Virus record (IMG/VR): IMGVR_UViG_3300020411_000002 | Reading direction: 5' to 3' (one strand) | DNA from: a virus | Taxonomy: Duplodnaviria > Caudoviricetes | Length of the DNA stretch: 64,000 nucleotides | In this document: piece after piece, positions 1 to 64,000 of the stretch | How the letters are laid out: every line of letters begins with the position of its first letter | Numbering within the stretch: position 1 is the first letter of the stretch | Program-made: the position numbers and the translations under genes | Notes under the pieces: generated by a model | What the model saw: only the letters and a program-made list of their open reading frames with translations | The model's database searches: none | Told to the model about the DNA's origin: nothing

Positions 1-5
1 AAGGG

Positions 6-788
6 ATGATGGCTACAAGCCGTGCATGTCCTAAATTTAAAGCTGAACCATCAATCATTCGCGAAGCTCTCGAAGAAGATGCGGAAGAAGGGTTCAGAGA
101 AATTGCTAGTTGTGTTAAAGGTATGAATCCGCGTCAGTTAAAAGCTATGGCTGGTGCGTTATTAAATGAAGTTGTTACGCGAAAGAACGGGTTTTATATG
201 TGGCAGCCTGTTTATATTCGTTTTCGTGGTACAGCAAATGCTAATTACATGAGCAACTTCATGACAGGTCGCGTTGTTAACGCAGACAAAAACACTGTTC
301 GAATTATCTCAGACGATGGAAAGACTGTCTTACGTTATGCTAACACAGGTCACGAAGGTCCTAGCATATACAGTGTAGAAGCTTTTGCTCCAATCAAAGA
401 AGCTATGATTGAGAAAGGAAAACGCATTGACCCAAGTGAACGTGAAACACCAAAACGTCTACGTCCAGAAGATATGAAAGATGTAGACTTCAAACTTAAT
501 TCAGACGGCTTGAACGGTTTGGTAAGCAATGTTGGTAAAGTAGTTCGTTCTAACAAAGTAGCCCGTCGAGCGCGACCAAACGACAACATAATGGACTTAA
601 CAAAGATAGCGCAATCAATTGAATCTGGAACTGCTAACTATGTTGAAATGTCCGAAGAAACAGGTGAGTACGAACTCGCTTCTCATTCATACAATTCATC
701 TGCTGCTAAGCGTAAGCCGAAAGGTCGAAGCAAGAATGGCATTAACGAAATTGAGTTGGGTGATTTAGAAGACGGGTTGGAAGATTAA
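6..788 (+). CDS. Hypothetical phage protein, possibly 5'-truncated by the window edge
   Basis: 260-aa ORF with phage-typical codon usage; frame is open to the left edge; next gene starts 3 nt after the stop. Confidence 0.75.
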   Translation: MMATSRACPKFKAEPSIIREALEEDAEEGFREIASCVKGMNPRQLKAMAGALLNEVVTRKNGFYMWQPVYIRFRGTANANYMSNFMTGRVVNADKNTVRIISDDGKTVLRYANTGHEGPSIYSVEAFAPIKEAMIEKGKRIDPSERETPKRLRPEDMKDVDFKLNSDGLNGLVSNVGKVVRSNKVARRARPNDNIMDLTKIAQSIESGTANYVEMSEETGEYELASHSYNSSAAKRKPKGRSKNGINEIELGDLEDGLED

Positions 789-791
789 TAA

Positions 792-1958
792 ATGTATAAA
801 AAGTTCAAGAGTCTGAGTGACCAGATTGTTGAACTGTTAGGAGTTGAGGTGAACAGTAAAGAATTTAATCTTGTGTTCACCTACTGCCTAGAGCATATAT
901 GTCTTCAAACTCCAATTAAACAGTTTCACACTAATCTGAGTTCCACAATAGATTTCAAAAATCTAGAAGTAACTCCCAGTAAGTTTAGGCTTGCTATAAG
1001 TAAATCTGGATATGTAATTCTAAATATGCGATTCTACGCTATTTATTTGTGTTCCAGTAGAAAGGTTTTACGACCTGTTGTCTATGATTTCTATCGCTGT
1101 CAATTCAATATAGATAAACAAGATTGTGAAACACTAAGATATATGCTAAGTAAAAAGGTGTACGGTGATTCGTCGTTGCGAACTGTTATTCGTTCTATGT
1201 ATTCCACAGCCGATACATCGCTATATTCACCTGAGTCAATGAATGCATGTATTGAAGAATTTGGTATGATGCTAGATGATGTATATCGTTTCATCGACCG
1301 AGTAGTAGAGAAGCGTTTAAGATTTATTAAACGCACCTACAATATGACCCATGATGAATTTTCATCGGAGTTAATGTTTAGTGCAATCAAAGCACACTAT
1401 AAATCTAAGCCTAACGATTATCCTTTTGAGAAGTCGTTAAACATTGTGCGTAGAAGTATTGATAATGCGGCAATAAATATTATAAAGCTGTACACTTCTA
1501 ACAAACGTGAAAGACTGGTCAACGAAGGTGAAGACGCAAGCGGAAGTTATGTATTCTCATTGCGTGTAGTATCAGAGAATCAACTTAACTTAAAATCTAT
1601 GACAGGCGATGACATTGACACGCCGTATGATTCAATGTTTAGCTCTACATTCAGACTTAACATGGAACGATCAAAAGACATAGATTTCAGTGTTGACCAG
1701 TTGTTACGTAAGTACGGTGTGTATACAAGGCATGGTAAATTAATCAGCTTGTTTTTCAGAACCGACTGTCCTCTATTTGGCAGTTGGCTTCTCAAAAATA
1801 AATATCTTCGTAGTGAATTAAAATCGACACAGGATTTTATGGATAGCAAAACCCGTGAAGAGCTTTTAGATATTATTAGTAAGTATCTAAACACTACAGT
1901 TGAGTCATTGCTAGAAATATCTCTTCCTAGCATGGCGCGGAAGTTAGGCTTAATGTAA
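792..1958 (+). CDS. Hypothetical protein; central part weakly resembles sigma-factor region 2
   Basis: 388-aa ORF; segment RLRFIKR...EFSSELMFSAIKAHY...RRSIDNAAINIIK recalls sigma region 2 helices. CDS is solid, function is a guess. Confidence 0.35.
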   Translation: MYKKFKSLSDQIVELLGVEVNSKEFNLVFTYCLEHICLQTPIKQFHTNLSSTIDFKNLEVTPSKFRLAISKSGYVILNMRFYAIYLCSSRKVLRPVVYDFYRCQFNIDKQDCETLRYMLSKKVYGDSSLRTVIRSMYSTADTSLYSPESMNACIEEFGMMLDDVYRFIDRVVEKRLRFIKRTYNMTHDEFSSELMFSAIKAHYKSKPNDYPFEKSLNIVRRSIDNAAINIIKLYTSNKRERLVNEGEDASGSYVFSLRVVSENQLNLKSMTGDDIDTPYDSMFSSTFRLNMERSKDIDFSVDQLLRKYGVYTRHGKLISLFFRTDCPLFGSWLLKNKYLRSELKSTQDFMDSKTREELLDIISKYLNTTVESLLEISLPSMARKLGLM

Positions 1959-1970
1959 AAGGAAACACAA

Positions 1971-2516
1971 ATGCAAACTCAAACACAGACCTTGTCTCTT
2001 AACCGACCGAGAAAGCTTTATTCGCATCAAGCAGAAGCGTTGTTTCTTCTTACTCTTAATGAGAACGTAGTAGTGTCTATGCCTAATCGCATAGGCAAAT
2101 CTACTATGCACGAAGCTAGTAAAGAAAAAGATTCAAGCACACACGTAGCTAATAAAAATCGTCGAGCTACCGATTCGCAAGCTATAAACAATACTGACCA
2201 TGTTCGGTTTTGTTTGTGGTTGACGTACCAGTTCATTGTAACTAATCAAGATAAGAATTTGCCTGATTCTACAATCATTTGGTTCATGAGAAATAACTTC
2301 AACATTGAATCTAACTTGGTTGTGTCAAGCTTAAAAGCTCTTGAAAACATTTATGCCTGCGTAAATGCCTTTGTTTATAATAATGACAAAAAGTGTAAAA
2401 AGAGATACAACCTACAGAACAAAGATCAGTCTTTGATTATGGAATGGTGTAAGCAGTTTGAAACCCAAATGCCACAGGTTTCTTTTATGAAACAAAAGTT
2501 GGTGTACAAGCAATAA
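1971..2516 (+). CDS. Hypothetical protein
   Basis: 181-aa ORF, AAGGA SD upstream, in operon. Confidence 0.75.
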   Translation: MQTQTQTLSLNRPRKLYSHQAEALFLLTLNENVVVSMPNRIGKSTMHEASKEKDSSTHVANKNRRATDSQAINNTDHVRFCLWLTYQFIVTNQDKNLPDSTIIWFMRNNFNIESNLVVSSLKALENIYACVNAFVYNNDKKCKKRYNLQNKDQSLIMEWCKQFETQMPQVSFMKQKLVYKQ

Positions 2517-2523
2517 GGCAAAC

Positions 2524-3999
2524 ATGGAACTATATTCTATAGATTCAGAGTTACGATTCTTAAAAACAGTAACGAATCGAAAGATACCAAAATTAAAGCG
2601 ACTGGAATTCCTAGGACGTGTGACTGAATTGACTTTCCATCATGAGTACACGCAACAGGCTTACCGCCGTATAATGAATATGGTACAAAACAAAAACCAT
2701 CTGTTAGAATGGGGAGAGTTGCGCACAGACCAAGCGCTAGATAGAAATGCGCGGGACTTATTTGAGGACACTGATGTAAGTTCTGCTAAAGGTCCTAAGT
2801 CTATGTCTAAGCTGTTAGATGACTTGGAGATATTCAGAAAGCGCCGCATGATTTTCGAACTTGTTACTAATGTTACTGATGACTTTGACGATGACAAAGT
2901 TAGTCCTGATGATATAATTGGTAAGATAAGAACAGAAGTAGGTCGAATAGAGGCTAACTCAGTTGAAGAAGAGACTGTATGGTCTTTTGGTGTAGAAGAC
3001 AACTCTGATGATATCGTTGAACGTGCCTTGTATACTCCGTCTGAAAAACTATTGAAGACTGGTTTTACTGAGTATGATACGCGTAATGGTGGATTGCCTT
3101 CTACTGGTGTCATGATTATGGCAGCAACAACGTCAGGTGGTAAATCTGCTGTATCGATGAACTTAGAAAAGAACATTGCAGCGCTTAACGAAAACGTATC
3201 TGCCTGTAAAGCTACTCTGGAAATGAGTGAAGAGCAAGAGGCGAAACGTGTTATATCAATGGTATCTGGAATTCCTCTAAAGAAATTCAAGTTCAACAAC
3301 TTAACAGAACGTGAGGCATCCAAGGCTAAAGCTGATATGAAAGCATGGCGCGATCAGCTTAAAGCAGTAGGAAGCCGCTTTTCCTTTACGGCTGTTAAAC
3401 GAGCCAGAACCATTGACCAGCTTCTAGCTTGGTTTGTACCTTACGCATTCGATGTAATTATTATCGACTACATATCTCTATTGGAAGGTGTCGATGATGA
3501 CAACCAATGGCGAATGCTATCCGCTATTGCCCGTAAATGTAAAGTTTTCAGTTCGGAGCATAATTGCCTAATCATTCTTCTTGCTCAGTTAGATACTGAA
3601 ACAAGTAAGCTTCGATACTCTAAAGGTATTAAAGAACACGCCGACGTTATGTGGAAGTGGAACTACGCAGACGAAGAGGTTCGTGAAACGCATGTTATTA
3701 CTATCGACATTGATAAAGCGCGTGATGGTGAGTTGTTCCCTATGCCTGTATCTGAGGACTTCTCTGTAATGAGAATCACAGACCCTGATGATGAAGCTAT
3801 GGAACTATATGAAGAAATGAAAGCTAGTAGAAATACCAACAAGCGCAAACGTCAACAAATGAGTGATGATCAGGAAGACAAAGAGAAAGAACGCCGAAGC
3901 AGCCGTCGCAAGCGCAAGCGCGATTCTGATTCTGACGATACCGAACGTTCATCAGGTCGCAGACGTTCTAAATCCAATGACGATATGGTGCTAGTGTAA
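2524..3999 (+). CDS. dnaB: DnaB-family replicative helicase
   Basis: Walker A AATTSGGKS, TLEMS, Walker B IIIDYISLL, LLAQL, YSKGIKEHAD, KARDG motifs; long mixed-charge C-terminal tail. Confidence 0.92.
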   Translation: MELYSIDSELRFLKTVTNRKIPKLKRLEFLGRVTELTFHHEYTQQAYRRIMNMVQNKNHLLEWGELRTDQALDRNARDLFEDTDVSSAKGPKSMSKLLDDLEIFRKRRMIFELVTNVTDDFDDDKVSPDDIIGKIRTEVGRIEANSVEEETVWSFGVEDNSDDIVERALYTPSEKLLKTGFTEYDTRNGGLPSTGVMIMAATTSGGKSAVSMNLEKNIAALNENVSACKATLEMSEEQEAKRVISMVSGIPLKKFKFNNLTEREASKAKADMKAWRDQLKAVGSRFSFTAVKRARTIDQLLAWFVPYAFDVIIIDYISLLEGVDDDNQWRMLSAIARKCKVFSSEHNCLIILLAQLDTETSKLRYSKGIKEHADVMWKWNYADEEVRETHVITIDIDKARDGELFPMPVSEDFSVMRITDPDDEAMELYEEMKASRNTNKRKRQQMSDDQEDKEKERRSSRRKRKRDSDSDDTERSSGRRRSKSNDDMVLV

Positions 4000-4883
4000 T
4001 GCTTGATAATTCAGATTTAAACCCGTATGGATACTTAGGGGACGCAATTGAAGAAGTACCGATATCAGAAGTACATAGGTTAGTTCAATCCAGACCTAAT
4101 GAGTTCATGGATATGAAAAAGCCTTTTCGTGGGGTGAAAGTTGTAGACTTTAATACGATTCCTGCTGTCGGTACTGATATAGTTTTCATTGCAGAGCATA
4201 ACAAGAAAATCATTGAGGGTCTTTTAATTCCCAAACGTGAAGAGTCTAGAGCCGTAGAAATCGCTAACGAAATTGATAGAGATAGTGCGGCACGTATAGA
4301 CTTGGACTTGATTAGACAACGCATAGCAGAATCTAAGAAAGGTCACACTCGCGATACAGTTACTCCAAAGCCAAATGGTTTACTTGAAGAGGGCGAACGA
4401 GGTCGTGCAGTTGAGAACATAGTTCCAATAAGTAAAGAAGATATTGAACGTAGTTTTGACTTAACGGAAAAGACTGCAAAGCAAATAGGTGATAGGGTGG
4501 CTAAACATCTTAGCTATCTCATTAGCTTTGATAATGCTGGAAGTTATGTAGAGGCGTTCGCCCGAGACGGATTGGATATTGAATCTGAAATAAATGTAGA
4601 CGATAGCCCACTCCACTTCTTATCGCAGTTGTGTTCTATTGATTCTTTGTACTTTTATCTTAAAAAGATGCGACTCCCAAAAGCCTATAAAGATATGTAC
4701 ATGGAACGAGTTATTCACTACTACGTAGAACGAGCAGCGAAAGACTCGGACAATGCTAGAACCAGTGAGCGTTTGCGCAGACTAAACAACGTCCAAAGCG
4801 CAGCAGGTCAAGTCAAAGAAGACGACAACAAGAATGCTCACGGCTTAGTTAGATCTAGACAAACAAACAGGACTCACTATTAG
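3999..4883 (+). CDS. Hypothetical protein upstream of terminase
   Basis: 294-aa ORF coupled to dnaB by TAATG overlap. Confidence 0.75.
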   Translation: MLDNSDLNPYGYLGDAIEEVPISEVHRLVQSRPNEFMDMKKPFRGVKVVDFNTIPAVGTDIVFIAEHNKKIIEGLLIPKREESRAVEIANEIDRDSAARIDLDLIRQRIAESKKGHTRDTVTPKPNGLLEEGERGRAVENIVPISKEDIERSFDLTEKTAKQIGDRVAKHLSYLISFDNAGSYVEAFARDGLDIESEINVDDSPLHFLSQLCSIDSLYFYLKKMRLPKAYKDMYMERVIHYYVERAAKDSDNARTSERLRRLNNVQSAAGQVKEDDNKNAHGLVRSRQTNRTHY

Positions 4884-5046
4884 AAGAATTCGCAAGTCTT
4901 CCAGTGGAAAAGATAAAGTAGATGTTAAGACTCCCGATCAACCTAAAAAGCGCAGACTCAAACGAAGAAAGCGCACAGAGGAAGTTCAGGAAATCAAAAC
5001 ATTTGAAGTCGCTCCACCTAGAGACAACTACAACCCTCTAGCTGAA

Positions 5047-8000
5047 TTGCTAAATATGGGTGAAGCTGATGATTCAGAATCAGAAGATTTATCTTTCCTC
5101 GACGAAAAAGAGCAGGAGTATAACCCTCTAGATGACGGTGAAGCCATAGACGTAATAGCTATGGTGGATGAAGTAATAGAGAACGATACTCTTGTTGCTC
5201 CTGACTTACGACTCGATGACTCTAGTTGTCCCGAAGCTCCAAACGTTTTTGATTGGATGATTAGTGACAAGTTTTTAGGATGTGAACCTCCGTACTTAGA
5301 ACAAGCACTTATCTGTATACAGTTATTCGCTGAGTATTGTGTAGCCAAAGGAAGTTACATATATACAGACAAGGGCTTGCAGACAATAGAAGATGCACTT
5401 GGCAATCCTGATAAGAAAGGAATGTATGAATGTAGCTTTTCTACAGTCGGTCTGTCGGGTATAAAAGAAGCTACATACGGTGGTATGACTTCTAAACGTA
5501 GAAAGTGTTTAAAAGTATCTTATGCTAATGGTAAAAGTGTTATTGTAACACCTGAGCATAAAATACTTAAACTCAATAAAAACTATTCTTTCAGTTGGGT
5601 GGAAGCTAGACACTTGGATGTAGGGGATGTCGGTGTATCTAAATTAGGTCAGAATTTATTTCCTGTAAACGCATACCGATTAGTATTTGAAGACGTAGAA
5701 CCTTCAAGACTCTATACGCATACTTCTGGACAAGTAGTAGACAATAACAATTCAGGTAAAGATTTTAGTATACCTGAATTAATGACTAATGAGCTTGCTA
5801 GGCTTATAGGGTACTTGATAAGTGATGGTTCAGTTGCTAGACAAGGCAATTCTATAGACTTTACCTCCTTGACAGATTCAGGTTTAGCAGACGATTTTGT
5901 TTACTGCATTAAATCTGTTTTTGGATTAGATTGTAAAACAACTACAGACAATTGGAAACCTAACAGTACCCGTCCTTATTCTTACGTTCAAGTTCATAGT
6001 AGAAAACTAGTTAGATTTTTTAATAGCTTAGGTGTAAGTGGGCTTTGCTACGATAAAACAATTCCTAAGTGCATTTTAGAATCTACGCGAGAACACGTTA
6101 TTGAATGTTTACGTGCTATAATGGATTGCGACGGCTGGACAGACTATAAAGTAGGTATAGTTCTTTCTAGTCAAAAAGCTGTAAAACAAATGCAACTTCT
6201 ATTCGATAACTTAGGGTTATACGGCAAGTATAGGGAATATGTAGATACAGGAAGTGCTGTTTCTCATAGAGAACATGACGATCCTAAAAATCTTAGAGCA
6301 GAATGGGTTCTTAGGTCTTGTCCAACACAGTTCGCTTCAATTATTGGAACGCGAAACAATTTACGAAAAGATAAGTTGTTTTCCAAGACTGCTAAAGACA
6401 CATCTTTTTCCGTATCAGGTAATGGAAACTATAAACCTGGAGTAGTACCTTTTGGTAGAGAACTCTATGCATATTCAAGTACTTTGCGAGATTCTTATCA
6501 TGATAAAGGTTTGTCTTACATTAAGTATGGACGTAGAGATTCTTTTATCGTATCAAATACCTTGTCTGACCCAGACTTTGTAGATTTTTGGAATAGAAAA
6601 GATAATCGTATTTTAAGCCGACTTGAAAAGCTAGACTCCTCTAATCTTTCTTTTTCAAGAATTGTTTCTGTAGAAGATGCAGGCATACATGAGGTTTACG
6701 ATATAACTGTTCCAGATGGTGAGAACTTTCAATGTGATGGAATGATAGTTCATAATTGTCCTCGATGCAGCGATACTGAATGGATGCACATTGATAACCA
6801 TGAACCACAAGAAGGTCTTGGTGCTATCGTTGAAAAAGTGCAAATGCTTAAATTCGGTAAATGTCCTAAGTGTAAAGCAGGTCGTGCGGAAATGATACGT
6901 AGCGGTGAGCTTAACTTCTACAATGAACTAGCTGTACTAGCTGGACAGCGTAGTGGTAAGAGTATCGTTACTGCAATGGCATCAACCTATATAACCCATC
7001 GCATTCTCAAAATGCAAAAGCCAACTGAAATATTCAGAGTTGGTAAGGGGCAAATCTTACATGCTACATTCGTGGCATTGACACAGGGTCAGGCGAAAGA
7101 AACGCTTTGGGACCCTTTTCTTGGTTATATCAACAACAGTCCTTGGTTCAAGAAATATCATGCACTAATGAAATTCTATGAGCGTAAGTATCATACCGAA
7201 TTCGTGCGTGTCAAGGATATGTTCATTCACTATAAACATCGTAACTTGATTCTGTATCCTGCAGGTCCTGATAAACGTAAGCTTCGTGGTAGAACACGGG
7301 TTATTGGTGCGATAGATGAAATCGGTTGGTTCGATAACAACAAAGCAAGTAACAAGATAACGGTAGATGCTAACGGTGTGTATGAGGCTCTTGTGCGTTC
7401 ACTTGGTACTATTCGTGCATCGGAAGACAGGCTTGTTGACATTGGATACGACCAAGCACTTACTGCATATATGCTAAACATCAGTTCACCGTCTAGTATA
7501 CGTGATAAGATTTGTGAGCTAGTAAGAACGTCTATTGGTTCTAGAAAAACATTCGGTCTTCATGCTCCAACGTGGAAAATGAACCCGACTATATCTAGAA
7601 ACAGTGGATTCATTGTTGAAGAATATCGCAAAGACCCAATTACAGCCCAGCGAGACTATGGTGCTGATCCACCTCTTAGTGCTAACGCATTTATCAATAA
7701 CAAATTGCTGGTGGAAGAGGCATTCAGTAAAACGAATCGCAACTTCATTAAGTACAAGCAAGACTTTATTGTTGTTGGTAAAGAGAAGTACAGATACGGT
7801 GTCGTAGATAAAGTTAAGCCTGGGTCAAGCTATAGTATAATGGCACTCGATGCTGGATATACAAACAACAGCTTCTCAATGGTTGTTGGTTCTTTCAACT
7901 CGCAAGGCATACCTACTATCGAAGTTGTGTGTGAGATTATTCCTAGACCGGGAATTCCATTACACTATACAATGATTTACGAAGAAGTTATGAAGCCTAT

Positions 8001-8559
8001 CATTGAGGCGCGTAACGTTAGAATAGTACTTGCAGATAGATGGAACAGCTTAAAGCTTTTACATGATATTCAATTAGACTTCCAAGACGTTGATATGATT
8101 ATCAAGCAGTACAGCTTGAAGTATCAAGACTTCTGGGCAGTTAAAACAGGTCTAGAGCAATTCCAATTAATTATTCCAGCTATGAACAAAGGTTCAGAAT
8201 TGGATAAGTTGTTGCGTGACCCTCTAGATGAATATCCATACTGCTTCGACGGAAGACCTATAGAACACCTTGCATTGCAGATACTAACTGTTCAAGATAG
8301 TGGTAGAACTGTATTGAAAGGCGAAGGCGATCTAACTGACGATTCATTCAGAGCGCTAAGTTTGTTCTATTGGGGAATTCGAGACCCAGAGTATTCGGAA
8401 ATAATCTTACAGCCAATGAAAGAGTCTGAGAAACCCAAGCTGCCTATCGGAATAGCGCTACTTGGCTCTAAGACAAATTCAAGTGGTGTATCTTCACAAG
8501 CCAAACACTACAGCAGCGGTAATGGCGGCAACATTGGTCTAACTCAACGGAGAAAATAA
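5047..8559 (+). CDS. terL: Terminase large subunit containing an intein (true start may be upstream, about 4879)
   Basis: After removing the intein: Zn-ribbon CPRC...CPKC, Walker A AGQRSGKS, Walker B GAIDEIG, NISSP coupling motif, RNase H-like nuclease ALDAG...DRW...DDSFRA; portal-like gene downstream. Confidence 0.88.
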   Translation: MLNMGEADDSESEDLSFLDEKEQEYNPLDDGEAIDVIAMVDEVIENDTLVAPDLRLDDSSCPEAPNVFDWMISDKFLGCEPPYLEQALICIQLFAEYCVAKGSYIYTDKGLQTIEDALGNPDKKGMYECSFSTVGLSGIKEATYGGMTSKRRKCLKVSYANGKSVIVTPEHKILKLNKNYSFSWVEARHLDVGDVGVSKLGQNLFPVNAYRLVFEDVEPSRLYTHTSGQVVDNNNSGKDFSIPELMTNELARLIGYLISDGSVARQGNSIDFTSLTDSGLADDFVYCIKSVFGLDCKTTTDNWKPNSTRPYSYVQVHSRKLVRFFNSLGVSGLCYDKTIPKCILESTREHVIECLRAIMDCDGWTDYKVGIVLSSQKAVKQMQLLFDNLGLYGKYREYVDTGSAVSHREHDDPKNLRAEWVLRSCPTQFASIIGTRNNLRKDKLFSKTAKDTSFSVSGNGNYKPGVVPFGRELYAYSSTLRDSYHDKGLSYIKYGRRDSFIVSNTLSDPDFVDFWNRKDNRILSRLEKLDSSNLSFSRIVSVEDAGIHEVYDITVPDGENFQCDGMIVHNCPRCSDTEWMHIDNHEPQEGLGAIVEKVQMLKFGKCPKCKAGRAEMIRSGELNFYNELAVLAGQRSGKSIVTAMASTYITHRILKMQKPTEIFRVGKGQILHATFVALTQGQAKETLWDPFLGYINNSPWFKKYHALMKFYERKYHTEFVRVKDMFIHYKHRNLILYPAGPDKRKLRGRTRVIGAIDEIGWFDNNKASNKITVDANGVYEALVRSLGTIRASEDRLVDIGYDQALTAYMLNISSPSSIRDKICELVRTSIGSRKTFGLHAPTWKMNPTISRNSGFIVEEYRKDPITAQRDYGADPPLSANAFINNKLLVEEAFSKTNRNFIKYKQDFIVVGKEKYRYGVVDKVKPGSSYSIMALDAGYTNNSFSMVVGSFNSQGIPTIEVVCEIIPRPGIPLHYTMIYEEVMKPIIEARNVRIVLADRWNSLKLLHDIQLDFQDVDMIIKQYSLKYQDFWAVKTGLEQFQLIIPAMNKGSELDKLLRDPLDEYPYCFDGRPIEHLALQILTVQDSGRTVLKGEGDLTDDSFRALSLFYWGIRDPEYSEIILQPMKESEKPKLPIGIALLGSKTNSSGVSSQAKHYSSGNGGNIGLTQRRK
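5338..6756 (+). mobile_element. Intein with LAGLIDADG homing endonuclease (473 aa) in terL
   Basis: Starts CVAKGSYI, block B TPEH, LAGLIDADG motifs LIGYLISDG and LRAIMDCDG, ends GMIVHN followed by +1 Cys (CPRC). Confidence 0.93.
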
Positions 8560-8561
8560 AA

Positions 8562-9212
8562 ATGATAGATAGGAGTACAAACTGTAAAGCGTTTTTCAGA
8601 CAGAGCGTAAAAGAATTCTTTAAGTTTGAGACAGGGAAGTTGGACTCTAAAATATATGAAGTTCACAAAGCACATAGCGAGTGGATTCTTAGTATAGGGT
8701 GGAATGATAAATCAAACTACCTTGAAAAGATCGCCATGCTCTTTAGTGAAGTGTATGAAATGTATTGCGAGTACGACAACGAGAATGAATCTCCTGAAAG
8801 AGCCTGCACCAGACAAGGGTGGGAAATATCAGATGTACTTCTACGAACTCTAAACTTTATCTACTGTTTAGACCAAGAGACAGAGGGGCAGTTGAACCTA
8901 GAAGCAATTATGTCTATCGATACAGTTATTGACAATCGATTTGAAAACTTAAATCGTGATGACTTCGTATATGAAGACTGGGCATTTGCGCTGTATACCA
9001 AACTAGGTTCACTGGTCAACTCTTTCCGTTCTTTCGACTTGAACACGGATTCGGCTATCGACAAGTTAGCTACTCTAAATCAAATAATCTACATGTGTTT
9101 AATTATGCTATCTTACCACAGAGACAAGTGGAATCTACAGTGTGACCTACTTGACCCTGTTTGGTCTAAAATAGAAAAGAACAAGCACAAAAAACTGATA
9201 AGAGACAAATGA
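8562..9212 (+). CDS. MazG-like all-alpha NTP pyrophosphohydrolase
   Basis: KIAMLFSEVYEM...WEISDVLLR matches the ExxE...ExxD pattern; second helical half looks like a degenerate repeat. Confidence 0.55.
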   Translation: MIDRSTNCKAFFRQSVKEFFKFETGKLDSKIYEVHKAHSEWILSIGWNDKSNYLEKIAMLFSEVYEMYCEYDNENESPERACTRQGWEISDVLLRTLNFIYCLDQETEGQLNLEAIMSIDTVIDNRFENLNRDDFVYEDWAFALYTKLGSLVNSFRSFDLNTDSAIDKLATLNQIIYMCLIMLSYHRDKWNLQCDLLDPVWSKIEKNKHKKLIRDK

Positions 9213-9245
9213 TAATTTATCAGTAAATAAAAGGAGAGGCATAAT

Positions 9246-9467
9246 ATGCAATTTTTTAATCCATTAGAAGCAGTAAAGAAGCAAGAACCTGAAAGTACTT
9301 CAAGTGCTGAAGGCGTAGAGTCAACTAGCGCACTGTTTGAGAACAACACTCACGGTTCTTGCCCTAAATGTTCTGGACAAATGGCTATCGTAGCCGTTTC
9401 TTCAAAAGAAGACGCTTACCATTGCGCTAAATGCAGAGTGACAAACCCTCTACCTAAAAGTGTTTAA
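9246..9467 (+). CDS. Small zinc-ribbon protein
   Basis: CPKC-x13-CAKC; strong SD AAGGAGAGG. Confidence 0.75.
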   Translation: MQFFNPLEAVKKQEPESTSSAEGVESTSALFENNTHGSCPKCSGQMAIVAVSSKEDAYHCAKCRVTNPLPKSV

Positions 9468-9469
9468 GT

Positions 9470-11344
9470 ATGATTAACTTTAGTAACAGATACAGAAGTG
9501 GGCCCCCTACTCAAAGTAGAAAGATAACTGCGGGTGCTACAGGCACTAAGCGCTTGTCTGACTCACAGGTGTATCAGGAAAAAGATAGCCAACGCATAGC
9601 TGCACTAGCTAAGCGAGCAGGTTTATCAAGTACCAGTGATGCTATTCCTAGCGTTACTCAAATGCCGTTAAATATCGATACTGACCCTTTGATGGAAGGT
9701 ATGGATTACGACTTACATGACAAAGTTCTGTTTAATGTGTATCGTGATATGTACTGGCATGACCCTGTTTGTGGATCTGCTGTAGATATGTTTAGTACTT
9801 TACCGTTCAGTGAATTCTCTATCGGCGGTGCGAATGATAAGTTCCTTGATGCTTACCGTTCTGCAATTGAAGTACTAAACTTACGTAACATATTCTCCGA
9901 AATCTCTATTGACTATAAAGTTACTGGAGGTTTCTGCGGCAGTTTGTTGCACAACAAGCAATCTAAAAAGTTTATTGACTTGATGTGTCACAGATTAGAC
10001 AGCTTGGAAATCCACCAGCTATTTGCTTACGGACAAGACCCTATCATCATTCTAGAAATGGATAGAGAACTTCGTAAGACACTGCAAATGGAAAGCCCGC
10101 GTATTGAACGATTGAAGAAGAGCGTAGGTGAAGAGTTCTTTAACAAGCTAATGACTGATAGACTAGAGCTAGACCCTATCAGTACGCTATACGTGCCGCG
10201 TAGAACATTCACCCACTCTAACCCTACAAGTTACTTCAAGCGTGTACTTCCGATTTGGTTAATTGAAAAGAATCTTTATCGTGGTACATTGATTGAGTCA
10301 GGGCGTAGACAACGTGGTATCATGCATCTTCAAATTGGTGATGGTGATCAGTGGGAGCCGGGCCCAGAAGATTTTGAAATAATCTCAAACATGTTTACCA
10401 ATGCAGACGCTGACCCGATTGGTGCTGTAGTTGCGACACGACTAGGTGTTGCCGTAGACGAGCTTAGACAAGGTGGTGACTTCTGGAAAGTTACCGACTT
10501 GTGGAACGAAACTACATTCGTTAAAATGCGGGCACTTGGTATCTCAGAAGCATTCCTTTCTGGTGATGCATCTTACGCAAACATGGAAGGGTCTCTTACG
10601 GTCTTCGTTGAATCTATGAGAGCTTTCCGCGACAACTTAACACGCCGTATCTTCTACTCTAAAGTGTTTCCACTGGTAGCAATGATGCAAGGCTATACAA
10701 TCAATAAGCGTGGTAAGATTGTACAGAAAGAAGGTCTAATGCAGCAAGACAGCGAAGACATTCTACGTACTATGAATGATGGAAGTAAGTTATTTATACC
10801 TACTGTTCACTGGGCTAAGCAACTTAAACCAGAAGCAGATCAACAGTACATGGATATGTTACGCAGTCTTCAAGAAATGGGTGTTCCTGTTCCGCTACGT
10901 GCTATGGCGGCTGCTGGTGGATTCAACTTGGATTCGTTAATCAACAACCGCGAAGAAGACCTAGCTTTGCAGAAGCAGATTAACGACTATCAAGACGCAC
11001 TATCTAAGCTTAAACCTGCTGGTGCTGATGATGGTATGGGTGGTGGCGGTGGCTTTGGATCGTTCTCGTCTACATCAAGACCTAATGGGTTCAAGAGTCG
11101 TGTACTCGATGGATACAAACGCCAACCTAAACTGTACGAGCGTGACTTCGGTGAAGCAAGTGAGATTTATACAGTAAGTAAGTCTGGGCGCAAGAAGCAA
11201 CACGTATTCAGACAAGCAGTAGCTAATGAGAAAGCTAACGATAACATAGCAAAAGCGTTACGTAGCTTAGACCCAAATGCTAAGGCAGTATCTCATTTAT
11301 ACCAAGCAACGTCTACGGCTAAAAAGAACAAATCTAAGAAATGA
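9470..11344 (+). CDS. Probable portal protein
   Basis: 624 aa, downstream of terL; segments YWHDPVCGSAVD, LPIWLIEKNLY, KMRALGISEAFLSG fit jumbo-phage portal organisation; Gly-rich linker and basic C-terminal extension. Confidence 0.6.
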   Translation: MINFSNRYRSGPPTQSRKITAGATGTKRLSDSQVYQEKDSQRIAALAKRAGLSSTSDAIPSVTQMPLNIDTDPLMEGMDYDLHDKVLFNVYRDMYWHDPVCGSAVDMFSTLPFSEFSIGGANDKFLDAYRSAIEVLNLRNIFSEISIDYKVTGGFCGSLLHNKQSKKFIDLMCHRLDSLEIHQLFAYGQDPIIILEMDRELRKTLQMESPRIERLKKSVGEEFFNKLMTDRLELDPISTLYVPRRTFTHSNPTSYFKRVLPIWLIEKNLYRGTLIESGRRQRGIMHLQIGDGDQWEPGPEDFEIISNMFTNADADPIGAVVATRLGVAVDELRQGGDFWKVTDLWNETTFVKMRALGISEAFLSGDASYANMEGSLTVFVESMRAFRDNLTRRIFYSKVFPLVAMMQGYTINKRGKIVQKEGLMQQDSEDILRTMNDGSKLFIPTVHWAKQLKPEADQQYMDMLRSLQEMGVPVPLRAMAAAGGFNLDSLINNREEDLALQKQINDYQDALSKLKPAGADDGMGGGGGFGSFSSTSRPNGFKSRVLDGYKRQPKLYERDFGEASEIYTVSKSGRKKQHVFRQAVANEKANDNIAKALRSLDPNAKAVSHLYQATSTAKKNKSKK

Positions 11345-12285
11345 TTGAAAAGCAACTTGATACGCTAAAGACTAGACAGATACTAGGTTTGGTCTTTAGC
11401 TATCTTTTTAAACGGCATATTACTCGCTTGCGTCAGAGAGCGACTGAGCTTAAAAACGATTTGTTCTACCGTCCATTAGGTCGTATTACTGTAACATACC
11501 ACTCTATTTCTGATAAACTGTTCAGTAAGATGTATGACAAAGGAATCCTTAAAAAGCCTCGTGATAGTCTGGAAGTAGAGTTTGATAGAAAAACAGATAT
11601 CTGCTTCAACAAGATTCTAATACCCAAACTTCTTACTTTGTGTCAGGAAAAAGAGCAAGGCAATAGTTATATATTGGCTGTGCAAAATAGCTCACCTTGT
11701 TTCTCAGCGCTTGGCGGTTATCTCTATAAAGATTACATAAACAGAAACGAATTTGAAATATCTAATTTTCCGTATAGTAAAAGCTTTGTAGGAGGTAATG
11801 CAGTAAACTCTATTTGGTCGAAGAACCTTAAAACCTCTTTCGATAAAGATTTCGAAAAGATGATACTCGATTCTATGGATATCGATGTTCCGTATTCTAT
11901 AAGCCCTAATAGTCATGCGTACTACAGTAGAGGTTTTATTAACATTGCACATTGGTTCACTGTTATAATGATGCAGAACGAACAAGTTGATTTCTTTATA
12001 GAAAGGTTCTTACGGTCTTATATGCGACTAGTACATTTAGAGCAAAGAAAGTTAAACGTATCAAGTCCTTACATTGCCAATCTTGTTAAGAAGTGGGAAT
12101 CTGATTTGGTACAAGACTTTACGCTTGGTGTTACTTTGATAGGGTTGTCCGAATACGCTGTAATGTATAACTCGTTGCCTACGACTATTAGAACTCGCGT
12201 TCCAGCATTCAAGGCACGAAACAGTTATGAACGTCAAGGTGTGTATCGACCACCTATTCAGAAATTTGAGGAATTAAGACAGTGA
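11341..12285 (+). CDS. Hypothetical protein
   Basis: 314-aa ORF, ATGA overlap with portal. Confidence 0.75.
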   Translation: MIEKQLDTLKTRQILGLVFSYLFKRHITRLRQRATELKNDLFYRPLGRITVTYHSISDKLFSKMYDKGILKKPRDSLEVEFDRKTDICFNKILIPKLLTLCQEKEQGNSYILAVQNSSPCFSALGGYLYKDYINRNEFEISNFPYSKSFVGGNAVNSIWSKNLKTSFDKDFEKMILDSMDIDVPYSISPNSHAYYSRGFINIAHWFTVIMMQNEQVDFFIERFLRSYMRLVHLEQRKLNVSSPYIANLVKKWESDLVQDFTLGVTLIGLSEYAVMYNSLPTTIRTRVPAFKARNSYERQGVYRPPIQKFEELRQ

Positions 12286-12674
12286 TATCTTTAAGTAAAG
12301 ATTTAGAAAATCCTGATTTGTTTAGAGAATGGCAGGCTGCTAACCCAGACTCTGTATTTAGAATTCTTGTTCAGGAGAAAACACTACTTCAGTGCGGAAT
12401 GTTAGCAACGTTTTACGTTGAAGACGATGACGTTAAGTATAGATTTGCACCTATACGGTCCTTTTCTTCTGAGATTGATTACTCAGTTTTTGACAAGTCT
12501 AAATTTGAACTAATTAACAAGTCAACTGACATTCCTGTAGAACTCTTTCAACCGTTTGGAATGTTTCACTTGCGATTTGGTATGTGGAAGAAAGGTTACG
12601 CTACTGGCAAGTGTTTTGTAGTCGATAGTTACGATAGGTCAATTAAGCCATTTGGTATTGATTATGAATCTTAG
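12282..12674 (+). CDS. Hypothetical protein
   Basis: 130-aa ORF, GTGA overlap. Confidence 0.7.
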   Translation: MISLSKDLENPDLFREWQAANPDSVFRILVQEKTLLQCGMLATFYVEDDDVKYRFAPIRSFSSEIDYSVFDKSKFELINKSTDIPVELFQPFGMFHLRFGMWKKGYATGKCFVVDSYDRSIKPFGIDYES

Positions 12675-12942
12675 TGCGTGGTACTCAGAAAAATTCAACA
12701 AACCCGAAAAAGACTATCTAGATGAATCGAATAAAATAGATTTGTCTATGTTAGAAATTGATCAACTGATAAAGTTTACTAAAGCCCTAGCGGATGAAGT
12801 AGGCTCAAAGCTGTACGACCAAGAAAAAGAGTTACCAGTTAATATAGGTGACCCAGACTTTGCGTACTTATTTTATTTTACTGTGCTTGCAAGCTCTAAT
12901 AAAAAGATTCTTGAGGCATTACACAATTCAATGGAGCGATAA
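12652..12942 (+). CDS. Hypothetical protein (start may be ATG 12664)
   Basis: ORF fills the operon gap. Confidence 0.7.
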   Translation: MVLIMNLSAWYSEKFNKPEKDYLDESNKIDLSMLEIDQLIKFTKALADEVGSKLYDQEKELPVNIGDPDFAYLFYFTVLASSNKKILEALHNSMER

Positions 12943-12944
12943 AC

Positions 12945-13388
12945 ATGTCTGACGAATTATTTTCATCATACGATTACAACCCTGAACAGACTTCACTCGT
13001 TGTACTTACTAACGACTACGGTTTCGATTTTGTATTTTCATCATTTGAAGATTGGCTTGGCGAAGAGCGAGTTCAAGAATATCTTGATGATGAATACGAT
13101 AAGTCCGAGCTTCTGGGTGATGTGTATTCTTATCTATCTCTTTTAATTACTGAATTAGCCGAATCTGATGACAGCTTCATGATGATCACTCAGTCTTTGC
13201 GTATCGGTTCAGTTCTTATTGTTACAGTAGAGCTTTCGGCTGACGCACTTAAAGAGTTAGGTGACCAGTATTCTAACTCTAGTGAAATCGAAGCAATGGT
13301 CTTTACTGATGAAGATGAAGACGGCGTTCCTGCCGACGAAGACGATGATGAAGACGAGGAAGACGAGGAAGACGAGTGGAAGGTCTAG
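12945..13388 (+). CDS. Highly acidic protein (46 D/E versus 5 K/R in 147 aa)
   Basis: Composition counted from the translation; poly-D/E C-terminal tail; GGAG SD. Confidence 0.8.
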   Translation: MSDELFSSYDYNPEQTSLVVLTNDYGFDFVFSSFEDWLGEERVQEYLDDEYDKSELLGDVYSYLSLLITELAESDDSFMMITQSLRIGSVLIVTVELSADALKELGDQYSNSSEIEAMVFTDEDEDGVPADEDDDEDEEDEEDEWKV

Positions 13389-13690
13389 TAAGACTTTTTA
13401 CTCAACAATGTCTTAGCGTTCACAACATTAGAACCAATGACAAACAGGGTATTATTACAGTTGCTTTAGTATCTGGAAACAAAGCAGATGCAGACAAGTA
13501 TAAAGAATCAATCTTTTACTCTTACGAGCAATTGTATCCTCTAGAGTATCCTAAAAACTTCATCGTAGTTTACTTAAATGGGAATCTGTTTAACGATAAC
13601 TATCAATCTGTATATGACTGGGTTTCTAGTATGATAGAATCCAAACGAATAGACAGTGACAAAGAAGTTGTCTATGGTTACGAAAAATAA
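13376..13690 (+). CDS. Hypothetical protein
   Basis: 104-aa ORF overlapping neighbours in operon. Confidence 0.7.
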   Translation: MEGLVRLFTQQCLSVHNIRTNDKQGIITVALVSGNKADADKYKESIFYSYEQLYPLEYPKNFIVVYLNGNLFNDNYQSVYDWVSSMIESKRIDSDKEVVYGYEK

Positions 13691-14192
13691 AATAGAAGCA
13701 GTGGCCCGTTGTGGCTGCTGCTTTGATTCTCCACAGCATTGTCAAATACATAATGAACCGTACGTATCGTATGGTAACACACATAATAAAAAACTACGTC
13801 ACAACTCTGTAGGCTTAGACCTCTTTCGCTCCTCTCTTAATTCCTTTCTAGACCTTCATATCTTTTCTGATAATGTTATTGTAGAGAATCCGACTAAATC
13901 GCAGTTGCGCATTCTTAAACGTAATGTAAGAAATCTCATTGTTATTGGTACTGGTAAAAACCGAATAGGTTCAATTCCTTTCTATTCTACACATAAGCAA
14001 ATTGACTACGATTCTCTAGAGCAATTCATGATGCTTCACGGTCGTGCAGGATATAGTTGGTTTAACTTATCATACGGGTCTTTTTATCAGTATGCTATGG
14101 ACATTGTACACACGCCATATTTACCAGTGTATAGAATATTCAAATCTCAGTCTTACAGGGACACGATGTTGAATATTAAAAACTGTAAATAG
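13656..14192 (+). CDS. Hypothetical protein with N-terminal Cys/His cluster
   Basis: CGCC...HCQIH near the N-terminus; start uncertain. Confidence 0.7.
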   Translation: MTKKLSMVTKNKIEAVARCGCCFDSPQHCQIHNEPYVSYGNTHNKKLRHNSVGLDLFRSSLNSFLDLHIFSDNVIVENPTKSQLRILKRNVRNLIVIGTGKNRIGSIPFYSTHKQIDYDSLEQFMMLHGRAGYSWFNLSYGSFYQYAMDIVHTPYLPVYRIFKSQSYRDTMLNIKNCK

Positions 14193-14224
14193 AACTATAA
14201 GAATCAAAGAAGTGAACAAACATC

Positions 14225-15310
14225 ATGCGCGAATTTGGAGCCTCTAAGAAGGCAAAGAAACAACCACAAGTCAAAGCACGACTTCCAATAGTGCATTTAA
14301 TAGATGGTAACAACTGGGTTAATCGAGCTTACTACGCTACACCTGTTCTTCATACGTCAGATGGTATTCCTACCAACGGTGTGAAAGGGTTTATCAACAT
14401 GGTAAACGGTCTGTATAATCTGATTCAGTCTAAGAAACAAGTGCCTTATATTGTTATCTGTTTTGATATTCCTCGTAAAGAAACGTTTCGATATGATGTG
14501 TTTACTCAATGGGCAAAAGAAGAACCTGAATTGGTAGAAGCACTCTTTCCAAAGAAAGAAGAGCGGTCTTACAAAGGCAATCGTAAAGTAAGTGAACATA
14601 CTTATGAAGACTTGCACGAGCAGATTGAAATTTGCAAAACTTTGTGCAAGATAGCTGGATTTACTGTTCTTGACGGACGAAAGATTAATCAGCCCGTTGA
14701 AGCCGATGATATTATTGGTACACTCGCTTGGAGATTGAAAGGCTGTCTTCGAATGATTCACAGTCGAGACAAAGACTTCAAGCAGTTGTTAACTAAGCAC
14801 CATATTCGACTATGGCAACCTGAACAGCAAAACTCGCCAGCTAAGCTGTACACTAAGAACAACATGTACGGTCAAGACGGTCTTCACCCACATCAGTATG
14901 TAGACTATCTAATTATGGATGGTGATAAAGTTGATAACATTGCTGGTATCCCAGGTTGTGGTGCAACTACTGCTATCAAGCTTCTTGATCGTTGGGGAAG
15001 TCTCGATAACATAATTGAAAAGCACGGTCGCATTACAGGCCACCCAGATAGAAAAGTAGCACTTACTGCTGCTGGTGTTCCACAGCCTGTAAAGATTGTG
15101 AACGAGAAAGGAAAGAAAGTAGATCATCCTACTTTGAAAGAACCTGTTCCTTGTCCCAATTTCGAAGTAAGTAGAAAGCTTGCTAAAATTAAAACAGACG
15201 TTAAGAATGTTCCACTTTCTCTTAGCAAGTTGAAAATGGGTAAGCCTGACAACGAGGCACTAAAGCGTTGGAAAGAAGACTTAGAGTTTAATCAATTGTT
15301 TTGGGTTTAA
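14225..15310 (+). CDS. 5'-3' exonuclease / flap endonuclease (Pol I N-terminal, T4 RNase H family)
   Basis: LIDGNN, EADDIIGTLA, SRDKDFKQL, DGDKVDNIAGIPGCGATTAIKLL (H3TH) motifs. Confidence 0.93.
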   Translation: MREFGASKKAKKQPQVKARLPIVHLIDGNNWVNRAYYATPVLHTSDGIPTNGVKGFINMVNGLYNLIQSKKQVPYIVICFDIPRKETFRYDVFTQWAKEEPELVEALFPKKEERSYKGNRKVSEHTYEDLHEQIEICKTLCKIAGFTVLDGRKINQPVEADDIIGTLAWRLKGCLRMIHSRDKDFKQLLTKHHIRLWQPEQQNSPAKLYTKNNMYGQDGLHPHQYVDYLIMDGDKVDNIAGIPGCGATTAIKLLDRWGSLDNIIEKHGRITGHPDRKVALTAAGVPQPVKIVNEKGKKVDHPTLKEPVPCPNFEVSRKLAKIKTDVKNVPLSLSKLKMGKPDNEALKRWKEDLEFNQLFWV

Positions 15311-15311
15311 A

Positions 15312-15956
15312 ATGTATTTCATAGAATTAGCAAAAGAAAACAACTATCTATCAACAGCACTGCAATTCGATTTCGATAAAGACCTAGTTAAGCGATTACG
15401 CGAGAATTATAAATACTTTGAAAGAGATACTGGTGGTCTTGCTGCTGAGGGTGACGAAGGCGATAGAGAAGATTTTTCTATTCGCAGAGTAGATATGTAC
15501 AGCTTCGATTTCAACTCAGAAGATTTCGAAGGGGTGTCTGACGGTTCTGAAAAGCAACAAGAAATTCAAGAGCTTATTGGTGAAGTCCATGCAGAGCTTG
15601 AAGAGGTTATAGAAGCTGCAAACAAGTACTTCGAATTTGACCTGTATGGTATTGAAGAGACTATCAATCTACTACATTACCATAACGCTGATAACACTGT
15701 TCCCGGTCACTATGTAGGTCATAATGACATTGGTGAAGGTTCAATCAGTCGTCGTAAGCTTACTGTTATTGTACAACTGTCTGACGAGTCCGAATACGAC
15801 GGTTGTACTTTGAATATAAGCGCTTATGGTGACGCAGACAAAAGCATTGGTAACGTTATTGTATTTCCATCTTACTTGGAACATTCCGTAAGTCCTATCG
15901 AGCGTGGTGAAAGATTTTGTCTTAACGTATGGGTTCACGGACCTACTTTTAGATAA
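15312..15956 (+). CDS. 2OG-Fe(II) oxygenase (prolyl-4-hydroxylase-like/PKHD type)
   Basis: HxD (HND), RKLTVIVQLS, YDGCTL, FPSYLEHSV, GERFCLNVW. Confidence 0.9.
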   Translation: MYFIELAKENNYLSTALQFDFDKDLVKRLRENYKYFERDTGGLAAEGDEGDREDFSIRRVDMYSFDFNSEDFEGVSDGSEKQQEIQELIGEVHAELEEVIEAANKYFEFDLYGIEETINLLHYHNADNTVPGHYVGHNDIGEGSISRRKLTVIVQLSDESEYDGCTLNISAYGDADKSIGNVIVFPSYLEHSVSPIERGERFCLNVWVHGPTFR

Positions 15957-15968
15957 GAGGAAATAAAT

Positions 15969-16226
15969 ATGTCTAAAGCAGATACCAATTATGTTCAAGG
16001 CATTATCGCTTTATGTTTATTTATTGGTTTTATTGGTTGTTTACTAGTGTGGACGCTGACTGACAGTTACTTCATGCACATGTTGTTTCCGGCTATTACA
16101 GGTATTCTACTTATTGTAAATGTGTTTATACAAGATTTAGATAGTTTAGCTAAAACAATAGATTCGTGTGTTTGGTTACTAGTCACTGTAGTAGTTCTTG
16201 CCTTAGTACACGGACTAAGTTATTAA
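15969..16226 (+). CDS. Small membrane protein (about 3 TM segments)
   Basis: Three hydrophobic stretches; GAGG SD. Confidence 0.7.
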   Translation: MSKADTNYVQGIIALCLFIGFIGCLLVWTLTDSYFMHMLFPAITGILLIVNVFIQDLDSLAKTIDSCVWLLVTVVVLALVHGLSY

Positions 16227-16248
16227 TATTCATTTAAGGAGTTTTTAA

Positions 16249-16833
16249 ATGGCATCATTAGAAAAATTGCAGTCGCTGCAAGAGTTTGGTGTAGGTTCAA
16301 AAAAGAATTATGTTGAGACAGTGGAAGGTAATGCCTTAACTGTTTTCACTAAATACATGAAATGCCCATTTGGTATTCTTGTTACTGATACCAATCCGCA
16401 TTTTGTTCCAATGATGGGAATACAGAAAGACACGTTCCGTAGTTTCCCTATGCTTCACGAGCTTAACGGACAGTTTGGTGAATGTCACTTGGTTAAAGTA
16501 GTTACCACTATTGAACCTACTCGACCCAATCAAAAACCAATTGAACGTCAGGGACACGTTGCTGCACTTGTTATTCACAAAGTCCTTAAAGACAAGAATG
16601 ATAAGTCTAAAGCCTCGGACGCCCAAGATGCACCAAAGATTTATGACTCGTTCCGCACATCAGTTGCTGGAATGCTTGAATCTGCTAAGTCTCTTGGCGT
16701 TAACATTGGTATGAATCAAATGGGTGAAGGTCGTCGATGGGATAATTTCCTCACTATTCTTAATGAAGAAGCTGAACGCATTGGATTTAATGGTCGCATT
16801 ATCGCCTACAGACGAAGACAGTCTAAGTCATGA
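16249..16833 (+). CDS. Macrodomain-like protein (degenerate)
   Basis: VEGNA...TDTNPHFVPMMG...FP...FG...YDSFR...IGMNQMGEG..W follows macrodomain motif order; glycine loops diverged. Confidence 0.5.
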   Translation: MASLEKLQSLQEFGVGSKKNYVETVEGNALTVFTKYMKCPFGILVTDTNPHFVPMMGIQKDTFRSFPMLHELNGQFGECHLVKVVTTIEPTRPNQKPIERQGHVAALVIHKVLKDKNDKSKASDAQDAPKIYDSFRTSVAGMLESAKSLGVNIGMNQMGEGRRWDNFLTILNEEAERIGFNGRIIAYRRRQSKS

Positions 16834-17432
16834 TAACAGACTTATATGAAGTGCCTGATGAAGTGGGAATTATAGACTTCCTCTTTTTAACAGGTGAGAT
16901 ACTTTCAGCAAGACAAAACCAAGAAGTAAAACCTAGTGGTAAGGTAGTTACGTTCTCTTCTATTACCAAAATAATGGGAACTATAGAATGCAATGGAGCA
17001 AAGCAGAGCGTTCTATTGAATTACGTTACCAAAGTCACCCATCATCGAAAAGGTGAAGATTACATAAATCCTATTCCTAACATATATTCAGAAAATGCTC
17101 TTACTGAATCTTTGACGGGTGATTTTGCAGGTGATTGGAATTTATCTCACTACGTCATCAGTGTGACTAACGAAGAAGAAGATACGGATACTTGCATCTT
17201 CTGCAATAGTGCATTCATAGGTTTAGAAGATAAAGTTTCTCTACACGTTATTGAAATGATAAACCGTTTTCTTTTTGAAAAAGAAAGAATGAACGCACGT
17301 AAACAATACGAAGCTTTGAAGTTCGCTAAATGTAGTAACGGACTTGGGTTGATACCTAAAATAGAAAGCTTTGAACGAGGAAAAACTAAAAATGTCAGAA
17401 TTAAAAACATGGGAGATAGCTCTTCTTCCTGA
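16830..17432 (+). CDS. Hypothetical protein
   Basis: 200-aa ORF, ATGA overlap. Confidence 0.7.
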   Translation: MITDLYEVPDEVGIIDFLFLTGEILSARQNQEVKPSGKVVTFSSITKIMGTIECNGAKQSVLLNYVTKVTHHRKGEDYINPIPNIYSENALTESLTGDFAGDWNLSHYVISVTNEEEDTDTCIFCNSAFIGLEDKVSLHVIEMINRFLFEKERMNARKQYEALKFAKCSNGLGLIPKIESFERGKTKNVRIKNMGDSSSS

Positions 17433-18003
17433 CAGACGAACGCCTGAGTCTATATCGGCTGCATCTATAATCTCTTCTATATTGGAAGATAGTCTAATCG
17501 ATATGTCTACGCAAAACAAAAACGGTGAAGGCATACTAACTTTTGATGTAGAAACTTTAGGTCACGAATACTTGGATTTCTTCTTCTCTTTGTTTGGTAA
17601 GAAGTTTCCTGTTACTATTGGACGTAAGCGAAAGAACTCTGCCTATCTACAGGTATTATCTAAAATGTTATTTGGATTCGATATAATGGTTCGACTGACT
17701 TACGAAGACCACATCGAATACTTAGTTCTTGAAGGTTTGATGTTTGAGCCTAAATTAAGCCGCGTTGATCCTAGTCGCGACTTAACGACAATCAATCTGT
17801 ATGCAATTTCATCTGGATACCAATCAATACAAACTGCTCCAAACGATTTTATTACATTTTCGTTTGCTAATAGCAGGACGTTTTTGGAATCTGAGGTAGG
17901 TGTACCTATGGTAGAAGTACAACTAAAAAATAAAACTATAGCCATAGATATGTTTGAACTTGTCAAAAGAAGAAAGCGTTTAATTGAAATTCTTTCTTCT
18001 TAG
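17392..18003 (+). CDS. Hypothetical protein
   Basis: ATG 17392 has GAGG SD (ORF track starts at 17371). Confidence 0.7.
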   Translation: MSELKTWEIALLPDRRTPESISAASIISSILEDSLIDMSTQNKNGEGILTFDVETLGHEYLDFFFSLFGKKFPVTIGRKRKNSAYLQVLSKMLFGFDIMVRLTYEDHIEYLVLEGLMFEPKLSRVDPSRDLTTINLYAISSGYQSIQTAPNDFITFSFANSRTFLESEVGVPMVEVQLKNKTIAIDMFELVKRRKRLIEILSS

Positions 18004-18817
18004 TAAGGTGGGGCGTTGCCCCACTTTAAGAGTAAAGCTAATGCATATAACTAGATATTTTGTTCCGATGTTGCTTTGCAATAGCTGGAACAATTACGCG
18101 CAAAAAGAAAGATTAAGTAGAGTCTTCATAGAACTAAAAAGAAAATATGATTGTACTCTACATTTGGACATACGTGGGTTCTCAGGGCTATTTCCTGCTT
18201 TTGAAAAATATCACGTTCCTAGTGAAATGTTTTATCGAAATAGACTAGCCACCTCTTATCTAGGTACAGATATGTACAAGCATAAGATGAAAGCAAAGTC
18301 TAAGCAAAACGAAAAGATTTTTAACCTTATTTTCGATAATCTATCAACTGATTTTAGTTTTCTGTATGACACCGTTAGGACTTATGCAGAATACGCAAAC
18401 AGTAAGTACAGAACGCAAACACAATTTCTAGTTAGAAATAATACGGTGTTTCCTGTAGTTGCTGTGTTCGATAAGCTAGATAGCCAGATGAATCCTGCAT
18501 TCGAGCCTCCAAAAGACGAGGTATGGATTGAAATACCTAGAAACGTACTAGCATCTATTATGTACGACGATTCATCGGCTGACTATAACATCTTGGATAA
18601 AATGAAGCAGTTAATTTCCACGAATCAATTTTCTAATGATTGGGTTGTTCTTCAAACTCTGACTCCTTTGATTGAAAAATATAATAAAGAGTCTGGGTCT
18701 TGGCCTAAGTATAAACGTCAAGAGATTGAAAACCAAATCACTACTTTAACAGATATTGCACAACGATGTGGACTTGATATCGATGTAGTTCTATCTAAAG
18801 CAGGAGCTAAGGTATGA
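17984..18817 (+). CDS. Hypothetical protein (start uncertain)
   Basis: Long ORF filling the operon gap. Confidence 0.7.
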   Translation: MKFFLLSKVGRCPTLRVKLMHITRYFVPMLLCNSWNNYAQKERLSRVFIELKRKYDCTLHLDIRGFSGLFPAFEKYHVPSEMFYRNRLATSYLGTDMYKHKMKAKSKQNEKIFNLIFDNLSTDFSFLYDTVRTYAEYANSKYRTQTQFLVRNNTVFPVVAVFDKLDSQMNPAFEPPKDEVWIEIPRNVLASIMYDDSSADYNILDKMKQLISTNQFSNDWVVLQTLTPLIEKYNKESGSWPKYKRQEIENQITTLTDIAQRCGLDIDVVLSKAGAKV

Positions 18818-19530
18818 CAACGTGTATAGGAATTCAAAGCAAAGATAGTGTTCATCTTTGTGTAGATTCTAGATTGACCGGAATGAACTATATAGGTAGT
18901 GAAACTACTCAGAAAGCATTTAGTGTAGGTAAAAACTACATTTGCTTTTCTGGGTATGCTGACGTTACACATTTAGTAAAGCGCGTTCTTATTCAGATAC
19001 AGGCTGGTGGGTTTAATTCTATTGACGCATTCAGCGCTTTGGGAATAAAAGAAAACTCTTTTGAGTACCATAGCTTGCTATATTTCCTCGACTTAGACAG
19101 AAAACAAAGCAGAGACTTTTCAGAAGAAGCCTTAAATTTTGAAGGTCTATCTTTGTTTTGGAAAATGCTTACTCTTGCAGTGAAGCATAACACTTGCGTT
19201 CTAGGTTCTGAATCTGAGTGCAGTGTCGATACTTACGCTGACTGTTTGATAGCTACTCCACACGGTCTGTTCCATATAACATCAGACGGCAGCGTAGCGA
19301 AAGGTAGACTTCTCGGTATAGGTTCTGGCTCTAGAATTGCAATTGGTGCAGTGTTAGGTTCATTAGAGCAAGTTGGTACAGAGACAAACATCGAAGCCTT
19401 CTTAACAGGCGCACTCGATAAGTATCACGACATTCCTTTTCTTTTGTCTAATGCTGTACGCGCAACTAGTCTGCTAGATCCAAACACTAATGCAAACGCT
19501 AAGACCTATCAAATTAAATTAGAGGTGTAA
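18814..19530 (+). CDS. HslV/proteasome-beta-like Ntn threonine protease
   Basis: M-T-T-C-I-G N-terminus (Thr nucleophile), DSRLT, QK, FSG, GIGSGS..AIGA motifs; GGAG SD. Confidence 0.75.
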   Translation: MTTCIGIQSKDSVHLCVDSRLTGMNYIGSETTQKAFSVGKNYICFSGYADVTHLVKRVLIQIQAGGFNSIDAFSALGIKENSFEYHSLLYFLDLDRKQSRDFSEEALNFEGLSLFWKMLTLAVKHNTCVLGSESECSVDTYADCLIATPHGLFHITSDGSVAKGRLLGIGSGSRIAIGAVLGSLEQVGTETNIEAFLTGALDKYHDIPFLLSNAVRATSLLDPNTNANAKTYQIKLEV

Positions 19531-19533
19531 CTT

Positions 19534-19908
19534 ATGCCTTCGTTAGATCAGTCGTTGAAAGAAACCAATCAGTCACTATTGGAAGCGCTGGACGTATTGG
19601 GGCAGTACAAGAACTTGAATCCAAAGCTAGAAATGCTGGTGGGTTTAATAGGTATGATATATGGAATAAGCTCTAATTTGAATCCAGATGTATTATCTGA
19701 ATTGTCTAGCTTGCCCGATAATTATTCATCTGTTCTTGATGGTGTTAATTTAACTGTAGGGAAGTACGGTAATTTGATTAACATTCACGTTTATCCTACA
19801 GACCCTGATTTATTCGATGCATTTGTTATATCAGATGAAAGCTTTACGTCTGCACTTATGCAAGTCTATAGCAATTTGAAGGGTGATGACCCTGAGTTAG
19901 AAATGTAG
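19534..19908 (+). CDS. Hypothetical protein
   Basis: 124-aa ORF with GAGGT SD. Confidence 0.7.
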   Translation: MPSLDQSLKETNQSLLEALDVLGQYKNLNPKLEMLVGLIGMIYGISSNLNPDVLSELSSLPDNYSSVLDGVNLTVGKYGNLINIHVYPTDPDLFDAFVISDESFTSALMQVYSNLKGDDPELEM

Positions 19909-19910
19909 AT

Positions 19911-20462
19911 ATGAGTAGTTATTGGTTTAATAGAATAAAGGAAAAGCCCGCAAGTTTCGCATACGCAAAGCGTAGATTGGAACTCAACACTAAAGGCTTA
20001 GACCGAGCGTTGTCTAGTGAGTATGATGAAGACAAGGTTATTACCAAGCTTAGTCAAACTTATGTTAAGTACGGAATATATCATGTTCCAGGCAGTGTAA
20101 TTAACTTAAACCAATTTAGGGAAGAACTCGATCTACCTATTTTGCCTGTATATTACGCTTCTCTTCAATTTGGAACAGCACAAGACATACTTGATTACTT
20201 GCGTATATCTTATTTCTCAATATATGAAACGGTTATTGAGCAAGAGCATTTCTTTAGAATGTTTAGGCTTAAACCTGATAAAATTCGTAAGTTTCTAATT
20301 GAGTACGACAAGGCTGGTTTTAATTGCATGAAAGCGTGTGATGTACTAAATATTGATTTCCATTCATTATATAGCAAAATGGCACGACTAACATCAGAAG
20401 TCACGAAAGACCCTAGGAATCAACATTCACATATTTACGGGAGTCAGTCCGATGATTCGTGA
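19911..20462 (+). CDS. Hypothetical protein with possible C-terminal HTH
   Basis: CMKACDVLNIDFHSLYSKM resembles a Fis-type HTH. Confidence 0.5.
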   Translation: MSSYWFNRIKEKPASFAYAKRRLELNTKGLDRALSSEYDEDKVITKLSQTYVKYGIYHVPGSVINLNQFREELDLPILPVYYASLQFGTAQDILDYLRISYFSIYETVIEQEHFFRMFRLKPDKIRKFLIEYDKAGFNCMKACDVLNIDFHSLYSKMARLTSEVTKDPRNQHSHIYGSQSDDS

Positions 20463-21021
20463 TCCAGATTATAAAGTTTCAACCCACTTCAAGTTTAAAG
20501 AAGTATTTAAAAGCTACGAAGCGCAGCGTTTAGGTATTGATAATGCGACTCCAATTACAGAGCAGATTCTCGACTGTGCTGCATATACAGCGGAAAAAAT
20601 TCTTGAACCTGTGCGCAGTTGGACACGTAGACCTTTCAGTCCTAATAGCTGGTTTCGCTGTGAAGAGTTAGAATATGTTCTTTGTGCTGAATCATTTTTT
20701 AAAAAACTTATGCGCAAAGGTGTAGAGGGTGTAGATAAAAATACATATCGCAAGTATCCAACTCTTTATATTCTGCCGGAGATTTTCCATGAGGAATGGA
20801 GAGAATACTATGAACGTAAACAACATCCTAAGGGCATGGCCGTTGATTTCGAACTCGCAGGCCTATCGAACCAATCTCTATTCGACTGGTGTAGAGACAA
20901 CCTCCAGTTCGATCAACTCATTCTTGAATTCTACAGACCAGAACGAGGAACTAACTCGGGATGGGTTCATGGAAGCATTAAGAAGCATGGGCCTAATAGA
21001 GGACAACTATTGCGATACTGA
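20452..21021 (+). CDS. Endolysin, peptidase M15 family (Zn)
   Basis: STHFKFKEV...AQRLGIDN, LEPVR, SWFRC, QHPKGMAVD, WVHGS (Zn ligands H, D, H). Confidence 0.85.
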   Translation: MIRDPDYKVSTHFKFKEVFKSYEAQRLGIDNATPITEQILDCAAYTAEKILEPVRSWTRRPFSPNSWFRCEELEYVLCAESFFKKLMRKGVEGVDKNTYRKYPTLYILPEIFHEEWREYYERKQHPKGMAVDFELAGLSNQSLFDWCRDNLQFDQLILEFYRPERGTNSGWVHGSIKKHGPNRGQLLRY

Positions 21022-21268
21022 TATAGTTACAACGATAGGTTTGTACTTAAATGAATCATACTTATTCAATGGTGTTCAACTATATGGATTGTATGATCAT
21101 TACAAGTACAATTTTTTAATGCGCCCAGGTCGAGCATTCTTTATAAATGGAGTGTGTTTTATATCGGGGTATTTTGGGGACAGAGCGAAAGCTCAATATG
21201 TTTTCGATAATCTAGAAAGAAAGCCTGGAAATATCAAAATGACTTATGATACAAGGCCATATCGGTGA
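20969..21268 (+). CDS. Hypothetical protein (start 20969 or 20987)
   Basis: 3' part of ORF-track 20789..21268; the upstream part lies inside the endolysin. Confidence 0.6.
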   Translation: MEALRSMGLIEDNYCDTDIVTTIGLYLNESYLFNGVQLYGLYDHYKYNFLMRPGRAFFINGVCFISGYFGDRAKAQYVFDNLERKPGNIKMTYDTRPYR

Positions 21269-21270
21269 GT

Positions 21271-21369
21271 ATGAAAAGAAGGCTAGGAATTGTGTGCGTT
21301 ATAATATTTCTAGCCTTATCATACGCCAACAAAGTCTATGAAGCTAAAGCTGACGTATCTGTTAAATAG
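21271..21369 (+). CDS. 32-aa single-TM/signal-like peptide MKRRLGIVCVIIFLALSYANKVYEAKADVSVK
   Basis: Read manually; starts 2 nt after the previous stop; below ORF-track length cutoff. Confidence 0.45.
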   Translation: MKRRLGIVCVIIFLALSYANKVYEAKADVSVK

Positions 21370-21940
21370 CTACGGCTAAGGACAGTACTGCAATTATTCG
21401 CCAAGTTAACGAGTCTATTCTATTGCTTGTTTCTTGGCGTTTAATTTCATCCTTGTAGTACTCATTGAATTCTTCCATTCTTTTACTATGCATGTACTCT
21501 AGCCTAAGCATACGGAGTATTTGATTCCTTTCTTCTATATTCAGTTCTTGAACCTTATCCAGTTTCTCTACAAGCTTTCCGTTATCTCTTGCAGCAACTA
21601 CAGCATCCCTTATCTTAAATACTGTTTCAGTGTCTACCAGTATAAACAGTTCGTCATTACGGTCTGCAATAGGTAGATAATTTGTATTAGTTTCTTCTGT
21701 CCCTACATGTACTTCTTGATACAACTCAAAGTTTTGGTCATACGTCTTGCGTACTACAGTAGCGGCTTTTATTCGTTGCTCTAAATCTTCTGGATATGGA
21801 ATGGGTTTAACAGGTTCGTGAGATAGAAGCTCTATGTCAAAGAGTTCTTTTTGTATACTTGGGGTTTTGGTGACTTCTTGTGGATTGGAGGCACACCCGG
21901 TTATTGCTAACGACAACACCAATAATAGCTTCTTTACCAT
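21362..21940 (-). CDS. Spanin-like outer-membrane lipoprotein with C-terminal hydrophobic helix
   Basis: MVKKLLLVLSLAITG-C lipobox, no +2 Asp, coiled-coil body, C-terminal WRIIAVLSLAVAI; last gene of the late operon. Confidence 0.6.
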   Translation of the reverse strand: MVKKLLLVLSLAITGCASNPQEVTKTPSIQKELFDIELLSHEPVKPIPYPEDLEQRIKAATVVRKTYDQNFELYQEVHVGTEETNTNYLPIADRNDELFILVDTETVFKIRDAVVAARDNGKLVEKLDKVQELNIEERNQILRMLRLEYMHSKRMEEFNEYYKDEIKRQETSNRIDSLTWRIIAVLSLAVAI

Positions 21941-22257
21941 TTGGACTCTGTAATCTTTTTCAGGTTATCAACGTCTGATAGTTCAGGATCGTACTTAGGC
22001 ATTTGCTTTATCTGTTCGTGTACTTCGTTATTTAGTTCGGCTAGTTCCTCTCGCTCCTTATGTAGAGCTTTATTTACTTCCTTGTTAATTTTCAATTCCT
22101 CTTTTATTTGTTCATCATCTATATCTCTAATAGACTTTTCAAGGTCTGAAACCTTTGTTCCTTTCTTGCCAGCAGTAAAAGCAATAGCAAGCCCCGACAA
22201 TATTAAACCGAGACCTGCTAATATCGCTTTCCACCAGCGCTTAAACCACTCAGTCAT
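21934..22257 (-). CDS. Inner-membrane spanin-like protein (Rz-like)
   Basis: N-terminal TM (AILAGLGLILSGLAIAF) then coiled coil; overlaps the lipoprotein start. Confidence 0.55.
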   Translation of the reverse strand: MTEWFKRWWKAILAGLGLILSGLAIAFTAGKKGTKVSDLEKSIRDIDDEQIKEELKINKEVNKALHKEREELAELNNEVHEQIKQMPKYDPELSDVDNLKKITESKW

Positions 22258-22604
22258 TGAGTATCATCCTGTCTAAACGCATCACTAGCTCTTCGTCTAG
22301 GAACTTTAGAGCTTGGCGGTGCTTTGTTGAACATGCTATCAATTGAGTAACCTACTGCTATGAAGGTTAGCAAACTTGGATCTGCTTCTGTATACAAGAT
22401 TGTAAAGTATGATCCAAGTACTGCAAAGATAGCTGTAATTGTCTGAGGTTTATGTTTAGACCAGTATGTATTCCAGTCTGCCTCAAGTTTAATACACTTC
22501 TTAACGTAGTGTATCAGCGTACCCAAGATAGTTACTGAGAAGCTAAGAAGTATATAGCCCCAAGAGTAATTAGCTATAGGTCCGAGTAGGTCAATTACAT
22601 CCAT
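22254..22604 (-). CDS. Putative holin
   Basis: 116 aa, three hydrophobic segments, basic C-terminal tail, directly upstream of the spanin-like pair. Confidence 0.55.
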   Translation of the reverse strand: MDVIDLLGPIANYSWGYILLSFSVTILGTLIHYVKKCIKLEADWNTYWSKHKPQTITAIFAVLGSYFTILYTEADPSLLTFIAVGYSIDSMFNKAPPSSKVPRRRASDAFRQDDTQ

Positions 22605-22619
22605 CGCACTATGAGCAAC

Positions 22620-22910
22620 TTAATCTTCTGCACCCACAATACCTTTATCAGCTAGTTCACGCTTACGCACTTTCCAACGAGCTTTGATATTGTTAAAGAA
22701 TTCACGTAGTTCTTCTTCGTTGCCTTCCGCTGGGCTTCTATCGAAACCATGCTCTTCAAGCTGACCGAAAAAGAACTTTCTATATTCCTCTTGTAGTGGA
22801 CTTAGTTCTTCTTGCTTAGCGCTTTTACTGCTTAGCGCAAGATTGTCTGAACGGTTTAAGTATTCCATACCTACTGCTTGGATAGTAGAAAGATTAAGTT
22901 GCATTTTCAT
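22620..22910 (-). CDS. Small hypothetical late protein
   Basis: 96 aa; EYRKFF...SPAE...FFNNIKARW resembles a small helical module seen in myovirus proteins. Confidence 0.6.
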   Translation of the reverse strand: MKMQLNLSTIQAVGMEYLNRSDNLALSSKSAKQEELSPLQEEYRKFFFGQLEEHGFDRSPAEGNEEELREFFNNIKARWKVRKRELADKGIVGAED

Positions 22911-22918
22911 AGTTATTC

Positions 22919-23497
22919 CTAGTCTGCTAGTACTGCCAGTTGCCCAGCAATCGTTATTGAAATTTCTCTAAGTGTCGCGTCCCGAACTTCTGGTGCTTTA
23001 AGTGAAACAATTTCACCTCTCTGGATAAGCATCGGTACGCTAGGTGTGGCAGGAGTGAATGATCCTACTTTGCCACCTGCTGCAAAAGTGATAGTACCAA
23101 TTTCACGCACTACGTTTCCATCGCTATCGATGATACGCATATTGAAAACAGCTTCACTTGTTGTAGCATCTTGGGCTAGTGCTAAACTTCTTTCGAAGTC
23201 TGCATAGATTGTTGCCGTACGAACTGCAATGTAGTTTGCTACAATAGCGTTAGGCTTTGGTCTTCCGATAACAGATAGCGCAATATCATACGGCTGTCTT
23301 TCTTTATCTTCTTGAACAATCCACTCGCTTCTTGCTGCACTATATACGTAGATACCCGGCTCTTTTGTATCTACAGTAGCAGTTAACTGAAAGAGCTGCC
23401 CATCTTCGGGAGTTTCTGGAAAGACTGTACCGCGAAAGTCAATCAACTCGCGAGATATTTTACTGCCGTCAATTAAGTCAACACCATCTACTTTCAT
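22919..23497 (-). CDS. Virion fibre-associated structural protein
   Basis: N-terminal FPETPEDGQLF fibre motif; C-terminal beta domain GTITFAAG...DATLREISITIAG. Confidence 0.6.
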   Translation of the reverse strand: MKVDGVDLIDGSKISRELIDFRGTVFPETPEDGQLFQLTATVDTKEPGIYVYSAARSEWIVQEDKERQPYDIALSVIGRPKPNAIVANYIAVRTATIYADFERSLALAQDATTSEAVFNMRIIDSDGNVVREIGTITFAAGGKVGSFTPATPSVPMLIQRGEIVSLKAPEVRDATLREISITIAGQLAVLAD

Positions 23498-23733
23498 TAT
23501 ACTACCCTTACTTTACCTGTAAAAGGTCTAGAGAAGTTTACAGTTAGCGTGTTGGTATCTGTATTGATTTGACTTTGTGGAAGAATCTTTTCTAACACTC
23601 CGTCAATGTGTACAAGAACATCCGCAGCAACCTCTCGACCCATGTTATGTTTTACAGTCCAAGTACTGCTAGGGTCTTCTTGGACATGCGTATGACCGCT
23701 AGCAATGAATAGACGATTACCATTAATAGGCAT
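23497..23733 (-). CDS. Small structural protein with one WTVxHN beta-sandwich domain
   Basis: TWTVKHNMG...DTNTLTVNFSRPFTGKV. Confidence 0.65.
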   Translation of the reverse strand: MPINGNRLFIASGHTHVQEDPSSTWTVKHNMGREVAADVLVHIDGVLEKILPQSQINTDTNTLTVNFSRPFTGKVRVV

Positions 23734-23744
23734 AATGTAATCTC

Positions 23745-24359
23745 CTAAATCGCGATAACTTTACCAGACGTAGGGTTACTAAACGTAACAACCGCAGTGT
23801 TGGTATCGATATGCTGAACTGAATCTGGTTGGATTTCGTAACCATCGACGATGATACGAATACTCGGTTCATAGCCTAACATGTGATTAACATTAACTGT
23901 AGACTTGTTTTCGAACTCCAAAGTATAGCCCACATTAGGCTTAGGTGTTCCATCAAACGCACCAAGTAAACAAATAGCTCGACCGATCATTGGATCATCA
24001 AACTGAATAGTAATCGTGTTATTGTCTGTAGCTTCAAACTCTTTCGGAATAACAACTCTTCCGTTTTCATCAAAGCATTGAACCATGACACTTGTACTGT
24101 TCATGTTATGTGTGACAGTCCATTCAACAGACGGCTCTTGCTGGTCAAAGATGTACGTGTTTAGTTCCTGAGTCATTGGAATCCAAATAGGCGCATCTGC
24201 TAATTCTAAGCAAATCATAACGCGCTTGTCTTTGAATATGAACGTTCCAACTTTAGGTTCTAAAGGCCACTCGCTAACCATTGGGAGTGTTACGTTTTCT
24301 AGAAAGTTTCCTAGTAGATCGAGTCCGCCCATGTGTTTTGTATTTGAATAGTGTCTCAT
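23745..24359 (-). CDS. Structural protein with two WTVxHN-type domains
   Basis: EWTVTHNM...DNNTITIQF and VNVNHMLG...DTNTAVVTF; GGAG SD. Confidence 0.65.
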   Translation of the reverse strand: MRHYSNTKHMGGLDLLGNFLENVTLPMVSEWPLEPKVGTFIFKDKRVMICLELADAPIWIPMTQELNTYIFDQQEPSVEWTVTHNMNSTSVMVQCFDENGRVVIPKEFEATDNNTITIQFDDPMIGRAICLLGAFDGTPKPNVGYTLEFENKSTVNVNHMLGYEPSIRIIVDGYEIQPDSVQHIDTNTAVVTFSNPTSGKVIAI

Positions 24360-24371
24360 GCTTACTCCTAC

Positions 24372-24400
24372 AAAAACAAAGAGGGAGCGATTGCCCCCTC
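24372..24400 (-). terminator. Rho-independent terminator
   Basis: Minus strand GAGGGGGC-AATC-GCTCCCTC then TTTGTTTTT, just after the 569-aa fibre gene. Confidence 0.8.
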
Positions 24401-24414
24401 AGACAGAACTACTA

Positions 24415-26124
24415 TTAAGCAGCAGCAGGAGCTACAGCCATACACACAACGCGGATACCAAGACCCTGAGTTAGTGTAACAGTAAGTTGGTTTTCATCGT
24501 CAAATGATACTTCATCAGGCATGATCATGTTACCAAGATCATCGATGATTGTAACGTTAACGTATTGCTGACCGATGTTGTGAACAACAGTATGTGAAGC
24601 ATCAGCAGATGCAGTACCGTCATAAACAAAGTAACCTTTAGCTACGCGGGCTTCTAGATCAGATAGATCGTCACCAACTGCTTGTACAGCAGCATCAGTA
24701 TATTGCTTAGTAGCAGCTTCAAGTGCAACCGTAGGGTCAGCAGCAAGAATCAGAGGACCTGTTAGCGTGTCACCATCAACGTTAACATACTTGTTATCAA
24801 GATATGTTTCGTCAACATTAACGCCAGTGCCGTCAACTGTGATACCAGTTCCGCCAAGAACGTTAAGCGCAACACCGTCACCACCAGCAAGACCGTTACC
24901 AAGGGCAGTAGACGCAATTTCAACTTCTGTGATACCAGAGTTAGAAACTTTAACACCAGTAGCAGAAGTAGTTAGCGTAGAACCGTCAAGTAGTAGGCTA
25001 AGAACCGCGTCAGTGTTTACAGATGCATCACCAGTTGTTGGGTCAGCAAGATATAGACCGCCAGTAGGACCGCAATCGATACCAACTTCATCAGATGGAA
25101 GCTGAGCAACACCAGCACCCATGTTAACGTCGATAACATTACCTGTCTTAACAAGACCGATACCCGCGTTAAGCGCTTCAAGACCAGTAAACGTATTCCA
25201 AGAAGTACCAGCTACATTATAACGGTAGAACTTCTCGTCTGCTTGTGAAGCAGCAAGAGTACCAGCCGCGTCAGCACCTTCTGCACTTACGTCAAACGCT
25301 ACAGTCCAGTCAGTACCATCGAACTCTACAATGTCGTTGTCTTCAAGACCAGCGATTGTACCAAAGTTTGCATTCAGGTTAGCGCTGTCTGTAATGATGT
25401 AACGCGCACCAGTTGCAGGAGAAGCACCTGGGTCAAGAGTATCATCAGTCTGAACTGCTAGTACATCGTCTTGCCAGTTAAGGTTAGCAACTTCGTTTTC
25501 TAGGTCAACTAGACGAATCGCATCGTTAGCATCTGTCGGCGCACCAAGACCAGTAGCACGGTTACCGTTAAACGCTAAGTTACCAGACATTGCATCGCCA
25601 GCTTTGTTTACTGGAACGTAACCAAGGTCGTCTTGCTTACCATCAATCTGAGCTTGGATAGGACCGGTAACACCAGACACATAACCGATTTCAGCAGAGG
25701 TAGTAGCAGACTCAGCAACTTTACCAGCCGCGTCAGTTACAAGCGCAACGTCACCAGTAAGGTCAGTGTCTGTAATTGTTGAAGCAGCACCAGTGATATT
25801 GTCTTGCTTAGTTGCAGCAACTGTATCCAAGTGACCTTTAGATACAGCAACACGGTCGCTAGAAGCAGAAGACTGGTCATTAGTATCAAGTACCAATTCA
25901 CCTGTCATACCTGCGTCAGAACCATCACGCTTCAAGTACTCTTCTAAGTCACCACCTTTGGCAAATGGGAATACTTCTGTACCGTCAAAGAACTTGTACG
26001 CTTCTTCGGTAGTGTTAAACCACATTTGACCAAGACGAGGGCTAGCTGGATCGGTAGCTAGCTTCTCGATTACCACATTCTTTAACTCAGCAGAGCCGAG
26101 TAGTGTAATAGAACCATGTCTCAT
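24415..26124 (-). CDS. Abundant virion fibre protein (head/collar/tail fibre)
   Basis: Fibre knuckle repeats (YLKRDG..MTGEL, NKAGDAMSGNL, NVDGDTLTGPL), GxGL repeats, terminal HNIG domain; strongly biased codons, own SD and terminator. Confidence 0.7.
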   Translation of the reverse strand: MRHGSITLLGSAELKNVVIEKLATDPASPRLGQMWFNTTEEAYKFFDGTEVFPFAKGGDLEEYLKRDGSDAGMTGELVLDTNDQSSASSDRVAVSKGHLDTVAATKQDNITGAASTITDTDLTGDVALVTDAAGKVAESATTSAEIGYVSGVTGPIQAQIDGKQDDLGYVPVNKAGDAMSGNLAFNGNRATGLGAPTDANDAIRLVDLENEVANLNWQDDVLAVQTDDTLDPGASPATGARYIITDSANLNANFGTIAGLEDNDIVEFDGTDWTVAFDVSAEGADAAGTLAASQADEKFYRYNVAGTSWNTFTGLEALNAGIGLVKTGNVIDVNMGAGVAQLPSDEVGIDCGPTGGLYLADPTTGDASVNTDAVLSLLLDGSTLTTSATGVKVSNSGITEVEIASTALGNGLAGGDGVALNVLGGTGITVDGTGVNVDETYLDNKYVNVDGDTLTGPLILAADPTVALEAATKQYTDAAVQAVGDDLSDLEARVAKGYFVYDGTASADASHTVVHNIGQQYVNVTIIDDLGNMIMPDEVSFDDENQLTVTLTQGLGIRVVCMAVAPAAA

Positions 26125-26167
26125 GTTAGGAACTCCTAATTATTTATGAGTATATACACATATAATA

Positions 26168-26947
26168 TCACATAACACACGACAATCGTATATCATGTAA
26201 TTCGATATCGGACACCAACTTATTAAATTGTTTGAACAAATGAAAGTCGGCATCCAAGGCTGACTGGTTGAAATATGACTTCACTGTCCAATAAGATTTC
26301 TCTTTAATCAACCTATATTCTTTATAGACTTTTATTCGAAGGTCTATAAGGGATATTCTCTTATCTCTATATAAATTAACATCTACAGAGTCTAGCCCGA
26401 GAAAGGGATAGAAATTAATTGTATCGCTATCTTTCGCATTATGGTACAAGTAATCTAACTCATACAATATATGCATAGCGTGTTGCATGTACTGAGTTAT
26501 AAACACCATGCAAGCATTAAAGCTATTCTCTAAATCCTGTTTTAGTGTCCTTCTTATCTTATCTGTAATAGGTTTTTTGTATTGACGGAATATCTTAGCA
26601 TAAATCTCTATGAAGTCTTGGTCGAACTGTTCTTCATAGTGTAGCATTATTCTAAGGATGTTATCTAGGTAAGCTTCGAAGTTATCTGCTTCTTCATTAG
26701 ACATTTGCCTAACGTCTGCATCTTCATCATGCTTAACCCGTTTGATTCTTTCTTCGAGTTCTACTAACCAATATCGCAATTGGTGAACTGTGCATAAGAA
26801 ACTTTCTTTACACGTAGGACTAAAGCGGTTCTCTGAGATAATCAATTGATTAAGTAAGAACTCTCTCACCTTATAGAAATTAATCCAAGATGCGCTAGAC
26901 GCTAACTGAAAGTTTATATTGTTAGGTGTGTATTCAACTTTAATCAT
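26168..26947 (-). CDS. Hypothetical helical protein
   Basis: 259-aa ORF abutting the upstream gene. Confidence 0.7.
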   Translation of the reverse strand: MIKVEYTPNNINFQLASSASWINFYKVREFLLNQLIISENRFSPTCKESFLCTVHQLRYWLVELEERIKRVKHDEDADVRQMSNEEADNFEAYLDNILRIMLHYEEQFDQDFIEIYAKIFRQYKKPITDKIRRTLKQDLENSFNACMVFITQYMQHAMHILYELDYLYHNAKDSDTINFYPFLGLDSVDVNLYRDKRISLIDLRIKVYKEYRLIKEKSYWTVKSYFNQSALDADFHLFKQFNKLVSDIELHDIRLSCVM

Positions 26948-27637
26948 TTACTTAATCTCTTGCATGGAAACGTCGGTGTTTCCTAGTAGCGATTGATTGC
27001 GTTGTGTAGCAACGAGACCTCGCATTTGAGATAGTTCCGATTGAATGGTTGATAGAGCTACAGAAACTTGATTACTAGAGCTAGCACGATTAGAAGCGAT
27101 TTCTCTACAAAGGGATTCAACCAGATTTAACCTAGTTTCAATTTCACTAAAGTTAGCTTCAAAAGCCGAAGACAATTCTTCTATCGCATTAACGCAAGTC
27201 AGTAAAGCTTTGTCTTGTTTAACCACCGCTTCATTTGTATGTACTAGACGTTCTCTAACCGCATCGTCAACGGTTTCAAGTTTTTTGATTAGAGACTTAC
27301 ATAGTTCATCCATAGCAACGGGAATCTTTAACGAAGTAGTTTCTAAGGTAGAGATCTTGTTAAGCGCTTGGATAGTATTTTCTTGCTTTACTAGATTCTC
27401 GGTTAGAGCCTCTACTGTACTTTGCATAGAATTTATAGTATCCATTTGACTAGAGATTGTAGCATCTTTGCCTTTAAGCTCTTCGTCTTTTGCAGTAACC
27501 TTGTTTTCAAGAACGTCTACTTCTTTTAATCTAGGTACAATAAACATAACATACACTGCATAGAAAAGACCAAGTATGATTATGATTGTACCGTATCCAA
27601 GGTTACCTGTAAGTAATGAGTTTATTAGTGAATCCAT
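26948..27637 (-). CDS. Membrane-anchored coiled-coil protein
   Basis: N-terminal TM (GTIIIILGLFYAVYVMFIV) then long heptad region. Confidence 0.7.
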   Translation of the reverse strand: MDSLINSLLTGNLGYGTIIIILGLFYAVYVMFIVPRLKEVDVLENKVTAKDEELKGKDATISSQMDTINSMQSTVEALTENLVKQENTIQALNKISTLETTSLKIPVAMDELCKSLIKKLETVDDAVRERLVHTNEAVVKQDKALLTCVNAIEELSSAFEANFSEIETRLNLVESLCREIASNRASSSNQVSVALSTIQSELSQMRGLVATQRNQSLLGNTDVSMQEIK

Positions 27638-28020
27638 TAGTTCTCAGAAGTTTCATCGGTTTCCGTAGGTTCAATACTTTCTTTCTCTAAAGATAGATAT
27701 GTATTTAAACCGCATACTTTATCAGTTGGGTTAACTACAAGTCTGTACGATTGTTTGACTTGTGGGTCTTCCGATATTATCATGTGACTGATGGACGGGT
27801 TTATTTCCATGCACTTTGTAGTAGACCCTTCTATTATGCATACTGCACTAATACAATAAATATCTTCTTGTTTAACTACTCTTTTTGATAGAGATTCTTC
27901 TTTAAACACCGTCTGATTTAGGGCAATTGCCAGAACAATTAAAGCTGCCGCTACCATAGAGATGTTTGCAATTCTGTACCTCTTTTTCTGGTCAGAAGTA
28001 AGTTGGTCATTTACATTCAT
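27637..28020 (-). CDS. Single-TM protein with Cys-containing extracytoplasmic domain
   Basis: KKRYR then TM ISMVAAALIVLAIAL; four Cys in the C-terminal domain. Confidence 0.7.
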   Translation of the reverse strand: MNVNDQLTSDQKKRYRIANISMVAAALIVLAIALNQTVFKEESLSKRVVKQEDIYCISAVCIIEGSTTKCMEINPSISHMIISEDPQVKQSYRLVVNPTDKVCGLNTYLSLEKESIEPTETDETSEN

Positions 28021-28952
28021 TCAACTAACACATCTATATCTTCGTGTGCTGCAATGTAATTCTTTTTAAATCCGAGTGAACGCATTCTACTTTTATCTAC
28101 GTACACCCTAAACGGCAGCGGGTTCATATCTTCTGGTTCTTCATTGTTGCTTATAAAGTCATTCACTACAGACCCGTAATCAAGTTGAAGTACCAAGCAC
28201 TCATTGTCTATCTCAGGAAGATAACTAAAGCCTATAGATAGGTGTTTAGAGTTTTTACGTTGCAGTATTTCTTTAATCTCTTTCATCTTAACTATGCTGC
28301 CGAATTCGTCATCAGTTAAGGCCATCATATTATTAATGATTACACCTCTTTGATTCTCGTTGAGCTTAGTTAATAGTGATTCAAGTTGTTTAACACTCGA
28401 TACTTCGAAAGACTTTACTGAACCTGTTATAGACTGCAAACTGTTTTTTAAATTATAGCTGTCTCTTGCAGTCAGTCCTGTAGTGTCATATAGGATATAA
28501 TAGGTATCGGGAAACAAGTTCATAGCCGACACTAAAGACGTTATTTTAAATCCCAAGTTTTCTATTCTGAATAGTCTAGACCTTGGTATGCCGTCAGTAA
28601 AGCTTCTGTTAATGAAGTAAGTTATATTTTTGTATTTTTCAGGGAGTAAAGTTAGTAGATATGACGTAGCATCAACTTCATCTACTATAATCATTTGAGG
28701 GTCTACACGTTGGATATCTAAAGCAACAGAATGCATAAGCTGTTCGCTAGACGTTCCATAATCTCCGTATCCAAGGGTTATGTAAAGTGCGTAAACATCT
28801 TTGTCAGTATTTCTAACAATGTTCGCACTTAGAGGGTGGCTGTAGAAACTTGCTAGAGGTCTACTAGACACCAAGTAAATTGTGTTTATATCATCTACTT
28901 CTTGGGCAGACGAACTTAGTGCTAGTAGTAAACCTGCTAGTAATTTCTTCAT
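28017..28952 (-). CDS. Secreted protein resembling an ABC-type periplasmic substrate-binding protein
   Basis: Sec signal MKKLLAGLLLALSSSA/QE; alternating beta/alpha pattern (IYLVSS, DPQMIIVDE, YYILYD, GVIIN) ending VYVDKSRMRSLGF. Confidence 0.5.
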   Translation of the reverse strand: MKKLLAGLLLALSSSAQEVDDINTIYLVSSRPLASFYSHPLSANIVRNTDKDVYALYITLGYGDYGTSSEQLMHSVALDIQRVDPQMIIVDEVDATSYLLTLLPEKYKNITYFINRSFTDGIPRSRLFRIENLGFKITSLVSAMNLFPDTYYILYDTTGLTARDSYNLKNSLQSITGSVKSFEVSSVKQLESLLTKLNENQRGVIINNMMALTDDEFGSIVKMKEIKEILQRKNSKHLSIGFSYLPEIDNECLVLQLDYGSVVNDFISNNEEPEDMNPLPFRVYVDKSRMRSLGFKKNYIAAHEDIDVLVE

Positions 28953-29830
28953 GCTTTTACCAAAATTGCCTTACCTGCAACATCTTCTGAGAATAGAATA
29001 ACACTAGTATTGTTGCTAGTATTCTGTACGATAGAAGTTTTGACCGGGAACACCTGATCGTTTTCTTCATCGTAGATAGCATATAGAATGTTATCTGTTC
29101 CAAAATTGTGCTCTATAGTCCAAGTGTCAGAAGCTTCTGTCTGCTCATGGATAAAGCTAACTACACCAGAGCCTGTGTTTCCTCCGCTTCCGCCGTCTGA
29201 ACCATCACCAATATCTAAGTTATCTAGTCTATACTTGTTATTACCTGCAAGAGTTTCAACTGCTGATACTCTACGCATAAGACTCATTATAATGGTATAA
29301 AAACCTTGGGTCTGCTGATTAAGTCTAGACGTTAAATAAGATAAAGGTACGACTTCTGTTTGTTGGTAGTTTTCACCAGTTGCTAATGTTCGTGTAGCTA
29401 AGGGTCCTGTAAGAGTGCCGCCAGTTTTATCTAGCTTTGAACTAGTAAGCTCGTCGATGATACTTTCTAGCTCTGCGCTTCCATAAACAGGTTCGGGATT
29501 ATCTTCAGGTGCGTAATACTGTGAAGGTTCGAAGATTTCTGCATACGTGGTAAGTTCTTCCCAAGTGTGCTGTAATCCGCCTGATGAATTCTTAGATGTT
29601 CTTTTAAACGGAATTTTGTAGTCGTCACTTGCTGGATTTCCATCGATCCATGTTACATTAAGAGGTAATATTAGGTAGTGCGGTTCACTGTAGGAAACGA
29701 CAACAATCGTTTCAGTAGAACTAGCTGGCTCTGTTACTCTTAACTTTACAGGGTAGTCAGAAGCAAGGCCTCGCCCTGCTGCTATATCGATGCACTTGTC
29801 AACAAATTCTTGTAGTTGAAGGCCCATCAT
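28949..29830 (-). CDS. Structural fibre protein with C-terminal WTIEHN domain
   Basis: KLDKTGGTLTGPL knuckle, Gly-rich linker, TWTIEHNFG domain. Confidence 0.65.
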   Translation of the reverse strand: MMGLQLQEFVDKCIDIAAGRGLASDYPVKLRVTEPASSTETIVVVSYSEPHYLILPLNVTWIDGNPASDDYKIPFKRTSKNSSGGLQHTWEELTTYAEIFEPSQYYAPEDNPEPVYGSAELESIIDELTSSKLDKTGGTLTGPLATRTLATGENYQQTEVVPLSYLTSRLNQQTQGFYTIIMSLMRRVSAVETLAGNNKYRLDNLDIGDGSDGGSGGNTGSGVVSFIHEQTEASDTWTIEHNFGTDNILYAIYDEENDQVFPVKTSIVQNTSNNTSVILFSEDVAGKAILVKA

Positions 29831-29839
29831 TAAATCCTA

Positions 29840-30325
29840 TTATATATAAAGCTTTTCGCTGCTGTCTTGGCGACGGGTGTTTAGAGCTTTTGCAAGTTCT
29901 AGCAGTTTAACTTTGTCGTGGTCTAGGAAAATCCATTCATCAGTTGAGACATTCTTTGCCCACAACTTACAAACATGTTCTTTATCTAGAGCAACTATAC
30001 CTAAACACAAGGTTAAGTTGTCATAGAATGCAGAGTCTACGTTGTAAATATAGGAGTCGAACTCTAAAGGACTAAGTATCTCTAGTTTAGTTTGGTTCTT
30101 ACCTTGACGAACTGCTTGCTCTTTCTTAAAATTACCATTTGTTTCTTCTATTCGGATGAGTCTATCGTCCTTAACAAGATAGGCATTTGGATTTCTCTTA
30201 AACAGTTCGATGCTTCTTTGATCTACCTCTACAATAGGCTCTAAGCCCGCTGGTGGAGTAGTTGTATAAATTCCTTTTACATTCGTTCTGTGAGTTATAG
30301 ATTTATCATAGTATACAAACGGCAT
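29840..30325 (-). CDS. Putative tail-fibre assembly chaperone (Tfa/DUF4376-like)
   Basis: 161 aa directly after a fibre gene; IEFDSYIYNVD...W..DN-type C-terminal half. Confidence 0.5.
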   Translation of the reverse strand: MPFVYYDKSITHRTNVKGIYTTTPPAGLEPIVEVDQRSIELFKRNPNAYLVKDDRLIRIEETNGNFKKEQAVRQGKNQTKLEILSPLEFDSYIYNVDSAFYDNLTLCLGIVALDKEHVCKLWAKNVSTDEWIFLDHDKVKLLELAKALNTRRQDSSEKLYI

Positions 30326-30328
30326 AAA

Positions 30329-31171
30329 TTAATCTCCAAACGCAATCCAATTAAAGTCCCATAAATCTGATAGTGGTAAACTGAAAGTTCCTTTAACACC
30401 AATAGTAAAACCACCTATATCGTTATCGATATCAATGTAAGTACCAAACTCGTAGTTCTGACTTTGATACGAGTATGGATCATTGAAGAATACCATTAGA
30501 CCTGTAACACGGTTCTTGAATGGCTCAGAAAACAATACAGTTACTTCTTCTGTACCAGTATCGTTAATGAATCTACCCCACTGATGCATTGCACCACTAC
30601 GAATCATACGTACATAAGGAGAGCGACCTTGTGTAGTGTTTCCCTCACCGTCTACTTCAATAAACGAGTGTGAGCCTTCTTCATTACGTACACCTGCGAA
30701 GTATTCTGGCTCGTCACCATCAATACCACGTTCACCAGTAGGACCTGTAGCACCAGTTGGGCCTATAGGTCCAATCACACCCTGTATACCACGTTCACCA
30801 GTAGGACCTGTAGCTCCACGAGGACCTCTGTCCCCTTTCGGTCCAATACAGCCTTGCTCCCCTTTAGGTCCATCGCGTCCATTTCTACCAGAGATTCCAG
30901 GTTGCCCTTCTTTACCACGAGGTCCAATAGGCCCAGATGGTAAGTTAAGCTCTGTAGGAATTCCAGTAACACGCACTGTTCTATTATTGATAGTAATAGA
31001 CAATACGCCTGACTGCTTATCAAACTCAGCATCGAACTTTTCAATCATGCTAGAAGTTTGTTCAGCAGGGTTCTGTGTTTGTAAGCCTTGCTCTGTATTG
31101 TAAACAGTATCACCAGTTTCCGAACCCGGCGAAGGCGATATCATTTTAAGATTAACTTTAGTCAACGACAT
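30329..31171 (-). CDS. Collagen-like fibre protein with C-terminal QWG (gp53-like) domain
   Basis: MSLTKVNLKMI N-terminus, Gly-X-Y run, HQWGR...VLFSEPF...NWIAFGD. Confidence 0.8.
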   Translation of the reverse strand: MSLTKVNLKMISPSPGSETGDTVYNTEQGLQTQNPAEQTSSMIEKFDAEFDKQSGVLSITINNRTVRVTGIPTELNLPSGPIGPRGKEGQPGISGRNGRDGPKGEQGCIGPKGDRGPRGATGPTGERGIQGVIGPIGPTGATGPTGERGIDGDEPEYFAGVRNEEGSHSFIEVDGEGNTTQGRSPYVRMIRSGAMHQWGRFINDTGTEEVTVLFSEPFKNRVTGLMVFFNDPYSYQSQNYEFGTYIDIDNDIGGFTIGVKGTFSLPLSDLWDFNWIAFGD

Positions 31172-31173
31172 TT

Positions 31174-31422
31174 CTAGTCCTCAATATTCTCTGGCTCTAA
31201 CCAAAGAGGGTAATCTGGATCGTTTGCATCATGTACATCTGGGTCATGTTCAGGGTTTCTTATTCGAACATTTTCAGGACCCATAACAATCCATTTACTA
31301 TTATCTTCACTACGAACTTTCCAACCTCTGTCATGGAAGTTATCTGTGCTCCACGGGTTGTTTTCGTTATGTCTGTCTCTTACATACATGTGGATTTTCT
31401 TAGGAGACTCAGGCATACTCAT
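31174..31422 (-). CDS. Small adaptor-like protein with VRxxxNxxW repeats
   Basis: MYVRDRHNENNPW, WKVRSEDNSKW; similar to the N-terminus of 34431..38534. Confidence 0.65.
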   Translation of the reverse strand: MSMPESPKKIHMYVRDRHNENNPWSTDNFHDRGWKVRSEDNSKWIVMGPENVRIRNPEHDPDVHDANDPDYPLWLEPENIED

Positions 31423-31910
31423 AGTTTTATATCTACCATAAGAGGTCTGTCATCTATGTTTTCGATAGCAAACCATCCAGTAGAATTAAACTCTACAGTA
31501 TTAGGCTCGTGCCCTGCATAGATAACAGAGTTGTCTTCGTTTCGAATTGCGTAACCACGATTCTCTTTAAAGTCTAATGATACACGACCTGTAGAGAACA
31601 AGCCGATAGACTTGAACTTATCTATACTAGCTGTACCCGATTCTGTTTTAAACTCCATCAGTTGTGAAGAAATAAAATAAGGTACATCGCTTTTGACAGT
31701 AAGAACAAATCTATCGGCAGGCGTGATTTTGAAACAATACGATTCCGCTTTTAATACTAAATTAGAGTTTTGAAGAACAGACTCTACTTGTGTGCTAAAG
31801 CAAATATAAGCATAGCCTGTAAACTTCGGTTTCTCTAATACCATTTGCTTGTTCATTGGAGTAGGAGCAAGCTTTGTATTCCATTGTAAAACGTTATGCA
31901 TATTAATCAT
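31419..31910 (-). CDS. Hypothetical structural protein
   Basis: 163-aa beta-rich ORF overlapping both neighbours. Confidence 0.7.
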   Translation of the reverse strand: MINMHNVLQWNTKLAPTPMNKQMVLEKPKFTGYAYICFSTQVESVLQNSNLVLKAESYCFKITPADRFVLTVKSDVPYFISSQLMEFKTESGTASIDKFKSIGLFSTGRVSLDFKENRGYAIRNEDNSVIYAGHEPNTVEFNSTGWFAIENIDDRPLMVDIKL

Positions 31911-34428
31911 CCGGGCAGTTCAGTAGTGGCTTAGCTTTGTTTCTCGCTTCTGTTTCGTCTGCGGCTTGTATACTGATAGTATCATCAGGTGACTTAGCAC
32001 AATAAGCAGTATAAGTATTTAAAACAGCCTCAGCGATACGGTCGTTAAGAACACTATCTTCTCCCGTAGTATATTCACTGAACGTTTCAAAGCTAGCAGA
32101 CGATACAACGCTAGGTGCAGTAGTTAAGATACCATTGTACCCTGCTTCTGCTGTCGGTGCATTACCAGACTGCTGTGCCGATTCTCCTAGTATACGAACT
32201 ACTGTAACTTTCAAATCTTCAATGTGACTTGGAACAGTTCCGATAGTACTATTCCACGTTGAGCCTTCTTCGGCAGTTACTTCATCTACTTCAATTGTAG
32301 TAGTATTAGCTTCGCTTTCTTTCGGGTGGTTGTCGCTTGCAGAGCTGTATGTATAGAACATAGTTGTAGTAGGATATCCATCTGTGGCATCAGTTATGTA
32401 CAGAATACTTACTTTCTTTTGAGTGGTAGGCACGTTGTCTAAAACATATCTAACGTAAGAAGTAAACATGGATACGGATGCAAACTCACCACCTATAATT
32501 GCATTACTTGGTATTGAGAAGTCATTTAGTATCTGAATTATAGTATCGTCACGAGTTTGTTCAGGTGTCCCATTTAAAGTAATATCACTACCATTCGAAG
32601 TAGAGCCTGACATATCTCGGAAGATATATACTTGAAAGCTTTCGCCCTCACTAGCTAACTCAACTTCCGTAACATCAGGAGTATTATCGACTATTGTAGC
32701 AATGCCCTCCCTTTTGCCTATAGTTCCGATACTAGGATTAGAAATAATAAGCTTGAATGTTTCGTCATGCTCTGGAACGTCATCACACTTGATAACGATA
32801 TCCACCTGCTTAGATGTATCGCCTTCATCAAATGTTACTGTACCTGTTGCTGCCGTAAAGTCGCTACCAGAAGTAGCAGTTATTCCAGTTGTCGAATACT
32901 CTACGGTACGACTATCTCCTATGACTGCTTCACTCGAAGTAATGGTGAACGTAGCTGTAGTATCTGTATCAGAAGCACTACACTCGGCAACGTTGATATC
33001 ATTAACAGAGAATTCAGTTCCGTTATTTACAACTACGCAAGGCATTTCAAAGGTTAGTATTGCATCGTCTGAATCTTCTACGCCTGCTGTAGAGTAATCT
33101 AAATCAGATACTGTGACGTTAACTGTGTAAGGTATCAACTGTCTAGCATCTTCTTCCTTAATAGTGCGAGTAAGTTTGAATATGCCTATACGTCCACCTT
33201 GTTCAACACCTTTAAGTGTTAGTTCTCTGGAAGGACTAGACCATACATACTTATATCGTCTAAGTTGCCAGTCAGGTGGATCAACAAATCTAACTTCAAC
33301 TTTGACTTCTGAAACAAACGTATCGCCTACGTTCAAACATCTATCTTCACATGGAATAATCGGGTCTGGTTCTGGTGGCGGTGGCGGTGGTGGCTCAGGT
33401 GGTTCTGGCTCTGAATACTCTTCTACTGGAACTTTCTTGAAGATTTCTAACCATTGACCTCCTCTTGGGCGCACCGACCAGTACAAAGAAAAAGAACTTC
33501 CTACTACTTCCATCCAGTGATCAGTACCAACTTGATGTGCAAAGCCAGCTCCGTTAGATAACAAAGGCATAAGCTTTTCAGAAAGTATCATGTGACCTTG
33601 TTGGCAAAGCTCATTAGTTTTGTACGTATCAAGAGTAGAGAACATGTATTCACCATCTACAGGCATAGATGCTTTTGATACTGACATTGTGTTAAGAGGA
33701 CCTGAGCCCTTAGATACAGATTTAAACGTGTTATAAAAACCTTTGTCCAAATCGTAGTTCATAGGTCTTCTATAGATTCTATAGATTTTGTGGCTACTTA
33801 CTCTGAACTTAGTTTGTGTCGTTTCTGTAGTTCCAGAAAGATTTATCCAGTCATCCCATCCACTACGGCCCCAGTACTTTATCATTCTATTGCTAAAGTA
33901 CTTAGTTTGCGTATATGCACTTCCGAAGTTATAGAAGATTGTGCCGCTATAATATCTTTCTTGGCTAGACTGATTACATTCTACTACAAACAAATACTCA
34001 TAGTCTTTTTCAAAGTTAGTGATAGTAAGAGTCTTGCCTTGTGTTGTATACCAAAGCTCAAACTCGGCAGTATTATCGGCAGGGTCTAATAGAGAAGTAT
34101 CTGGAACTAAGTTTCTTTCACTTATTCTAACTATTCCACTACCGTCCTTACTTCTGACGAGTCTAAATCTCTTTGTTCCACTTGTAGTTATTTCAGCCGT
34201 AGCTAAGTGGTCAATACCTCCACTAGCTCTCCAACCAATAGTACCACTTGTAGGCTTTTGGAGATCCATATCAGGAGGTATATTTATAAATGTATGACCT
34301 ACTTCATCGTCTTTACTTAGTTCGCGTACTTGTATGCAGTACTCTTTATTCGGGGCCCACTCATAATTAAATGTTTGGACACCCGATGGGTTGTAAAATA
34401 TCTCAACCCACGGGTTCACTTGTGCCAT
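31903..34428 (-). CDS. Adhesin-like virion protein with Pro-rich linker, Calx-beta domain and vWA domain
   Basis: PEPPEPPPPPPPEPDP linker; Calx-beta (FSVNDINVAE...TATSGSDF...GTVTFDEG...DDVPEHDETF, about 32686-33015); MIDAS DMSGS at 32602-32616 plus YITD. Confidence 0.8.
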   Translation of the reverse strand: MAQVNPWVEIFYNPSGVQTFNYEWAPNKEYCIQVRELSKDDEVGHTFINIPPDMDLQKPTSGTIGWRASGGIDHLATAEITTSGTKRFRLVRSKDGSGIVRISERNLVPDTSLLDPADNTAEFELWYTTQGKTLTITNFEKDYEYLFVVECNQSSQERYYSGTIFYNFGSAYTQTKYFSNRMIKYWGRSGWDDWINLSGTTETTQTKFRVSSHKIYRIYRRPMNYDLDKGFYNTFKSVSKGSGPLNTMSVSKASMPVDGEYMFSTLDTYKTNELCQQGHMILSEKLMPLLSNGAGFAHQVGTDHWMEVVGSSFSLYWSVRPRGGQWLEIFKKVPVEEYSEPEPPEPPPPPPPEPDPIIPCEDRCLNVGDTFVSEVKVEVRFVDPPDWQLRRYKYVWSSPSRELTLKGVEQGGRIGIFKLTRTIKEEDARQLIPYTVNVTVSDLDYSTAGVEDSDDAILTFEMPCVVVNNGTEFSVNDINVAECSASDTDTTATFTITSSEAVIGDSRTVEYSTTGITATSGSDFTAATGTVTFDEGDTSKQVDIVIKCDDVPEHDETFKLIISNPSIGTIGKREGIATIVDNTPDVTEVELASEGESFQVYIFRDMSGSTSNGSDITLNGTPEQTRDDTIIQILNDFSIPSNAIIGGEFASVSMFTSYVRYVLDNVPTTQKKVSILYITDATDGYPTTTMFYTYSSASDNHPKESEANTTTIEVDEVTAEEGSTWNSTIGTVPSHIEDLKVTVVRILGESAQQSGNAPTAEAGYNGILTTAPSVVSSASFETFSEYTTGEDSVLNDRIAEAVLNTYTAYCAKSPDDTISIQAADETEARNKAKPLLNCPDD

Positions 34429-34430
34429 AC

Positions 34431-37400
34431 TTATACCTTTCGATTGACTGTATCTACGTTGTGTACTAGGAAAGGATTTCTACCAACGTAGTAAGAATCA
34501 CTTTCTTCAACGTCTATACAGACTACATCAATCGGATCATCTACGCGTGTTAAAGAACCTACAAGAACTTCTTCTTTGTCTCCATAACAAGAAAGAAGTA
34601 CATCGCCTACTTTCATATCCCTAACGTCCATCCACTGCCAAGTGTCATCGCGTTTAACAAAGATAAGGTGTTCTTGGGTTATTTCAACATCACCATTAAT
34701 AATCCAATATTCTCTAAACCAATCGTGTTTGATTGCTCGAATTGTACTAACTACAGGATAACGTCCGTTTATGTCTTTAGTAGTCCAGTCTTCCCAACCA
34801 TCTACGTTTTCATCAATCATATTAGGAATGAATTCACTAACGAGTCGGTCACCTACTTTAAGTCTTTCTGCGTTAATAGATTTTCCATCTTCTAGCACGA
34901 CCATCGTACCAAAAGATATACAACCACCACCGCCACCACCTGAATAAACTTGTGCTTTCTGCTGTAAGCTTACTTCAATAGGTGCAGACTTTTGTACGTT
35001 ACCCAAGTCGTCTTTAACAAATATCTCTACTGTTAAATTGGCAATTCCTGCTAAACTTGAATTAGAAACCGCACGTTCAAACTGAATACTCATGCACTGA
35101 TTATTAGCGCCGTAGTTTGAAACACTATTAGGTACATCGGCTGTTTCTTTAGATTCATCAAAAGCACAATACGGCTTTATCGATACGCGAGACCCTGGGA
35201 TTGAATTGTTAACTGTAACAACGTTCCACTTATAGGTGTAAGAACGCGCTGGGTCAAATTCAAATTCCGCTAATAGTCTGCTAGTCCAATTAGTGCCTGC
35301 TGCTTTGTCGTCAACTCCACTTGTAGCGCTGTCCGCAGTTTTAGACATAGTAAAGCAAGCTACCTTTCCATTGTCTTGTGCATACTGAGGAACACCGTCA
35401 CCTAAGTCACCGTCAGTGCCCCAATCCATATCCAACTTATTAGAGTTAATCTTGAAAGCTAGAATAGTTTCAGGGTGTGCGTACTTAGTTGCAGTAACTT
35501 TTGCAGTACCAGTACTTCTAAGAGTTCCAGTATATACAATGTTCATATCTCCTTGAACAGGGGCAGATGATTCTACAATAGTAGCAATGCCTTCATCTTG
35601 AATGATAGCACCAACGCTTGCATCGTAGATGATAACTTTAAACTGTTCATTCGGGTCACGTTCACTATCAGCAAAAGTATTAATGCTAATAGTACCACTG
35701 CCTGCACCTGCTGGAATAGTAAGACTTCCAGATTTAGATTGATAATCTGCATTTGATGTAGGAGTAGACGGGCTTCCATCTGAACCAGTATTAGCTAGCG
35801 TAAAGTTTGTCATACGCTTAACACCGCTCTGGTTTTCGAAAGAACTAGACCCAGACAAGTCTTCAAACAGATAGCTGTCACCTGCTTTGTCTTTTATTTG
35901 CTGAACAGAAACACTACGCGCACCAGACGGGCTAGATACGGTAGAGTCAGACGCTGGAATATCTACCAAGCTCTTAATGTTGAAAGAGTTGATAAGGTCT
36001 TTAGCGTGAGCGTTAGCAAATCTGTAGTAGTTGCCTGCGGTACTTATATCAAATGCTGCTGCACTGATCACTACCATAGGCTTAGAACCTTTAGCTGCTC
36101 TCGCTACTGCAACACCAAACGCTGTACCTTGTTCAAGATTAAACATCTTGTTCAAGAAGTGATTAGAAGTATCTACTCCTGCGTTTTCTTTAGCGTGGTG
36201 TCTCCATTCTCCAAACTGGTCAGATACAATAATGTCATAGTTACCTACTACGTTTTTAGGTGAACTATAAGTTGCATCTTGGTACGAGTAGCTACCTTGC
36301 TTGACAGTTCCATGTGCATCAAACTCATTGACTACGTGAACATCAACCTGAATACCGTAAATGTTTGCCAGTGACTTAGTGAAGAAGTCCATAACAGTAG
36401 ACATTTGGTAAACGATTTCATATTCACGCTCATTTACTCTTGGATCAGGGTCATAGGGTGTAGAGTAAGATTGAATACGCTGGTGGGTTACTACCAATAG
36501 CTTTTTACCAGATAAAGAACCAAGACGGTGCTTTAACATATTAACAATCATCTTTTGGTAATCGTTAAGTTCTTCGAATGTAGAAACGCTACGGTCAACA
36601 TCCCTATTTGCATCAGTTCCATTGTATGCAGTAACTGTCTCTAGATAGTTTTCAACATCGTAAAGTCTGTGTGGGTCTGCTTCTAACATTAACGTATAGC
36701 CGTCAGTATCGTTAGAGTAAACAACTGTAGAAACATGATTACTATCTCTGAATAACGGATATGGATTAACTTCACCTGCTGCAACGGCTTCGCTGCTAGC
36801 AGTCATATCTTCCGTTCTATAGTTCAAAGACAAGTCTTCATTGATTGGATAGTTAAGACCTACTGTAAATTTAGCTGTAGAGCCTTCCGCTACTGTAATA
36901 CTATTAATAGCTATTTGAACATCAGGACAATTTGGAACTTCCTGATCATCAATCTCTACATCTAAGAGAGGAATATAACAGCCAACCCAATAAGCCCAAC
37001 TACTGTCAATAGGGCAATCGATACGTACACTGATTTCTCGCAAGTCATCGTAGTCCGCACTTTCTTCTAGTCTAAACCACTGTAAGAAAGTTGTACCTCT
37101 GCTTCGTTTAGCAGTTACTAACTTTCCTTTCTTGTTGAATACGCTAGCTGTATACGTAAAGTCTCCATAACCAGTAACTTTAATTGAAGCTACGCCGTTA
37201 TCGAGGTCGTTCATTAAGTAGTGGTCTTCTGTACTGTGGTGTCCAGCACTGTTTATGCCTGACTCTGGTACTTCACAAGGCCAACGATTCTCTTTGTACC
37301 CGCGAGTATTTGGATCATAAAGCATGTACTCTTGCGAAAGCACATCTGACCCGTACTCCCGTTGACTTGCCATTACTTTAACTACGATATCAGGAACAGC

Positions 37401-38534
37401 GTTTGCAAATCTCCAAGGGTCAAACACAATAGACAAAAGCCCATCTGTGTCTTTATTTCCCATAGTTGAAGCAATACGTTCACCGCCATGATAGACTTCA
37501 ACCCAGTCTGCATTTTCCCAAGTCTCGTAGTTAAGATGAAGAACATAAGGGCCTGTAGCAGGGTCAACTAGTCCAACTGTGTGAACGTACTCTACCCAAT
37601 ATTGTCCATCTGTGATTCTGTTCTCAAATGGAGTTACACGGCTATGAGCAGGTGCTGGAAACAAGCTAGTACCAATATACTCAGTAGTACGAATTTGTGC
37701 TAAATGTCTATTGTTGCCCGGCTCAAAGTCTTGAAGCGTAAGAAACGATTTAGGACCTATAGCAGAATACATCCATCTGCATTTGTCTTCACCACGAACA
37801 CGAATCATTACTCTATCTTCACCAGAACCGATTGCAGGGTCTAGACCGAACTCTAGTTTTCCTCTACCAGTAACTCTGCCGCATGTGGAAGCAATTAAAG
37901 CACCAAGATAATATACGTCAATAGAGATACCTTGTTCGTGGTAGCAAGCGTAAAGAATTTCAAAGATACCACCTCTATCACCTAACTCATAAATAGTTTC
38001 AGTTATTGCACTACCATTAGAGAAAGTATGCGTAGACAGGTAACTAGGATTCTCGTAACTTCCTCTACCAAGAAAAGAGTTAGTGCCCGGATTAGTATAA
38101 GTTTCTTTTGTGTTTTCAATTCCGGGTCTGTTAATTACTTGACCTTCATAAGTACCATAAGCACGTTCTAGACCAAAGCCTGCTTGACCTGCATCTGGTA
38201 AGTCGTAACCTTCTGGATATCCACGTAGTATGTCAAATTCGTTTCCACCACTACCGCTACCATCACCAGAACCTGCTTCTGTAATAGGAATAGAGTTAGA
38301 ACAAGTAAGAGAAGTAAGCATAGCTAGGTTAGCACAAGGGTCATCTAGCACATCGTCAAAAGTACAGTCCACCTGCATCCAAGTGTTGTTTCCGCTATCT
38401 CTTACTTGCGTTTGGTCTGGATAGAAACGAATCCACGTACTATTAAAGCCGTCGCGAAAATAGAACTCGCTGCTGCATTGGTCGAGCCAACCGTTATCTT
38501 GTGCATTACGAACTGTTAGTCTTGTAGTTGTCAT
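34431..38534 (-). CDS. 1367-aa adhesin/receptor-binding protein with split Calx-beta and C-terminal Hint domain
   Basis: N-terminal R-x6-W repeats, three beta-sandwich repeats, interrupted Calx-beta, SGGGGGG-C Hint domain ending VHN-VDTVNRKV. Confidence 0.8.
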   Translation of the reverse strand: MTTTRLTVRNAQDNGWLDQCSSEFYFRDGFNSTWIRFYPDQTQVRDSGNNTWMQVDCTFDDVLDDPCANLAMLTSLTCSNSIPITEAGSGDGSGSGGNEFDILRGYPEGYDLPDAGQAGFGLERAYGTYEGQVINRPGIENTKETYTNPGTNSFLGRGSYENPSYLSTHTFSNGSAITETIYELGDRGGIFEILYACYHEQGISIDVYYLGALIASTCGRVTGRGKLEFGLDPAIGSGEDRVMIRVRGEDKCRWMYSAIGPKSFLTLQDFEPGNNRHLAQIRTTEYIGTSLFPAPAHSRVTPFENRITDGQYWVEYVHTVGLVDPATGPYVLHLNYETWENADWVEVYHGGERIASTMGNKDTDGLLSIVFDPWRFANAVPDIVVKVMASQREYGSDVLSQEYMLYDPNTRGYKENRWPCEVPESGINSAGHHSTEDHYLMNDLDNGVASIKVTGYGDFTYTASVFNKKGKLVTAKRSRGTTFLQWFRLEESADYDDLREISVRIDCPIDSSWAYWVGCYIPLLDVEIDDQEVPNCPDVQIAINSITVAEGSTAKFTVGLNYPINEDLSLNYRTEDMTASSEAVAAGEVNPYPLFRDSNHVSTVVYSNDTDGYTLMLEADPHRLYDVENYLETVTAYNGTDANRDVDRSVSTFEELNDYQKMIVNMLKHRLGSLSGKKLLVVTHQRIQSYSTPYDPDPRVNEREYEIVYQMSTVMDFFTKSLANIYGIQVDVHVVNEFDAHGTVKQGSYSYQDATYSSPKNVVGNYDIIVSDQFGEWRHHAKENAGVDTSNHFLNKMFNLEQGTAFGVAVARAAKGSKPMVVISAAAFDISTAGNYYRFANAHAKDLINSFNIKSLVDIPASDSTVSSPSGARSVSVQQIKDKAGDSYLFEDLSGSSSFENQSGVKRMTNFTLANTGSDGSPSTPTSNADYQSKSGSLTIPAGAGSGTISINTFADSERDPNEQFKVIIYDASVGAIIQDEGIATIVESSAPVQGDMNIVYTGTLRSTGTAKVTATKYAHPETILAFKINSNKLDMDWGTDGDLGDGVPQYAQDNGKVACFTMSKTADSATSGVDDKAAGTNWTSRLLAEFEFDPARSYTYKWNVVTVNNSIPGSRVSIKPYCAFDESKETADVPNSVSNYGANNQCMSIQFERAVSNSSLAGIANLTVEIFVKDDLGNVQKSAPIEVSLQQKAQVYSGGGGGGCISFGTMVVLEDGKSINAERLKVGDRLVSEFIPNMIDENVDGWEDWTTKDINGRYPVVSTIRAIKHDWFREYWIINGDVEITQEHLIFVKRDDTWQWMDVRDMKVGDVLLSCYGDKEEVLVGSLTRVDDPIDVVCIDVEESDSYYVGRNPFLVHNVDTVNRKV
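34458..34922 (-). other. Hint (intein-like) domain 1, 155 aa
   Basis: CISFGT...LKVGD, block B TQEH, DVEESDSYY, LVHN; +1 residue Val; no endonuclease. Confidence 0.9.
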
Positions 38535-38543
38535 AGCACTACC

Positions 38544-39038
38544 TTAGCGAGGTTTAATCCATAAAGCACCAGCACCAACAGGACCTGGGTCTTCTGTAGT
38601 TATATAGATACTTACTTTACCATCTAATCCATGTTCGCCTTGAGGTCCAGTAGCACCAATAGGTCCCTGCTCCCCTTGCTTTCCTTGCGCACCACGAACA
38701 CCACGTTCTCCAACTGGGCCACGAGGACCTCTACATCCACGTTCACCACGCAATCCATTTTCACCAAGAAGTCCATTAATACCAGCGTTACCAGAAACAC
38801 CTTGAGGCCCTTCTTTACCAGTACCAACATCACTTTGAGTCATAAAGTTATTGATACGTAGAACAGGATAGCCTGGGATGCTTAGCGTAAGAGTACCAGA
38901 CGTATTATCGTAGTAACCTTCTAACGTGTCTGCTACTTCATCATCTGTTACAATAGACAAACCTCTACCAGAAGATTCTACATTACCTACAGTAGAACCA
39001 CCACTAATCATGTTCAAGTTAGCTTTTGTAATAGCCAT
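38544..39038 (-). CDS. Short collagen-like fibre protein
   Basis: MAITKANLNMI, YYDNTSGTLTL domain, Gly-X-Y run, ends EDPGPVGAGALWIKPR. Confidence 0.8.
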   Translation of the reverse strand: MAITKANLNMISGGSTVGNVESSGRGLSIVTDDEVADTLEGYYDNTSGTLTLSIPGYPVLRINNFMTQSDVGTGKEGPQGVSGNAGINGLLGENGLRGERGCRGPRGPVGERGVRGAQGKQGEQGPIGATGPQGEHGLDGKVSIYITTEDPGPVGAGALWIKPR

Positions 39039-39050
39039 AATAAGTCTCTC

Positions 39051-39686
39051 TTAAAATTGGTCTAAGTCATCATCGTACTGACCGATATCTGGATTTACCC
39101 AAATAGAGCCAGGTCCTATGCTAGAGCCAGGGTCTGTACTACTAATAACTATGTTGATGTTTCCAGCAGGGCCTTGCTCTCCACGTGGGCCAGTAGGACC
39201 TGTAGCACCAGTAGGTCCAGTTGGGCCTACATCACCACGCTCACCTTTCTTTCCTTGCAGTCCACGTGGGCCCATAGGTCCAGCACATCCAGCAGGACCT
39301 GGAAGTCCAACTTGTCCATCACGACCATTCTGTCCATCTTCACCACGAGGGCCTGTAGGTCCAATAGGTCCAATACAGCCTTCGTCACCAACTTCTCCAT
39401 CTTTACCATCGCGTCCATCACGACCATCTTCGCCAGCTTCTCCTTGAGGACCTTGCTGACCCTGAGGAATGCTATCGAATGTAGGAAAGCCAGTAATAGC
39501 AATCTCATTACCGCTAGCAAATGTTAGAGTAAGAATGCCGCTTCCTTGGTCATAAAATCCAGCTTCGATTTCGCTGGTGGTGTCAACTGCTTCGCTAGAC
39601 GTAGCAAGCTTTCCGTTTTTGACAACTACACTACTGCCTTCGTCACCTGATGACCGTACCATAGTTACAGGAATTTTTGTAAGCAT
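39051..39686 (-). CDS. Collagen-like fibre protein
   Basis: MLTKIPVTMV, FYDQGSGILTL domain, long Gly-X-Y run, ends TDPGSSIGPGSIWVNP. Confidence 0.8.
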   Translation of the reverse strand: MLTKIPVTMVRSSGDEGSSVVVKNGKLATSSEAVDTTSEIEAGFYDQGSGILTLTFASGNEIAITGFPTFDSIPQGQQGPQGEAGEDGRDGRDGKDGEVGDEGCIGPIGPTGPRGEDGQNGRDGQVGLPGPAGCAGPMGPRGLQGKKGERGDVGPTGPTGATGPTGPRGEQGPAGNINIVISSTDPGSSIGPGSIWVNPDIGQYDDDLDQF

Positions 39687-39688
39687 AA

Positions 39689-40150
39689 TTAAACCCTGTT
39701 ATGTACTAAAATGCCATTTAGAAAATATGTATCACACATATCAACCTTTAGCTCGAATGTTTGTACACTAACTTCTATAAAAGAAATTGTCTCTACTTGA
39801 AATTGCGTAGAGTGTCCAAACATAACATCACCTTTTTGAATTTGTGGAGGCTTTTTCCATTCCCAAAAATCATTACGCTTGATTAAAATGGGTTGGTCGG
39901 CTACAAAGTGCATCAAGTTTATTTTATAGTATCCACTACGTATAAATATTTCGCGGTCTATAACAGTGCCTTCAATAACTTTTCCTTGAACGTCTTTTGT
40001 AGCCCATTCCATAGCGAACTCTTGATTACCAAATCTAGAACTAGGCATAGCACCTATTCTTAATGCAGTAATCTGATCGCCTACGAATACATCTTGTGTA
40101 TTCTTACTTTTAAGAGTATCTGTTCCTGTAGTAATCCTTTGCTTAATCAT
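39689..40150 (-). CDS. Stand-alone Hint-domain protein lacking Cys1 and block-B TxxH
   Basis: VFVGD, IQKGD, KVDMCDTYFLNGILVHN-RV; TAATG coupling to the upstream gene. Confidence 0.85.
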   Translation of the reverse strand: MIKQRITTGTDTLKSKNTQDVFVGDQITALRIGAMPSSRFGNQEFAMEWATKDVQGKVIEGTVIDREIFIRSGYYKINLMHFVADQPILIKRNDFWEWKKPPQIQKGDVMFGHSTQFQVETISFIEVSVQTFELKVDMCDTYFLNGILVHNRV

Positions 40151-41661
40151 TAGTGCTTAACCGTTTGTGTTGTGTTATGGACAACAATAGGCTCATGTCC
40201 GGCAAAGTAGTTATCGTATGGTTCAACGTCTAGTACGACAACATTGAGATTTTCTTTAACTTGATCGATAGACTTGATTTCAATAACTCCATCTGTACCT
40301 TTAAGAAAGTCACCAACTTTAATGTCAGTCGCATCATACCAACCCCACTGCTGATTCTTTCTAACTAGAACAGGGTGGTCTTGGGTAATACATACGTCAT
40401 TGTTAATCTTCCAATACTGAGTGTAGCTAGCATTGTAAGCAACTCGCGCTGTAGTAGGTACAATCTTCGGATTCTTGAACTCTGTAGTCTTCCAATCTTT
40501 CCAATTTCTTTCGTCTTCGTCTAGCATTCCTGTCGAAGTAAAGGACTGTAGAGTATCGCCTACTTTAACATATTTAGCTCGTTTAGTACTTCCATCCCAC
40601 ATAAGAATTGGAGTATCTTCGTGTACACAACCACCGCCACCAACTATGATAGGACCTCCAGGCTCAGTCTCTTCACTATTATCTCTGCTGTTGTAACCTG
40701 AGAAAGAGAAGCGAATATTCTTGATAGACAAACGTTTATTGTTATCGCCTCTATCTGTAATAACGAGTTCCATCTTACCAGAAAAGCTATAGCTTTGTTG
40801 AGGTTGAATAGTACGTAATGCAGCAATCTTTAGTGAACGTGACGTAGTAGAACCGTCAATAGAAATTCCAGCTTCACGCATACTGTTATCAGTATCGACC
40901 CACTTGTAACTGAAAGGACCTATTCCACCTTCAAAGTTCGTTAATGAAAGAATAGCGTTACCGCCGTAAGAATCATCAGTAACGTGAGCTAGTCTAACAC
41001 TAACATCTGTTACTTGTCCTGACATTGGATCAGCTTCTACTATCGGTGAGGGAAGAGAAGTGCCACTAGGTCGCGCCCAAAGAAAGTAGTTTGAGTCTGG
41101 TGCGTTCTCTCCATAGTATACTGTTTCCGCTGGTTTGATTCCTTGTATACCACGTTCACCAACTATACAGCTAGGCCCAGCAGGTCCAACAGGTCCCATG
41201 TTACCAACGTCACCATCTTCACCAGTGTCTCCACGCAATCCAATAGGACCGGGACACCCCATATATCCAGTAACACCAGTTTCACCATCATTACCATCTA
41301 GACCTTTATTGCCAGCTTCACCAGTAGGTCCAATCGGTCCTTCGCATCCAGTCTTTCCTTTCTTACCATCACGACCAATTCTACCATCACGACCTTTCTT
41401 GCCAGCAGGGCCTTTATCTCCACGAGGACCTTCACCCATCTGACCGAGCGTTAAGAATCCAGACACCTCTACAACTTCACCATTATGTCTGACAAAGTTG
41501 AGTGTGCCTGTTCTCTTGTTGAATCCGATTTGTGCAATAGCTCTTTCGCTAACAGGTTGTTCTGAACTGTATGCTAAACTTTTTAGGGAATCAGTCTTTA
41601 AACTAGTTCCCTCTTTATTCTTGCTAGGTACAAGACTTTTAATGTTAGCTTCTTGTGCCAT
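40150..41661 (-). CDS. Collagen-like fibre protein with C-terminal Hint domain
   Basis: FNKRTGTLNF domain, Gly-X-Y run, beta domain, IVGGGG-CVHEDT...TQDH...VVHN-TTQTVKH. Confidence 0.85.
   Translation of the reverse strand: MAQEANIKSLVPSKNKEGTSLKTDSLKSLAYSSEQPVSERAIAQIGFNKRTGTLNFVRHNGEVVEVSGFLTLGQMGEGPRGDKGPAGKKGRDGRIGRDGKKGKTGCEGPIGPTGEAGNKGLDGNDGETGVTGYMGCPGPIGLRGDTGEDGDVGNMGPVGPAGPSCIVGERGIQGIKPAETVYYGENAPDSNYFLWARPSGTSLPSPIVEADPMSGQVTDVSVRLAHVTDDSYGGNAILSLTNFEGGIGPFSYKWVDTDNSMREAGISIDGSTTSRSLKIAALRTIQPQQSYSFSGKMELVITDRGDNNKRLSIKNIRFSFSGYNSRDNSEETEPGGPIIVGGGGCVHEDTPILMWDGSTKRAKYVKVGDTLQSFTSTGMLDEDERNWKDWKTTEFKNPKIVPTTARVAYNASYTQYWKINNDVCITQDHPVLVRKNQQWGWYDATDIKVGDFLKGTDGVIEIKSIDQVKENLNVVVLDVEPYDNYFAGHEPIVVHNTTQTVKH
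40174..40629 (-). other. Hint (intein-like) domain 2, 152 aa
   Basis: Cys1, TQDH, DVEPYDNYF, VVHN with +1 Thr; no endonuclease. Confidence 0.9.
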
Positions 41662-41664
41662 ACG

Positions 41665-44091
41665 TTACCCCAAATTAGGCGATACATCGACTACCAAGTT
41701 AATCGTTAGTGCTGAACCATAATCACTTACGCGACCGTTACGTACACGCATTTTAGCAACTATCTCAATAGCACCAGTTGGGTTATTAGCTTTCAATACG
41801 TTCCAGCTTTGAGTAATTGATTTATCTGCATAGGCATACGTGCCTTGCTGTTCTGGATTAGTTACATTGAAACCACTGCTACCAGTACCTTTAATGTTTC
41901 TACCATATTCAGGTTCGTTAAGGCTGTGCGTTCTAAATCCAAGAACAAATTCAATGTTCTCTAATCCATTAGCTGACGTAAAGCCGGGACCTAGTCTAGC
42001 ATTGAAGTCTGCTGTAGCTTTAACAATAACATCACCTTTAAAGTTCACACGTTGAGTATAGATAATCTCTTCCGCGTTAACTATTCTGTGTTGGTTATTG
42101 AACACAACAGGTTTGTCTTTTGCTATTTGCTGACTTAGTTTAGATTCAATCGTGTACTCAGGAAAAGTACCAGAAACTTTAATACCCGTTCCACCTATCA
42201 TATTGAATCGAGGAACTGGAATACGTAAAGGTTCTAAGTTGTGACGTACAAGCTCAATACTCTTAGACGTTACTAACGCATCAGTAACAACACCTTGGAT
42301 ACTGCTATCAGGATTGCCTTGGCTTAGTACGTTTCTGAATATCTGAACTTCGATTTCTTGATTCGCATCAATGTCTCTGCGGAAAATCAAACGGTCATCT
42401 ACAATATCGTACAAGCTACGATTAGCGTGAAGACCTTGTTCAGAAACAAACACTAGACCCTTATCTTGGGGACTGAATGGTAGTTGAAGAACACGCGTCA
42501 GGTCTTTAGTGACATAGTTCTGAGTGTGAACATGAGTTGCATACCCACGAACTTCTTGTGTAATGAACGCATTGATTTCTACAAGTAACCCTTGTGCAGG
42601 TGCAGTAGTGAAAACAATCTTTTGATTATCTTCATCGATAACGTAGTTGTTTATGCTCTGCAAGAAAGGGTCTACGTATACCAGACACTGACTAGAACTA
42701 GTTATCTTTTCTTCACCTACTACAGGGATATCGAATTCAGTTTGATTACCATCTGCAATGTATTCTGCATAACGAATATTTAGCAAAGCACCTGTACTTG
42801 GAGTAAGCGTAAACAAACGCGCATCAATTTGGGTTTCACTAGGTAAGTCTTCTGAGAATTCAATTGCGTTTTCTGTAATCTCAAAAGCTTCTCTGTGTTG
42901 TGTGACGCCGCCAAGTGCTACCATTGCATAGTTGTTATTCTTAGCATGGCTGTAGTAATGAATTTGGGCTTTCTGACTCTGTACTTGCGACAAATCTTTT
43001 TGATAGAGAACAAATGTACGAGAACCTGCTGCGTCCTCTGGCTCTGTTACATAAGCACTCATTTTTAATGTGCCGGGCGGGTGGTACAACGTACTACCAT
43101 TACCAGAAGCTTTTAGTGGAGGCACCCAACGTGGACTAGTAACCCCACGCTCTAATACATAGTTAGACGGTACTTCTTCGTTTAACCAACTTAATGACGT
43201 AGCGCCGTAGTTGCCTGAACGTGGATACCAGATTGAAATAACGCTGGTATCTGATAGCGCACTAAATCCAGTTCCTTTAGCAATGTATGCAATGTTATCA
43301 CCGTTCTGAGTAGCATCGAAGATACGAGTCTCACCAGCCCCAGGTCCTTGAATAACTTGCACTACAACTACATCGCCAGCTTGTACGTTACCAAGTTCGC
43401 TAGCATCAGGCTGTTTGAATTCCGTTTCGTCGTAAACGTTTTCGTATCCAACTTCACCGTTAAAGATTCTAGTATATCCAGAGAAGCCCCAATGTGCGCC
43501 TCCAGGTCCGAACTTCTGAGCAATGCCGGGTACTGCGTTTCCATCTAGCGACCATTCAAGTGTCTGTACACCAACTGCATTTGCAATAGCACTAACAGGG
43601 CTAGGTAAGTCTTCAACTGTAGGTACAGATGGGATAGAACCAAACTCAGATAACGTTACATCAATAGTGCCTGCTTCTACTTCGCTAATGTGCAGCATAG
43701 CTTCAATGCGAATTGATTCGGCAGACGACTTAACGTAAGGCTCAGAATAAACACAATGACCTAGCACTGTGTTGTCTTCTAATAAAACAACTAGCTCACC
43801 AATAGTGATAGAGCTAGTTGCGTTTGCATCAGGTATACCTTGTGGAATATCTAATGTGAATCTAACTGTATTTTCTGACAATACTTGTACGTAAGAAATG
43901 TTACCTGTATAGACAGTGTTGCTTACGAGGTTGTCTGGGATACCACCCTCTTGTTCGTAGAAGTCTTCAACGTCTGATACTTCTAAATCACCTAGCTTGA
44001 ATGCTTTAGGGGCGACACGAATGCCACCCGCATCTGCATTAAGAAGTGATTGACGACCTGCTTCTGTTAAGTGAATTATGTTTGGTGTCAT
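41665..44091 (-). CDS. Baseplate-attached tail fibre protein (P2 gpH/DUF3751-like N-terminus)
   Basis: IHLTEAGRQSLLNA...FKLGD N-terminus; internal repeats of DGNQTEF...LVYVD...IVFTTAP..G..VEI type. Confidence 0.7.
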   Translation of the reverse strand: MTPNIIHLTEAGRQSLLNADAGGIRVAPKAFKLGDLEVSDVEDFYEQEGGIPDNLVSNTVYTGNISYVQVLSENTVRFTLDIPQGIPDANATSSITIGELVVLLEDNTVLGHCVYSEPYVKSSAESIRIEAMLHISEVEAGTIDVTLSEFGSIPSVPTVEDLPSPVSAIANAVGVQTLEWSLDGNAVPGIAQKFGPGGAHWGFSGYTRIFNGEVGYENVYDETEFKQPDASELGNVQAGDVVVVQVIQGPGAGETRIFDATQNGDNIAYIAKGTGFSALSDTSVISIWYPRSGNYGATSLSWLNEEVPSNYVLERGVTSPRWVPPLKASGNGSTLYHPPGTLKMSAYVTEPEDAAGSRTFVLYQKDLSQVQSQKAQIHYYSHAKNNNYAMVALGGVTQHREAFEITENAIEFSEDLPSETQIDARLFTLTPSTGALLNIRYAEYIADGNQTEFDIPVVGEEKITSSSQCLVYVDPFLQSINNYVIDEDNQKIVFTTAPAQGLLVEINAFITQEVRGYATHVHTQNYVTKDLTRVLQLPFSPQDKGLVFVSEQGLHANRSLYDIVDDRLIFRRDIDANQEIEVQIFRNVLSQGNPDSSIQGVVTDALVTSKSIELVRHNLEPLRIPVPRFNMIGGTGIKVSGTFPEYTIESKLSQQIAKDKPVVFNNQHRIVNAEEIIYTQRVNFKGDVIVKATADFNARLGPGFTSANGLENIEFVLGFRTHSLNEPEYGRNIKGTGSSGFNVTNPEQQGTYAYADKSITQSWNVLKANNPTGAIEIVAKMRVRNGRVSDYGSALTINLVVDVSPNLG

Positions 44092-44127
44092 TATAAAACT
44101 TCCATTAATGTTTCTATAAAATTATAG

Positions 44128-47100
44128 TTATTCTGGTATATACCTTACAGAGAACTTGCCTCGACTAAAACCTCTAGCCGTTGTTCTATACAGATACCAA
44201 GCTTCATCTAAGTCGGTTTCATAGACGCGCGTAACAGTAATAGGTTCTTGCCATTCGCCAAACAATGATGTGTCACTATTTGGTTCTGGAATGTACGTAA
44301 ACTCTGCTCGACCCAGTGCTTTAGGGTGTGCGAAGTATCCATACTCGTCTGCATCTGGATTGATTTCAAACGTACCACCTGTTCTACTAGCCTGCTTTTC
44401 GAACTCACCCAAGTTATCATTGAAGCGAACAGAATTGTTAACACCATCTAAGTATGTTCCGAATAGTGGAAAGCTGGAATACACTTTGATAGTCTTCTTG
44501 TCCGTAAAACTAGGATAGTCTTTGGCTTTGATAGAGATTTCTATTTCTTTGTTTTCAACGATTGGAGAGATAGACAAAACGTTTTCGTCAAACTCTGCGT
44601 CAGGTTCATTGTAGTTAAAGAAAAAGAAAGCACTGTCTGAAACATCAAGAGTATCAGGACCTTGTGAAGTAGAACCAGTCATGATAGCACCAAGTTCATA
44701 TTCACCTGCATCTATAATAGCAGTCTGTACAGTTTGAGGCAGTGTTAAGGTTATATCCGTAGGAGTAAACTGCATAAGCAACGTATACTCAAAATCTTCT
44801 GAGATAGTTCTTAACCCTTCTTTCGCTGTAGCACGTAGTACCATTACTGTGTTGTTCGTTAACTTGGGAATCTTAAAGCCTTTAGTTTCGGCATCATACG
44901 AAATACCAATAGGTCCGCTTACTACATACCATGTTACCATAGCATTTGGGTCAGTAACGTATGTTCCATCACGCCTTTGAATTCTAACAGTAGGAACAAA
45001 GATTGAATCAGGGTCATCATAAACAACTGTTTGACCCGACTGCTCGATTACATCTATTGCTTTAGAGCTTTCAATGATGAAACGTAATGAGCTAGCAACT
45101 GTTTCAACTCTATCTTGGGCAGCAGCAGGGTTACCTGCATCTACTGCGTCTGTGCTTCTAGCGAATTCCTCAGTGTACACACCGTTAATAATAACTTGCG
45201 TATCTGTTTCGACAGGATTAACAAGAAGTCCAATTACGTTTCTACTAGGCTGAGTAAGGCTTACTTTGTTACTCGATGTTTCTAGCGACCACTCAACAAC
45301 TTCTGGATCGTAGAAATTACCTAATTCATCGTTACGCTCGACCTTTGCTTTAAATCGATAGAACAGTTTACCGCTTGTAGGGTCAATGTCTGCAAAGCTA
45401 TCGGGATTGCCGGGCAATACTGCTACATCAGGAAGACGAATAATCTCACCAGCACCAGTTGCATCTGACGGTGTTGTGTTACTGCTACGTTCAAACTGAC
45501 CATCGTTAGTAATGTTGTACATGTACATGCCTGTAAGAATAGCATTAGTACTTTTCATGAAAACATCTAACTGTTCAGTAAACTGCGTAATGCCGTCATC
45601 ATAGTCGGCGTATACCAAAAGCTGCGCATTGATATTGATACGAGGATACAAGTAACCTTCGTTATCTATTTCAGCAATTTGAATTGACTGGAAAACCTCT
45701 GATAACTGTTCTTCATCTAATTCACTAACTTCATAGATACTCAAATCATCATGAGTAGGCAACAATGAACGGTAGCTTTCATTTACTGCAAGTAAAGCAG
45801 TTAGTACTTCCGCTTTGTTAACTACATCTACACGCCAATCACTCGATACCATGTAGGTGTCACCAAGGTCATCGTAATCAACAACTAATCCATACGAGAA
45901 GTCTAGCGTGTTGTCTGCGTAAATCTCACCAGGTCCTTCAATACGCGAATTCAGAATCTTATCGATTGCTTGAACAGGGTTAGCATTGCTAGTGATAGTC
46001 ACTGATTCTACTTGTTGGAAATATCGTGCAGTTACTTTGAAGCTTTGCTGCTCTCCGTCAAGTAAGGTTCTTGTTTGAATCACTGCGCGTGGATATTCAG
46101 TTTCAGGGTCATTGTCGATAATGTTCTTAACTGCTTGCGTCCAATCTGCTTGAACCTCTTCTGCTAGAACTTTAAAGAACAACTCACCGTCAATTAGTCT
46201 ATCTACTTGTGCTTGCGTTAGTTCGTTACTGTCTAACCAAACTCGGTCTACACCTATAAGTGCTTTAACTATTCCCTCAATCGTAAACTGACCTTGTGTT
46301 AAGTCTGCTTCAATTTCTTGATCGATAAAGCTAGGCTCAATACTCCATGTAGCGTTTGCTTGTTCTTGTTCACCATTCGCATAAGTAACAATAGCAGTCA
46401 AGAATGTACGCGTACCCTCAGGCATGTTTTCGGCGTAAATAATCTCCAAGTCTTCTGTTAAGAAAATCTTAGGTGTTACGCTGATAGAGGTAGCATAAGT
46501 AGAGTAAGGAACTTCCGTTAAGTCAAGTTCTTCATCAGTTAGGACAACGCCCTCTTCTGGAACGTCTAACGGGTTTATATAGTAGATGTATATATCCACC
46601 AGCCCTTTAATCTGTTCGAAGTTTGTTTCTTCTGTATCGCTTAGATATTCAATAAGAAACTGCGGGTGGTCTAGGCTTTCATCGATAGCATTGAACTGAT
46701 CGTCAGATAGAGAAAGAATAACAGGCACGTTGTCTTCATGTTCTAACTCGTATCCAGAATCAAGACGAACGTACTTAGATAAAACCCTGTCACCTTGTTT
46801 TAGTTCGACACGATACGGAATAATCTGAGTATTGCTATTGTCATTCCAATCAACATAGAAGCGAACTCGATTAGTGTTACCTTGAGAAAGTGATTGAGGC
46901 ATAAGGGCTTCAATACTGTTTACTTCTCTACGTAATGCTTTGACTTCTACTGTTTTTGAAGTTGCTAACTTAACAATACTTTCGTTGTCGTCCTCGTCGT
47001 AACGGTACACATCAATGATTGCATTCACGCTTACATTGATTGCGTCATCGTCTACACTAGGTGCAGTCATTAAACCAGAGTCAGATATTTCTGTGCTAAC

Positions 47101-48930
47101 TGCATTAGCTGTTTGTCTGCTAGACCAGTCTGCATCTACAATGCTGATCATTCCATTAGACCAAGTAGCCTGCAACTGGTAAACGTTACGTGTTTCTTCA
47201 AGAACAGAACTAGGTCCTATAATCTCGATAGACTCAACTACTAGTCTAGGCTTTTTGAAGAATACTTTGATAGAACCATTAAGCACTCTATCATCTTCTT
47301 GGTAGTTTACTGCAAACTCTGCCGTAAAGTCCCTGTAAACAATTGGAATCTGAATCTCACCTGTCTCACTAATACTAGTTGCAGTAGTAGACGTTTGCCA
47401 GTAAGGTAAAGTAAGCTCAGTACTTCCAGCACGAAATTGGGCTGGTAAACTATAAAGCTCTTTCTCACTACCATCAGTGTATTCTACAATTGCAGTAAGG
47501 AAAACACCTGTCATGCCTTGAACTATATCAGTCAAAGTATTCAACTCGACCCAAGCATTGTCAACGTACTGCTCTGCAACTATGCGAATGCTTTTAGCAA
47601 CAACGTTACGCTCTTTAGGTACTAGAGTTATAGCTAGTGTTTCAGAACTGGTAGTGCCGTCAACGTTGCGGTGTTTAGCAGTAACAGTAGCAGGGTGTTC
47701 TTCGAAGATTTCTTCAATTACAAGGACGTTATCTTTGAAGCTAGCATGTTCGCTATCTATGCTCCAAGTAATTCTATCCTCGTCACCGTACTCTCTTACG
47801 TTGTCGTGTCGTGTAATTAGACGATAAGTATTGGTAGCTTCTTCAAGAGGTCTAACACTTCCAACTATCTGCAATTCATCAGGAATGAAAGGCGTACCGA
47901 TAGGATAAAGCTCTACCGTTACGGTCTTTGTTGTTCCTTTTGCAGTATACGTGAATTCAATATCCGTAACAAAATCAATGTCTGAGAACTCAATCGTTTT
48001 GCCGTCAAAGCTTTTAACGTACTCGCCAGAAACAGAAATAGGATATTCGCTGGCTTGCGTTTCATCCATGTAGGATACCAGTACATGCGCTGGATACTTT
48101 CTGAACCCTTGCACTTTAGATGGAATAACAAACTCCATACTTACAATAGCAGGCTTGTTCGGGTCTACGTAGCGCTTTGGTTTAATTAAGCTAGAACCAA
48201 ACATACCTATATTTGCTACTGCTGAAATTGTCAGATAGATATCTCTAACAACTTTCTCAATAGGTGCAAACTGATAATAAACTTTAAGTATTCTATTCTC
48301 TATCAGCTTACGAACAATAGCTGGGTTGTCCGAAGTAGTTAGCTCTTTTAATTGGAGTACACGAATCGTTTCATTGATTGAAACACGTTCTTCATCAGTA
48401 GCCGTAGAATAACCTAATAGTTCGCGAATACTAGGAATATCTTCTGTAGTGATTCGCAGTGTTAAGCTTTCTTTCAGGCCTTGTACATCAACTGCTATAT
48501 CTACTGTGCTTGTGCTATACCAGTTACCGCCGTCTACAACAAGCTTTCCATGAGTAGGTGAAAACTCAATGTAATCACTTGTATAAAGAACATCTTCTTT
48601 GAAGTCTCTACCAAGTAAGAAGCTGATAAACTTAGGATAGTTCGGATTGCCGTCTGTTTCCCAAAACTTAATCAACTGATAGAATGAATTGGTAAGCTTC
48701 TCTTTGTTGTGTTCAAAGAATTCACTAGTAAGGTTTATGCCTGCTTGACGAATAGCTCGTTCAATAAATACAGGGTCTGTGTCTTGATCGATGTAGCGAA
48801 TTCTTTCTAGTTCTTTTAGAGGAGAACCTAGCTTACTGTCGTATACTCGCTGTGCAACATCTGCAAAGGAAGACCATAAATCATCTTCCTTTAGAATATC
48901 AACAAGCAAGTCTGTAGCTGTCTTACTCAT
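44128..48930 (-). CDS. 1600-aa baseplate wedge protein (P2 gpI/T4 gp7-like N-terminus) with tandem Ig-like repeats
   Basis: Follows the J-like gene; LERIRYID...ERAIRQAG N-terminus; about 9-10 repeats of SIEIxGP..V.E...Y.L.A.(W/Y)..G type. Confidence 0.7.
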   Translation of the reverse strand: MSKTATDLLVDILKEDDLWSSFADVAQRVYDSKLGSPLKELERIRYIDQDTDPVFIERAIRQAGINLTSEFFEHNKEKLTNSFYQLIKFWETDGNPNYPKFISFLLGRDFKEDVLYTSDYIEFSPTHGKLVVDGGNWYSTSTVDIAVDVQGLKESLTLRITTEDIPSIRELLGYSTATDEERVSINETIRVLQLKELTTSDNPAIVRKLIENRILKVYYQFAPIEKVVRDIYLTISAVANIGMFGSSLIKPKRYVDPNKPAIVSMEFVIPSKVQGFRKYPAHVLVSYMDETQASEYPISVSGEYVKSFDGKTIEFSDIDFVTDIEFTYTAKGTTKTVTVELYPIGTPFIPDELQIVGSVRPLEEATNTYRLITRHDNVREYGDEDRITWSIDSEHASFKDNVLVIEEIFEEHPATVTAKHRNVDGTTSSETLAITLVPKERNVVAKSIRIVAEQYVDNAWVELNTLTDIVQGMTGVFLTAIVEYTDGSEKELYSLPAQFRAGSTELTLPYWQTSTTATSISETGEIQIPIVYRDFTAEFAVNYQEDDRVLNGSIKVFFKKPRLVVESIEIIGPSSVLEETRNVYQLQATWSNGMISIVDADWSSRQTANAVSTEISDSGLMTAPSVDDDAINVSVNAIIDVYRYDEDDNESIVKLATSKTVEVKALRREVNSIEALMPQSLSQGNTNRVRFYVDWNDNSNTQIIPYRVELKQGDRVLSKYVRLDSGYELEHEDNVPVILSLSDDQFNAIDESLDHPQFLIEYLSDTEETNFEQIKGLVDIYIYYINPLDVPEEGVVLTDEELDLTEVPYSTYATSISVTPKIFLTEDLEIIYAENMPEGTRTFLTAIVTYANGEQEQANATWSIEPSFIDQEIEADLTQGQFTIEGIVKALIGVDRVWLDSNELTQAQVDRLIDGELFFKVLAEEVQADWTQAVKNIIDNDPETEYPRAVIQTRTLLDGEQQSFKVTARYFQQVESVTITSNANPVQAIDKILNSRIEGPGEIYADNTLDFSYGLVVDYDDLGDTYMVSSDWRVDVVNKAEVLTALLAVNESYRSLLPTHDDLSIYEVSELDEEQLSEVFQSIQIAEIDNEGYLYPRININAQLLVYADYDDGITQFTEQLDVFMKSTNAILTGMYMYNITNDGQFERSSNTTPSDATGAGEIIRLPDVAVLPGNPDSFADIDPTSGKLFYRFKAKVERNDELGNFYDPEVVEWSLETSSNKVSLTQPSRNVIGLLVNPVETDTQVIINGVYTEEFARSTDAVDAGNPAAAQDRVETVASSLRFIIESSKAIDVIEQSGQTVVYDDPDSIFVPTVRIQRRDGTYVTDPNAMVTWYVVSGPIGISYDAETKGFKIPKLTNNTVMVLRATAKEGLRTISEDFEYTLLMQFTPTDITLTLPQTVQTAIIDAGEYELGAIMTGSTSQGPDTLDVSDSAFFFFNYNEPDAEFDENVLSISPIVENKEIEISIKAKDYPSFTDKKTIKVYSSFPLFGTYLDGVNNSVRFNDNLGEFEKQASRTGGTFEINPDADEYGYFAHPKALGRAEFTYIPEPNSDTSLFGEWQEPITVTRVYETDLDEAWYLYRTTARGFSRGKFSVRYIPE

Positions 48931-50393
48931 TATCTGTCCTCACGTTCTGTGTACTTAACGAAAACGTTCAAACTGTTAAGTGTCACATACTCTAGTTTTG
49001 AATCTGGCTCAAGGTCGTTGGTAGGACTTAGTACTTCTACGTAGTCAACACCATCACGGCGCGTGTCTTCATCTGGAATAAACTTACATACGTCAATAAC
49101 ATCTGACTTGGAAAAGCGTTTGCCTAACATGCCTGGCTTACGTTTGAATAGCTGTATAATTGCTTCACGTAATGTAGCTTTCATTTCTTGCAAGTTAACC
49201 CAGTCTTGTACAGATACTTCAACATTCAAATCAACCAGAATCTTTTTCGGGTTGTATGTTTGAATCGTAATGTGAGGACCTATACGTTGCTGTGCGTATG
49301 TTACAAAGTCATTCCATATTGCGCTACGTGGATTAGGATTATCACCGCCCCAAGTAGCACTACCAATTGGCAGAATACATACACGAACTACATTCATCCA
49401 GCTTGGGTCATTTGGGGCAATATCGCGCTGAGACATAATAGTACAATCAGCAACGCCCGGATACTTCATGATGTTGCCTTTCCAGCTAGACGGTCTAGTC
49501 CATGTATTCTTAGACTGGTAAATATGTGGGGCATACTTTTTGTAATACGCTGCTGACTTTGGAAACGTACCACCTTTAATGTTCTCAATAGAAGAACCTG
49601 TAACTAATGGATTAGCTACTACGGTTGCTCGTGTACCAGTATTACCAACGTTGCCGTTCTGACCTTGAGTAATTACATACTGAACAATAACAGTATCTTT
49701 CTTTGTCAGTGCTTTACCAAACGTACCATCACCAAATAGAAGAGAAACATCACCATCACCTGTTGTAGATTCAAAATACTTTGTATCTGATGAAGTGAGA
49801 TCAGTTAGAGATTCTTCGTGGTCTTCCCATTCTGTGTAATCGCCTTTTTCATCTACTGTATAAACAAGTAGATCGTGATCAGCAACTGAGAAGTTAGGTT
49901 CACCTAGTACAATCTCTGGCATGTTTATGTTTCTGTTTGCCATTGAGAATTCTTTACGACGAACAATGCCTTCATAGAGTGTGAATATCTTTGTTTCTCT
50001 TACTTGCAGTATAATACTTTCACGACAATAAAAGCTTCTACCAGAAACGTTTATCTGGGCGTATGGAGGCACGTTAACTTTTTCATTTGAGTTGTTCGTA
50101 AGTTGGAACTCTGCTCTTGCACTGGTACGGCGATTTATCTTAACGCCTAACATTCTTGTACAAGCAAAGATACTGCTATCTCTTCTAGCATGAGTAATAA
50201 AAGATTCTAGCTGTGCAATGTCTAGGTTAACACCTGCATTGGTATAAAGACCTGCCATTACATCTACAAGAAACGTATTTAAACTAGAAGTAAGTTTATC
50301 TTGCCAAGGGTATTCTTGTGCAAACTGTTCTTGGATTTCGTCAACAATGTTTTGGAAACCTACTGTAGTTCTCGATAGTTGAATGTTGTTCAT
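48930..50393 (-). CDS. Baseplate wedge protein (T4 gp6/P2 gpJ-like)
   Basis: ESFITHARRDSSI, GDGDVSLLFGDGTFGK, YVITQGQNGN, ETxEE-like region, position after gp25. Confidence 0.85.
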   Translation of the reverse strand: MNNIQLSRTTVGFQNIVDEIQEQFAQEYPWQDKLTSSLNTFLVDVMAGLYTNAGVNLDIAQLESFITHARRDSSIFACTRMLGVKINRRTSARAEFQLTNNSNEKVNVPPYAQINVSGRSFYCRESIILQVRETKIFTLYEGIVRRKEFSMANRNINMPEIVLGEPNFSVADHDLLVYTVDEKGDYTEWEDHEESLTDLTSSDTKYFESTTGDGDVSLLFGDGTFGKALTKKDTVIVQYVITQGQNGNVGNTGTRATVVANPLVTGSSIENIKGGTFPKSAAYYKKYAPHIYQSKNTWTRPSSWKGNIMKYPGVADCTIMSQRDIAPNDPSWMNVVRVCILPIGSATWGGDNPNPRSAIWNDFVTYAQQRIGPHITIQTYNPKKILVDLNVEVSVQDWVNLQEMKATLREAIIQLFKRKPGMLGKRFSKSDVIDVCKFIPDEDTRRDGVDYVEVLSPTNDLEPDSKLEYVTLNSLNVFVKYTEREDR

Positions 50394-50890
50394 AGTCGCT
50401 TCAATCCAAATTCTATGTTTTCAAAAGTTAGCCCAAGTCTAGGTATCTCTATAGCGATAGAAACAAAGTAATTGCCGTTGTCTACATCTGGTAGAACTTC
50501 AACGTTGCGCACATTAACTCTGCCGTCCCCTATTCTACTTCCAGTAAGACCAGTAATGATAGTGCTACGAATAGCGTTAGCAGTTACTGTATCTAAAGGT
50601 TGAAATAGGAGTCGTTCTAAGTCTACACCAAACTCAGGTCTAAACCATCTTGTTCTTTTGCTTACACCTAGTATCATCATGATACTTTGCACAACGCTTT
50701 CTCTGTCGCGCACTTCTGTTTGAGAAGTTTTATTCATTTGAAGGTTTACGTCTGAGAATAAAAAGTTGCGCTGGGCAGTTCTGTGGGTATCAACTATATT
50801 ATCTCTTTGAGCTATAGCTGTATTGTTGGTAGGGATTTCTTGTGCTGTGTGTCTTTCGTAATAAGAAAGATTGATAGGAGAACGTGCCAT
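50390..50890 (-). CDS. Baseplate gp25/gpW-like sheath initiator
   Basis: FSDVNL...VVQSIMMILG...RWFRPEFGVDLERLLFQPLD. Confidence 0.88.
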   Translation of the reverse strand: MARSPINLSYYERHTAQEIPTNNTAIAQRDNIVDTHRTAQRNFLFSDVNLQMNKTSQTEVRDRESVVQSIMMILGVSKRTRWFRPEFGVDLERLLFQPLDTVTANAIRSTIITGLTGSRIGDGRVNVRNVEVLPDVDNGNYFVSIAIEIPRLGLTFENIEFGLKRL

Positions 50891-51174
50891 TAACCACCTG
50901 CCTTTACATTAGAGCTTCCTTGTCCTGCTGTGTCTCCACAAGTAAGCTTCTTTCCTGTAGTATGAATACCTTTACCATTAACTTTAACAGTCGATGAACC
51001 TAATGCTGCGCCTTGGTGACAACTGCTAGATATACAATGGACGGCGTACTTATCGCCTTGACGCACAACACCAATACCATTAGCTTTGACGTTGCTGCTT
51101 GCTTGGATGGATGGAACAGGCGGATAGCCGTGACCTACACTCTTATCTCCAAGTCTCATAACTGAACTACCCAT
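50890..51174 (-). CDS. PAAR spike-tip protein (94 aa)
   Basis: MRLGD...GH...SSNVKANG..VVRQGD...HC...CH...SSTVKVNG...CGD...GSSNVKAGG; ATG 51174 has GGAG SD, so the ORF-track 5' extension is dropped. Confidence 0.9.
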   Translation of the reverse strand: MGSSVMRLGDKSVGHGYPPVPSIQASSNVKANGIGVVRQGDKYAVHCISSSCHQGAALGSSTVKVNGKGIHTTGKKLTCGDTAGQGSSNVKAGG

Positions 51175-51262
51175 AAGTACTCCTGCACTCAGTAATTTTA
51201 TAAAACTGTAAATACCACGTAATAATAGTAAATTAGCAAATTGCAAATCAAGGGGTTGCTCC

Positions 51263-51892
51263 ATGCTCTATGCAAGAAATGTTTTACAAAGCCTGTATGA
51301 TGAAGCTAAGACCGATACAGAACGAAAGAAGCTTCTGGACGGTCTAGTTGTCAATGCAAGCGTTAACCACTTCTCCCATCTATCGGACTCTAATACTACT
51401 GTAAGTAAGCCTAATATTTCTTGCAGACACTCTTGGACTTTAACTGCTGAGGCGGGCTTTAAAATTGTAGGTGTCACTTTAGATATACTGGATACGGTAG
51501 AGAAGGCTACAAAAGAACTGGTAGATAATATTATCGACGCAAGAGACTTTAAAGTCTTAGAATCTTATGCGCAGATTCAGAAAGTTCTGGGCGACGATGG
51601 TAAGACTTTAATGAATGGTAACACGCGTTATTTAATAAAAGCTATGCCTGAACTGTCCCAGTCTGTCTATGATGCATTGACGTTTACTGACACACCTAAT
51701 AATAATGTTTCTATTTTCGCTATGGAAAGTAGATACATAATTAAAATACCGCAATTTGGGTCTGCATTTAGAGTAGACATTAAAGAAAGTACGTTTGACT
51801 CAAAAGCAAAACCCGTATACAAAGCAGAAATAGACTTCAATTGGGACTTTGAAGGTCTAGAAGTTTATTTAATTAACAAGAGTATGTTATGA
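51263..51892 (+). CDS. Hypothetical protein, first gene of the rightward block
   Basis: 209-aa ORF divergent from PAAR. Confidence 0.7.
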   Translation: MLYARNVLQSLYDEAKTDTERKKLLDGLVVNASVNHFSHLSDSNTTVSKPNISCRHSWTLTAEAGFKIVGVTLDILDTVEKATKELVDNIIDARDFKVLESYAQIQKVLGDDGKTLMNGNTRYLIKAMPELSQSVYDALTFTDTPNNNVSIFAMESRYIIKIPQFGSAFRVDIKESTFDSKAKPVYKAEIDFNWDFEGLEVYLINKSML

Positions 51893-52416
51893 AAGACAGA
51901 ATCGAATACGAAAAGAAACACTTAATAGCCTTGGATGCAAACAGTAAGTGGTTGCAAGACCTATACCTAATCCTATCTAGTGAACACTTCTTTACGGTTA
52001 TAGATAGCAAGTTAGAAAATCAAATAACGGTAGGACCCTTAAACGCTTTTGTAATTCTCTTTCCTAGTATAACAGATGCAAAGCTTTTTGACTCACTTGG
52101 TAATTGCCTATCACTAGGCTGTAACGTTATGAAAAACGAAGAAGAGTTTGAAAAGCCTTTAATGAAGCTCCAAGCTCTTGCTGCACAAGAAACAGTTACC
52201 AATCAAGAACTGTCTGAGTTAGCTATTGCTTTCAACAAAGCTGATACAGAACGCTTTATGCGAACTGACCGAACAATCCTTATGGAAATAATGACACAAT
52301 TCTTTTTGTATTCAAGTTTCCTAATTGAAGACGGCATTCTCGATATCAACTTCGAAGAAGCCAAACAAAAACGCATAGATTTTATTATGCAAAGCAACAC
52401 TAGCACCACCCACTAA
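51889..52416 (+). CDS. Hypothetical protein
   Basis: 175-aa ORF, ATGA overlap. Confidence 0.7.
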   Translation: MKDRIEYEKKHLIALDANSKWLQDLYLILSSEHFFTVIDSKLENQITVGPLNAFVILFPSITDAKLFDSLGNCLSLGCNVMKNEEEFEKPLMKLQALAAQETVTNQELSELAIAFNKADTERFMRTDRTILMEIMTQFFLYSSFLIEDGILDINFEEAKQKRIDFIMQSNTSTTH

Positions 52417-52432
52417 TCTTTTTGGAATATTT

Positions 52433-52837
52433 ATGAACTTTCTTTTTATTACTGAACGCGAAAAAACTATTGCTGGCGAAGTATGTCCAACTCTAGCAGG
52501 TGTTGATTTAAAATCATTTGAAACTGAAATGCCTGTAACAGTTAAAAAGCTTCGTAGTGAATATGGAGAGCCGTTTGACCTTCGTCTAGAACAATTCGAA
52601 ACTTTTAGCACGTTGTCTTTTCCTTTGTTTGGCAGTGATGCCGACTTTATCAAGTGCTTCGAACAAGTTAAAAAGAACGGTATGATGTTTACTCATATCT
52701 TTCTAGATGTACGAAATGCTCAATTTGCTTGGGCTGCAACCGAATCTTACAGACAGTGCTTGAACAACAACGAGCGCGTGTTCAATTCTTTCATTAAGCA
52801 CCCTGTGTTCCACCACTGGGTCCCGTCATTAGGATAG
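52433..52837 (+). CDS. Hypothetical protein
   Basis: 134-aa ORF in operon. Confidence 0.7.
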   Translation: MNFLFITEREKTIAGEVCPTLAGVDLKSFETEMPVTVKKLRSEYGEPFDLRLEQFETFSTLSFPLFGSDADFIKCFEQVKKNGMMFTHIFLDVRNAQFAWAATESYRQCLNNNERVFNSFIKHPVFHHWVPSLG

Positions 52838-52840
52838 TCT

Positions 52841-53503
52841 ATGACTATTACAAACTGTAACTTGCGTGACGAAGTTAGTGTATCTATCTCTGCTCCATCT
52901 GTTCAAGTAGACCCTGATGTAGGAGCTAGCGCTAAAGTAACAACTGCTTTTTCAGCCTTTAACGATTTTTCTATAAGTGTTGAAAGTACTGTTATCTTTC
53001 CAGATTATTTGAATTATCACACAACTAGTCTTTCTGATAATCCAGAATTCGTTCGGGCTATTAAGGACGATATGACGGTTAAGTTTGGACGTTGTATTAA
53101 ATCTCTGCAAAACTTATTACCTGAAAAGGAGAAAAATAAAATGGATATTTTAGATTCAATACCGAACTCGTCTTCTATTGAAAACATAAACATGCCTGTT
53201 GAGAACATGCTTCAACTTATTGCGGTTGCGATACAGGCAGTAGTGAGAAAAGAAGAGGGAAAAGACAACAAAGATTTTGATGTTATTGTAGTAGACAGTC
53301 CTAAATATCCTAAAGCTTGGACAATTACTTTTCAAAACTCGAAAAAGAACTACGACGTTATTGAAAGATTTCACTACCCTCTGCTTAATACGTATCTAAA
53401 GTCTAAAGGCTGGGAAGTAGAGCATACCAATAGAAAGCCTGACCAGTGGGACAATCCTCACACTGCATCTTTCACATTAAGAGCTATAGAGAAAACGGAA
53501 TGA
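52841..53503 (+). CDS. Hypothetical protein
   Basis: 220-aa ORF, AGGA SD. Confidence 0.7.
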   Translation: MTITNCNLRDEVSVSISAPSVQVDPDVGASAKVTTAFSAFNDFSISVESTVIFPDYLNYHTTSLSDNPEFVRAIKDDMTVKFGRCIKSLQNLLPEKEKNKMDILDSIPNSSSIENINMPVENMLQLIAVAIQAVVRKEEGKDNKDFDVIVVDSPKYPKAWTITFQNSKKNYDVIERFHYPLLNTYLKSKGWEVEHTNRKPDQWDNPHTASFTLRAIEKTE

Positions 53504-53856
53504 TGAATCTTATACTTGTAGTAGGAAAAGATTTTGATGAATCTCCTTGGAGTCTAGATACAGTAAGTGAAGTTCAAGAATGGTTTCACGTTGACCCGTA
53601 TAAAGGCTTTAAGAATTTAGTATCAAGATTTTTAAGCGAAGCAGGTCGTCAAGTTCGTGTAGTTCATTATGAAAATATTTTCAACTGGATAGACAATACG
53701 GGTTCTGACGAAAAATTCTATTTAAAGGTATGTCCTTTCTTCAACGAATCAGAAAGCGAATACTCTTCTAGGGAACATGCAGTTTCCGAGAAAATACAAA
53801 GCTTAGGAAGTGCCTCTAATAAATCAGTCATACTTAGGAAAAGGAAAGACAAATGA
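53500..53856 (+). CDS. Hypothetical protein
   Basis: ATG 53500 overlaps the previous stop (ATGA); ORF-track start 53446 lies inside the upstream gene. Confidence 0.7.
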   Translation: MMNLILVVGKDFDESPWSLDTVSEVQEWFHVDPYKGFKNLVSRFLSEAGRQVRVVHYENIFNWIDNTGSDEKFYLKVCPFFNESESEYSSREHAVSEKIQSLGSASNKSVILRKRKDK

Positions 53857-54398
53857 GCGGAAAAGATATTGCAACAATTGAAGAACGTACTCGCGACCGT
53901 ATTCGTGAGGTCTTTGCTGGACTTCTTTCGGACGAAGAGCTAGATACACTTATTAAGAAAGCGTATGACAAGTTCTTTAACGAACCGAGTGATCGTGTAA
54001 TTATTGATAGAACTATTCGTGAGGAAGGCGGTAACTTTACTGGCAAGCCTCAGCGAAAGGTTTTAGAAACTACTGGTGTAAAAGCTAGCCCATTCGAAGT
54101 TATTTGCTTTGACTTCTTTGCGCGTGAAGTTCATAAACATATATCGGGTATATTTGAATCAGAAGACTTTAACATATCGCATAAAAGCGAGTTTGTTACT
54201 GACGAACACGGCCAGAACGGTATGTATGTTCCAACTATTAATCTAGGTAAAGAGCTAGAAGAGCGTTGTGAAAAGCTTGCTAAAGAAAAGTCACACATTT
54301 TCTTTGAATCTATCTTTGCAGGTTTTATGTCTACTGCTCGTGTCGATATGATTAATCAGATCACTAACAATCTACACGGTGGTAACAATCAATGGTAA
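53853..54398 (+). CDS. Hypothetical protein
   Basis: 181-aa ORF, ATGA overlap, strongly biased codons. Confidence 0.75.
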   Translation: MSGKDIATIEERTRDRIREVFAGLLSDEELDTLIKKAYDKFFNEPSDRVIIDRTIREEGGNFTGKPQRKVLETTGVKASPFEVICFDFFAREVHKHISGIFESEDFNISHKSEFVTDEHGQNGMYVPTINLGKELEERCEKLAKEKSHIFFESIFAGFMSTARVDMINQITNNLHGGNNQW

Positions 54399-54946
54399 GT
54401 CCTGTTCGTGTAATGCACCGAGTTATTCCAAGCATGGTAGACAACGGTAAAGTCTATCGCAATGATAACTTGGTGTTTGGATACTCGAATGGGCTTTACT
54501 ACAGAATTGTACTTACAGAAGAACCGTTCGGAACGCAGGACTGGATTGTAGAAACTATTGAAACAAGCAGTACAATGAGTTGTTTCAGAGAAGACGATTT
54601 AGAACTGACCCTTACTCCGTTCAATGTTAACTATGATTTTGATTTGGTACAGAAAGTTGCTGAGCCTGAAATTGGAACAGTAGAAGACGTAGACCGCGAC
54701 TTAATTATAGCACTAATGGAATACGGCTTTAGAGAAAGAATGGTATCTAACAGACTATCTTCTATCTCTGGCATGACGGTCTGCATGGGTGGAGTTGCTA
54801 AGTATCTAAGTTACTACTCTACTCTTCTTGATGATGCTGGAATAGAAGTTGAGTTTGAGAGTAGCTTTCTTACTATAGGTAAGAACGGTCTTGTTCTACA
54901 TTCTGGTATCGTTGATTCAAAAGATAAATTCTTTGTAAGACTATAA
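54392..54946 (+). CDS. Hypothetical protein
   Basis: 184-aa ORF followed by a terminator. Confidence 0.7.
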   Translation: MVSPVRVMHRVIPSMVDNGKVYRNDNLVFGYSNGLYYRIVLTEEPFGTQDWIVETIETSSTMSCFREDDLELTLTPFNVNYDFDLVQKVAEPEIGTVEDVDRDLIIALMEYGFRERMVSNRLSSISGMTVCMGGVAKYLSYYSTLLDDAGIEVEFESSFLTIGKNGLVLHSGIVDSKDKFFVRL

Positions 54947-54967
54947 GGGGGCTATGCTCCCTTTTTT
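54946..54967 (+). terminator. Rho-independent terminator
   Basis: AGGGGGC-TAT-GCTCCCT then a T run; stem nearly identical to the terminator at 24372-24400. Confidence 0.8.
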
Positions 54968-55010
54968 AATGTCTGAGTTTCACGCTAATTTAAAAGCGTG
55001 GAGGTCATGA

Positions 55011-55916
55011 ATGGAAATAGAACAATTCTTAAAAAACGTTCTTGGATTCGAACCAATTTCTAACGTAGAGAAAGAACCTCATACGTTGCCTTTTTTGCCT
55101 AGCGGATTTTTCCAAGAGTTTGTTAGAGGGAAGTGGAGAATTAGAATCTTAGATACTCATTCGCTTGAAGATAGAGCGAAGATAGGTGTTATTGTTTTGG
55201 TAGATATAGGACTAAAACAGCACACCTTGTATAAGGGTTATATAAATCAGAACGATGGACTTTCTCAGTTTCGTCGTATGTTACAATCATGTACTGATTT
55301 ACTTGATAACCCTGATGATTATTCTTGTGAAAAAATAATTCTATCTCAGGATAATCCTAGCTTACATTCTAGTGCGTGTATTCACATGTACTACATTTGG
55401 AAATTTGATGACCTTCTTGCAAGTTCAATTCCATCCGGCTTTAATGTATTAATACCAGAAAACGTACCCTTTGATGATTGCATAGATTTCGTAAATGGAT
55501 ATCTTTTGAATCTAGGTGCGTCGCATATTGGAACTAAGACATATAAAGCTTTACCCAATTTCAACAAAAGTTATGCACAACATTTTAGAAGCGTAGGAGT
55601 CAACGTATTAGACTTAGACGAATCGGGTAGACTGGTACTTAATAAGGACACTATTAAGGACAAGATATACAAACTTAAAAATGTTGAGACTGCATACATA
55701 GTAAGATTCGCACTCAAAGCCATTCTAGAAAAGCGAACGGACTATGCTATAGAATTTCTAAAGGATGTAGGTTTAATCAAGGATATGATTATAAGTCGTA
55801 CCAAGCACAACACTGTGCGTATAGCTTTTATGAGTGTTAACTTTGGAGATATTGAGGTAGTAGGATGCTTGGATGAAATTCTCAAAAATATTCAAAGAAA
55901 GTTTGGTAAGTTATGA
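55011..55916 (+). CDS. Hypothetical protein coupled to the ACP homologue
   Basis: 301-aa ORF, GGAGG SD, ATGA overlap with the ACP gene. Confidence 0.75.
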   Translation: MEIEQFLKNVLGFEPISNVEKEPHTLPFLPSGFFQEFVRGKWRIRILDTHSLEDRAKIGVIVLVDIGLKQHTLYKGYINQNDGLSQFRRMLQSCTDLLDNPDDYSCEKIILSQDNPSLHSSACIHMYYIWKFDDLLASSIPSGFNVLIPENVPFDDCIDFVNGYLLNLGASHIGTKTYKALPNFNKSYAQHFRSVGVNVLDLDESGRLVLNKDTIKDKIYKLKNVETAYIVRFALKAILEKRTDYAIEFLKDVGLIKDMIISRTKHNTVRIAFMSVNFGDIEVVGCLDEILKNIQRKFGKL

Positions 55917-56143
55917 AAACAAAAGACCGTGTGTTTAACTGCATCAAAAGGCAGATGGGTAAGTCAGATATAAATCTTAGCACTGACTTGAAAAATGACC
56001 TCAAAGCAGACGACCTAGATTACATAGAACTGACTATGAGATTAGAGTCAGAGTTTGGTATTGCTATAGACGATGAAAAGTTTAGTACTTTGAAAACTGT
56101 AAATGATGTATATAGATACGTAACGGAACTTGCAGATGCTTAG
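55913..56143 (+). CDS. Acyl carrier protein homologue lacking the phosphopantetheine serine (DSLD to DDLD)
   Basis: DLKADDLDYIELTMRLESEFGIAIDDE...LKTVNDVYRYV aligns with AcpP [20 protein letters not shown]..EIPDE...ITTVQAAIDYI. Confidence 0.9.
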   Translation: MKTKDRVFNCIKRQMGKSDINLSTDLKNDLKADDLDYIELTMRLESEFGIAIDDEKFSTLKTVNDVYRYVTELADA

Positions 56144-56249
56144 GCAAATACCAGTAAAGGAGTTAGTGCTATTCGTAGTGCTTTCTCCCATTATCCTATT
56201 AGTCTTTCTTTACTGCTACGTTCGATTTAAAAATAAAAGTAGGGAATAA
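56136..56249 (+). CDS. 37-aa single-TM peptide MLRQIPVKELVLFVVLSPIILLVFLYCYVRFKNKSRE
   Basis: Read manually; overlaps the ACP stop and exactly fills the gap to the next gene. Confidence 0.55.
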   Translation: MLRQIPVKELVLFVVLSPIILLVFLYCYVRFKNKSRE

Positions 56250-56251
56250 AA

Positions 56252-57100
56252 ATGCTTTTGAAGAACTATCCTGAACTGATGGTAAGCATAATGCATCAAG
56301 CGTTTAGTTTTGCAGGTTTAAGCTATGCGCGTAGAAGAAAGACAGGTGCTATCGTGCTTCGTCATTTGGAAGGCAAAGAGTTTACACCAGTAGCGTTTGG
56401 CTATAACGGTACTCGACCTGGAGAATCTAACTTATGTGAAGATGCGAACGGAGATACTTTAGATACTGTTATTCATGCTGAGCGTAACTGCATTAGAAAG
56501 ATGATGAATCAAGGTGTTGCCACTCCCGGAAGTATACTGGTAGTAACGTTTGTCCCCTGTCCTGATTGCGTTGAGTTGATTATCGATGCCAAGTTCAAAG
56601 AAGTTATTTACTGTCACGATAGTAATAATCCGCAAAAAGTAAAAGGTCTTGAAAAGCTGTTTAATAAAGTTAGCGTATCTCGCGTAGATATCAAAGACGT
56701 TATTGAATGGGGCAGCTATGTTCAAGATGGATTGAACATGCCCAAGTTTTTAGGTACTGTTGCAGAGTCTGAAAACAAAGCACTAGATAGATTTGTCCGT
56801 ACTAAGTCTATAGAAGAAATCGATAGAATAGTTAAGCACTTCTTTGATACGGTTCAAAGAGTACATCGTTTAGAGTCTACGGATTTTCATAGAGAACTGT
56901 ATTTCAATACTCTACACCGCAATCTTCACGGTACTAGACGAGAGTTTTTCAAGTGGTGCAATCTAGCATACGAAACTATTTCCGAAATACAACTTAAATC
57001 AGAAGACCCAATATTAGGCATAGAAGAGTTCATTGACTTTTATCTACTAGCGCCTTTTATTAAATCTCCAAAGCAAAGTAACAATGAGTATAACCAGTGA
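56252..57100 (+). CDS. dCMP deaminase with C-terminal extension
   Basis: GYNGT.PG..N.CE, HAERN, PCPDC Zn motifs. Confidence 0.9.
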   Translation: MLLKNYPELMVSIMHQAFSFAGLSYARRRKTGAIVLRHLEGKEFTPVAFGYNGTRPGESNLCEDANGDTLDTVIHAERNCIRKMMNQGVATPGSILVVTFVPCPDCVELIIDAKFKEVIYCHDSNNPQKVKGLEKLFNKVSVSRVDIKDVIEWGSYVQDGLNMPKFLGTVAESENKALDRFVRTKSIEEIDRIVKHFFDTVQRVHRLESTDFHRELYFNTLHRNLHGTRREFFKWCNLAYETISEIQLKSEDPILGIEEFIDFYLLAPFIKSPKQSNNEYNQ

Positions 57101-57353
57101 AGCGCGTATTTCTGTCTATTTCGTAAAGCGTACATTTAGTCAGTATTACGATATTGAAGTAGGTGAGTACTTTATTAGTATTCACGGCAATTATCGAAAA
57201 GTAGAAGTGTTGAACTTAGACGATGCTTCTTTTAGAATCTTGTCCTCCACATCGGTTGATGTTACACGCATAGACAAAGAATACGTAGCAAGCGTACATG
57301 TCACTGTGGAACTATCGGATACCGGTTTAATAACAAAGCGAATAGTTGAATGA
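57084..57353 (+). CDS. Hypothetical protein
   Basis: 89-aa ORF overlapping neighbours. Confidence 0.65.
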   Translation: MSITSEARISVYFVKRTFSQYYDIEVGEYFISIHGNYRKVEVLNLDDASFRILSSTSVDVTRIDKEYVASVHVTVELSDTGLITKRIVE

Positions 57354-57748
57354 TAAAATATGATTTAGAACCTTACTTTATTAACAGTACTTGGAGAGCA
57401 ATCGTTGATAACGGGCTTACTCCTTACATTACACTTGTCGTAGATGAACGTTGCAATGTTCCGCAAGAACACATCAAAGAGAAGAACGGTCTTCCTACGA
57501 TCACGTTTAACACAAGTCTTGTTGCTACTCCTAATATTGTGATGAACGATAAAGAAGAGTACATTACGTTTAGCGGTTCATTTAGCGGTCGTCGTATAGA
57601 TATTCAGTTTACGTATGACAACATCGTAGCAATCTACGCTAAAGAACTTAAAGACTTTGGCATAGTAGTGCCGTACACTCCTCCAAAGCAAGTTGAGCAA
57701 GAACAAGAACCAGAACGCGCTAAGCCTGTGCTGCAAGTGGTGAAGTAA
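57350..57748 (+). CDS. sspB: SspB-like ClpXP adaptor (stringent starvation protein B)
   Basis: PY...DNGLTPYI...VPQEH...ITF.GSFSG...IVAIYAKE and C-terminal KPVLQVVK (E. coli SspB ends RPALRVVK). Confidence 0.88.
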   Translation: MIKYDLEPYFINSTWRAIVDNGLTPYITLVVDERCNVPQEHIKEKNGLPTITFNTSLVATPNIVMNDKEEYITFSGSFSGRRIDIQFTYDNIVAIYAKELKDFGIVVPYTPPKQVEQEQEPERAKPVLQVVK

Positions 57749-58077
57749 TGAATCCATTATTTCCTACTCCGATAAAAGGGTTTAGTATTTGTACTATAAC
57801 ACAAACAGTTGGTGACTTGTATATAGGTCAGTGGTTCTACAAAGAGCAAAATAGCAGTAAAGGTTATCTAGCAGAGTACGCTAGTGATAGCTGGTTTAAG
57901 GGTAAAGAGTTTGATACATCTGCTGTCCCACATGCCCAAGTATATCCTAACAATTTGCAAGAGTTTGAAGCGATAGACACTGAACGAGCTAAGAGCATGA
58001 CTGTAGAGTCTATTCTCAAAGAGTATGGTATTGAAAACAAAGGCTTAGAGTTGAGCCTACTTAGAAGAATGAACTGA
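57748..58077 (+). CDS. Hypothetical protein
   Basis: 109-aa ORF, TAATG coupling. Confidence 0.7.
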   Translation: MNPLFPTPIKGFSICTITQTVGDLYIGQWFYKEQNSSKGYLAEYASDSWFKGKEFDTSAVPHAQVYPNNLQEFEAIDTERAKSMTVESILKEYGIENKGLELSLLRRMN

Positions 58078-58084
58078 GGAATAT

Positions 58085-59470
58085 ATGAAAAGTTTGGAAT
58101 TTGAATGTTCGGATTTTACCAAAGTATACACTACTACAGGTCTGTATCCTAAGTTCTCAATCTCTGTATTTCTAATGGATGCAGTTGACCTAGAACCAGG
58201 TCAAGTGTTTGAAGATATAAGAATCACTAATTCGTCTGGTACTTATGTCCAAGAAGGTTTCTTTAAACTTACTTCTGTTATGCAAGGTCCTAATACTCAT
58301 ATATTAGAGCTTTCCACTATGTCCTCGTCTGGTATTCTCAATGATGTAGATTGCCAGTACTTGAATGTTGCGCAAAAGATTTTAGACGAAGGTTATCACT
58401 CAGAAAACAGAACCAAAACAAACACGTACAAACTGTTTGGCGATGCGCAATTAAAGTTCGACTTACGTGAAGGTTTACCTGTTCTAACTACCAAGAACGT
58501 ATTAGTAGGTGCATTGAAGAAAGAACTGTGCTGGTTTAATCGTGGTGAGACTAACATCAAAACACTTGGTACTCCTATTTGGGACGAATGGGCAACTGAG
58601 TCTGGTGAGCTAGGTCCTGTCTATGGTGAGCAGTGGAGAGACTGGCTTGCTTGGCATGAAGTGCATGAATCACAAGTTGAGAAAATCAAGTTCTTAGAAG
58701 AGCAAGGTTACACTAAAGGTTATCAAATTGGTGGATTCCTTTTATTCCACAAGCGCATTGACCAACTCAATCAGTTAATTGAGAACATCAAGAACGATCC
58801 AAACAATCGTCGAATGATTGTTTCTGCTTGGAATCCTACTGTAGACCCAGACACTAAGCTCACACCAAACAAGAACGCTGAACTTGGTATGCAAGCGCTG
58901 CCACCTTGTCATACATTATGGCAAGTAGGTTGCACTAAAATAGCTAACGTATATGATCGCGAAAAAGAATGGATTCGCCTTGAAGCTATTAAGAACATGC
59001 ATGAAATGGGCATCTATTATGATGAAGCGTATGTTATAGCTAACAACCAATGGGTACTATTTGTATCGGATACTGCGGTGCGTCTGGATGAACGTAACGA
59101 TGAAATAATATTAACAGAAGCATTGGATTCAGTAAACGCACCTGACTACTATCTAGACTTAAAGCTTTATCAGCGTAGTGCAGATTGGTTCTTGGGCGTA
59201 CCGTTTAATATAGCTAGCTACGCTATGCAGGCTGAAATACTTGCCGCTCATACAGGCACTGTAGCTCGTAACTTCTATCATTCGTTTGGTGATTTCCACA
59301 TTTACGAAAACCATGTTGACCAGTTACGAACTCAGATAGAGCAACCGCACAAAGCACTTCCGCGTTGCTACATTGAAAAGCAAAAAGACATTGCGCACTA
59401 TCTGCCAGAGCATATTCATGTACTTGGATATGAAGGCGGTATCAAACTAACAGGGGACGTTGCCGTATGA
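58085..59470 (+). CDS. thyA: Thymidylate synthase with N-terminal extension
   Basis: FDLREG.PVLTTK, ELCWF, IWDEWA, LGPVYG.QWR, RRMIVSAWNP, ALPPCH, YQRSADWFLGVPFNIASY, HIYENH. Confidence 0.95.
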   Translation: MKSLEFECSDFTKVYTTTGLYPKFSISVFLMDAVDLEPGQVFEDIRITNSSGTYVQEGFFKLTSVMQGPNTHILELSTMSSSGILNDVDCQYLNVAQKILDEGYHSENRTKTNTYKLFGDAQLKFDLREGLPVLTTKNVLVGALKKELCWFNRGETNIKTLGTPIWDEWATESGELGPVYGEQWRDWLAWHEVHESQVEKIKFLEEQGYTKGYQIGGFLLFHKRIDQLNQLIENIKNDPNNRRMIVSAWNPTVDPDTKLTPNKNAELGMQALPPCHTLWQVGCTKIANVYDREKEWIRLEAIKNMHEMGIYYDEAYVIANNQWVLFVSDTAVRLDERNDEIILTEALDSVNAPDYYLDLKLYQRSADWFLGVPFNIASYAMQAEILAAHTGTVARNFYHSFGDFHIYENHVDQLRTQIEQPHKALPRCYIEKQKDIAHYLPEHIHVLGYEGGIKLTGDVAV

Positions 59471-60540
59471 CAAGTAAAGTATTAACAAACAAAGAAAAAG
59501 CATTTCTGAAAGAAATTCGTAGACGGTCTAAGCCTACAGAAAGCAACATGAAAAACTTTCTAAAGCAAGATGAAGACCCAGAAAAGCTATTAAAAGTAGC
59601 TGTTTGGTATCATGGCGGATGTAACGATGGACTAGGCTCTGCGGTATCTATTGCAGTCTTCTTAAAAGAAGAGTTGGACTTTGACTTAGACTCAGTTGAC
59701 TTTGTTCCAGTTGGGTACGGTAAGCCTGCACCAGAAGTAGATCATGATTTTGTGTTCATAGTTGACTTTGCGTATTCGCCCGAAGATACAGAAGAGCTTT
59801 GTAGCAAAAACAAAGATACTTGGTTCTTAACCGTTGACCACCATGAAACGGCGTACAATAAGTATTTGACTTACTATAAGAATAACTCATTCTCTGATAG
59901 AAACTGTTTTGTTATCAATGCTAATGGAAATTTAGCAGGCGCAGACCTATCTTGGATGATACTTAATCCACATATAGATGTACCTGATTTGATTAAAGAT
60001 GTTGCAGACAGAGACTTGTGGAAGTTCGAAAGACCTTCATCAAAGCCGATGCATTTGTTTTTAGTAGGTCTACGCGCTATTAAAGAGTACTGCCCTGTAA
60101 AAGTTTACTACAGATTCTTAACTGGAAAAGATTCAGAGTATGACGAGGCGCTGGTAATAGGTAAAAGCTTATTGCAATTCCAAAAGTCTTTGATTAGAGA
60201 AGTAAGCTATCCTGCTAAAGCTGGAACTATACAGATGGGTGACGAGAAGATGCCTGCTATATTCTGTAACTGTTCCAACTACTCTTTAATTTCAGATACT
60301 GGTGATTATATCCTTAATCGCCCAGATAAGTTTAAAATAGATACCGACAAACACGTTGCTATTTTATATTTATTCTCTGCTGATTTAAAACAAGTAAAGC
60401 TGAGTTTTAGAAGTAAGAACAAGCAGGCAAAGGTCTATGCGGAATTCTTTGGAGGAGGTGGTCATCCTAATTCAGGTGGTGCTGCAATACCAAAAGAAGA
60501 GTTCGATAGAATTGTTGAACTAAAAACTAACGAAGCATAA
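59467..60540 (+). CDS. DHH/DHHA1 phosphoesterase
   Basis: YHGGCNDG, VDF, DHHET, DRDLWKF, SFRS, GGGGH motifs. Confidence 0.9.
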   Translation: MTSKVLTNKEKAFLKEIRRRSKPTESNMKNFLKQDEDPEKLLKVAVWYHGGCNDGLGSAVSIAVFLKEELDFDLDSVDFVPVGYGKPAPEVDHDFVFIVDFAYSPEDTEELCSKNKDTWFLTVDHHETAYNKYLTYYKNNSFSDRNCFVINANGNLAGADLSWMILNPHIDVPDLIKDVADRDLWKFERPSSKPMHLFLVGLRAIKEYCPVKVYYRFLTGKDSEYDEALVIGKSLLQFQKSLIREVSYPAKAGTIQMGDEKMPAIFCNCSNYSLISDTGDYILNRPDKFKIDTDKHVAILYLFSADLKQVKLSFRSKNKQAKVYAEFFGGGGHPNSGGAAIPKEEFDRIVELKTNEA

Positions 60541-60549
60541 GGGACTACG

Positions 60550-61194
60550 ATGCAAAACAGCTATATCACTGTAACAAACAAAGTAATAATTCTTAATTAT
60601 TGTATGCTAAAGTCTACTCTAAAGGAGAGATTAGGTGCGCTAAGTGTTCGTGTACTGGAAGACCTAGAACCATGTGTTGTGCGTTACTGTGATATAGAGG
60701 TTCATTGGAGAGAACATCAGTTAGACATATTGATCGACTTAAAGGTTGAGCCATTGGTCGTAAACTGTATTAATATAAATCACAAAATAATTATTAATAC
60801 TAAACCCGAAGTAGAGATAAATGACAAACGCTTTGAGAATATTCTTTCAGGCGCTGTAGGTCGAATACATAAAAATATACAACTACAAGTAGTTAATGAA
60901 TCTAGTGGTAACACTAAGCAGCAACGTCTTCAATTTGTCGAAGGTCAAACTGTAGATGGATGGTATGAAAACTTACAACCTGGAAAAGATTTTGTAACTA
61001 AGAGAGGTGCTAAAGGTAAAGTAGTTATGTTAGACTACTTTGGTTTAGGTCAGTCTTTCCCTCTAGACCCTCTTATCGTGGTAAAGTGGTTATCTAAAAG
61101 CGAGATAAAAGATACTGCTTTTTGGAAAGAAGAATTTACCAATATGACAGGTGTAAGCCTTGAGAATTTCAAAAGTAGCTCAGACATTGCGTAA
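60550..61194 (+). CDS. Hypothetical protein
   Basis: 214-aa ORF with AAGGGA SD. Confidence 0.7.
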   Translation: MQNSYITVTNKVIILNYCMLKSTLKERLGALSVRVLEDLEPCVVRYCDIEVHWREHQLDILIDLKVEPLVVNCININHKIIINTKPEVEINDKRFENILSGAVGRIHKNIQLQVVNESSGNTKQQRLQFVEGQTVDGWYENLQPGKDFVTKRGAKGKVVMLDYFGLGQSFPLDPLIVVKWLSKSEIKDTAFWKEEFTNMTGVSLENFKSSSDIA

Positions 61195-61210
61195 CACTCT
61201 TTCGTGCTTG

Positions 61211-61381
61211 ATGGCATGGCTGGTGGTATGCATAAACTATTACATTATACTTTTCGTAAGCCCAAGTATAGCGTATTTAACTTTCATTACTCTAAATATT
61301 TTATCAATTTTTATTGTAAGGGCTATTGATAGGTTTATCAAAATTAAAAAGCCTGATGTATGGTACGACTTTATGAATTGA
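61211..61381 (+). CDS. Small membrane protein (56 aa)
   Basis: Hydrophobic 3' part of ORF-track 61160..61381; the non-overlapping start is ATG 61211. Confidence 0.5.
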   Translation: MAWLVVCINYYIILFVSPSIAYLTFITLNILSIFIVRAIDRFIKIKKPDVWYDFMN

Positions 61382-61390
61382 GGAAAGACA

Positions 61391-61807
61391 ATGACCGAGA
61401 CAGAACGTGCAGAACTACTATTGAACGGAAAAGTTCTATTAGGACCCAATGCCACTGACGAACAGTTAGATAGATTTGTTGACTATGTGTATACTATAAA
61501 GCAAGAAGTGTCATTAGGTTCTCAAACTAAGATACTAACTAAAGCCCAATCCGAAGGCGTTTACAATAAGCTTATCTTAGAACACAACTCTAAGCTAATA
61601 CAAGCTGGTAAGAAGAACGCATCACCCGCCAAGCCTAAACAAAATCTTTCATTTGAACAGCGCTTACGCGAGATTAATATTCTTATTGAAAAGATTCTTG
61701 CCTTGAACATAGAAATAGATGTAATGAACTCTATGGGTGCTATTGACGGAAACGAAACAGTAGCAACAACCAACCTCAAACTTGCCACACTTTACGGCGT
61801 ATCTTGA
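61391..61807 (+). CDS. Hypothetical protein
   Basis: 138-aa ORF with GAGG SD. Confidence 0.7.
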   Translation: MTETERAELLLNGKVLLGPNATDEQLDRFVDYVYTIKQEVSLGSQTKILTKAQSEGVYNKLILEHNSKLIQAGKKNASPAKPKQNLSFEQRLREINILIEKILALNIEIDVMNSMGAIDGNETVATTNLKLATLYGVS

Positions 61808-61835
61808 GGTCTTTTGATAATACTAATTTTATATA

Positions 61836-61945
61836 ACTGGAATACAATTCGCGTGTATTCCAGTGTTGCATTTCAGCTTGTGAAGCGATAGCCTAACAAT
61901 GTATCTATCAAACAGTCTCGATACAGGCTAAAGGTAAGACTGTTT
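61836..61945 (+). ncRNA. Candidate structured RNA: 11-bp hairpin plus H-type pseudoknot
   Basis: ACTGGAATACA/TGTATTCCAGT (61836-61864); S1 TGTATC/GATACA (61900-05/61920-25); S2 AAACAGTCT/AGACTGTTT (61910-18/61937-45). Confidence 0.35.
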
Positions 61946-62020
61946 AGAACTTACTAGAAAGTAACTTTGGAAGAACTTGACGTAATACACTTAGAATAAG
62001 CTAAGGCGTTAGGTGTCCAA

Positions 62021-62155
62021 ATGGAAGTCAGTAAGAAGCGAGGATCGAACATTAGTTTCTATATGGATGGTAGAAAGCTTAACTCAGCAGCCTGTGTTAC
62101 TCAGGTTTCTAATGTTTTAACTTGCAAATTTATTAGAAGGACTTATCATGAGTAA
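62021..62155 (+). CDS. 44-aa hypothetical peptide MEVSKKRGSNISFYMDG...
   Basis: Read manually; AGGT SD; overlaps the next start. Confidence 0.4.
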   Translation: MEVSKKRGSNISFYMDGRKLNSAACVTQVSNVLTCKFIRRTYHE

Positions 62156-62948
62156 TGACATTTATAACGCTAGAAATTTATTTGAATCCACATCGGAAAG
62201 CAATAAAGAATTCAACGAAATACTTCCTTCTTTTGTAGAGTATCCTTTCAAAAAAGGTTCGAAGAAAGTTGATTACTTAGCGGAAACTATAAATATTATC
62301 AATTGTGATAAGATTACTTTCTATATCACAACTAGCGTAAAGTTCCACAATAGAACCCATAAGCTTTTCAACATAGCTATGCTAGTTGACTACAAAAGTA
62401 TATTAGAGCCGTTTGCTGACAACATTGTTGAGCATCCATCGCAAATGACAGGTTACGGCCTAGTATCTTCTTCCCATGTAATTCATCACATGGACAGCTT
62501 TCTTCAATGGTTTAGATCTGCTAAACGTAATGTTTGGGGTGTTACTACTTTAAGTGGAGTATACTTGAAAGGAAACCCTAGACGCGAAGAACATGCATTG
62601 AAAGACCCCAAGTATCCTCTTCCTCGTTCCCAAGATATACATAGCAAGTATCTAAAGTATATGGAATATCTGGGCGATGAAACTTTTGACTACGAAGAAC
62701 TTATCTATATAAGATTTCACTTAGTCCTATCTATGTTTATTGAATGCTTAAACAGTTCTGACATTCCTATTACTGTTAATTATATGGGAGCGTTAGGTAT
62801 GTTGAAGCGATATTTATTAACCCACCAGTTTAATCCATCTACAAAGACTCTACTCGATAAAGTTAAGCCTTCTGTTCTTGGTAACTTCATTACTGACGTA
62901 TTAGACGAAGCCTCTAGGCCTTGTTTTATACAAGCAATGAAACTGTAA
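62148..62948 (+). CDS. Hypothetical protein
   Basis: 266-aa ORF with AAGGA SD. Confidence 0.7.
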   Translation: MSNDIYNARNLFESTSESNKEFNEILPSFVEYPFKKGSKKVDYLAETINIINCDKITFYITTSVKFHNRTHKLFNIAMLVDYKSILEPFADNIVEHPSQMTGYGLVSSSHVIHHMDSFLQWFRSAKRNVWGVTTLSGVYLKGNPRREEHALKDPKYPLPRSQDIHSKYLKYMEYLGDETFDYEELIYIRFHLVLSMFIECLNSSDIPITVNYMGALGMLKRYLLTHQFNPSTKTLLDKVKPSVLGNFITDVLDEASRPCFIQAMKL

Positions 62949-62985
62949 ACTGTACAAACCATTAAGTAAATCAATTCGGAGCGTC

Positions 62986-63270
62986 ATGAATTGGGAAAAA
63001 GCTAACCATCGGAACGGATTTGTTTTCTCTGGAGACATATCACCCGAAAACCCCATAGACTTACGTGAAATAGTCGTAGGCAAAAGCAAAGTAGTATTGA
63101 AAGCGCCAGACGGTTGTTGTGGAACAACACTATGCATGAAAGAGTATGTAGTAGAAGGCGTAGGGAAATATAAAGATGCTGGACTGAAACAAATCATTCC
63201 AGTGTTTAGGTTAGAAAGCGGAGTGTTTTGTACTCCAAATCAGATAAGCTATGTACTCAACCCTGAGTAG
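62986..63270 (+). CDS. Hypothetical protein
   Basis: 94-aa ORF with GGAG SD. Confidence 0.7.
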   Translation: MNWEKANHRNGFVFSGDISPENPIDLREIVVGKSKVVLKAPDGCCGTTLCMKEYVVEGVGKYKDAGLKQIIPVFRLESGVFCTPNQISYVLNPE

Positions 63271-63282
63271 ATTGTAGACATT

Positions 63283-63322
63283 AAAAAGGCTGGATACTCA
63301 ATTACGAGTCCAGCCTTTTTTT
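63283..63322. terminator. Bidirectional terminator between convergent blocks
   Basis: AAAAAGGCTGG...CCAGCCTTTTTTT inverted repeat with A/T tails on both sides; a second hairpin AAGAACA-TCCT-TGTTCTT at 63331-63348. Confidence 0.85.
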
Positions 63323-63395
63323 ATATAAAAAAGAACATCCTTGTTCTTATAAAAAGCGTCTATCCATGTACGCTACGCTTGCCTCCACAGCCGCG

Positions 63396-63998
63396 TTAAA
63401 TCAAACGTTCAGTTCCATCAAGACTGTATACGTACTTCACTGACTCTGCTCCTGTACCTTTCCGTCCACGTACTAAACGTACCAACACTTCACCTTTAGG
63501 AATATCTAAGCCAACAATCTCAACTGGCAAATATGCAGAGCCTGTTTTGATTGAGTACATCGGTGCATTTTGTACTAATACTTTGGACTGTATTAGTTCG
63601 TTACTTAGCTTGTTAAGTTGTCGCTCTAGCTTAGTAATCTCAGCACTTGTACGGGCATCCTTTTCCTTAGATGACATATTCTTTAAGCGCTCAATCTCAT
63701 TATACAAATGGGTGTATTCAGATGTACCAGAGTTTCTACGCTTTGAGTTTCTCCAATATTCAAGAAGCTTCAATGCGCGTTCTTGTTTATCGGCTGGATA
63801 CGGTTTAAGTAGTAAAGCAACTTGCACTGTCAGACCTTTGTTAGCGTCTAGTACAACTTTGCCTTTAATTCCTTTTCCGTATGTATTCTGTAATCGCTCA
63901 ATGAATAGCTCAGCTTCGTTCTTGTACTTACGGCTTACTGTAGAGTTTTTAAGAATAAGAACAGGCTTACCTTTACTATTAGCGAACCCTGTCTTAGA
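63396..63998 (-). CDS. Hypothetical basic protein, 5'-truncated by the window edge
   Basis: Frame of ORF-track 63396..63827 stays open to the right edge (SKTGFANSKGKP...). Confidence 0.7.
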   Translation of the reverse strand, partial: SKTGFANSKGKPVLILKNSTVSRKYKNEAELFIERLQNTYGKGIKGKVVLDANKGLTVQVALLLKPYPADKQERALKLLEYWRNSKRRNSGTSEYTHLYNEIERLKNMSSKEKDARTSAEITKLERQLNKLSNELIQSKVLVQNAPMYSIKTGSAYLPVEIVGLDIPKGEVLVRLVRGRKGTGAESVKYVYSLDGTERLI

Positions 63999-64000
63999 TA

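What the first reader, a model, noticed from the sequence alone, without database searches (positions are those of the whole stretch)
34431..41661. Hint-domain fibre maturation system: three paralogous intein-like domains in one fibre module
Seen: two fibre proteins end in poly-Gly-Cys-Hint-HN plus only 7-8 residues, and a stand-alone Hint lies between them. All three lack endonucleases and share a distinctive insert (IDENVDGWEDWTTKD / LDEDERNWKDWKTTE / FAMEWATKD), so they are one co-opted family, not invading inteins. Established: Hint domains (Hedgehog, bacterial intein-like domains) form a Cys1 thioester that is cleaved or transferred to a nucleophile. Inference: the phage uses Hints as cleavable assembly chaperones, a functional analogue of the S74 intramolecular chaperone, and/or to ligate fibre tips. 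I cannot confirm novelty without a literature search.
Basis: partly seen in the sequence, partly recalled or inferred. Interest (0 to 1): 0.9.

Follow-up and report, generated by a model that had tools for sequence, protein, structure and literature searches.

The report
Self-removing intein-like caps on phage fibres
Two tail-fibre-module proteins of this giant phage end in a small intein-like (Hint/BIL) domain that most likely cuts itself off after translation, and a third, catalytically dead free-standing copy lies between them; the domain family is large and has not been studied, though it is already flagged in database annotations and this scan has met it before on other phages.

Summary
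The minus-strand fibre module of this jumbo myophage (closest relative: Phage NCTB) has three homologous Hint domains of about 150 aa. Two are at the extreme C-terminus, behind a Gly run: a 503-aa collagen-like fibre and a 1367-aa Calx-beta protein. Both keep Cys1, TxxH and His-Asn and end in a 7-8-residue tail. The third is free-standing.

- The free-standing copy has no Cys1, no TxxH and no tail lysine. It is nevertheless under purifying selection (dN/dS 0.06), and its position is conserved in three or more lineages.
- The "insert" motif occurs across the whole family, not just in these three copies.
- The three copies are not each other's closest relatives.

The family is large: 1079 cluster representatives at E<=1e-10. 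Of the best 150, 120 are C-terminal caps on varied fibre- or adhesin-like proteins. The short tail holds a lysine in 112 of 116 cases, against 25-42 expected. The nearest solved structures are bacterial intein-like domains: 2LWY, and the isopeptide-forming Tetrahymena BIL2.

Best reading: self-excising BIL-type caps. Self-cleavage, a chaperone role and lysine ligation are all inferred, not shown. NCTB and Yoloswag annotators already wrote "intein domain", and this scan found the same family earlier on other phages. No paper on it was found.

The parts
40150..41661 (-). 503-aa collagen-like fibre protein (P0001): conserved fibre N-terminus, G-X-Y repeats at residues 78-164, a globular part, then a Gly run, the Hint domain and a short tail
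   Evidence: Pfam Collagen 4.9e-15; phrog_38766 'virion structural protein' 2e-68 over residues 28-498.
40174..40629 (-). Hint/BIL domain of P0001, Cys345 to Asn496, preceded by GGGG. Block B reads ITQDH and block G reads VVHN.
   Evidence: Model pLDDT 93.1. Top PDB folds are 6Y75 at 3.7e-9 and 2LWY at 6.9e-9.
40153..40173 (-). 7-residue tail TTQTVKH after the Hint Asn; holds one lysine
39689..40150 (-). 153-aa free-standing Hint paralogue (P0002). Met1 sits at the start of the domain, so there is no Cys1. Block B is FVADQ instead of T..H. Block F and His-Asn are kept. The tail is RV, with no lysine. Its start overlaps the stop of P0001 (TAATG).
   Evidence: Model pLDDT 91.4 with BIL top hits. 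dN/dS is 0.057 against L003. Orthologues occur in NCTB, L003 and L025 at the same position.
39051..39686 (-). 211-aa collagen-like fibre protein without a Hint
38544..39038 (-). 164-aa collagen-like fibre protein without a Hint
34431..38534 (-). 1367-aa fibre-module protein (P0003): N-terminal 535 aa match phrog_26008, then a Calx-beta domain, then a Gly run, the Hint and a short tail
   Evidence: The Erwinia-phage homologues are about 670 aa and lack the Hint.
34458..34922 (-). Hint/BIL domain of P0003, Cys1205 to Asn1359, preceded by GGGGGG. Block B reads ITQEH and block G reads LVHN.
34434..34457 (-). 8-residue tail VDTVNRKV after the Hint Asn; holds one lysine
41665..44091 (-). 808-aa conserved module protein directly upstream (phrog_21488; weak matches to tail-fibre N-terminal families). 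Context only.
31903..34428 (-). 841-aa Calx-beta protein directly downstream. Context only; no Hint.

Best explanation
The two C-terminal domains are active autoprocessing Hint domains, closest to A-type bacterial intein-like (BIL) domains.

Proposed course:
1. After translation, and probably after or during fibre folding, Cys1 attacks the preceding Gly carbonyl (N-S acyl shift, helped by the block-B Thr and His).
2. The thioester is then resolved, either by water or by the lysine of the cap's own short tail.
3. The terminal Asn cyclises, helped by the penultimate His.
4. The roughly 150-aa domain leaves, and the mature protein ends in a Gly run.

The likely purpose is to aid or check folding and assembly of the fibre tip. 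That would make the cap a functional analogue of C-terminal intramolecular chaperones.

The free-standing third copy is a catalytically dead paralogue that the phage keeps. This shows that the fold has a use that does not depend on cleavage, most likely as a non-covalent assembly factor for the module.

Shown here: homology, fold, position, conservation of the catalytic set, the tail lysine, purifying selection and synteny. Inferred: every chemical step, the timing, and the assembly role.
For: Fold and nearest relatives:
- Model pLDDT is 93.1.
- By fold, BUBL BIL2 (6Y75) and C. thermocellum BIL (2LWY) rank first, ahead of inteins and Hedgehog.
- By profile, 2LWY scores 7.5e-15 and 6TMM 4.4e-13.

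Catalytic set, among the 150 best of 5757 family representatives:
- Cys1 in 129; the rest appear to be truncated gene calls.
- Block-B Thr in 140 and His in 142.
- Block-G His in 142 and Asn in 143.
- Gly at -1 in 83. A Gly run of at least 3 precedes Cys1 in 47 of 129.

Position:
- 120 of 150 have the domain at the extreme C-terminus.
- The N-terminal partners are diverse: collagen, fn3, Calx-beta, Ig, PKD and tail-fibre PHROGs.

Tail:
- 112 of 116 short tails hold a lysine. Composition predicts 24, random internal peptides give at most 42, and C-termini of phage ORFs give a mean of 41.5 and at most 57.
- The +1 residue is mostly non-nucleophilic (A 31, K 17, V 11).

Dead copy:
- It lacks Cys1, block-B T/H and the tail lysine, but keeps block F and His-Asn.
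- dN/dS is 0.057, from 12 synonymous and 3 non-synonymous changes.
- It is an intact 152-153-aa ORF in NCTB and L025, directly behind the collagen-Hint gene.

The module order is conserved across NCTB, Yoloswag, AD1, SNUABM_16 and the Yersinia phage.
Against: - There is no protein-level evidence. I found no virion mass-spectrometry data for any homologue. 'Virion structural protein' in RefSeq says nothing about processing.
- The Erwinia phages assemble the two short collagen fibres, and a shorter homologue of the 1367-aa protein, without the free-standing Hint or the second cap. Neither is therefore generally required.
- A Hint that only needs to leave would not need a conserved tail lysine. 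Plain hydrolysis may be the wrong chemistry.
- The predicted Hint homotrimer gave no answer.
- dN/dS rests on only 15 substitutions.
- The model of the dead copy used an alignment made mostly of catalytic relatives.
Confidence: 0.6

Rival explanations
1. Lysine-directed isopeptide splicing is the point of the system. The Gly-Cys thioester is attacked by the epsilon-amine of the lysine in the cap's own short tail, or by a lysine of another virion protein. After Asn cyclisation, the fibre's C-terminal glycine carries an isopeptide-linked peptide or partner. This would be an ATP-free chemistry like that of the Tetrahymena BUBL BIL2 domain.
For: - 112 of 116 short tails hold a lysine, usually exactly one, while Arg is rare (13 in all tails).
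- The +1 residue is not enriched for Cys, Ser or Thr.
- His-Asn is conserved even though the tail is too short to be a functional extein.
- BIL2, which forms a Lys-epsilon isopeptide (PMC8616854, section 2.4), is the top structural match.
- The domain follows a Gly run, as BIL2 follows a ubiquitin-like Gly-Gly end.
- Two of the three dead free-standing lineages have also lost the lysine; their tail is RV.
Against: - The lysine's position varies from +1 to +11, with no fixed neighbours.
- The NCTB dead copy still has a lysine (tail KVD).
- Lysine could matter for other reasons, such as the rate of Asn cyclisation, solubility or charge at the C-terminus.
- No product has been observed.
- It is unclear what a 7-residue peptide on the fibre end would achieve.
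Confidence: 0.3
2. The Hint domains are not removed. They stay on the virion as the distal tip or receptor-binding knob, and the conserved 'catalytic' residues are structural.
For: - The free-standing dead copy shows that the fold can be useful without N-terminal catalysis.
- Homologues are annotated 'virion structural protein'.
Against: - Cys1, T..H and H-N are each kept in more than 90% of representatives that share only 30-50% identity. That is the pattern of an active site, not of a scaffold.
- A receptor-binding tip would be expected to be the most variable part. Here the Hint is as conserved as the rest of the protein (53% against 53-56% identity to NCTB).
Confidence: 0.08
3. The domains are selfish or neutral passengers: BIL elements that ride in hypervariable fibre genes and merely avoid harm by cutting themselves off. 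The free-standing copy would be a decaying remnant.
For: - BIL domains were first described in hypervariable regions of non-conserved proteins (review PMC7765530, section 3).
- The three copies lie far apart on the family tree, and the cap of the Erwinia positional orthologue groups elsewhere. That fits movement of the caps with fibre cassettes.
- 26 of 150 relatives carry two or more Hints, some in tandem.
Against: - There is no endonuclease or other means of mobility.
- The position is conserved between the window and NCTB at about 55% protein identity.
- The 'remnant' is an intact ORF of the same length in three or more lineages, with dN/dS 0.057.
- The family-wide tail lysine points to selected chemistry.
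Confidence: 0.07

Closest known systems
A-type bacterial intein-like (BIL) domains (Amitai et al. 2003; Dassa et al. 2004, as summarised in PMC7765530; structure 2LWY, Clostridium thermocellum)
   Same: Hint fold of about 140-150 aa with no endonuclease. Has Cys1, block-B T..H and a C-terminal His-Asn. Sits in non-conserved, variable extracellular-type proteins. The C-flanking residue need not be a nucleophile. Best sequence-profile match (7.5e-15) and second-best fold match.
   Different: Usually at the very C-terminus (120 of the best 150), followed only by a 1-16-residue lysine-bearing tail. Carried by phage fibre-module proteins. Has a family-specific M.DE....W..W.T motif and a longer beta-hairpin. 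Falls below the Pfam gathering scores for every Hint model.
BIL2 domain of the Tetrahymena thermophila BUBL1 polyubiquitin-like locus (PDB 6Y75, 6TMM; Chiarini et al. 2021, described in PMC8616854)
   Same: Top structural match (3.7e-9, TM 0.69-0.79). Follows a Gly-ended domain. Documented to pass the upstream C-terminus to a lysine epsilon-amine, which would explain the conserved tail lysine here.
   Different: BIL2 is flanked by ubiquitin-like domains in a eukaryote, and its lysine acceptor lies in a folded downstream domain. Here there are no ubiquitin-like domains, only a short tail, and no product has been shown. Sequence identity is 18-19%.
Peptidase S74 C-terminal intramolecular chaperone of phage tailspikes and fibres (endosialidase, T5 pb1 type)
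   Same: A C-terminal module on trimeric phage fibres that is expected to remove itself after assembly. Free-standing and fused chaperone versions both exist among phage fibres (PMC10579305).
   Different: Unrelated fold and chemistry: a Ser-Lys dyad against a Cys thioester with Asn cyclisation. There is no S74 match in any protein of the module. The similarity is one of role only, and that role is inferred.
Hedgehog C-terminal autoprocessing (Hog) domain (PDB 1AT0)
   Same: A Hint at the C-terminus of a secreted or structural protein. Cleavage at a Gly-Cys junction through a thioester that is handed to a nucleophile.
   Different: Hog has a sterol-recognition region after the Hint and lacks the terminal His-Asn. 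Here there are 7-8 residues and a conserved His-Asn. 1AT0 ranks only 40th by fold.
Canonical homing intein, for example the one in this window's own terminase large subunit (5338-6756)
   Same: Hint fold, Cys1 and His-Asn.
   Different: The terminase intein is 473 aa with a LAGLIDADG endonuclease and a +1 Cys, and it interrupts a conserved enzyme. The fibre Hints are 152-155 aa, terminal, and have no extein to ligate.

Membership tests
Hint (Hedgehog/intein) superfamily | Horseshoe-like all-beta Hint fold | tested here: met
   Models have pLDDT 93.1 and 91.4. 61 and 46 PDB matches at E<=1e-3; all 50 listed for each model are inteins, BILs or Hedgehog.
Hint (Hedgehog/intein) superfamily | N-terminal Cys/Ser nucleophile and block-B T-x-x-H | tested here: met
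   Met for P0001 (C345, ITQDH) and P0003 (C1205, ITQEH). Not met for the free-standing P0002 (no Cys; V..Q).
A-type BIL domain | Conserved C-terminal His-Asn, no endonuclease, and a C-flank without an obligatory nucleophile | tested here: met
   His-Asn is present in all three copies and in 142-143 of 150 relatives. The domains are 152-155 aa. The +1 residue is variable.
A-type BIL domain | Located in variable, non-conserved proteins rather than at conserved sites of essential enzymes | tested here: met
   The N-terminal partners of 91 relatives are diverse. The Erwinia homologue of P0003 lacks the Hint altogether.
A-type BIL domain | Sequence membership in the curated BIL A-type motif set | tested here: inconclusive
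   The best PDB profile match is the C. thermocellum BIL, 2LWY. However, no curated BIL model is in the libraries available, and the Pfam Hint models score below their cut-offs.
A-type BIL domain | Demonstrated self-cleavage at the N- and/or C-terminal junction | not testable with these tools
   Needs expression and mass spectrometry.
Canonical (class 1) intein | A +1 Cys/Ser/Thr and a functional C-extein that is ligated to the N-extein | tested here: not met
   The tails are 7 and 8 residues. The +1 residue is Thr in P0001 but Val in P0003. In the family, only 13 of 116 have S or T at +1.
Hedgehog Hog domain | Sterol-recognition region after the Hint, and no terminal His-Asn | tested here: not met
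   Only 7-8 residues follow the Hint, and His-Asn is conserved.
Pretoxin-HINT (PF07591) of polymorphic toxins | Hint followed by a C-terminal toxin domain, with a score above the Pfam cut-off | tested here: not met
   P0003 scores 23.7 bits against a cut-off of 27.7. No domain follows the Hint.
Peptidase S74 intramolecular chaperone | S74 fold with a Ser-Lys dyad | tested here: not met
   No PF13884 match in any module protein at E<=0.01. The fold is Hint.

The most novel reading that the evidence does not exclude
The caps are not simple self-cleaving chaperones. They would be enzyme-free ligases: each converts the fibre's C-terminal glycine into a thioester and passes it to a lysine, either the one kept in its own short tail or one on another virion component. 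The result would be an isopeptide-capped or cross-linked fibre tip, a phage counterpart of the BUBL/ubiquitin-like Gly-Lys chemistry. The conserved dead free-standing Hint would then be a non-catalytic adaptor that has kept the binding surface of the family.
Probability: 0.25. Interest if true: 0.85.

Novelty: new variant of a known kind. Interest (0 to 1): 0.6.

Why it matters
Phage fibres decide host range, and how their tips fold and mature is known for only a few chaperone types. Here a large family of intein-like end caps sits on fibre and adhesin-like proteins: more than a thousand cluster representatives at 50% identity. It has a fully conserved active site and an almost invariant tail lysine, and I found no paper on it.

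If the caps cleave, they are a second, chemically different route to self-removing fibre chaperones. If they ligate to lysine, they are a natural ATP-free protein-ligation device of practical interest.

This window adds a natural control. A catalytically dead, free-standing paralogue has been kept by selection beside two active copies, and a classical homing intein lies in the same genome for contrast.

Tried and rejected
- Predicted homotrimer of the Hint domain: score 0.00, verdict 'no answer'. This is not evidence either way.
- Megablast of the module against the phage records: no match. Relatives appear only at protein level.
- Ten literature searches found no paper on C-terminal Hint caps of phage fibres and no virion proteomics for a homologue. 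The hits were terminase or RNR inteins, polymorphic-toxin Hints, and S74-type chaperones.
- The word-based search with the free-standing copy found only its own 97%-identical cluster. The type looks rare, but the search is insensitive.
- I considered and rejected the following:
  - P0001 and P0002 as one protein joined by readthrough. The stop is TAA, and P0002 is in another frame with a 1-nt overlap.
  - The three copies as a recent local triplication.
  - A specific link to collagen. Only 9-11 of about 100 relatives have collagen repeats.
Full report
**What is there**

The window comes from a jumbo myophage of the PaBG/Lu11/NCTB/Erwinia-Dickeya group. Its nearest record is Phage NCTB, at 41-70% protein identity across the module (group named in PMC7412058).

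Genes 50393 down to about 29840 on the minus strand form a baseplate-and-fibre module. In order:
- baseplate wedge
- a 1600-aa tail protein
- an 808-aa protein
- a 503-aa collagen-like fibre (P0001)
- a 153-aa protein (P0002)
- two short collagen fibres (211 and 164 aa)
- a 1367-aa Calx-beta protein (P0003)
- an 841-aa Calx-beta protein
- small ORFs
- a 280-aa collagen fibre with a gp53-like end

The same order is found in NCTB, Yoloswag, AD1, SNUABM_16 and Yersinia phage fHe-Yen9-02.

**Checking the observation**

- P0001 ends ...PIIVGGGG-C345 ... H495-N496-TTQTVKH.
- P0003 ends ...VYSGGGGGG-C1205 ... H1358-N1359-VDTVNRKV.
- The two domains share 37% identity (BLASTP 2e-34).
- P0002 matches P0003's domain at 3e-13.
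- A family HMM run on all six frames of the window finds these three and nothing else.
- Pfam sees only sub-threshold matches: Intein_splicing at 29.8 bits against a cut-off of 35.8, and PT-HINT at 23.7 against 27.7. It sees nothing significant in P0002. NCBIfam has no match.
- An AlphaFold2 model of P0001 335-503, built on a 71-sequence alignment, has pLDDT 93.1.
- Its best PDB folds are the Tetrahymena BUBL BIL2 domain (6Y75, 3.7e-9) and the C. thermocellum BIL domain (2LWY, 6.9e-9). Mini-inteins follow, and Hedgehog 1AT0 ranks 40th.
- A sequence profile gives the same order: 2LWY at 7.5e-15 and 6TMM at 4.4e-13.

The domains are therefore real Hint domains of the BIL kind, each 152-155 aa, with no room for an endonuclease.

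1. P0002 is not a potential thioester former.
   - Its Met1 lies at the start of the domain, so it has neither Cys1 nor an N-extein.
   - Block B reads FVADQ where the active copies read ITQDH and ITQEH.
   - The tail is RV, with no lysine.
   - Block F and His-Asn are kept.
2. The 'distinctive insert' is in the consensus of the whole family (GM.DE....W..W.T). It identifies the family, not a local trio.
3. On a family tree, each window copy pairs with its NCTB positional orthologue (SH-aLRT 96-99). The three copies lie in different parts of the tree, among metagenomic relatives.
   - They are therefore old paralogues, or were acquired separately with their fibre cassettes.
   - This was a quick tree with many open forks, so only the pairings are firm.
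4. P0003 is not a collagen fibre.

**The family**

A profile of the three copies was searched against 1.84 billion cluster representatives. It found 5757 proteins at E<=1e-3, 1079 at E<=1e-10 and 52 at E<=1e-30. Among the best 150:

- 120 carry the domain at the extreme C-terminus, in proteins of 133 to 3105 aa.
- Cys1 is present in 129. The remainder mostly start inside the domain and look like truncated gene calls.
- Gly is at -1 in 83.
- Block-B Thr is in 140 and His in 142. Block-G His is in 142 and Asn in 143.
- A Gly run of three or more precedes Cys1 in 47 of 129, and 48% of residues -6 to -1 are Gly.
- The parts upstream of the cap are diverse: collagen in 9 of 91, plus fn3, Calx-beta, Ig-like, PKD, Listeria-Bacteroides repeat, and many tail-fibre PHROGs.
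- Caps also occur in unrelated phage contigs, such as a high-GC contig (L004) and 343-373-kb phages (L005-L008).

This pattern is terminal in four out of five of the closest relatives, has no endonuclease, and shows no conserved +1 nucleophile. It is not that of homing inteins. The window's own terminase shows what a homing intein looks like: 473 aa, a LAGLIDADG domain, and HN followed by Cys.

**The tail lysine**

I tested this on my own set.

| Set | Tails with a lysine, out of 116 |
|---|---|
| Observed (tails of 1-16 residues) | 112 |
| Expected from composition | 24 |
| Random internal peptides of the same proteins | mean 25, maximum 42 in 1000 draws |
| True C-termini of 137 phage ORFs | mean 41.5, maximum 57 in 2000 draws |

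- There are 116 lysines in the 116 tails, but only 13 arginines.
- The +1 residue is Ala in 31, Lys in 17 and Val in 11. Ser plus Thr account for only 13.
- Both active copies here fit the pattern (TTQTVKH and VDTVNRKV), as do NCTB, the Erwinia phages, L004, L005 and L025.
- Two of the four lysine-free tails belong to homologues of the dead copy P0002.
- The representatives share at most 50% identity, so the count is not driven by near-duplicates.

**The free-standing copy**

- P0002 is an intact ORF of 152-153 aa in the window, in a 95%-identical IMG/VR contig (L003), in a third lineage (L025, protein P0019, 59% identity) and in NCTB (41% identity).
- In each it lies directly behind the collagen-Hint gene, and in L025 and NCTB it is followed by a fibre gene.
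- Against L003 it shows 12 synonymous and 3 non-synonymous changes, giving dN/dS 0.057. That matches the neighbouring P0001 at 0.065.
- It has diverged faster from NCTB than the active caps have (41% against 53% identity).
- Its model is a confident Hint fold (pLDDT 91.4) with the same BIL top hits. The supporting alignment was mostly catalytic relatives.
- It is therefore a maintained, non-catalytic Hint. The type is rare: only P0019 and a fragment (P0073) among the best 150, and only its own cluster in a word-based search.
- The Erwinia, Dickeya and Yersinia phages lack it, yet they have the same two short collagen fibres. It is therefore not a general requirement for those fibres.
- 26 of the 150 relatives carry two or more Hints, several directly in tandem with a lysine in the linker (for example HN-K-A-G-C). 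P0001 plus P0002 looks like such a tandem pair split into two genes, with the second Hint's Cys position taken by the start codon. This is an inference.

**How it most likely works**

From the established chemistry of Hint domains (reviewed in PMC7765530 and PMC8616854), the conserved set predicts three steps:
- an N-S acyl shift at Gly-Cys
- resolution of the thioester
- Asn cyclisation, which releases the tail

The outcome would be a fibre protein ending in a Gly run and a free domain of about 17 kDa.

Two questions stay open: whether the thioester is resolved by water or by the tail lysine, and whether the cap helps folding or trimerisation before it leaves. The conserved lysine and the BIL2 precedent favour some role for aminolysis. 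The dead but selected copy favours a non-chemical role for the fold, such as binding or assembly. The two are compatible. My one computational test of a chaperone-like property, a predicted Hint homotrimer, gave no answer.

**Novelty**

- At annotation level this is known. NCTB's depositors wrote 'putative phage tail protein, contains intein domain', 'intein domain protein' and 'large intein domain protein'. Yoloswag has 'putative large intein domain protein'. PHROG 38766 covers the whole P0001.
- This scan has reported the same family on other phages (e1-3473109, e1-4038022, e1-4038776, e1-3420492, e1-4018845, e1-3661677).
- I rate it a new variant of a known kind: a BIL domain in a terminal, lysine-tailed, phage-fibre setting.
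- What this window adds is three copies in one module, one of them a conserved dead paralogue, beside a classical intein in the same genome.

Noticed in passing
window 5047-8559 (+), intein at about 5338-6756: The terminase large subunit carries a classical 473-aa intein (residues 98-570). It has a LAGLIDADG endonuclease domain, starts with Cys, and ends HN followed by Cys. This makes a useful internal contrast to the fibre Hints. Terminase inteins are reported for this phage group in PMC7412058.
   Followed up: partly
family representatives P0007, P0008, P0021, P0077, P0121, P0135, P0151 and others: 26 of the 150 closest family members carry two to four Hints. Several are directly in tandem, with a lysine-bearing linker of 3-10 residues (for example HN-K-A-G-C and HN-MKSGGGGGGG-C). 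Others are spaced through giant proteins of 1.2-3.4 thousand residues, like polyprotein processing sites. Their meaning is unexplained.
   Followed up: partly
window 34431-38534 against L002 12430-14451 and L022 12583-14607: The Erwinia and Dickeya homologues of the 1367-aa protein are only about 670 aa. They share the N-terminal 535 residues (phrog_26008) and lack the Calx-beta part and the Hint. Yoloswag's label 'putative large intein domain protein' is therefore probably a name copied from NCTB rather than a real domain.
   Followed up: partly
window 31174-31422 (-) and L002 17376-17582: A small ORF (82 aa here, 68 aa in Yoloswag, where it is noted as 'contains intein domain') precedes the last pair of fibre genes. 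The two are weakly similar (BLASTP 3e-5).
   Followed up: yes
window 28949-29830 (-) and 23745-24359 (-): Two HNH-endonuclease-like genes (phrog_24148 and phrog_21918) flank the end of the fibre module, as in the Erwinia relatives. The second shares a segment with the neighbouring 569-aa virion protein (phrog_16122).
   Followed up: no
L004 2395-3489 (IMG/VR contig 3300031999_005821): An unrelated high-GC phage contig has a 364-aa Ig-repeat protein ending in the same kind of Hint (DGC ... HN). Its tail is unusually long at 24 residues (NFFKSVFRF...). The gene lies next to a collagen-like fibre and a portal gene.
   Followed up: no

Follow-up and report, generated by a model that had tools for sequence, protein, structure and literature searches.

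The C-terminus of P0001, a protein encoded in a 64,000-nucleotide stretch of phage DNA (the whole stretch analysed, hereafter the window), is a genuine Hint fold that belongs to the type-A BIL class by both sequence and structure. Active self-removal beginning at the Gly-Cys bond is probable for this domain. The fuller reading that we favour, with confidence somewhat short of even, is that the last 163 residues constitute a self-excising type-A BIL cap in which both junctions are cut and Lys1366 serves as the acceptor. The features on which the analysis draws are collected in Table 1.

Table 1. Features of the P0001 Hint module and related elements of the window
Feature	Position	Strand	Support or remark
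Gene of P0001, a virion/fibre-module protein of 1367 aa	34431..38534	-	ORF and Pfam/PHROG matches
Hint domain of the type-A BIL class (155 aa, from Cys1205 to Asn1359), without homing endonuclease	34458..34922	-	Pfam, AF2, Foldseek, profile
Gly1199-Gly1204, six-glycine linker abutting the scissile bond	34923..34940	-	Codons GGT GGT GGC GGT GGT GGT
Cys1205, Hint residue 1 nucleophile (block A)	34920..34922	-	Cys invariant in family alignment A1
Insert specific to the family, separating block A from block B, residues 1236-1252	34779..34829	-	Consensus GMxDE....W..W.T
Block B TQEH, residues 1286-1289 (Thr1286, His1289)	34668..34679	-	
Block F, residues 1337-1351	34482..34526	-	Family-invariant Glu and Asp (E158, D161 in A1)
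His1358-Asn1359, end of block G	34458..34463	-	Asn invariant in A1
Eight-residue tail Val1360-Val1367 (VDTVNRKV)	34434..34457	-	Miniature 'C-extein'
Val1360, +1 residue	34455-34457	-	
Lys1366, sole lysine of the tail	34437..34439	-	Candidate acyl acceptor
Stop codon of the P0001 ORF	34431-34433	-	
P0003, collagen-like fibre protein, 503 aa	40150..41661	-	Paralogous module in the same operon; ends GGGG-C...TQDH...HN-T-tail with one Lys
P0004, free-standing degenerate Hint, 153 aa	39689..40150	-	In the same operon; without Cys1 and T..H; ends HN-R-V
Canonical intein with LAGLIDADG domain	4849-8556	+	HN-Cys kept at the junction; within-genome contrast to the P0001 Hint

Three parts make up P0001: an uncharacterised N-terminal region (PHROG 26008), then a Calx-beta domain (Pfam, E 1.5e-6) and finally the C-terminal Hint cap. 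Its gene lies downstream of those for PAAR and the gp25 baseplate wedge, synteny is kept in four related jumbo-phage contigs, and P0001 belongs to the baseplate/fibre module of a marine jumbo myovirus. The label of adhesin given to it in the sequence-only reading is tentative, its only support being the Calx-beta match and the position in the baseplate/fibre operon. Megablast of the gene against phage records returned no match, nor did NCBIfam searches with the Hint domain and with the N-terminal 1198 residues; word-indexed homologue searches yielded few matches, almost none of them informatively named. Among cultured relatives, homologues come from an Erwinia Alexandravirus and from Dickeya phage AD1.

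The match of the P0001 C-terminus to the Hint family is far beyond chance, because Pfam, profile, AF2 and Foldseek results all lead to it. The only Pfam model recognising the phage Hint was PT-HINT (PF07591), which scored 30.6 bits on the isolated domain (E 4.5e-7; cut-off 27.7) and 23.7 bits in the whole-protein query, where the alignment covered only the C-terminal half of the model. A profile built from 69 relatives matched the C-terminal stretch of P0001 at E 1e-63, and comparison of the family profile with PDB sequences gave BIL2 as the best among solved structures (E 4.5e-14), with the Cth BIL at E 1.1e-13. The AF2 model of the Hint domain reached a mean pLDDT of 90.1 and a pTM of 0.84; the eight-residue tail was modelled at low confidence (pLDDT ~35). 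Submitted to Foldseek, this model matched BIL, intein and Hedgehog Hint structures with probability 1.00, and 53 PDB entries fell at E<=0.001, those listed all being BIL, intein, Hedgehog or Vint. The top structural matches were the C. thermocellum BIL (2lwy, E 3e-8) and Tetrahymena BIL2 (6y75/6tmm), the latter with a TM of 0.80 to the Hint model.

The traits of a type-A BIL are present in P0001: Cys1, T..H and HN, no nucleophile at +1, no homing endonuclease and a host of the variable surface type. In inteins and type-A BILs, it is the Asn at this position that undergoes cyclisation. The P0001 domain departs from a canonical class-1 intein in its Val at +1 and in the mere 8 residues that follow Asn, and the window itself holds an intein of that canonical kind for contrast. 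Gly6, Cys1205, TQEH, HN and the +1 Val had all been pointed out earlier from the letters, and the ORF translation and codon coordinates located each as claimed. The span then given to the module, 34458-34943, has the Asn1359 codon at one end and the Ser1198 codon at the other, and omits the eight-residue tail.

The family to which the domain belongs numbers at least 1026 clusters. Among the best 150 of 1026 matches, the Hint nearly always closes a fibre or surface protein, standing at its extreme C-terminus. Companion domains in these proteins are Calx-beta, collagen, PKD, Big_2, Flg_new or fn3. Of 138 representatives taken at 50% identity, 136 have kept Cys1, 124 the T..H of block B and 135 HN, and the Cys is preceded by at least one Gly in 95 and by four or more in 43. 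One Trp of the two in the family-specific insert (W62 in alignment A1) is near-invariant, and profile positions 54-69 remain unaligned to BIL2. By contrast with these fixed positions, the +1 residue takes 16 different identities (A32, K24, V13, L11, S10 and others). The orthologues of P0001 have V, T, A or D there, and there is therefore no selection for a +1 nucleophile. Tails of 1-15 aa follow the domain in 121 of the 135 HN-bearing representatives.

This conservation bears on whether the domain reacts at all. It is highly improbable that the Hint is chemically silent, staying attached as a structural or binding tip with its catalytic residues as relics. A dead, free-standing Hint (P0004 in this genome) is conserved in four genomes, and Hint folds can thus persist here in non-catalytic roles. 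However, 90-99% of the 138 diverged representatives still carry Cys1, T..H and HN, and both active paralogues, P0001 and P0003, retain all catalytic residues in the four genomes at Hint identities down to 32-66%. What relaxation looks like is seen in the truly dead paralogue, from which both Cys1 and T..H are gone.

Apart from the catalytic residues, the most conserved feature is Lys1366, and an account that passes over the tail and its single lysine, as the sequence-only reading did, leaves out a candidate cis acceptor. Lys occurs in 129 of 133 short tails, against an expectation of 26-27 and a maximum of 43 over 2000 random draws, and 125 of the 133 hold exactly one. The four tails without Lys have no Arg in its place. 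Lys makes up 16.1% of tail residues versus 3.4% in the protein body, and Arg 2.2% versus 2.8%; Ser and Thr are depleted in the family tails, and neither Arg nor Gly is enriched. Tails of a single residue consist of Lys in 10 of 11 cases, and the internal linkers of tandem Hint arrays read HN-K-G(1-4)-C. All four orthologues of P0001 keep the tail Lys while the adjacent residues vary. Taken as a sequence pattern, the conservation of Lys1366 points to a putative acyl acceptor in cis.

Two trivial sources of the lysine were considered and rejected. The codons at the end of the tail, CGA AAG GTA TAA GT ATG, place AAGG directly ahead of the start of the next gene, as a ribosome-binding site would be. 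Three of the four orthologues, however, have no GG adjoining the Lys codon, and a ribosome-binding-site artefact is further ruled out by the Lys of the array-internal linkers, by that of the one-residue tails and by the lack of Arg and Gly enrichment. A general Lys bias of phage C-termini was the second; 92 other ORFs from the same loci have Lys within the last 6 residues in 41% and as the last residue in 14%, compared with 97% of family tails with Lys and 91% of one-residue tails that are Lys.

The Lys lies 1 to 11 residues past Asn, a spacing that fits a tether and fits equally well the recognition of a C-terminal K-x motif by another factor. In the dead free-standing Hint, the residue after HN is K, K, K and R (R in P0004), a comparison of four sequences to which a wider homologue search added only one near-identical protein. 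Because this paralogue, which is incapable of forming a thioester, retains HN-K/R, a structural function of the basic residue that follows HN may come in as well.

From the sequence features, the fold, the class and the conservation pattern, we infer the following chemistry and purpose. After folding of the domain, Cys1205 would attack the Gly1204 carbonyl in an N-to-S acyl shift aided by Thr1286 and His1289, leading to a fibre-Gly6 thioester; such an activated Gly-thioester, which the sequence-only reading had also named as the first product, would be expected from an intact Hint domain. The thioester would then be resolved by an amine or by water, with no classical branched ester because the +1 residue is Val. 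The likeliest dedicated acceptor would be Lys1366, which the flexible eight-residue tail would tether close to the active site, and its reaction would form a Gly1204-(N-epsilon)Lys1366 isopeptide. In a third step, cyclisation of Asn1359, aided by His1358, would release the 18-kDa Hint domain. The net product would be a 132-kDa mature protein without Hint, its flexible Gly6 end capped by the 8-residue Lys peptide, or free if water wins. The cap would probably act as a removable folding or assembly helper or in quality control of the fibre tip. A short Lys peptide on the end of a fibre offers no obvious benefit, which speaks against the capped product.

Water may indeed win. Plain self-cleavage, in which the Gly1204-Cys1205 thioester is hydrolysed and the Hint is shed with or without its tail, HN and Lys being kept for folding, for catalysis of hydrolysis or by ancestry, is possible although rather unlikely. 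It requires the least chemistry, a disposable module would be expected at the end of the protein, where the domain is nearly always found, and HN-K/R persists in the dead paralogue, which has no thioester in need of resolution. In the studied type-A BILs, as PMC4031507 summarises them, cleavage is dominant, so that hydrolysis may be the main fate here. On the other hand, hydrolysis leaves the invariant Asn, the strict tail Lys with no Arg substitution and the depletion of Ser and Thr unexplained, and the Hint types described in PMC4031507 as cutting N-terminally only (Hedgehog-type and type-B) do so without HN.

The invariant HN also raises the question of ordinary peptide splicing. The earlier claim that the domain forms no branched intermediate and cannot splice holds for the classical (thio)ester branch, which is excluded with a +1 residue that is not a nucleophile; the wider statement 'cannot splice' goes too far, given that type-A BILs with HN ligate without a +1 nucleophile and BIL2 forms an isopeptide. 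According to the summary in PMC4031507, Asn cyclises first in type-A BILs of this kind and aminolysis then joins the flanks, the mechanism proposed by Dassa 2004 and Aranko 2013. Applied to P0001, Asn1359 would cyclise first and the alpha-amine of Val1360 would attack the thioester to give a GGGGGG-VDTVNRKV peptide bond, accounting for both the conservation of HN and the free choice of +1. This route is nevertheless very unlikely: it leaves the strict single Lys unexplained, and the HN-K-stop tails (10 of 11 one-residue tails) would lose the freed amino acid unless its side chain had reacted earlier.

A closer precedent for the proposed role of Lys1366 is provided by BIL2, the closest solved relative, in which a ubiquitin-like Gly C-terminus is moved onto the Lys epsilon-amine of the downstream segment as an isopeptide, as reported via PMC8616854; the comparison of the P0001 Gly end with ubiquitin, drawn earlier from the letters, thereby finds a precedent. 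BIL2 also couples its upstream ubiquitin-like domain to Ras GTPase and others, besides the downstream domain (PMC8616854), and the Gly6 thioester of P0001 might likewise be attacked in trans by a Lys of another virion protein, by a lipid or by a small molecule. Such covalent coupling, comparable to Hedgehog cholesteroylation or to the 'ubiquitin dispensing' of BIL2, was the proposal of the sequence-only reading, with the Hedgehog case as its model. In its flexibility the Gly6 end is reminiscent of the tail of a ubiquitin-like protein, and the conserved two-Trp insert could be an acceptor site. Conjugation in trans is still improbable, given that no acceptor candidate was identified, that the 8 residues past the Hint provide no adduct-recognition region, that the conserved cis Lys by the active site would compete with outside nucleophiles, and that such a route does not need the conservation of HN.

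Returning to Lys1366 as acceptor, a broader and somewhat speculative reading regards the Gly-run/Hint/one-Lys-tail module as a self-contained, ATP-free ligation device of the virion. In it, the Hint would turn the C-terminal glycine of the fibre into a thioester and hand it to one designated lysine, a Lys-directed 'isopeptide splicing' in which Lys replaces the +1 Cys/Ser/Thr of inteins. The lysine would be that of the tail, in cis, or, for some members, would belong in trans to another virion or host-surface protein.

The module combines traits of several known systems. To our knowledge, the biological role of BIL domains, known since 2003, is unsettled. Type-A BILs (Amitai 2003, Dassa 2004 and Aranko 2013, cited in PMC4031507; structure 2LWY) share with it, in the account given there, the mini Hint, Cys1, T..H, HN, the lack of a homing endonuclease and of a conserved +1 nucleophile, and hosts that are variable surface-type proteins instead of conserved enzyme sites. 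In contrast to them, the phage family is located at the very end of the protein after a Gly run, with 1-15 downstream residues that include one Lys, contains the GMxDE....W..W.T insert and resides in phage fibre/baseplate proteins, and its activity is predicted. BIL2 of Tetrahymena thermophila BUBL1 (6Y75/6TMM; Chiarini et al. 2021 via PMC8616854) likewise has Gly-Gly before Cys1 and no +1 nucleophile. BIL2, for which zinc dependence is reported, differs in being internal, between two ubiquitin-like domains of a eukaryote, and in lacking the family insert, whereas the downstream partner of the phage module is only an 8-residue peptide.

Hedgehog/Hog (1AT0, 6TYY; Foldseek E 3e-5) resembles the phage module in its C-terminal Hint and Gly-Cys bond. 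In that system, the N-terminal part is released via a thioester and handed to a nucleophile other than water. Hedgehog/Hog lacks both HN and cleavage on the C-terminal side and carries a sterol/adduct recognition region after the Hint, where the phage module has HN and 8 residues. The PT-HINT of polymorphic toxins precedes a toxin domain that is thought to be released by Hint; P0001 differs in stopping 8 residues after HN, and the RHS-type members retrieved have no Lys after HN.

Our literature search brought up no description of a Hint or BIL domain at the end of a phage fibre, and the related phage papers found dealt with inteins of the ordinary kind, in genes for terminase, polymerase or reductase. 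The phage Gly-run/Hint/Lys-tail family is large and apparently unstudied, and with its at least 1026 clusters it puts BILs in a concrete and easily tested setting, the tips of phage fibre/baseplate proteins, with a sharp single-mutant prediction that one conserved lysine is the acyl acceptor. If the Lys route is true, isopeptide-forming splicing, seen once in a ciliate, would extend to viruses of bacteria as a new mechanistic class of protein splicing, and the family would supply natural modules of small size (~155 aa) with which protein C-termini could be activated or ligated.

Tailspike and fibre chaperone domains of the Peptidase_S74 type cleave themselves off after assembly by means of a Ser-Lys dyad. 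They are a possible functional analogue of the Hint cap with an unrelated fold and chemistry, and Pfam gave no Peptidase_S74 match in P0001 at E<=0.1. If only hydrolysis takes place, the Hint cap would represent a second, independent solution for self-removing C-terminal domains of phage fibres, and the annotation and expression of receptor-binding proteins would be affected, with mature masses 18 kDa below those predicted.

The C-terminal Hint domain of the main protein carries the Gly6 run, Cys1205, TQEH, His1358-Asn1359 and Val1360 at the positions named by a sequence-only reading, as verified by translation of the ORF. The span considered in that reading stops at the Asn codon, and the tail lies outside it: Val1360 and seven further residues precede the stop codon, forming an eight-residue tail with one lysine. 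The "adhesin" role given to the protein is regarded as only plausible, because its N-terminal 1198 residues match just Calx-beta and a PHROG of unknown function.

Coordinates of the Hint-bearing genes, their key residues and neighboring features in the window
Feature	Position	Strand	Basis or remarks
Large ORF with canonical intein and LAGLIDADG homing-endonuclease domain	4849-8556	+	Pfam: Intein_splicing 2.7e-13, LAGLIDADG_3 6.5e-9
Calx-beta protein	31903-34428	-	Last in operon order, after main gene
Main ORF, 1367 codons	34431..38534	-	ORF read in window
Lys1366, sole Lys of tail	34437-34439	-	Translation
His1358-Asn1359	34458-34463	-	Translation
TQEH, residues 1286-1289	34668-34679	-	Translation
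Family-specific insert between Hint blocks A and B	34779-34829	-	Consensus GMxDE....W..W.T, 69-row alignment
Cys1205	34920-34922	-	Translation
Gly1199-1204, six Gly codons	34923-34940	-	Translation
Free-standing degenerate Hint, 153 aa	39689-40150	-	Without Cys1, without T..H
Collagen-like fibre protein ending in Hint	40150-41661	-	GGGG / C, TQDH, HN, 7-residue tail with one Lys
gp25 baseplate wedge	50390-50890	-	After PAAR in operon order
PAAR	50890-51264	-	First in operon order

The isolated domain (155 residues, no endonuclease) gave a Pfam match to PT-HINT (E 4.5e-7), and an AlphaFold2 model from 69 relatives reached a mean pLDDT of 90.1, with uncertainty only in the Gly linker and tail. 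Foldseek placed the bacterial intein-like domain (BIL) of C. thermocellum (2LWY) and BIL2 of the Tetrahymena BUBL1 locus (6Y75/6TMM) at the top, above mini-inteins and Hedgehog, and the family profile gave the same order from sequence (BIL2 4.5e-14, Cth BIL 1.1e-13). In contrast, the true intein of the same phage contains a LAGLIDADG domain and ends in an HN / Cys junction. BIL2 is the closest solved relative of the phage family. It has no counterpart of the insert between blocks A and B, in which one Trp is at least 90% conserved in the 69-row alignment; this insert might serve as a lid or bind an acceptor. The profile also matched PDB 8w20/8w22 (E 1.7e-9), at residues 1081-1222 of a chain of 1368 residues that bears the name "Intein C-terminal splicing domain-containing protein". 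Domains of this class were first described in 2003, and the searchable literature yielded no account of their use as a Gly-run/Hint/one-Lys cap at the end of phage fibre proteins.

At E<=1e-3, an exhaustive HMMER search found 1026 representatives, each standing for a 50% identity cluster; 262 of them pass E<=1e-10. Among the best 150 of the 1026, which range from 63 to 3105 residues, the match ends a few residues from the protein C-terminus in nearly all. The N-terminal parts of the family comprise PKD, Big_2, fn3, CARDB, Listeria-Bacteroides repeat, collagen, Calx-beta or nothing recognizable. Two members placed on long contigs both have genes of large phages as neighbors: one lies among gp32 and a UvsW-like helicase, the other near a methyltransferase and a faint match to primase (DnaG). 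In 138 aligned representatives, Cys1 is present in 136, the block B T..H in 124 and HN in 135, with the Asn invariant in the 69-row alignment, while the +1 position is occupied by 16 different residues (A32, K24, V13, L11, S10 and others). Since Gly runs before Cys1 recur among these representatives (at least one Gly in 95, at least four in 43), the Gly6 run is a family trait rather than a peculiarity of the main gene.

The most striking regularity of the family is the single tail Lys, which appears to be a protein-level constraint. Lys is present in 129 of the 133 tails that are 1-15 residues long, against an expectation of about 26-27 from composition or random windows of the same proteins (maximum 43 in 2000 draws), and 125 tails have exactly one. 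Where the tail is a single residue, it is Lys in 10 of 11 cases. The share of Lys is 16.1% in tails versus 3.4% in protein bodies, that of Arg 2.2% versus 2.8%. Tails are poor in Ser and Thr, and the four of the 133 that lack Lys do not contain Arg either. RHS-type PT-HINT domains from the same search show no Lys of this type. A general Lys excess at phage C-termini was rejected: of 92 other ORFs from the same loci, 41% have a Lys among their last six residues and 14% end in one. In the window, the ribosome-binding site of the next gene includes AAG-G from the tail; a Shine-Dalgarno constraint was rejected because no GG lies beside the Lys codon in three of four orthologues, and it is also countered by internal linkers of tandem arrays (HN / K-G(1-4) / C), which are free of such a constraint.

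Type-A BILs form an N-terminal thioester and cyclize the C-terminal Asn, and they can join their flanks by way of a free amine even when no +1 nucleophile is present, although cleavage dominates (PMC4031507). The BIL2 product is an isopeptide from the upstream C-terminal Gly to a Lys of the downstream segment (PMC8616854 section 2.4). Both systems contradict the earlier statement that such a domain cannot splice; its view that the classical branched ester is impossible is shared here, and the activated Gly end is expected. On the reading favored here, the domain excises itself: Cys1205 would form a thioester with the Gly6 end, this would be resolved by Lys1366 or water, and cyclization of Asn1359 would release the Hint (18 kDa) from a mature protein of 132 kDa. 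Active self-removal is probable, and a silent domain is scarcely to be expected. Transfer of the acyl group to the Lys in cis is a serious though tentative proposal: it would account for the invariant Asn, strict single Lys, free +1 residue and variable spacing, but it offers no evident benefit, and the dead free-standing paralogue still ends in HN-K in three related genomes and in HN-R in the window. Plain hydrolysis, in which water receives the acyl group, leaves both the invariant Asn and the strictly single Lys unexplained and is somewhat less likely. BIL2 is also able to conjugate other proteins with its upstream domain (PMC8616854 section 2.4), which lends the conjugation envisaged previously a genuine precedent. 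The data point first to a cis acceptor, the overlooked tail Lys, and an acceptor in trans is unlikely. A splice through the alpha-amine seems quite improbable.

The main gene belongs to a baseplate/fibre operon in which three large proteins separate gp25 from the collagen-like Hint fibre gene. The Hint of the latter is a second, putatively active cap; its +1 Thr has probably not been selected as a nucleophile, because two orthologues have Ala or Asp. The start of the free-standing Hint gene overlaps the stop of this upstream gene by one base, and two short collagen-like fibre genes follow before the main gene. Within 34428-34440 (-), the final tail codons of the main gene, AAG GTA TAA, provide the Calx-beta gene, only 2 bases away, with an AAGG ribosome-binding site 8 bases upstream of its ATG. 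Phage NCTB (LT598654, 258 kb) has the same order of genes, as do two metagenomic contigs, 278 kb and 47 kb long, of which one comes from a marine metagenome. Jumbo phages of Erwinia and Dickeya encode distant homologues of the smaller Hint-bearing fibre, with annotations as virion structural or tail proteins. Across four genomes, the two active paralogues are orthologous (identity 47-66% and 32-61% within type, 32-44% between types) and retain every catalytic residue, whereas Cys1 and T..H are gone from the free-standing paralogue; the +1 residue of the main gene is V, T, A or D. In the 278-kb contig L006 (9001-10530 and 12182-16312), the two active Hints show the top between-paralogue identity of the four genomes, 44%, and near-identical tails (DPTFKKK and DPTFNKN); gene conversion at the 3' ends is a possible cause of this likeness.

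Tandem arrays of the same Hint type occur in the metagenomic proteins P0153, P0137, P0120, P0133, P0061 and P0107, where the linkers before the next Cys1 are only K-G-G, K-G-G-G-G, K-G and the like; if every unit fires, tiny Lys-Gly peptides would be released or concatenated. Proteins P0180-P0184 (~750 aa), which one source calls "Tim44-family lipid-binding", have a signal-peptide-like start followed directly by GGGG / C-Hint-HN / K-G / C-Hint-HN / K-poly-Gly, a cellular, probably secreted, use of the Gly-run/Hint/Lys module.

Follow-up and report, generated by a model that had tools for sequence, protein, structure and literature searches.

Hint domains are single-turnover, self-cutting enzymes, known from inteins, Hedgehog proteins, BIL domains and pretoxin modules. 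The window analysed here, i.e., the whole stretch of 64,000 nucleotides from a virus of the Caudoviricetes (IMG/VR record IMGVR_UViG_3300020411_000002), contains a gene on the minus strand (positions 39689–40150) which encodes a Hint as a protein of its own (P0001, 153 amino acids, "the free Hint"), located among the genes for collagen-like fibre proteins. It has the Hint fold, Met at the position of Cys1, and the terminal residues VHN-RV.

The systems to which the free Hint can be compared are the A-type BIL domains, the Hedgehog domain HhC, the inteins, and the trans-acting chaperones of certain phage tail fibres. The A-type BIL domains (2LWY of Clostridium thermocellum; 6Y75/6TMM, BIL2 of Tetrahymena BUBL) have the same fold as the free Hint (Z 16–17) and, like it, are without a homing endonuclease. 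The complete BIL layout, namely a Gly|Cys1 junction, TxxH and a terminal His-Asn in a module that closes the C-terminus of a structural or secreted protein, is present in the fused paralogues encoded next door, whereas the free Hint has no useful exteins, no Cys1, no TxxH and no block F Asp, and consequently does not cleave, splice or conjugate. HhC (1AT0) also has the Hint fold (Z 15.5). It lies at the C-terminus after a Gly|Cys and releases the N-terminal part of its protein through a thioester, the excised product being a free Hint of similar size; the free Hint of the window, however, is encoded as such rather than released, and lacks both the sterol-recognition region and the nucleophile. 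Inteins, including those of class 3 (which are without Cys1), have the fold and the block structure in common with the free Hint, but the free Hint is not inserted in a host protein, is not mobile, has Arg at position +1 and has no WCT block F Cys.

The Alteromonas phages A5 and V22 have tail-fibre chaperones which act in trans and are similar to intramolecular chaperone domains (the Peptidase_S74 IMC domains) [PMC10579305]. The two situations are alike in that some fibres have a C-terminal self-cleaving module and others have a separate small gene adjacent to the fibre gene. They differ in that Hint is not the IMC fold and in that the free Hint gene is upstream, not downstream, of the candidate fibre gene. 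A search of the literature for free-standing inactive Hints in phages found none; the only earlier sign of one is the name "intein domain protein", assigned automatically to BN7874_135 of Phage NCTB (GenBank LT598654), for which no description of a dead active site, a family or a role was found.

The evidence below indicates that the free Hint is a genuine but catalytically dead pseudo-Hint, belonging to an old marine-clade family, that probably acts by binding, as an accessory subunit of the fibre module. A conserved family that has the fold without the chemistry, and is separately encoded, would mean that the Hint fold can be re-used purely for binding. As a naturally occurring case, the free Hint also lends itself to the question of what a Hint might do once excised. 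Its practical use will be modest as long as it has no known partner.

Limits, fold and active site of the free Hint

The free Hint aligns with the C-terminal Hint modules of both neighbouring fibre proteins: that of the 1367-amino-acid adhesin-like protein (BLASTP 3e-12, 150 residues covered) and that of the 503-amino-acid collagen fibre A (BLASTP 6e-10). An initial annotation of this region had claimed that the distance from residue 1 to the conserved VGD is 25 amino acids in all three Hints (CISF..., CVHE... and MIKQ...). A direct count agrees, with V23, G24 and D25 invariant; the number is limited to the sub-clade of the window, as it is 24 in the orthologue P0008 and 22 in those from NCTB and L016. 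The same annotation had placed the start of the protein where an excised Hint would begin, and this is borne out by an alignment of 15 sequences, in which Met1 occupies the Cys1 column, and by the structural model, in which Met1 is within about two residues of the position of Cys1.

The stop codon of fibre A and the start codon of the free Hint overlap by one base in the sequence TAATG (40148–40152, minus strand, by sequence reading). This overlap, from which a translational coupling had been proposed, is not shared by all lineages: L020, L022 and L023 have gaps of 9–27 nt to the upstream gene instead. An N-terminal extension, or read-in from gene A, is excluded by an in-frame TAA read directly at 40157–40159 (minus strand), three codons (9 nt) before the ATG of Met1. 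This TAA, together with the gaps of 9–27 nt elsewhere, also rules out a fusion to gene A by frameshift or read-through.

The AlphaFold2 model of the free Hint (pLDDT 93.8) is predicted to have a complete Hint fold, i.e., the horseshoe-shaped, all-beta fold by which the HINT superfamily is defined, and the model of P0015, an orthologue without His-Asn, also has a pLDDT of 93.8. The best matches of the free Hint model in Foldseek are the BIL domains 2LWY and 6TMM. In VIA-align they are the BIL domains 6y75 and 2lwy, next to which come inteins or mini-inteins and Hedgehog HhC (Z 15–17, rmsd 1.5–2.1 Å, about 125 residues). The superposition extends from residue 1–2 to the last residue (1–153), and residues 1–2 of the model superpose on residue 3 of BIL and intein chains numbered from Cys1. 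By its modelled fold the free Hint is a member of the HINT superfamily, nearest to BIL domains; with Pfam PT-HINT it scores 15.8 bits, under the cut-off of 27.7.

The active sites were compared in the 15-sequence alignment, which comprises nine representatives of the free Hint family and six fused Hints. The nucleophile at position 1 (Cys, Ser or Thr) is Cys in the six fused Hints and is replaced by Met in all nine free Hints. In block B, the Thr of Thr-x-x-His is changed to Val, Ile, Gly, Ala or Pro and the His to Gln, Tyr or Leu, again in nine of nine; thus, the ITQDH or ITQEH of the fused Hints corresponds to FVADQ in the free Hint of the window, and the loss of Cys1 and TxxH noticed at first sight is real. 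The Asp of block F (6/6 fused Hints) is Lys in P0001, and Lys, Glu, Leu, Ile or Arg across the family. The terminal His-Asn is kept in five of the nine representatives, including P0001, and is Tyr-Ala, Tyr-Ser or Tyr-Thr in the other four; the VHN described as retained is therefore kept in P0001, where only RV comes after it, and is not a trait of the family.

An intein has two exteins and Cys, Ser or Thr at position +1, whereas the Asn of the free Hint is trailed by Arg-Val only. The block F Cys and WCT triplet of class 3 inteins are likewise missing: C139 is not a conserved residue of the family and lies outside the Asp/Cys column, and a class 3 mechanism was rejected on the alignment of block F. 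There is no conserved Lys or Cys in the family that could accept an acyl group. Catalysis by the free Hint is excluded, since it lacks a nucleophile, a general base and an extein alike. As judged from the alignment, it does not qualify as an active intein, BIL or Hedgehog domain.

Distribution and evolution of the free Hint family

A homologue search among 1.84 billion representatives gave 170 matches, including seven 50%-identity clusters of proteins of 150–157 amino acids that begin, like the free Hint, with M-[IVLF]-[KTR]-Q. The nearest annotated relative is Phage NCTB, whose orthologue (the BN7874_135 product mentioned above) has 153 amino acids, 39% identity and the same gene order. NCTB belongs to the hairy jumbo myoviruses of the "Lupandier" group [PMC7412058, PMC6143709], to whose hairs no protein has yet been assigned [PMC6143709]. 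Metagenome contigs were examined for six of the seven clusters, so that, together with the window and NCTB, eight lineages could be compared. In all eight, the free Hint gene is directly after a gene ending in a Hint and directly before collagen B. The order in the five longest loci, and in the four longer of the six contigs, is a protein of ~810 amino acids, collagen-Hint, free Hint, collagen B, collagen C and a Hint protein of ~1375 amino acids; in short contigs only the part of this order around the free Hint is visible. Close variants of the free Hint are present in many marine metagenomes. Three single-protein scans of IMG/VR for related loci found nothing, a word-based protein search of IMG/VR found only the 97% cluster, and megablast of phage genomes gave no match.

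A tree of 45 Hint domains places the free Hints in a single group (98/99), which branches on a long stem away from every fused Hint; within the same phages, the Hint of fibre A and that of the adhesin cluster with each other (99/99). The residues that are invariant in the free Hint family are M1, Q4, P36, W49, A50, N78, L89, R92, W98, D108 and N145, among which Q4, P36, W49-A50, R92 and N145 are peculiar to it. In comparison with the fused Hints, there is an insertion of three residues in the M-I-D-E...W-x-D-W loop (now M-P-S-S-R-x-G-N...E-W-A), and a deletion of two residues ahead of the last strand. The net charge has also changed: it is −2 to +6 for free Hints and −4 to −19 for 34 of the 35 fused Hints. 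By its separate grouping, its invariant residues, its insertion and deletion and its altered charge, the free Hint is a paralogue that has diverged under constraints of its own; it is not, as had been suggested, a retained copy of what cleavage releases. Together, the free Hints are an old family of single origin, found only in a marine clade of the Lupandier-group (hairy myovirus) jumbo phages.

Between the free Hint of the window and that of the L003 haplotype there are 15 nucleotide differences and three amino acid differences, giving a dN/dS of 0.057; the value for gene A in the same comparison is similar (0.065). The closest haplotype differs by four non-synonymous changes and one synonymous change, too few to interpret. 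The pattern of substitution indicates that the free Hint is kept under purifying selection. Of the signs named in the initial annotation as speaking against it, decay is not seen among the homologues of the marine clade, but absence is, in the cultured relatives. The constraint is weak, as no other product of the module is so poorly conserved or evolves so fast. Averaged over all pairs from five genomes, identity is 31% for the free Hint, and rises from 42% for the Hint of A, through 51% for the rest of A, 53% for the rest of the adhesin, 54% for the Hint of the adhesin, 61% for the 808-amino-acid protein and 63% for collagen C, to 70% for collagen B.

Thus, the gene is real, it is under purifying selection, its product has no N-terminal reaction and it has the size of an excised Hint, from which it follows that the fold is used for something other than self-cutting. 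To this extent the initial annotation, which held that the Hint fold has a job after cleavage, is supported; its further readings, a retained copy and a chaperone, are not. Contigs from four metatranscriptome libraries map to the module, one of them (39768–40366) extending across the junction of fibre A and the free Hint; they are a weak indication that the free Hint is transcribed, as the contigs give neither strand nor ends and carry-over of DNA is possible. Another metatranscriptome contig (X15) joins position 35031 to 35696, skipping 664 nt of the 1367-amino-acid gene; as only 22 letters lie on the shorter side, either variation between strains or a faulty join is the probable cause.

The fibre module and the role of the free Hint

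The free Hint is part of a tightly packed, late-type operon which encodes, in order, a 1600-amino-acid protein, an 808-amino-acid protein, fibre A, the free Hint, collagen B, collagen C, the 1367-amino-acid protein and an 841-amino-acid Calx-beta protein. No minus-strand terminators were found within the fibre module, and promoter-like sites are not in excess. Collagen fibre A (40150–41661, minus strand, 503 amino acids) consists of an N-domain, collagen repeats, an Ig-like/SprB-like domain and a catalytic Hint (about 40153–40629, minus strand) with a GGGG|C junction, HN and the tail TTQTVKH. The 1367-amino-acid protein (34431–38534, minus strand) has Calx-beta, a GGGGGG|C junction and the end HN-VDTVNRKV, its catalytic Hint being located at about 34434–34922 (minus strand). 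Collagen fibre B (39051–39686, minus strand, 211 amino acids, no Hint) starts 2 nt past the stop codon of the free Hint and ends in an acidic tail, IGQYDDDLDQF (39054–39083, minus strand), a candidate docking peptide. Collagen fibre C (38544–39038, minus strand, 164 amino acids) has neither Hint nor tail. A fourth collagen paralogue of 280 amino acids (30329–31171, minus strand) has the same N-domain, another globular C-terminal domain and no Hint.

The residue at +1 after the His-Asn of fibre A (Thr in the window; 40150–40179, minus strand) is variable, being Ala, Ile, Asn, Lys or Met elsewhere, and fibre A of L023 has a single residue after the Asn of its Hint; splicing of the seven-residue tag is thus unlikely as a conserved reaction of fibre A. 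The L023 protein (5468–6991) also differs at the other end of its Hint, where seven residues separate poly-Gly and Cys1 (GGGGG-FRDADFE|C).

Cultured relatives assemble the same fibres without the free Hint. Orthologues of B and C are found without it in Erwinia phage Y3, Dickeya phage JA11 and Pseudomonas phage PaBG, Lu11 has B without it, and the JA phages likewise have B and no free Hint. In Y3, fibre A has its Hint, and the orthologue of the 1367-amino-acid protein (L002, 7554–9572; 672 amino acids) is without the C-terminal 830 amino acids, which include Calx-beta and the Hint. Fibre A of JA11 (L026, 5010–5984; 324 amino acids) aligns to residues 29–309 of fibre A and ends where the Hint would begin. 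The free Hint itself is found only in phages which have an additional Hint on the large adhesin. By these orthologues, Hint modules are optional in the fibres of this phage group: more than once, hairy jumbo phages have acquired or shed the C-terminal Gly|Cys-Hint module of their fibres.

The initial annotation had proposed a trans-acting chaperone for the Hint-less collagens downstream: the free Hint would assist the folding of B and C in trans, as A's own Hint does in cis. The position of its gene, which immediately precedes those of B and C at closely spaced junctions, and the precedent of the Alteromonas trans-acting chaperones are in keeping with this, but the presence of B and C (in Lu11, at least B) in relatives without a free Hint makes a general need for it in their folding unlikely, the Hint-less fibre A of JA11 implies that Hints are not needed to fold these collagens, and collagen C has no clade-specific feature. 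A chaperone role is accordingly improbable. With catalysis excluded and no general folding need likely, binding within the fibre module is the role that is left.

The accessory, binding subunit that we favour probably originated as a self-cleaving C-terminal Hint module of the type carried by many phage structural proteins. All of the residues for the N-terminal acyl shift were then lost, and in about half of the lineages the terminal His-Asn as well, while the fold was kept, a conserved N-terminus of its own (M-x-K/T/R-Q) was gained and the acidic surface of the fused Hints was shed. The gene is fixed between the genes of collagen fibres A and B, and its product probably serves as a binding subunit of the tail-fibre module, i.e., as an assembly factor, a detachable cap or an adaptor. 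PHROGs, the ESM Atlas and the literature gave no functional lead for the free Hint.

Collagen B can be named as a partner tentatively at most, through its acidic C-terminal tail. It is a candidate because of its clade-specific tail and because the junction between the free Hint and B is the tightest of the fibre module: four lineages have an overlap of 10–11 nt between the stop codon of the free Hint and the start of B, two have an overlap of 1 nt, and the gap is 2 nt in the window and 1 nt in L014. The tail, GQ[YF]DDD[LI]DQF, is invariant wherever the free Hint exists (the window and the orthologues of L016, L020, L022, L023 and L001), and is unaligned or absent in Y3, PaBG, Lu11, the JA phages (JA11) and HRDY3, in which the alignment ends at 199–203 or the tail differs. 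The negative charge lost by the free Hints fits an acidic partner. However, the co-occurrence of free Hint, B tail and adhesin Hint may reflect a single evolutionary event and so cannot single out the partner, and a predicted complex of the free Hint and B residues 160–211 (score 0.00, in a single run without controls) speaks neither for nor against binding. The more specific proposal, that the free Hint docks non-covalently on the acidic tail of B and so restores in trans a "fibre-Hint" precursor like that of fibre A, where the Hint is in cis, is rather unlikely. If it were true, a self-cleaving module would have become a detachable subunit (a cap, an assembly factor or a distal adhesin) of the hair-like phage fibres.

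The free Hint could instead be a component of the virion at the fibre tip, helping host recognition as an adhesin or adaptor. Such a role would explain its fast evolution, unmatched by any other product of this host-recognition module, and the changed surface charge and the excess of amino acid over silent changes between the closest haplotypes point the same way; those counts, however, are tiny, and the longer comparison gives a dN/dS of 0.06, so that this too is improbable. It is no more probable that the free Hint regulates the cis-Hints, binding the Hint or the poly-Gly junction of A, of the 1367-amino-acid protein or of both, and thereby timing or blocking cleavage, or accepting or steering the thioester. 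It is made from the same operon as the cis-Hints and occurs only in phages that have the second Hint on the adhesin, but it offers no conserved acyl-accepting Lys or Cys, Hint domains are normally monomeric single-turnover enzymes, and nothing in the analysis points to contact between Hints.

A functionless, decaying remnant of a partial duplication of the 3′ end of gene A would account for the loss of catalytic residues and the fast evolution; it is very hard to reconcile with intact open reading frames of 150–157 amino acids in eight lineages at 23–43% identity, a conserved start motif, a fixed position, a confident fold and the dN/dS of 0.057. That the free Hint is still an enzyme, either a class-3-like intein with an internal Cys or a C-terminal Asn-cyclisation protease, is scarcely credible despite the His-Asn of P0001 and a C139 near block F, as the N-extein is absent, the C-extein is two residues long, C139 is off the position of the block F nucleophile and is not conserved, and the family has lost His-Asn in 4/9 and the block B His in 9/9.

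A second class of free or split Hints seemed to be present in the databases, namely many proteins of 145–166 amino acids whose start, "MADGS.K.IEDL", falls ~9 residues after Cys1, but these were rejected as truncated gene calls: when L019 is read from stop to stop, the "MADGS" proteins belong to long proteins with an ordinary GGGGG|C-Hint. In L019 (34–1854 and 1851–2432) and L018 (16–997), a long Cys-rich repeat protein has a linker of (T/S)VN repeats and a GGGGG|C-Hint at its end. Directly after the gene for the Cys-rich Hint protein, these two unrelated contigs both encode a PF13640 2OG-Fe(II) oxygenase. The structurally nearest clusters in the ESM Atlas are phage proteins of 226–668 amino acids, in which the same Hint comes after Laminin_G_3, fn3 or DUF642; the variety of these domains implies that the terminal Hint is a widespread module of phage structural and adhesin proteins.

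Follow-up and report, generated by a model that had tools for sequence, protein, structure and literature searches.

A serine-less acyl carrier protein homologue encoded in conserved overlap with a phage-specific gene in marine and freshwater phages

Acyl carrier proteins (ACPs) are among the most connected of bacterial proteins, and they are defined by the serine of a D-S-L motif, to which phosphopantetheine is attached. A short gene in the stretch of Caudoviricetes DNA analysed here (64,000 nucleotides, hereafter referred to as the window) encodes an ACP-like protein with an aspartate at this position. This raises the question of whether the substitution is real and maintained and, if so, what an ACP fold that is never loaded might do for a phage. 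We find that the gene product is a real and conserved ACP-fold protein that does not act as a carrier. Its new element, compared with the other known cases of serine-less ACPs, is a conserved phage-specific partner with which it is co-translated. The features of the locus and the corresponding sites in related phages are collected in Table 1.

Table 1. The serine-less ACP locus and its counterparts in related phages (positions without a prefix refer to the window).
Feature	Position or record	Strand	Remarks
Intrinsic-terminator-like hairpin with T-run	54945..54963	+	Terminator scan and fold
Second hairpin	54978..55003	+	MFE fold; ribosome-binding site (GGAGG) of the 301-aa gene partly paired
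Gene for conserved protein, 301 aa	55011..55916	+	Stop overlaps start of the ACP-like gene (ATGA)
Gene for serine-less ACP-fold protein, 76 aa	55913..56143	+	Pfam PP-binding, E 2.2e-10
Codon 34, GAC (Asp)	56012..56014	+	Phosphopantetheine-acceptor serine position, aligned to B. subtilis ACP
Single-pass membrane peptide, 37 aa	56136..56249	+	Overlaps stop of the ACP-like gene; 39 aa if the start is TTG 56130
dCMP-deaminase-domain protein, 282 aa	56252..57100	+	Pfam dCMP_cyt_deam_1, E 1.5e-13
Canonical D-S-L ACP, Phage NCTB	L001:6579-6827		
Canonical D-S-L ACP, L006	L006:7389-7646		
Canonical D-S-L ACP, L014	L014:5374-5646		
Serine-less ACP, clade of the window	P0002-P0007; loci L015, L019, L020		83-87% identical; Glu (GAA) at acceptor site
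Serine-less ACP, clade of 232-250-kb contigs	L006, L014		Glu at acceptor site
Serine-less ACP, TARA Oceans contig clade	L008		Asp (GAT) at acceptor site
Serine-less ACP, Phage NCTB (surface water)	LT598654, 257,877 bp		Asn (AAT) at acceptor site

By sequence comparison, the reading frame is a clear ACP homologue. Its product scores 41.1 bits against the Pfam PP-binding family (PF00550), and thus passes the gathering score of 20.8, and it matches phrog_5934, annotated as 'acyl carrier protein', with an E value of 2.2e-15. A profile of its family also retrieves solved ACPs from the PDB, the best of which is B. subtilis ACP (1HY8; E 1.4e-13). The alignment to 1HY8 is free of gaps around the motif and from helix II onward, and the serine column is unambiguous: the column occupied by Asp, Glu or Asn in the phage proteins is that of the serine in G-A-D-S-L-D. 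The motif at codon 34 of the window protein, counted from the ATG, reads K-A-D-D-L-D, which confirms the claim of the initial annotation that a GAC codon stands at the acceptor position.

Judged from its family matches, the gene is best explained as a derivative of an ACP of the fatty-acid-synthesis (FAS) type. It scores 65.9 bits against NF002148 (FAS-type ACP) and 55.6 bits against TIGR00517 (the AcpP equivalog), in both cases below the cut-off (71 and 70.45, respectively). The protein belongs to the same family as the type II FAS ACPs (AcpP/AcpA; PF00550, TIGR00517; 1HY8), has the same length and shares with them the helix-II docking motif D-x-L-D-x-x-E-L-x-M-x-L-E-x-x-F. Identity to true ACPs from metagenomes is 36-49%. 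The acidic recognition surface of helix II is kept (D33, L35, D36, E39, E45 and E47), and four of these residues, D33, L35, D36 and E39, show little or no variation when true ACPs are included in the comparison as well. In contrast to the type II FAS ACPs, the acceptor serine has given way to Asp (Glu or Asn in relatives), the scores fall short of the equivalog cut-offs, helices I and II are joined by a shorter loop, an arginine (R43) lies within helix II, helix I is basic and the overall charge is reduced to about -4.5 (pI 4.7). The gene is moreover phage-encoded and coupled to that of a 300-aa protein found only in phages.

The relatives fall into four phage lineages from marine and freshwater habitats, with genomes of about 230-260 kb and ACP-like proteins that are 36-87% identical. 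The defining serine is absent from all of them: every relative has Asp, Glu or Asn, and never Ser, at the acceptor position, and the loss is therefore lineage-wide. The change to aspartate which the initial annotation had emphasized is less general than the loss itself, being found in the window and in L008, whereas the close relatives of the window and the L006/L014 clade have Glu and Phage NCTB has Asn. The accompanying idea of a phospho-mimic is weakened by this distribution, since it requires a negative charge and the NCTB lineage has an uncharged Asn. The proposal that the protein cannot be modified fared better: besides the loss of serine from the canonical site, no alternative serine is conserved across the ACP-like sequences of the four lineages, which points to a protein that would escape phosphopantetheinylation throughout the group.

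A sequencing error or a private mutation can be rejected. The identical 76-aa protein stands for about 201 contigs in a large protein collection, the stretch recurs in numerous marine metagenome runs, which belong to about ten studies, and DNA contigs of two other runs, which may include the source sample, show no difference at codon 34; the relatives carry GAA, GAT or AAT at this codon. A megablast search of the locus against phage records gave no match. The reading frame is intact in all lineages and, in comparisons of the window with its close relatives, the ACP-like gene evolves under purifying selection (dN/dS of 0.09-0.18 at dS of 0.2-0.8). These values indicate that the gene is functional and that the loss of the serine is old and maintained.

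Where the phages need a carrier, this function appears to lie in a different gene, since two relatives possess a separate canonical ACP. In Phage NCTB, as in the L006/L014 clade, there are exactly two genes for PP-binding proteins, one for a protein without the serine and one for a protein with a D-S-L motif, and the canonical gene sits one or two genes past the dCMP deaminase, two or three from the serine-less gene. In the window (57084-57353) and in L008 an unrelated ORF of about 85 aa takes its place, and no second ACP was detected by tblastn within the 64 kb of the window. Searches of NCTB and of the 93%-complete record G002 detected neither a phosphopantetheinyl transferase (PPTase; PF01648) nor an AMP-binding enzyme. 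The FAS ACP models of NCBIfam distinguish the two types of phage protein, in that the canonical paralogue scores 22-30 bits, well under the serine-less protein.

What accompanies the serine-less gene in every locus fetched is the gene directly upstream, which encodes a protein of about 300 aa. The two genes overlap by 4 nt in all four lineages (the window, L001 of NCTB, L006/L014, L008, L015, L019 and L020), so that the coupling proposed in the initial annotation is borne out by its conservation. Orthologues of the 300-aa protein are 40-90% identical and were found only in this phage group, in searches that included a profile search of 5.8 billion proteins. Its gene is under stronger constraint than the ACP-like gene (dN/dS of 0.06-0.10), and four residues, C94, C106, H191 and H266, do not vary among the four lineages, which makes them a possible metal or catalytic site. 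RNA-library contigs cover parts of both genes, which is weak evidence since DNA carry-over is possible.

The 301-aa protein has no Pfam or PHROG family. AF2 models of the 300-aa protein reached a pLDDT of 63 and 71. With these models, VIA-wide, AFDB clusters, BFVD, PDB Foldseek and Atlas searches returned nothing above background except the NCTB orthologue, and an ESM Atlas feature search returned nothing; residues 1-100 gave only generic alpha+beta matches. Two candidate assignments were considered and rejected. Residues 137-175 resemble MbtH-like proteins (PF03621) at just E 1.2 (to PDB 5U89_B), and three related records have no PF03621 match at E 10. Residues 204-282 match the McbB family (TIGR04424) at 24.1 bits against a cut-off of 65, and this match is confined to five members that are about 90% identical and is absent from the orthologues at 40-49% identity. 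As the protein has neither a recognisable family nor a confident fold, no mechanism follows from it.

The small gene that follows also takes part in the arrangement. It encodes a single-pass membrane peptide, and the coupling claimed for it holds in the window and, more widely, for three lineages out of four: the close clade, the L006/L014 clade and NCTB all have a peptide of this architecture, whereas L008 lacks one. At the other end, a terminator-like hairpin closes the upstream unit just 5′ of the 301-aa gene and is followed by the second hairpin, and the minimum free energy fold of 54940-55016 has -28 kcal/mol (z -4.4). The stem of the second hairpin is kept in L015, where one G-C pair has become A-T through a compensatory double change and a G-U wobble occurs once. 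Close relatives share 97% identity over the intergenic region 54945-55010, against a dS of 0.5-0.8 in the flanking coding sequences, and this conservation suggests that the region may be an element of translational or transcriptional control. A candidate promoter motif, TGTAAATA, is not enriched in the window and is absent near the ACP-like locus.

The conserved translational coupling makes the phage's own 300-aa protein, which the initial annotation had mentioned as mere context, the first candidate partner. We give an even chance to the reading in which the serine-less protein is a permanently apo ACP fold that functions by binding only, most likely as a dedicated subunit or adaptor of the co-translated 300-aa protein. 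With the serine permanently lost, acyl groups could not be carried, and what would remain is protein-protein binding by a constitutive 'apo-ACP'. Translational coupling would ensure that the ACP-like protein is made together with the 300-aa protein, on which it would dock through its acidic helix-II face (the six residues named above), and the membrane peptide, whose gene comes next, may bring the module to the inner membrane. The gene overlap itself is a sign of co-expression of the two proteins and not of contact between them. Complex prediction for the pair gave a score of 0.00, a 'no answer' which is evidence neither way. Binding of the two proteins and the role of their putative complex are what we infer from this arrangement.

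The protein might instead be a free-standing decoy of host AcpP, occupying the docking sites of AcpS, of Fab enzymes or of acyltransferases of the PlsB type. Host lipid synthesis would then be throttled, as it is by excess apo-ACP in E. coli, and the 300-aa protein would be a mere co-expressed neighbour. We regard this as the main rival reading, possible but less probable. It gains from the fact that the best family matches of the protein are models of housekeeping FAS ACPs, which it fits far better than the canonical paralogue does, from its identity to true ACPs with the docking helix retained, and from the recurrence of serine-less ACPs in unrelated phages with different neighbours (G-G-D-D-L-D in Vi01, D-E-L-D in L012). 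There is also a precedent: apo-ACP has been reported to inhibit glycerol-3-phosphate acyltransferase strongly and to stop the growth of E. coli (review PMC3896788). This is likewise a case of an ACP without its prosthetic group acting by binding. The apo-ACP of E. coli, however, is an overproduction artefact of a host protein, whereas the phage protein is unmodifiable by virtue of its gene sequence. Against the decoy stand the much lower acidity of the window protein, the arginine in its helix II and the basic character of its helix I, as well as the conserved overlap with the 300-aa gene, which a decoy leaves unexplained. Blocking of host lipid enzymes seems plausible as an effect, by analogy with E. 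coli. As to SpoT, which the initial annotation had named among the possible targets, the same precedent weakens the idea, since SpoT was reported not to interact with apo-ACP in E. coli (PMC3896788). The subunit and decoy readings are compatible, in that the pair could be a unit that engages a host target.

Serine-less ACPs are not restricted to this phage group. Salmonella phage Vi01 (Ackermannviridae) encodes a protein, Vi01_122c, that like the window protein combines an ACP fold and a retained helix II with an acceptor site occupied by Asp (G-G-D-D-L-D). Unlike the window protein, it has a 45-residue N-terminal extension; the two are 29% identical over 61 residues, and the Vi01 protein is not among the tblastn matches of the window protein at E 1e-3. 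Upstream of Vi01_122c lies the gene for a VWA-domain protein of 738 aa that has no relationship to the 300-aa protein, and given this unrelated neighbour, what serine-less ACPs have in common may be a target in the host and not a partner from the phage. Among the ACP domains of the best 150 representatives drawn from 1.84 billion proteins, the acceptor residue is Ser in 147, Glu in 16, Asp in 12 and Asn in 2. The representatives without serine lie in part on phage-like contigs and in part on cellular-looking ones. A tree of about 100 ACP domains, based on 70 columns and with support for 5 of its 95 branches, does not separate a single loss of the serine from multiple losses.

Two further examples may be mentioned. 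An 8.2-kb phage-like metagenome contig encodes an unrelated serine-less ACP with a D-E-L-D motif (P0028; L012:3547-3998), which is overlapped just downstream by the gene for a 72-aa membrane protein with two hydrophobic segments, an arrangement that echoes the membrane peptide of the window. On a 20-kb farmland-soil contig, a serine-less protein with the motif A-D-E-L-D (P0102; L010:1895-2122) is encoded next to EF-G and an AI-2E transporter and falls within a small D/E cluster of the ACP tree. The latter contig looks cellular, which suggests that serine-less ACPs are not confined to phages.

A literature search found no paper characterising serine-less phage ACPs, though such papers may exist; duplicated ACPs in Flavobacterium jumbophages were noted in a 2026 paper (PMC13573597), in which the serine was not analysed. 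Rather tentatively, one may imagine that serine-less ACPs form a widespread and undescribed class of phage effectors, genetically fixed 'apo-ACPs' that seize ACP-docking sites, represented in this group of jumbo phages by a three-part module (300-aa protein, ACP look-alike and membrane peptide) that would redirect or shut down host membrane-lipid synthesis or another ACP-dependent host process in the course of infection. A phage protein with the docking surface of an ACP but no capacity for loading would lend itself to probing or inhibiting the interactions of ACP with its clients, be it in lipid synthesis, in lipid A or in other ACP-dependent complexes. For annotation, the consequence is that virome surveys ought to leave serine-less genes out of their counts of auxiliary lipid-metabolism carriers.

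An improbable alternative is that the two genes encode a virion- or tail-associated accessory pair, in which the ACP fold would act as a small structural or assembly adaptor and the 300-aa protein would provide an alpha/beta core like that of sheaths. Residues ~110-280 of the model with pLDDT 71 repeatedly align with contractile sheath proteins of tails, type VI secretion systems (T6SS) and contractile injection systems (CIS), accounting for about 20 of 50 rows in VIA-align (Z 4.7-6.4), for the top Foldseek match (3HXL, E 6e-3) and for rows 1-2 in the ESM Atlas (TM 0.42), but all these scores fall in a range that the tools describe as frequent among unrelated folds (Z below 8, TM below 0.5), and 300 aa is short for a sheath protein. 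A putative ACP of a Vi01-like phage is listed in a virion proteomics table, in a single retrieval (PMC10892097). The block begins about 3.7 kb from divergently transcribed baseplate and PAAR genes; nevertheless, a terminator precedes the gene, and its neighbours in the block are a dCMP deaminase, an SspB-like protein and a thymidylate synthase.

It is very unlikely that the protein is still a carrier, with phosphopantetheine on another residue or with a different covalent cargo on the Asp or Glu. Amino-group carrier proteins do carry a covalent cargo on Glu, and in the phage protein the acidic residue stands at the exposed N-terminus of helix II, flanked by an invariant D-x-L-D. The four lineages nonetheless share no serine that could serve, the Asn of NCTB offers no carboxylate, and neither a PPTase nor an adenylating enzyme turned up in the two related genomes searched. 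That the gene is a functionless ACP copy in decay is hardly credible: loss of the key residue is what would be expected of a pseudogenising carrier, but the frame is intact in all lineages, at 36-87% identity, both the docking motif and the overlap of the genes have been conserved, and the measured dN/dS contradicts it. The binding-only subunit of the 300-aa protein is the reading that we favour.

The dCMP-deaminase gene has the same position in all four lineages and is the next gene of a conserved block, in which the order downstream is dCMP deaminase, SspB-like protein, long thymidylate-synthase homologue and DHH/DHHA1 protein. The SspB-like protein (window 57350-57748; Pfam SspB, E 6e-8) is conserved in position in the relatives and may be a ClpXP adaptor mimic or hijacker. 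The thymidylate-synthase homologue (window 58085-59470) is 461 aa long, with an N-terminal extension of about 90 residues and a Pfam match that is split in two; it makes up a pyrimidine-metabolism block with the dCMP deaminase and the DHH/DHHA1 protein.
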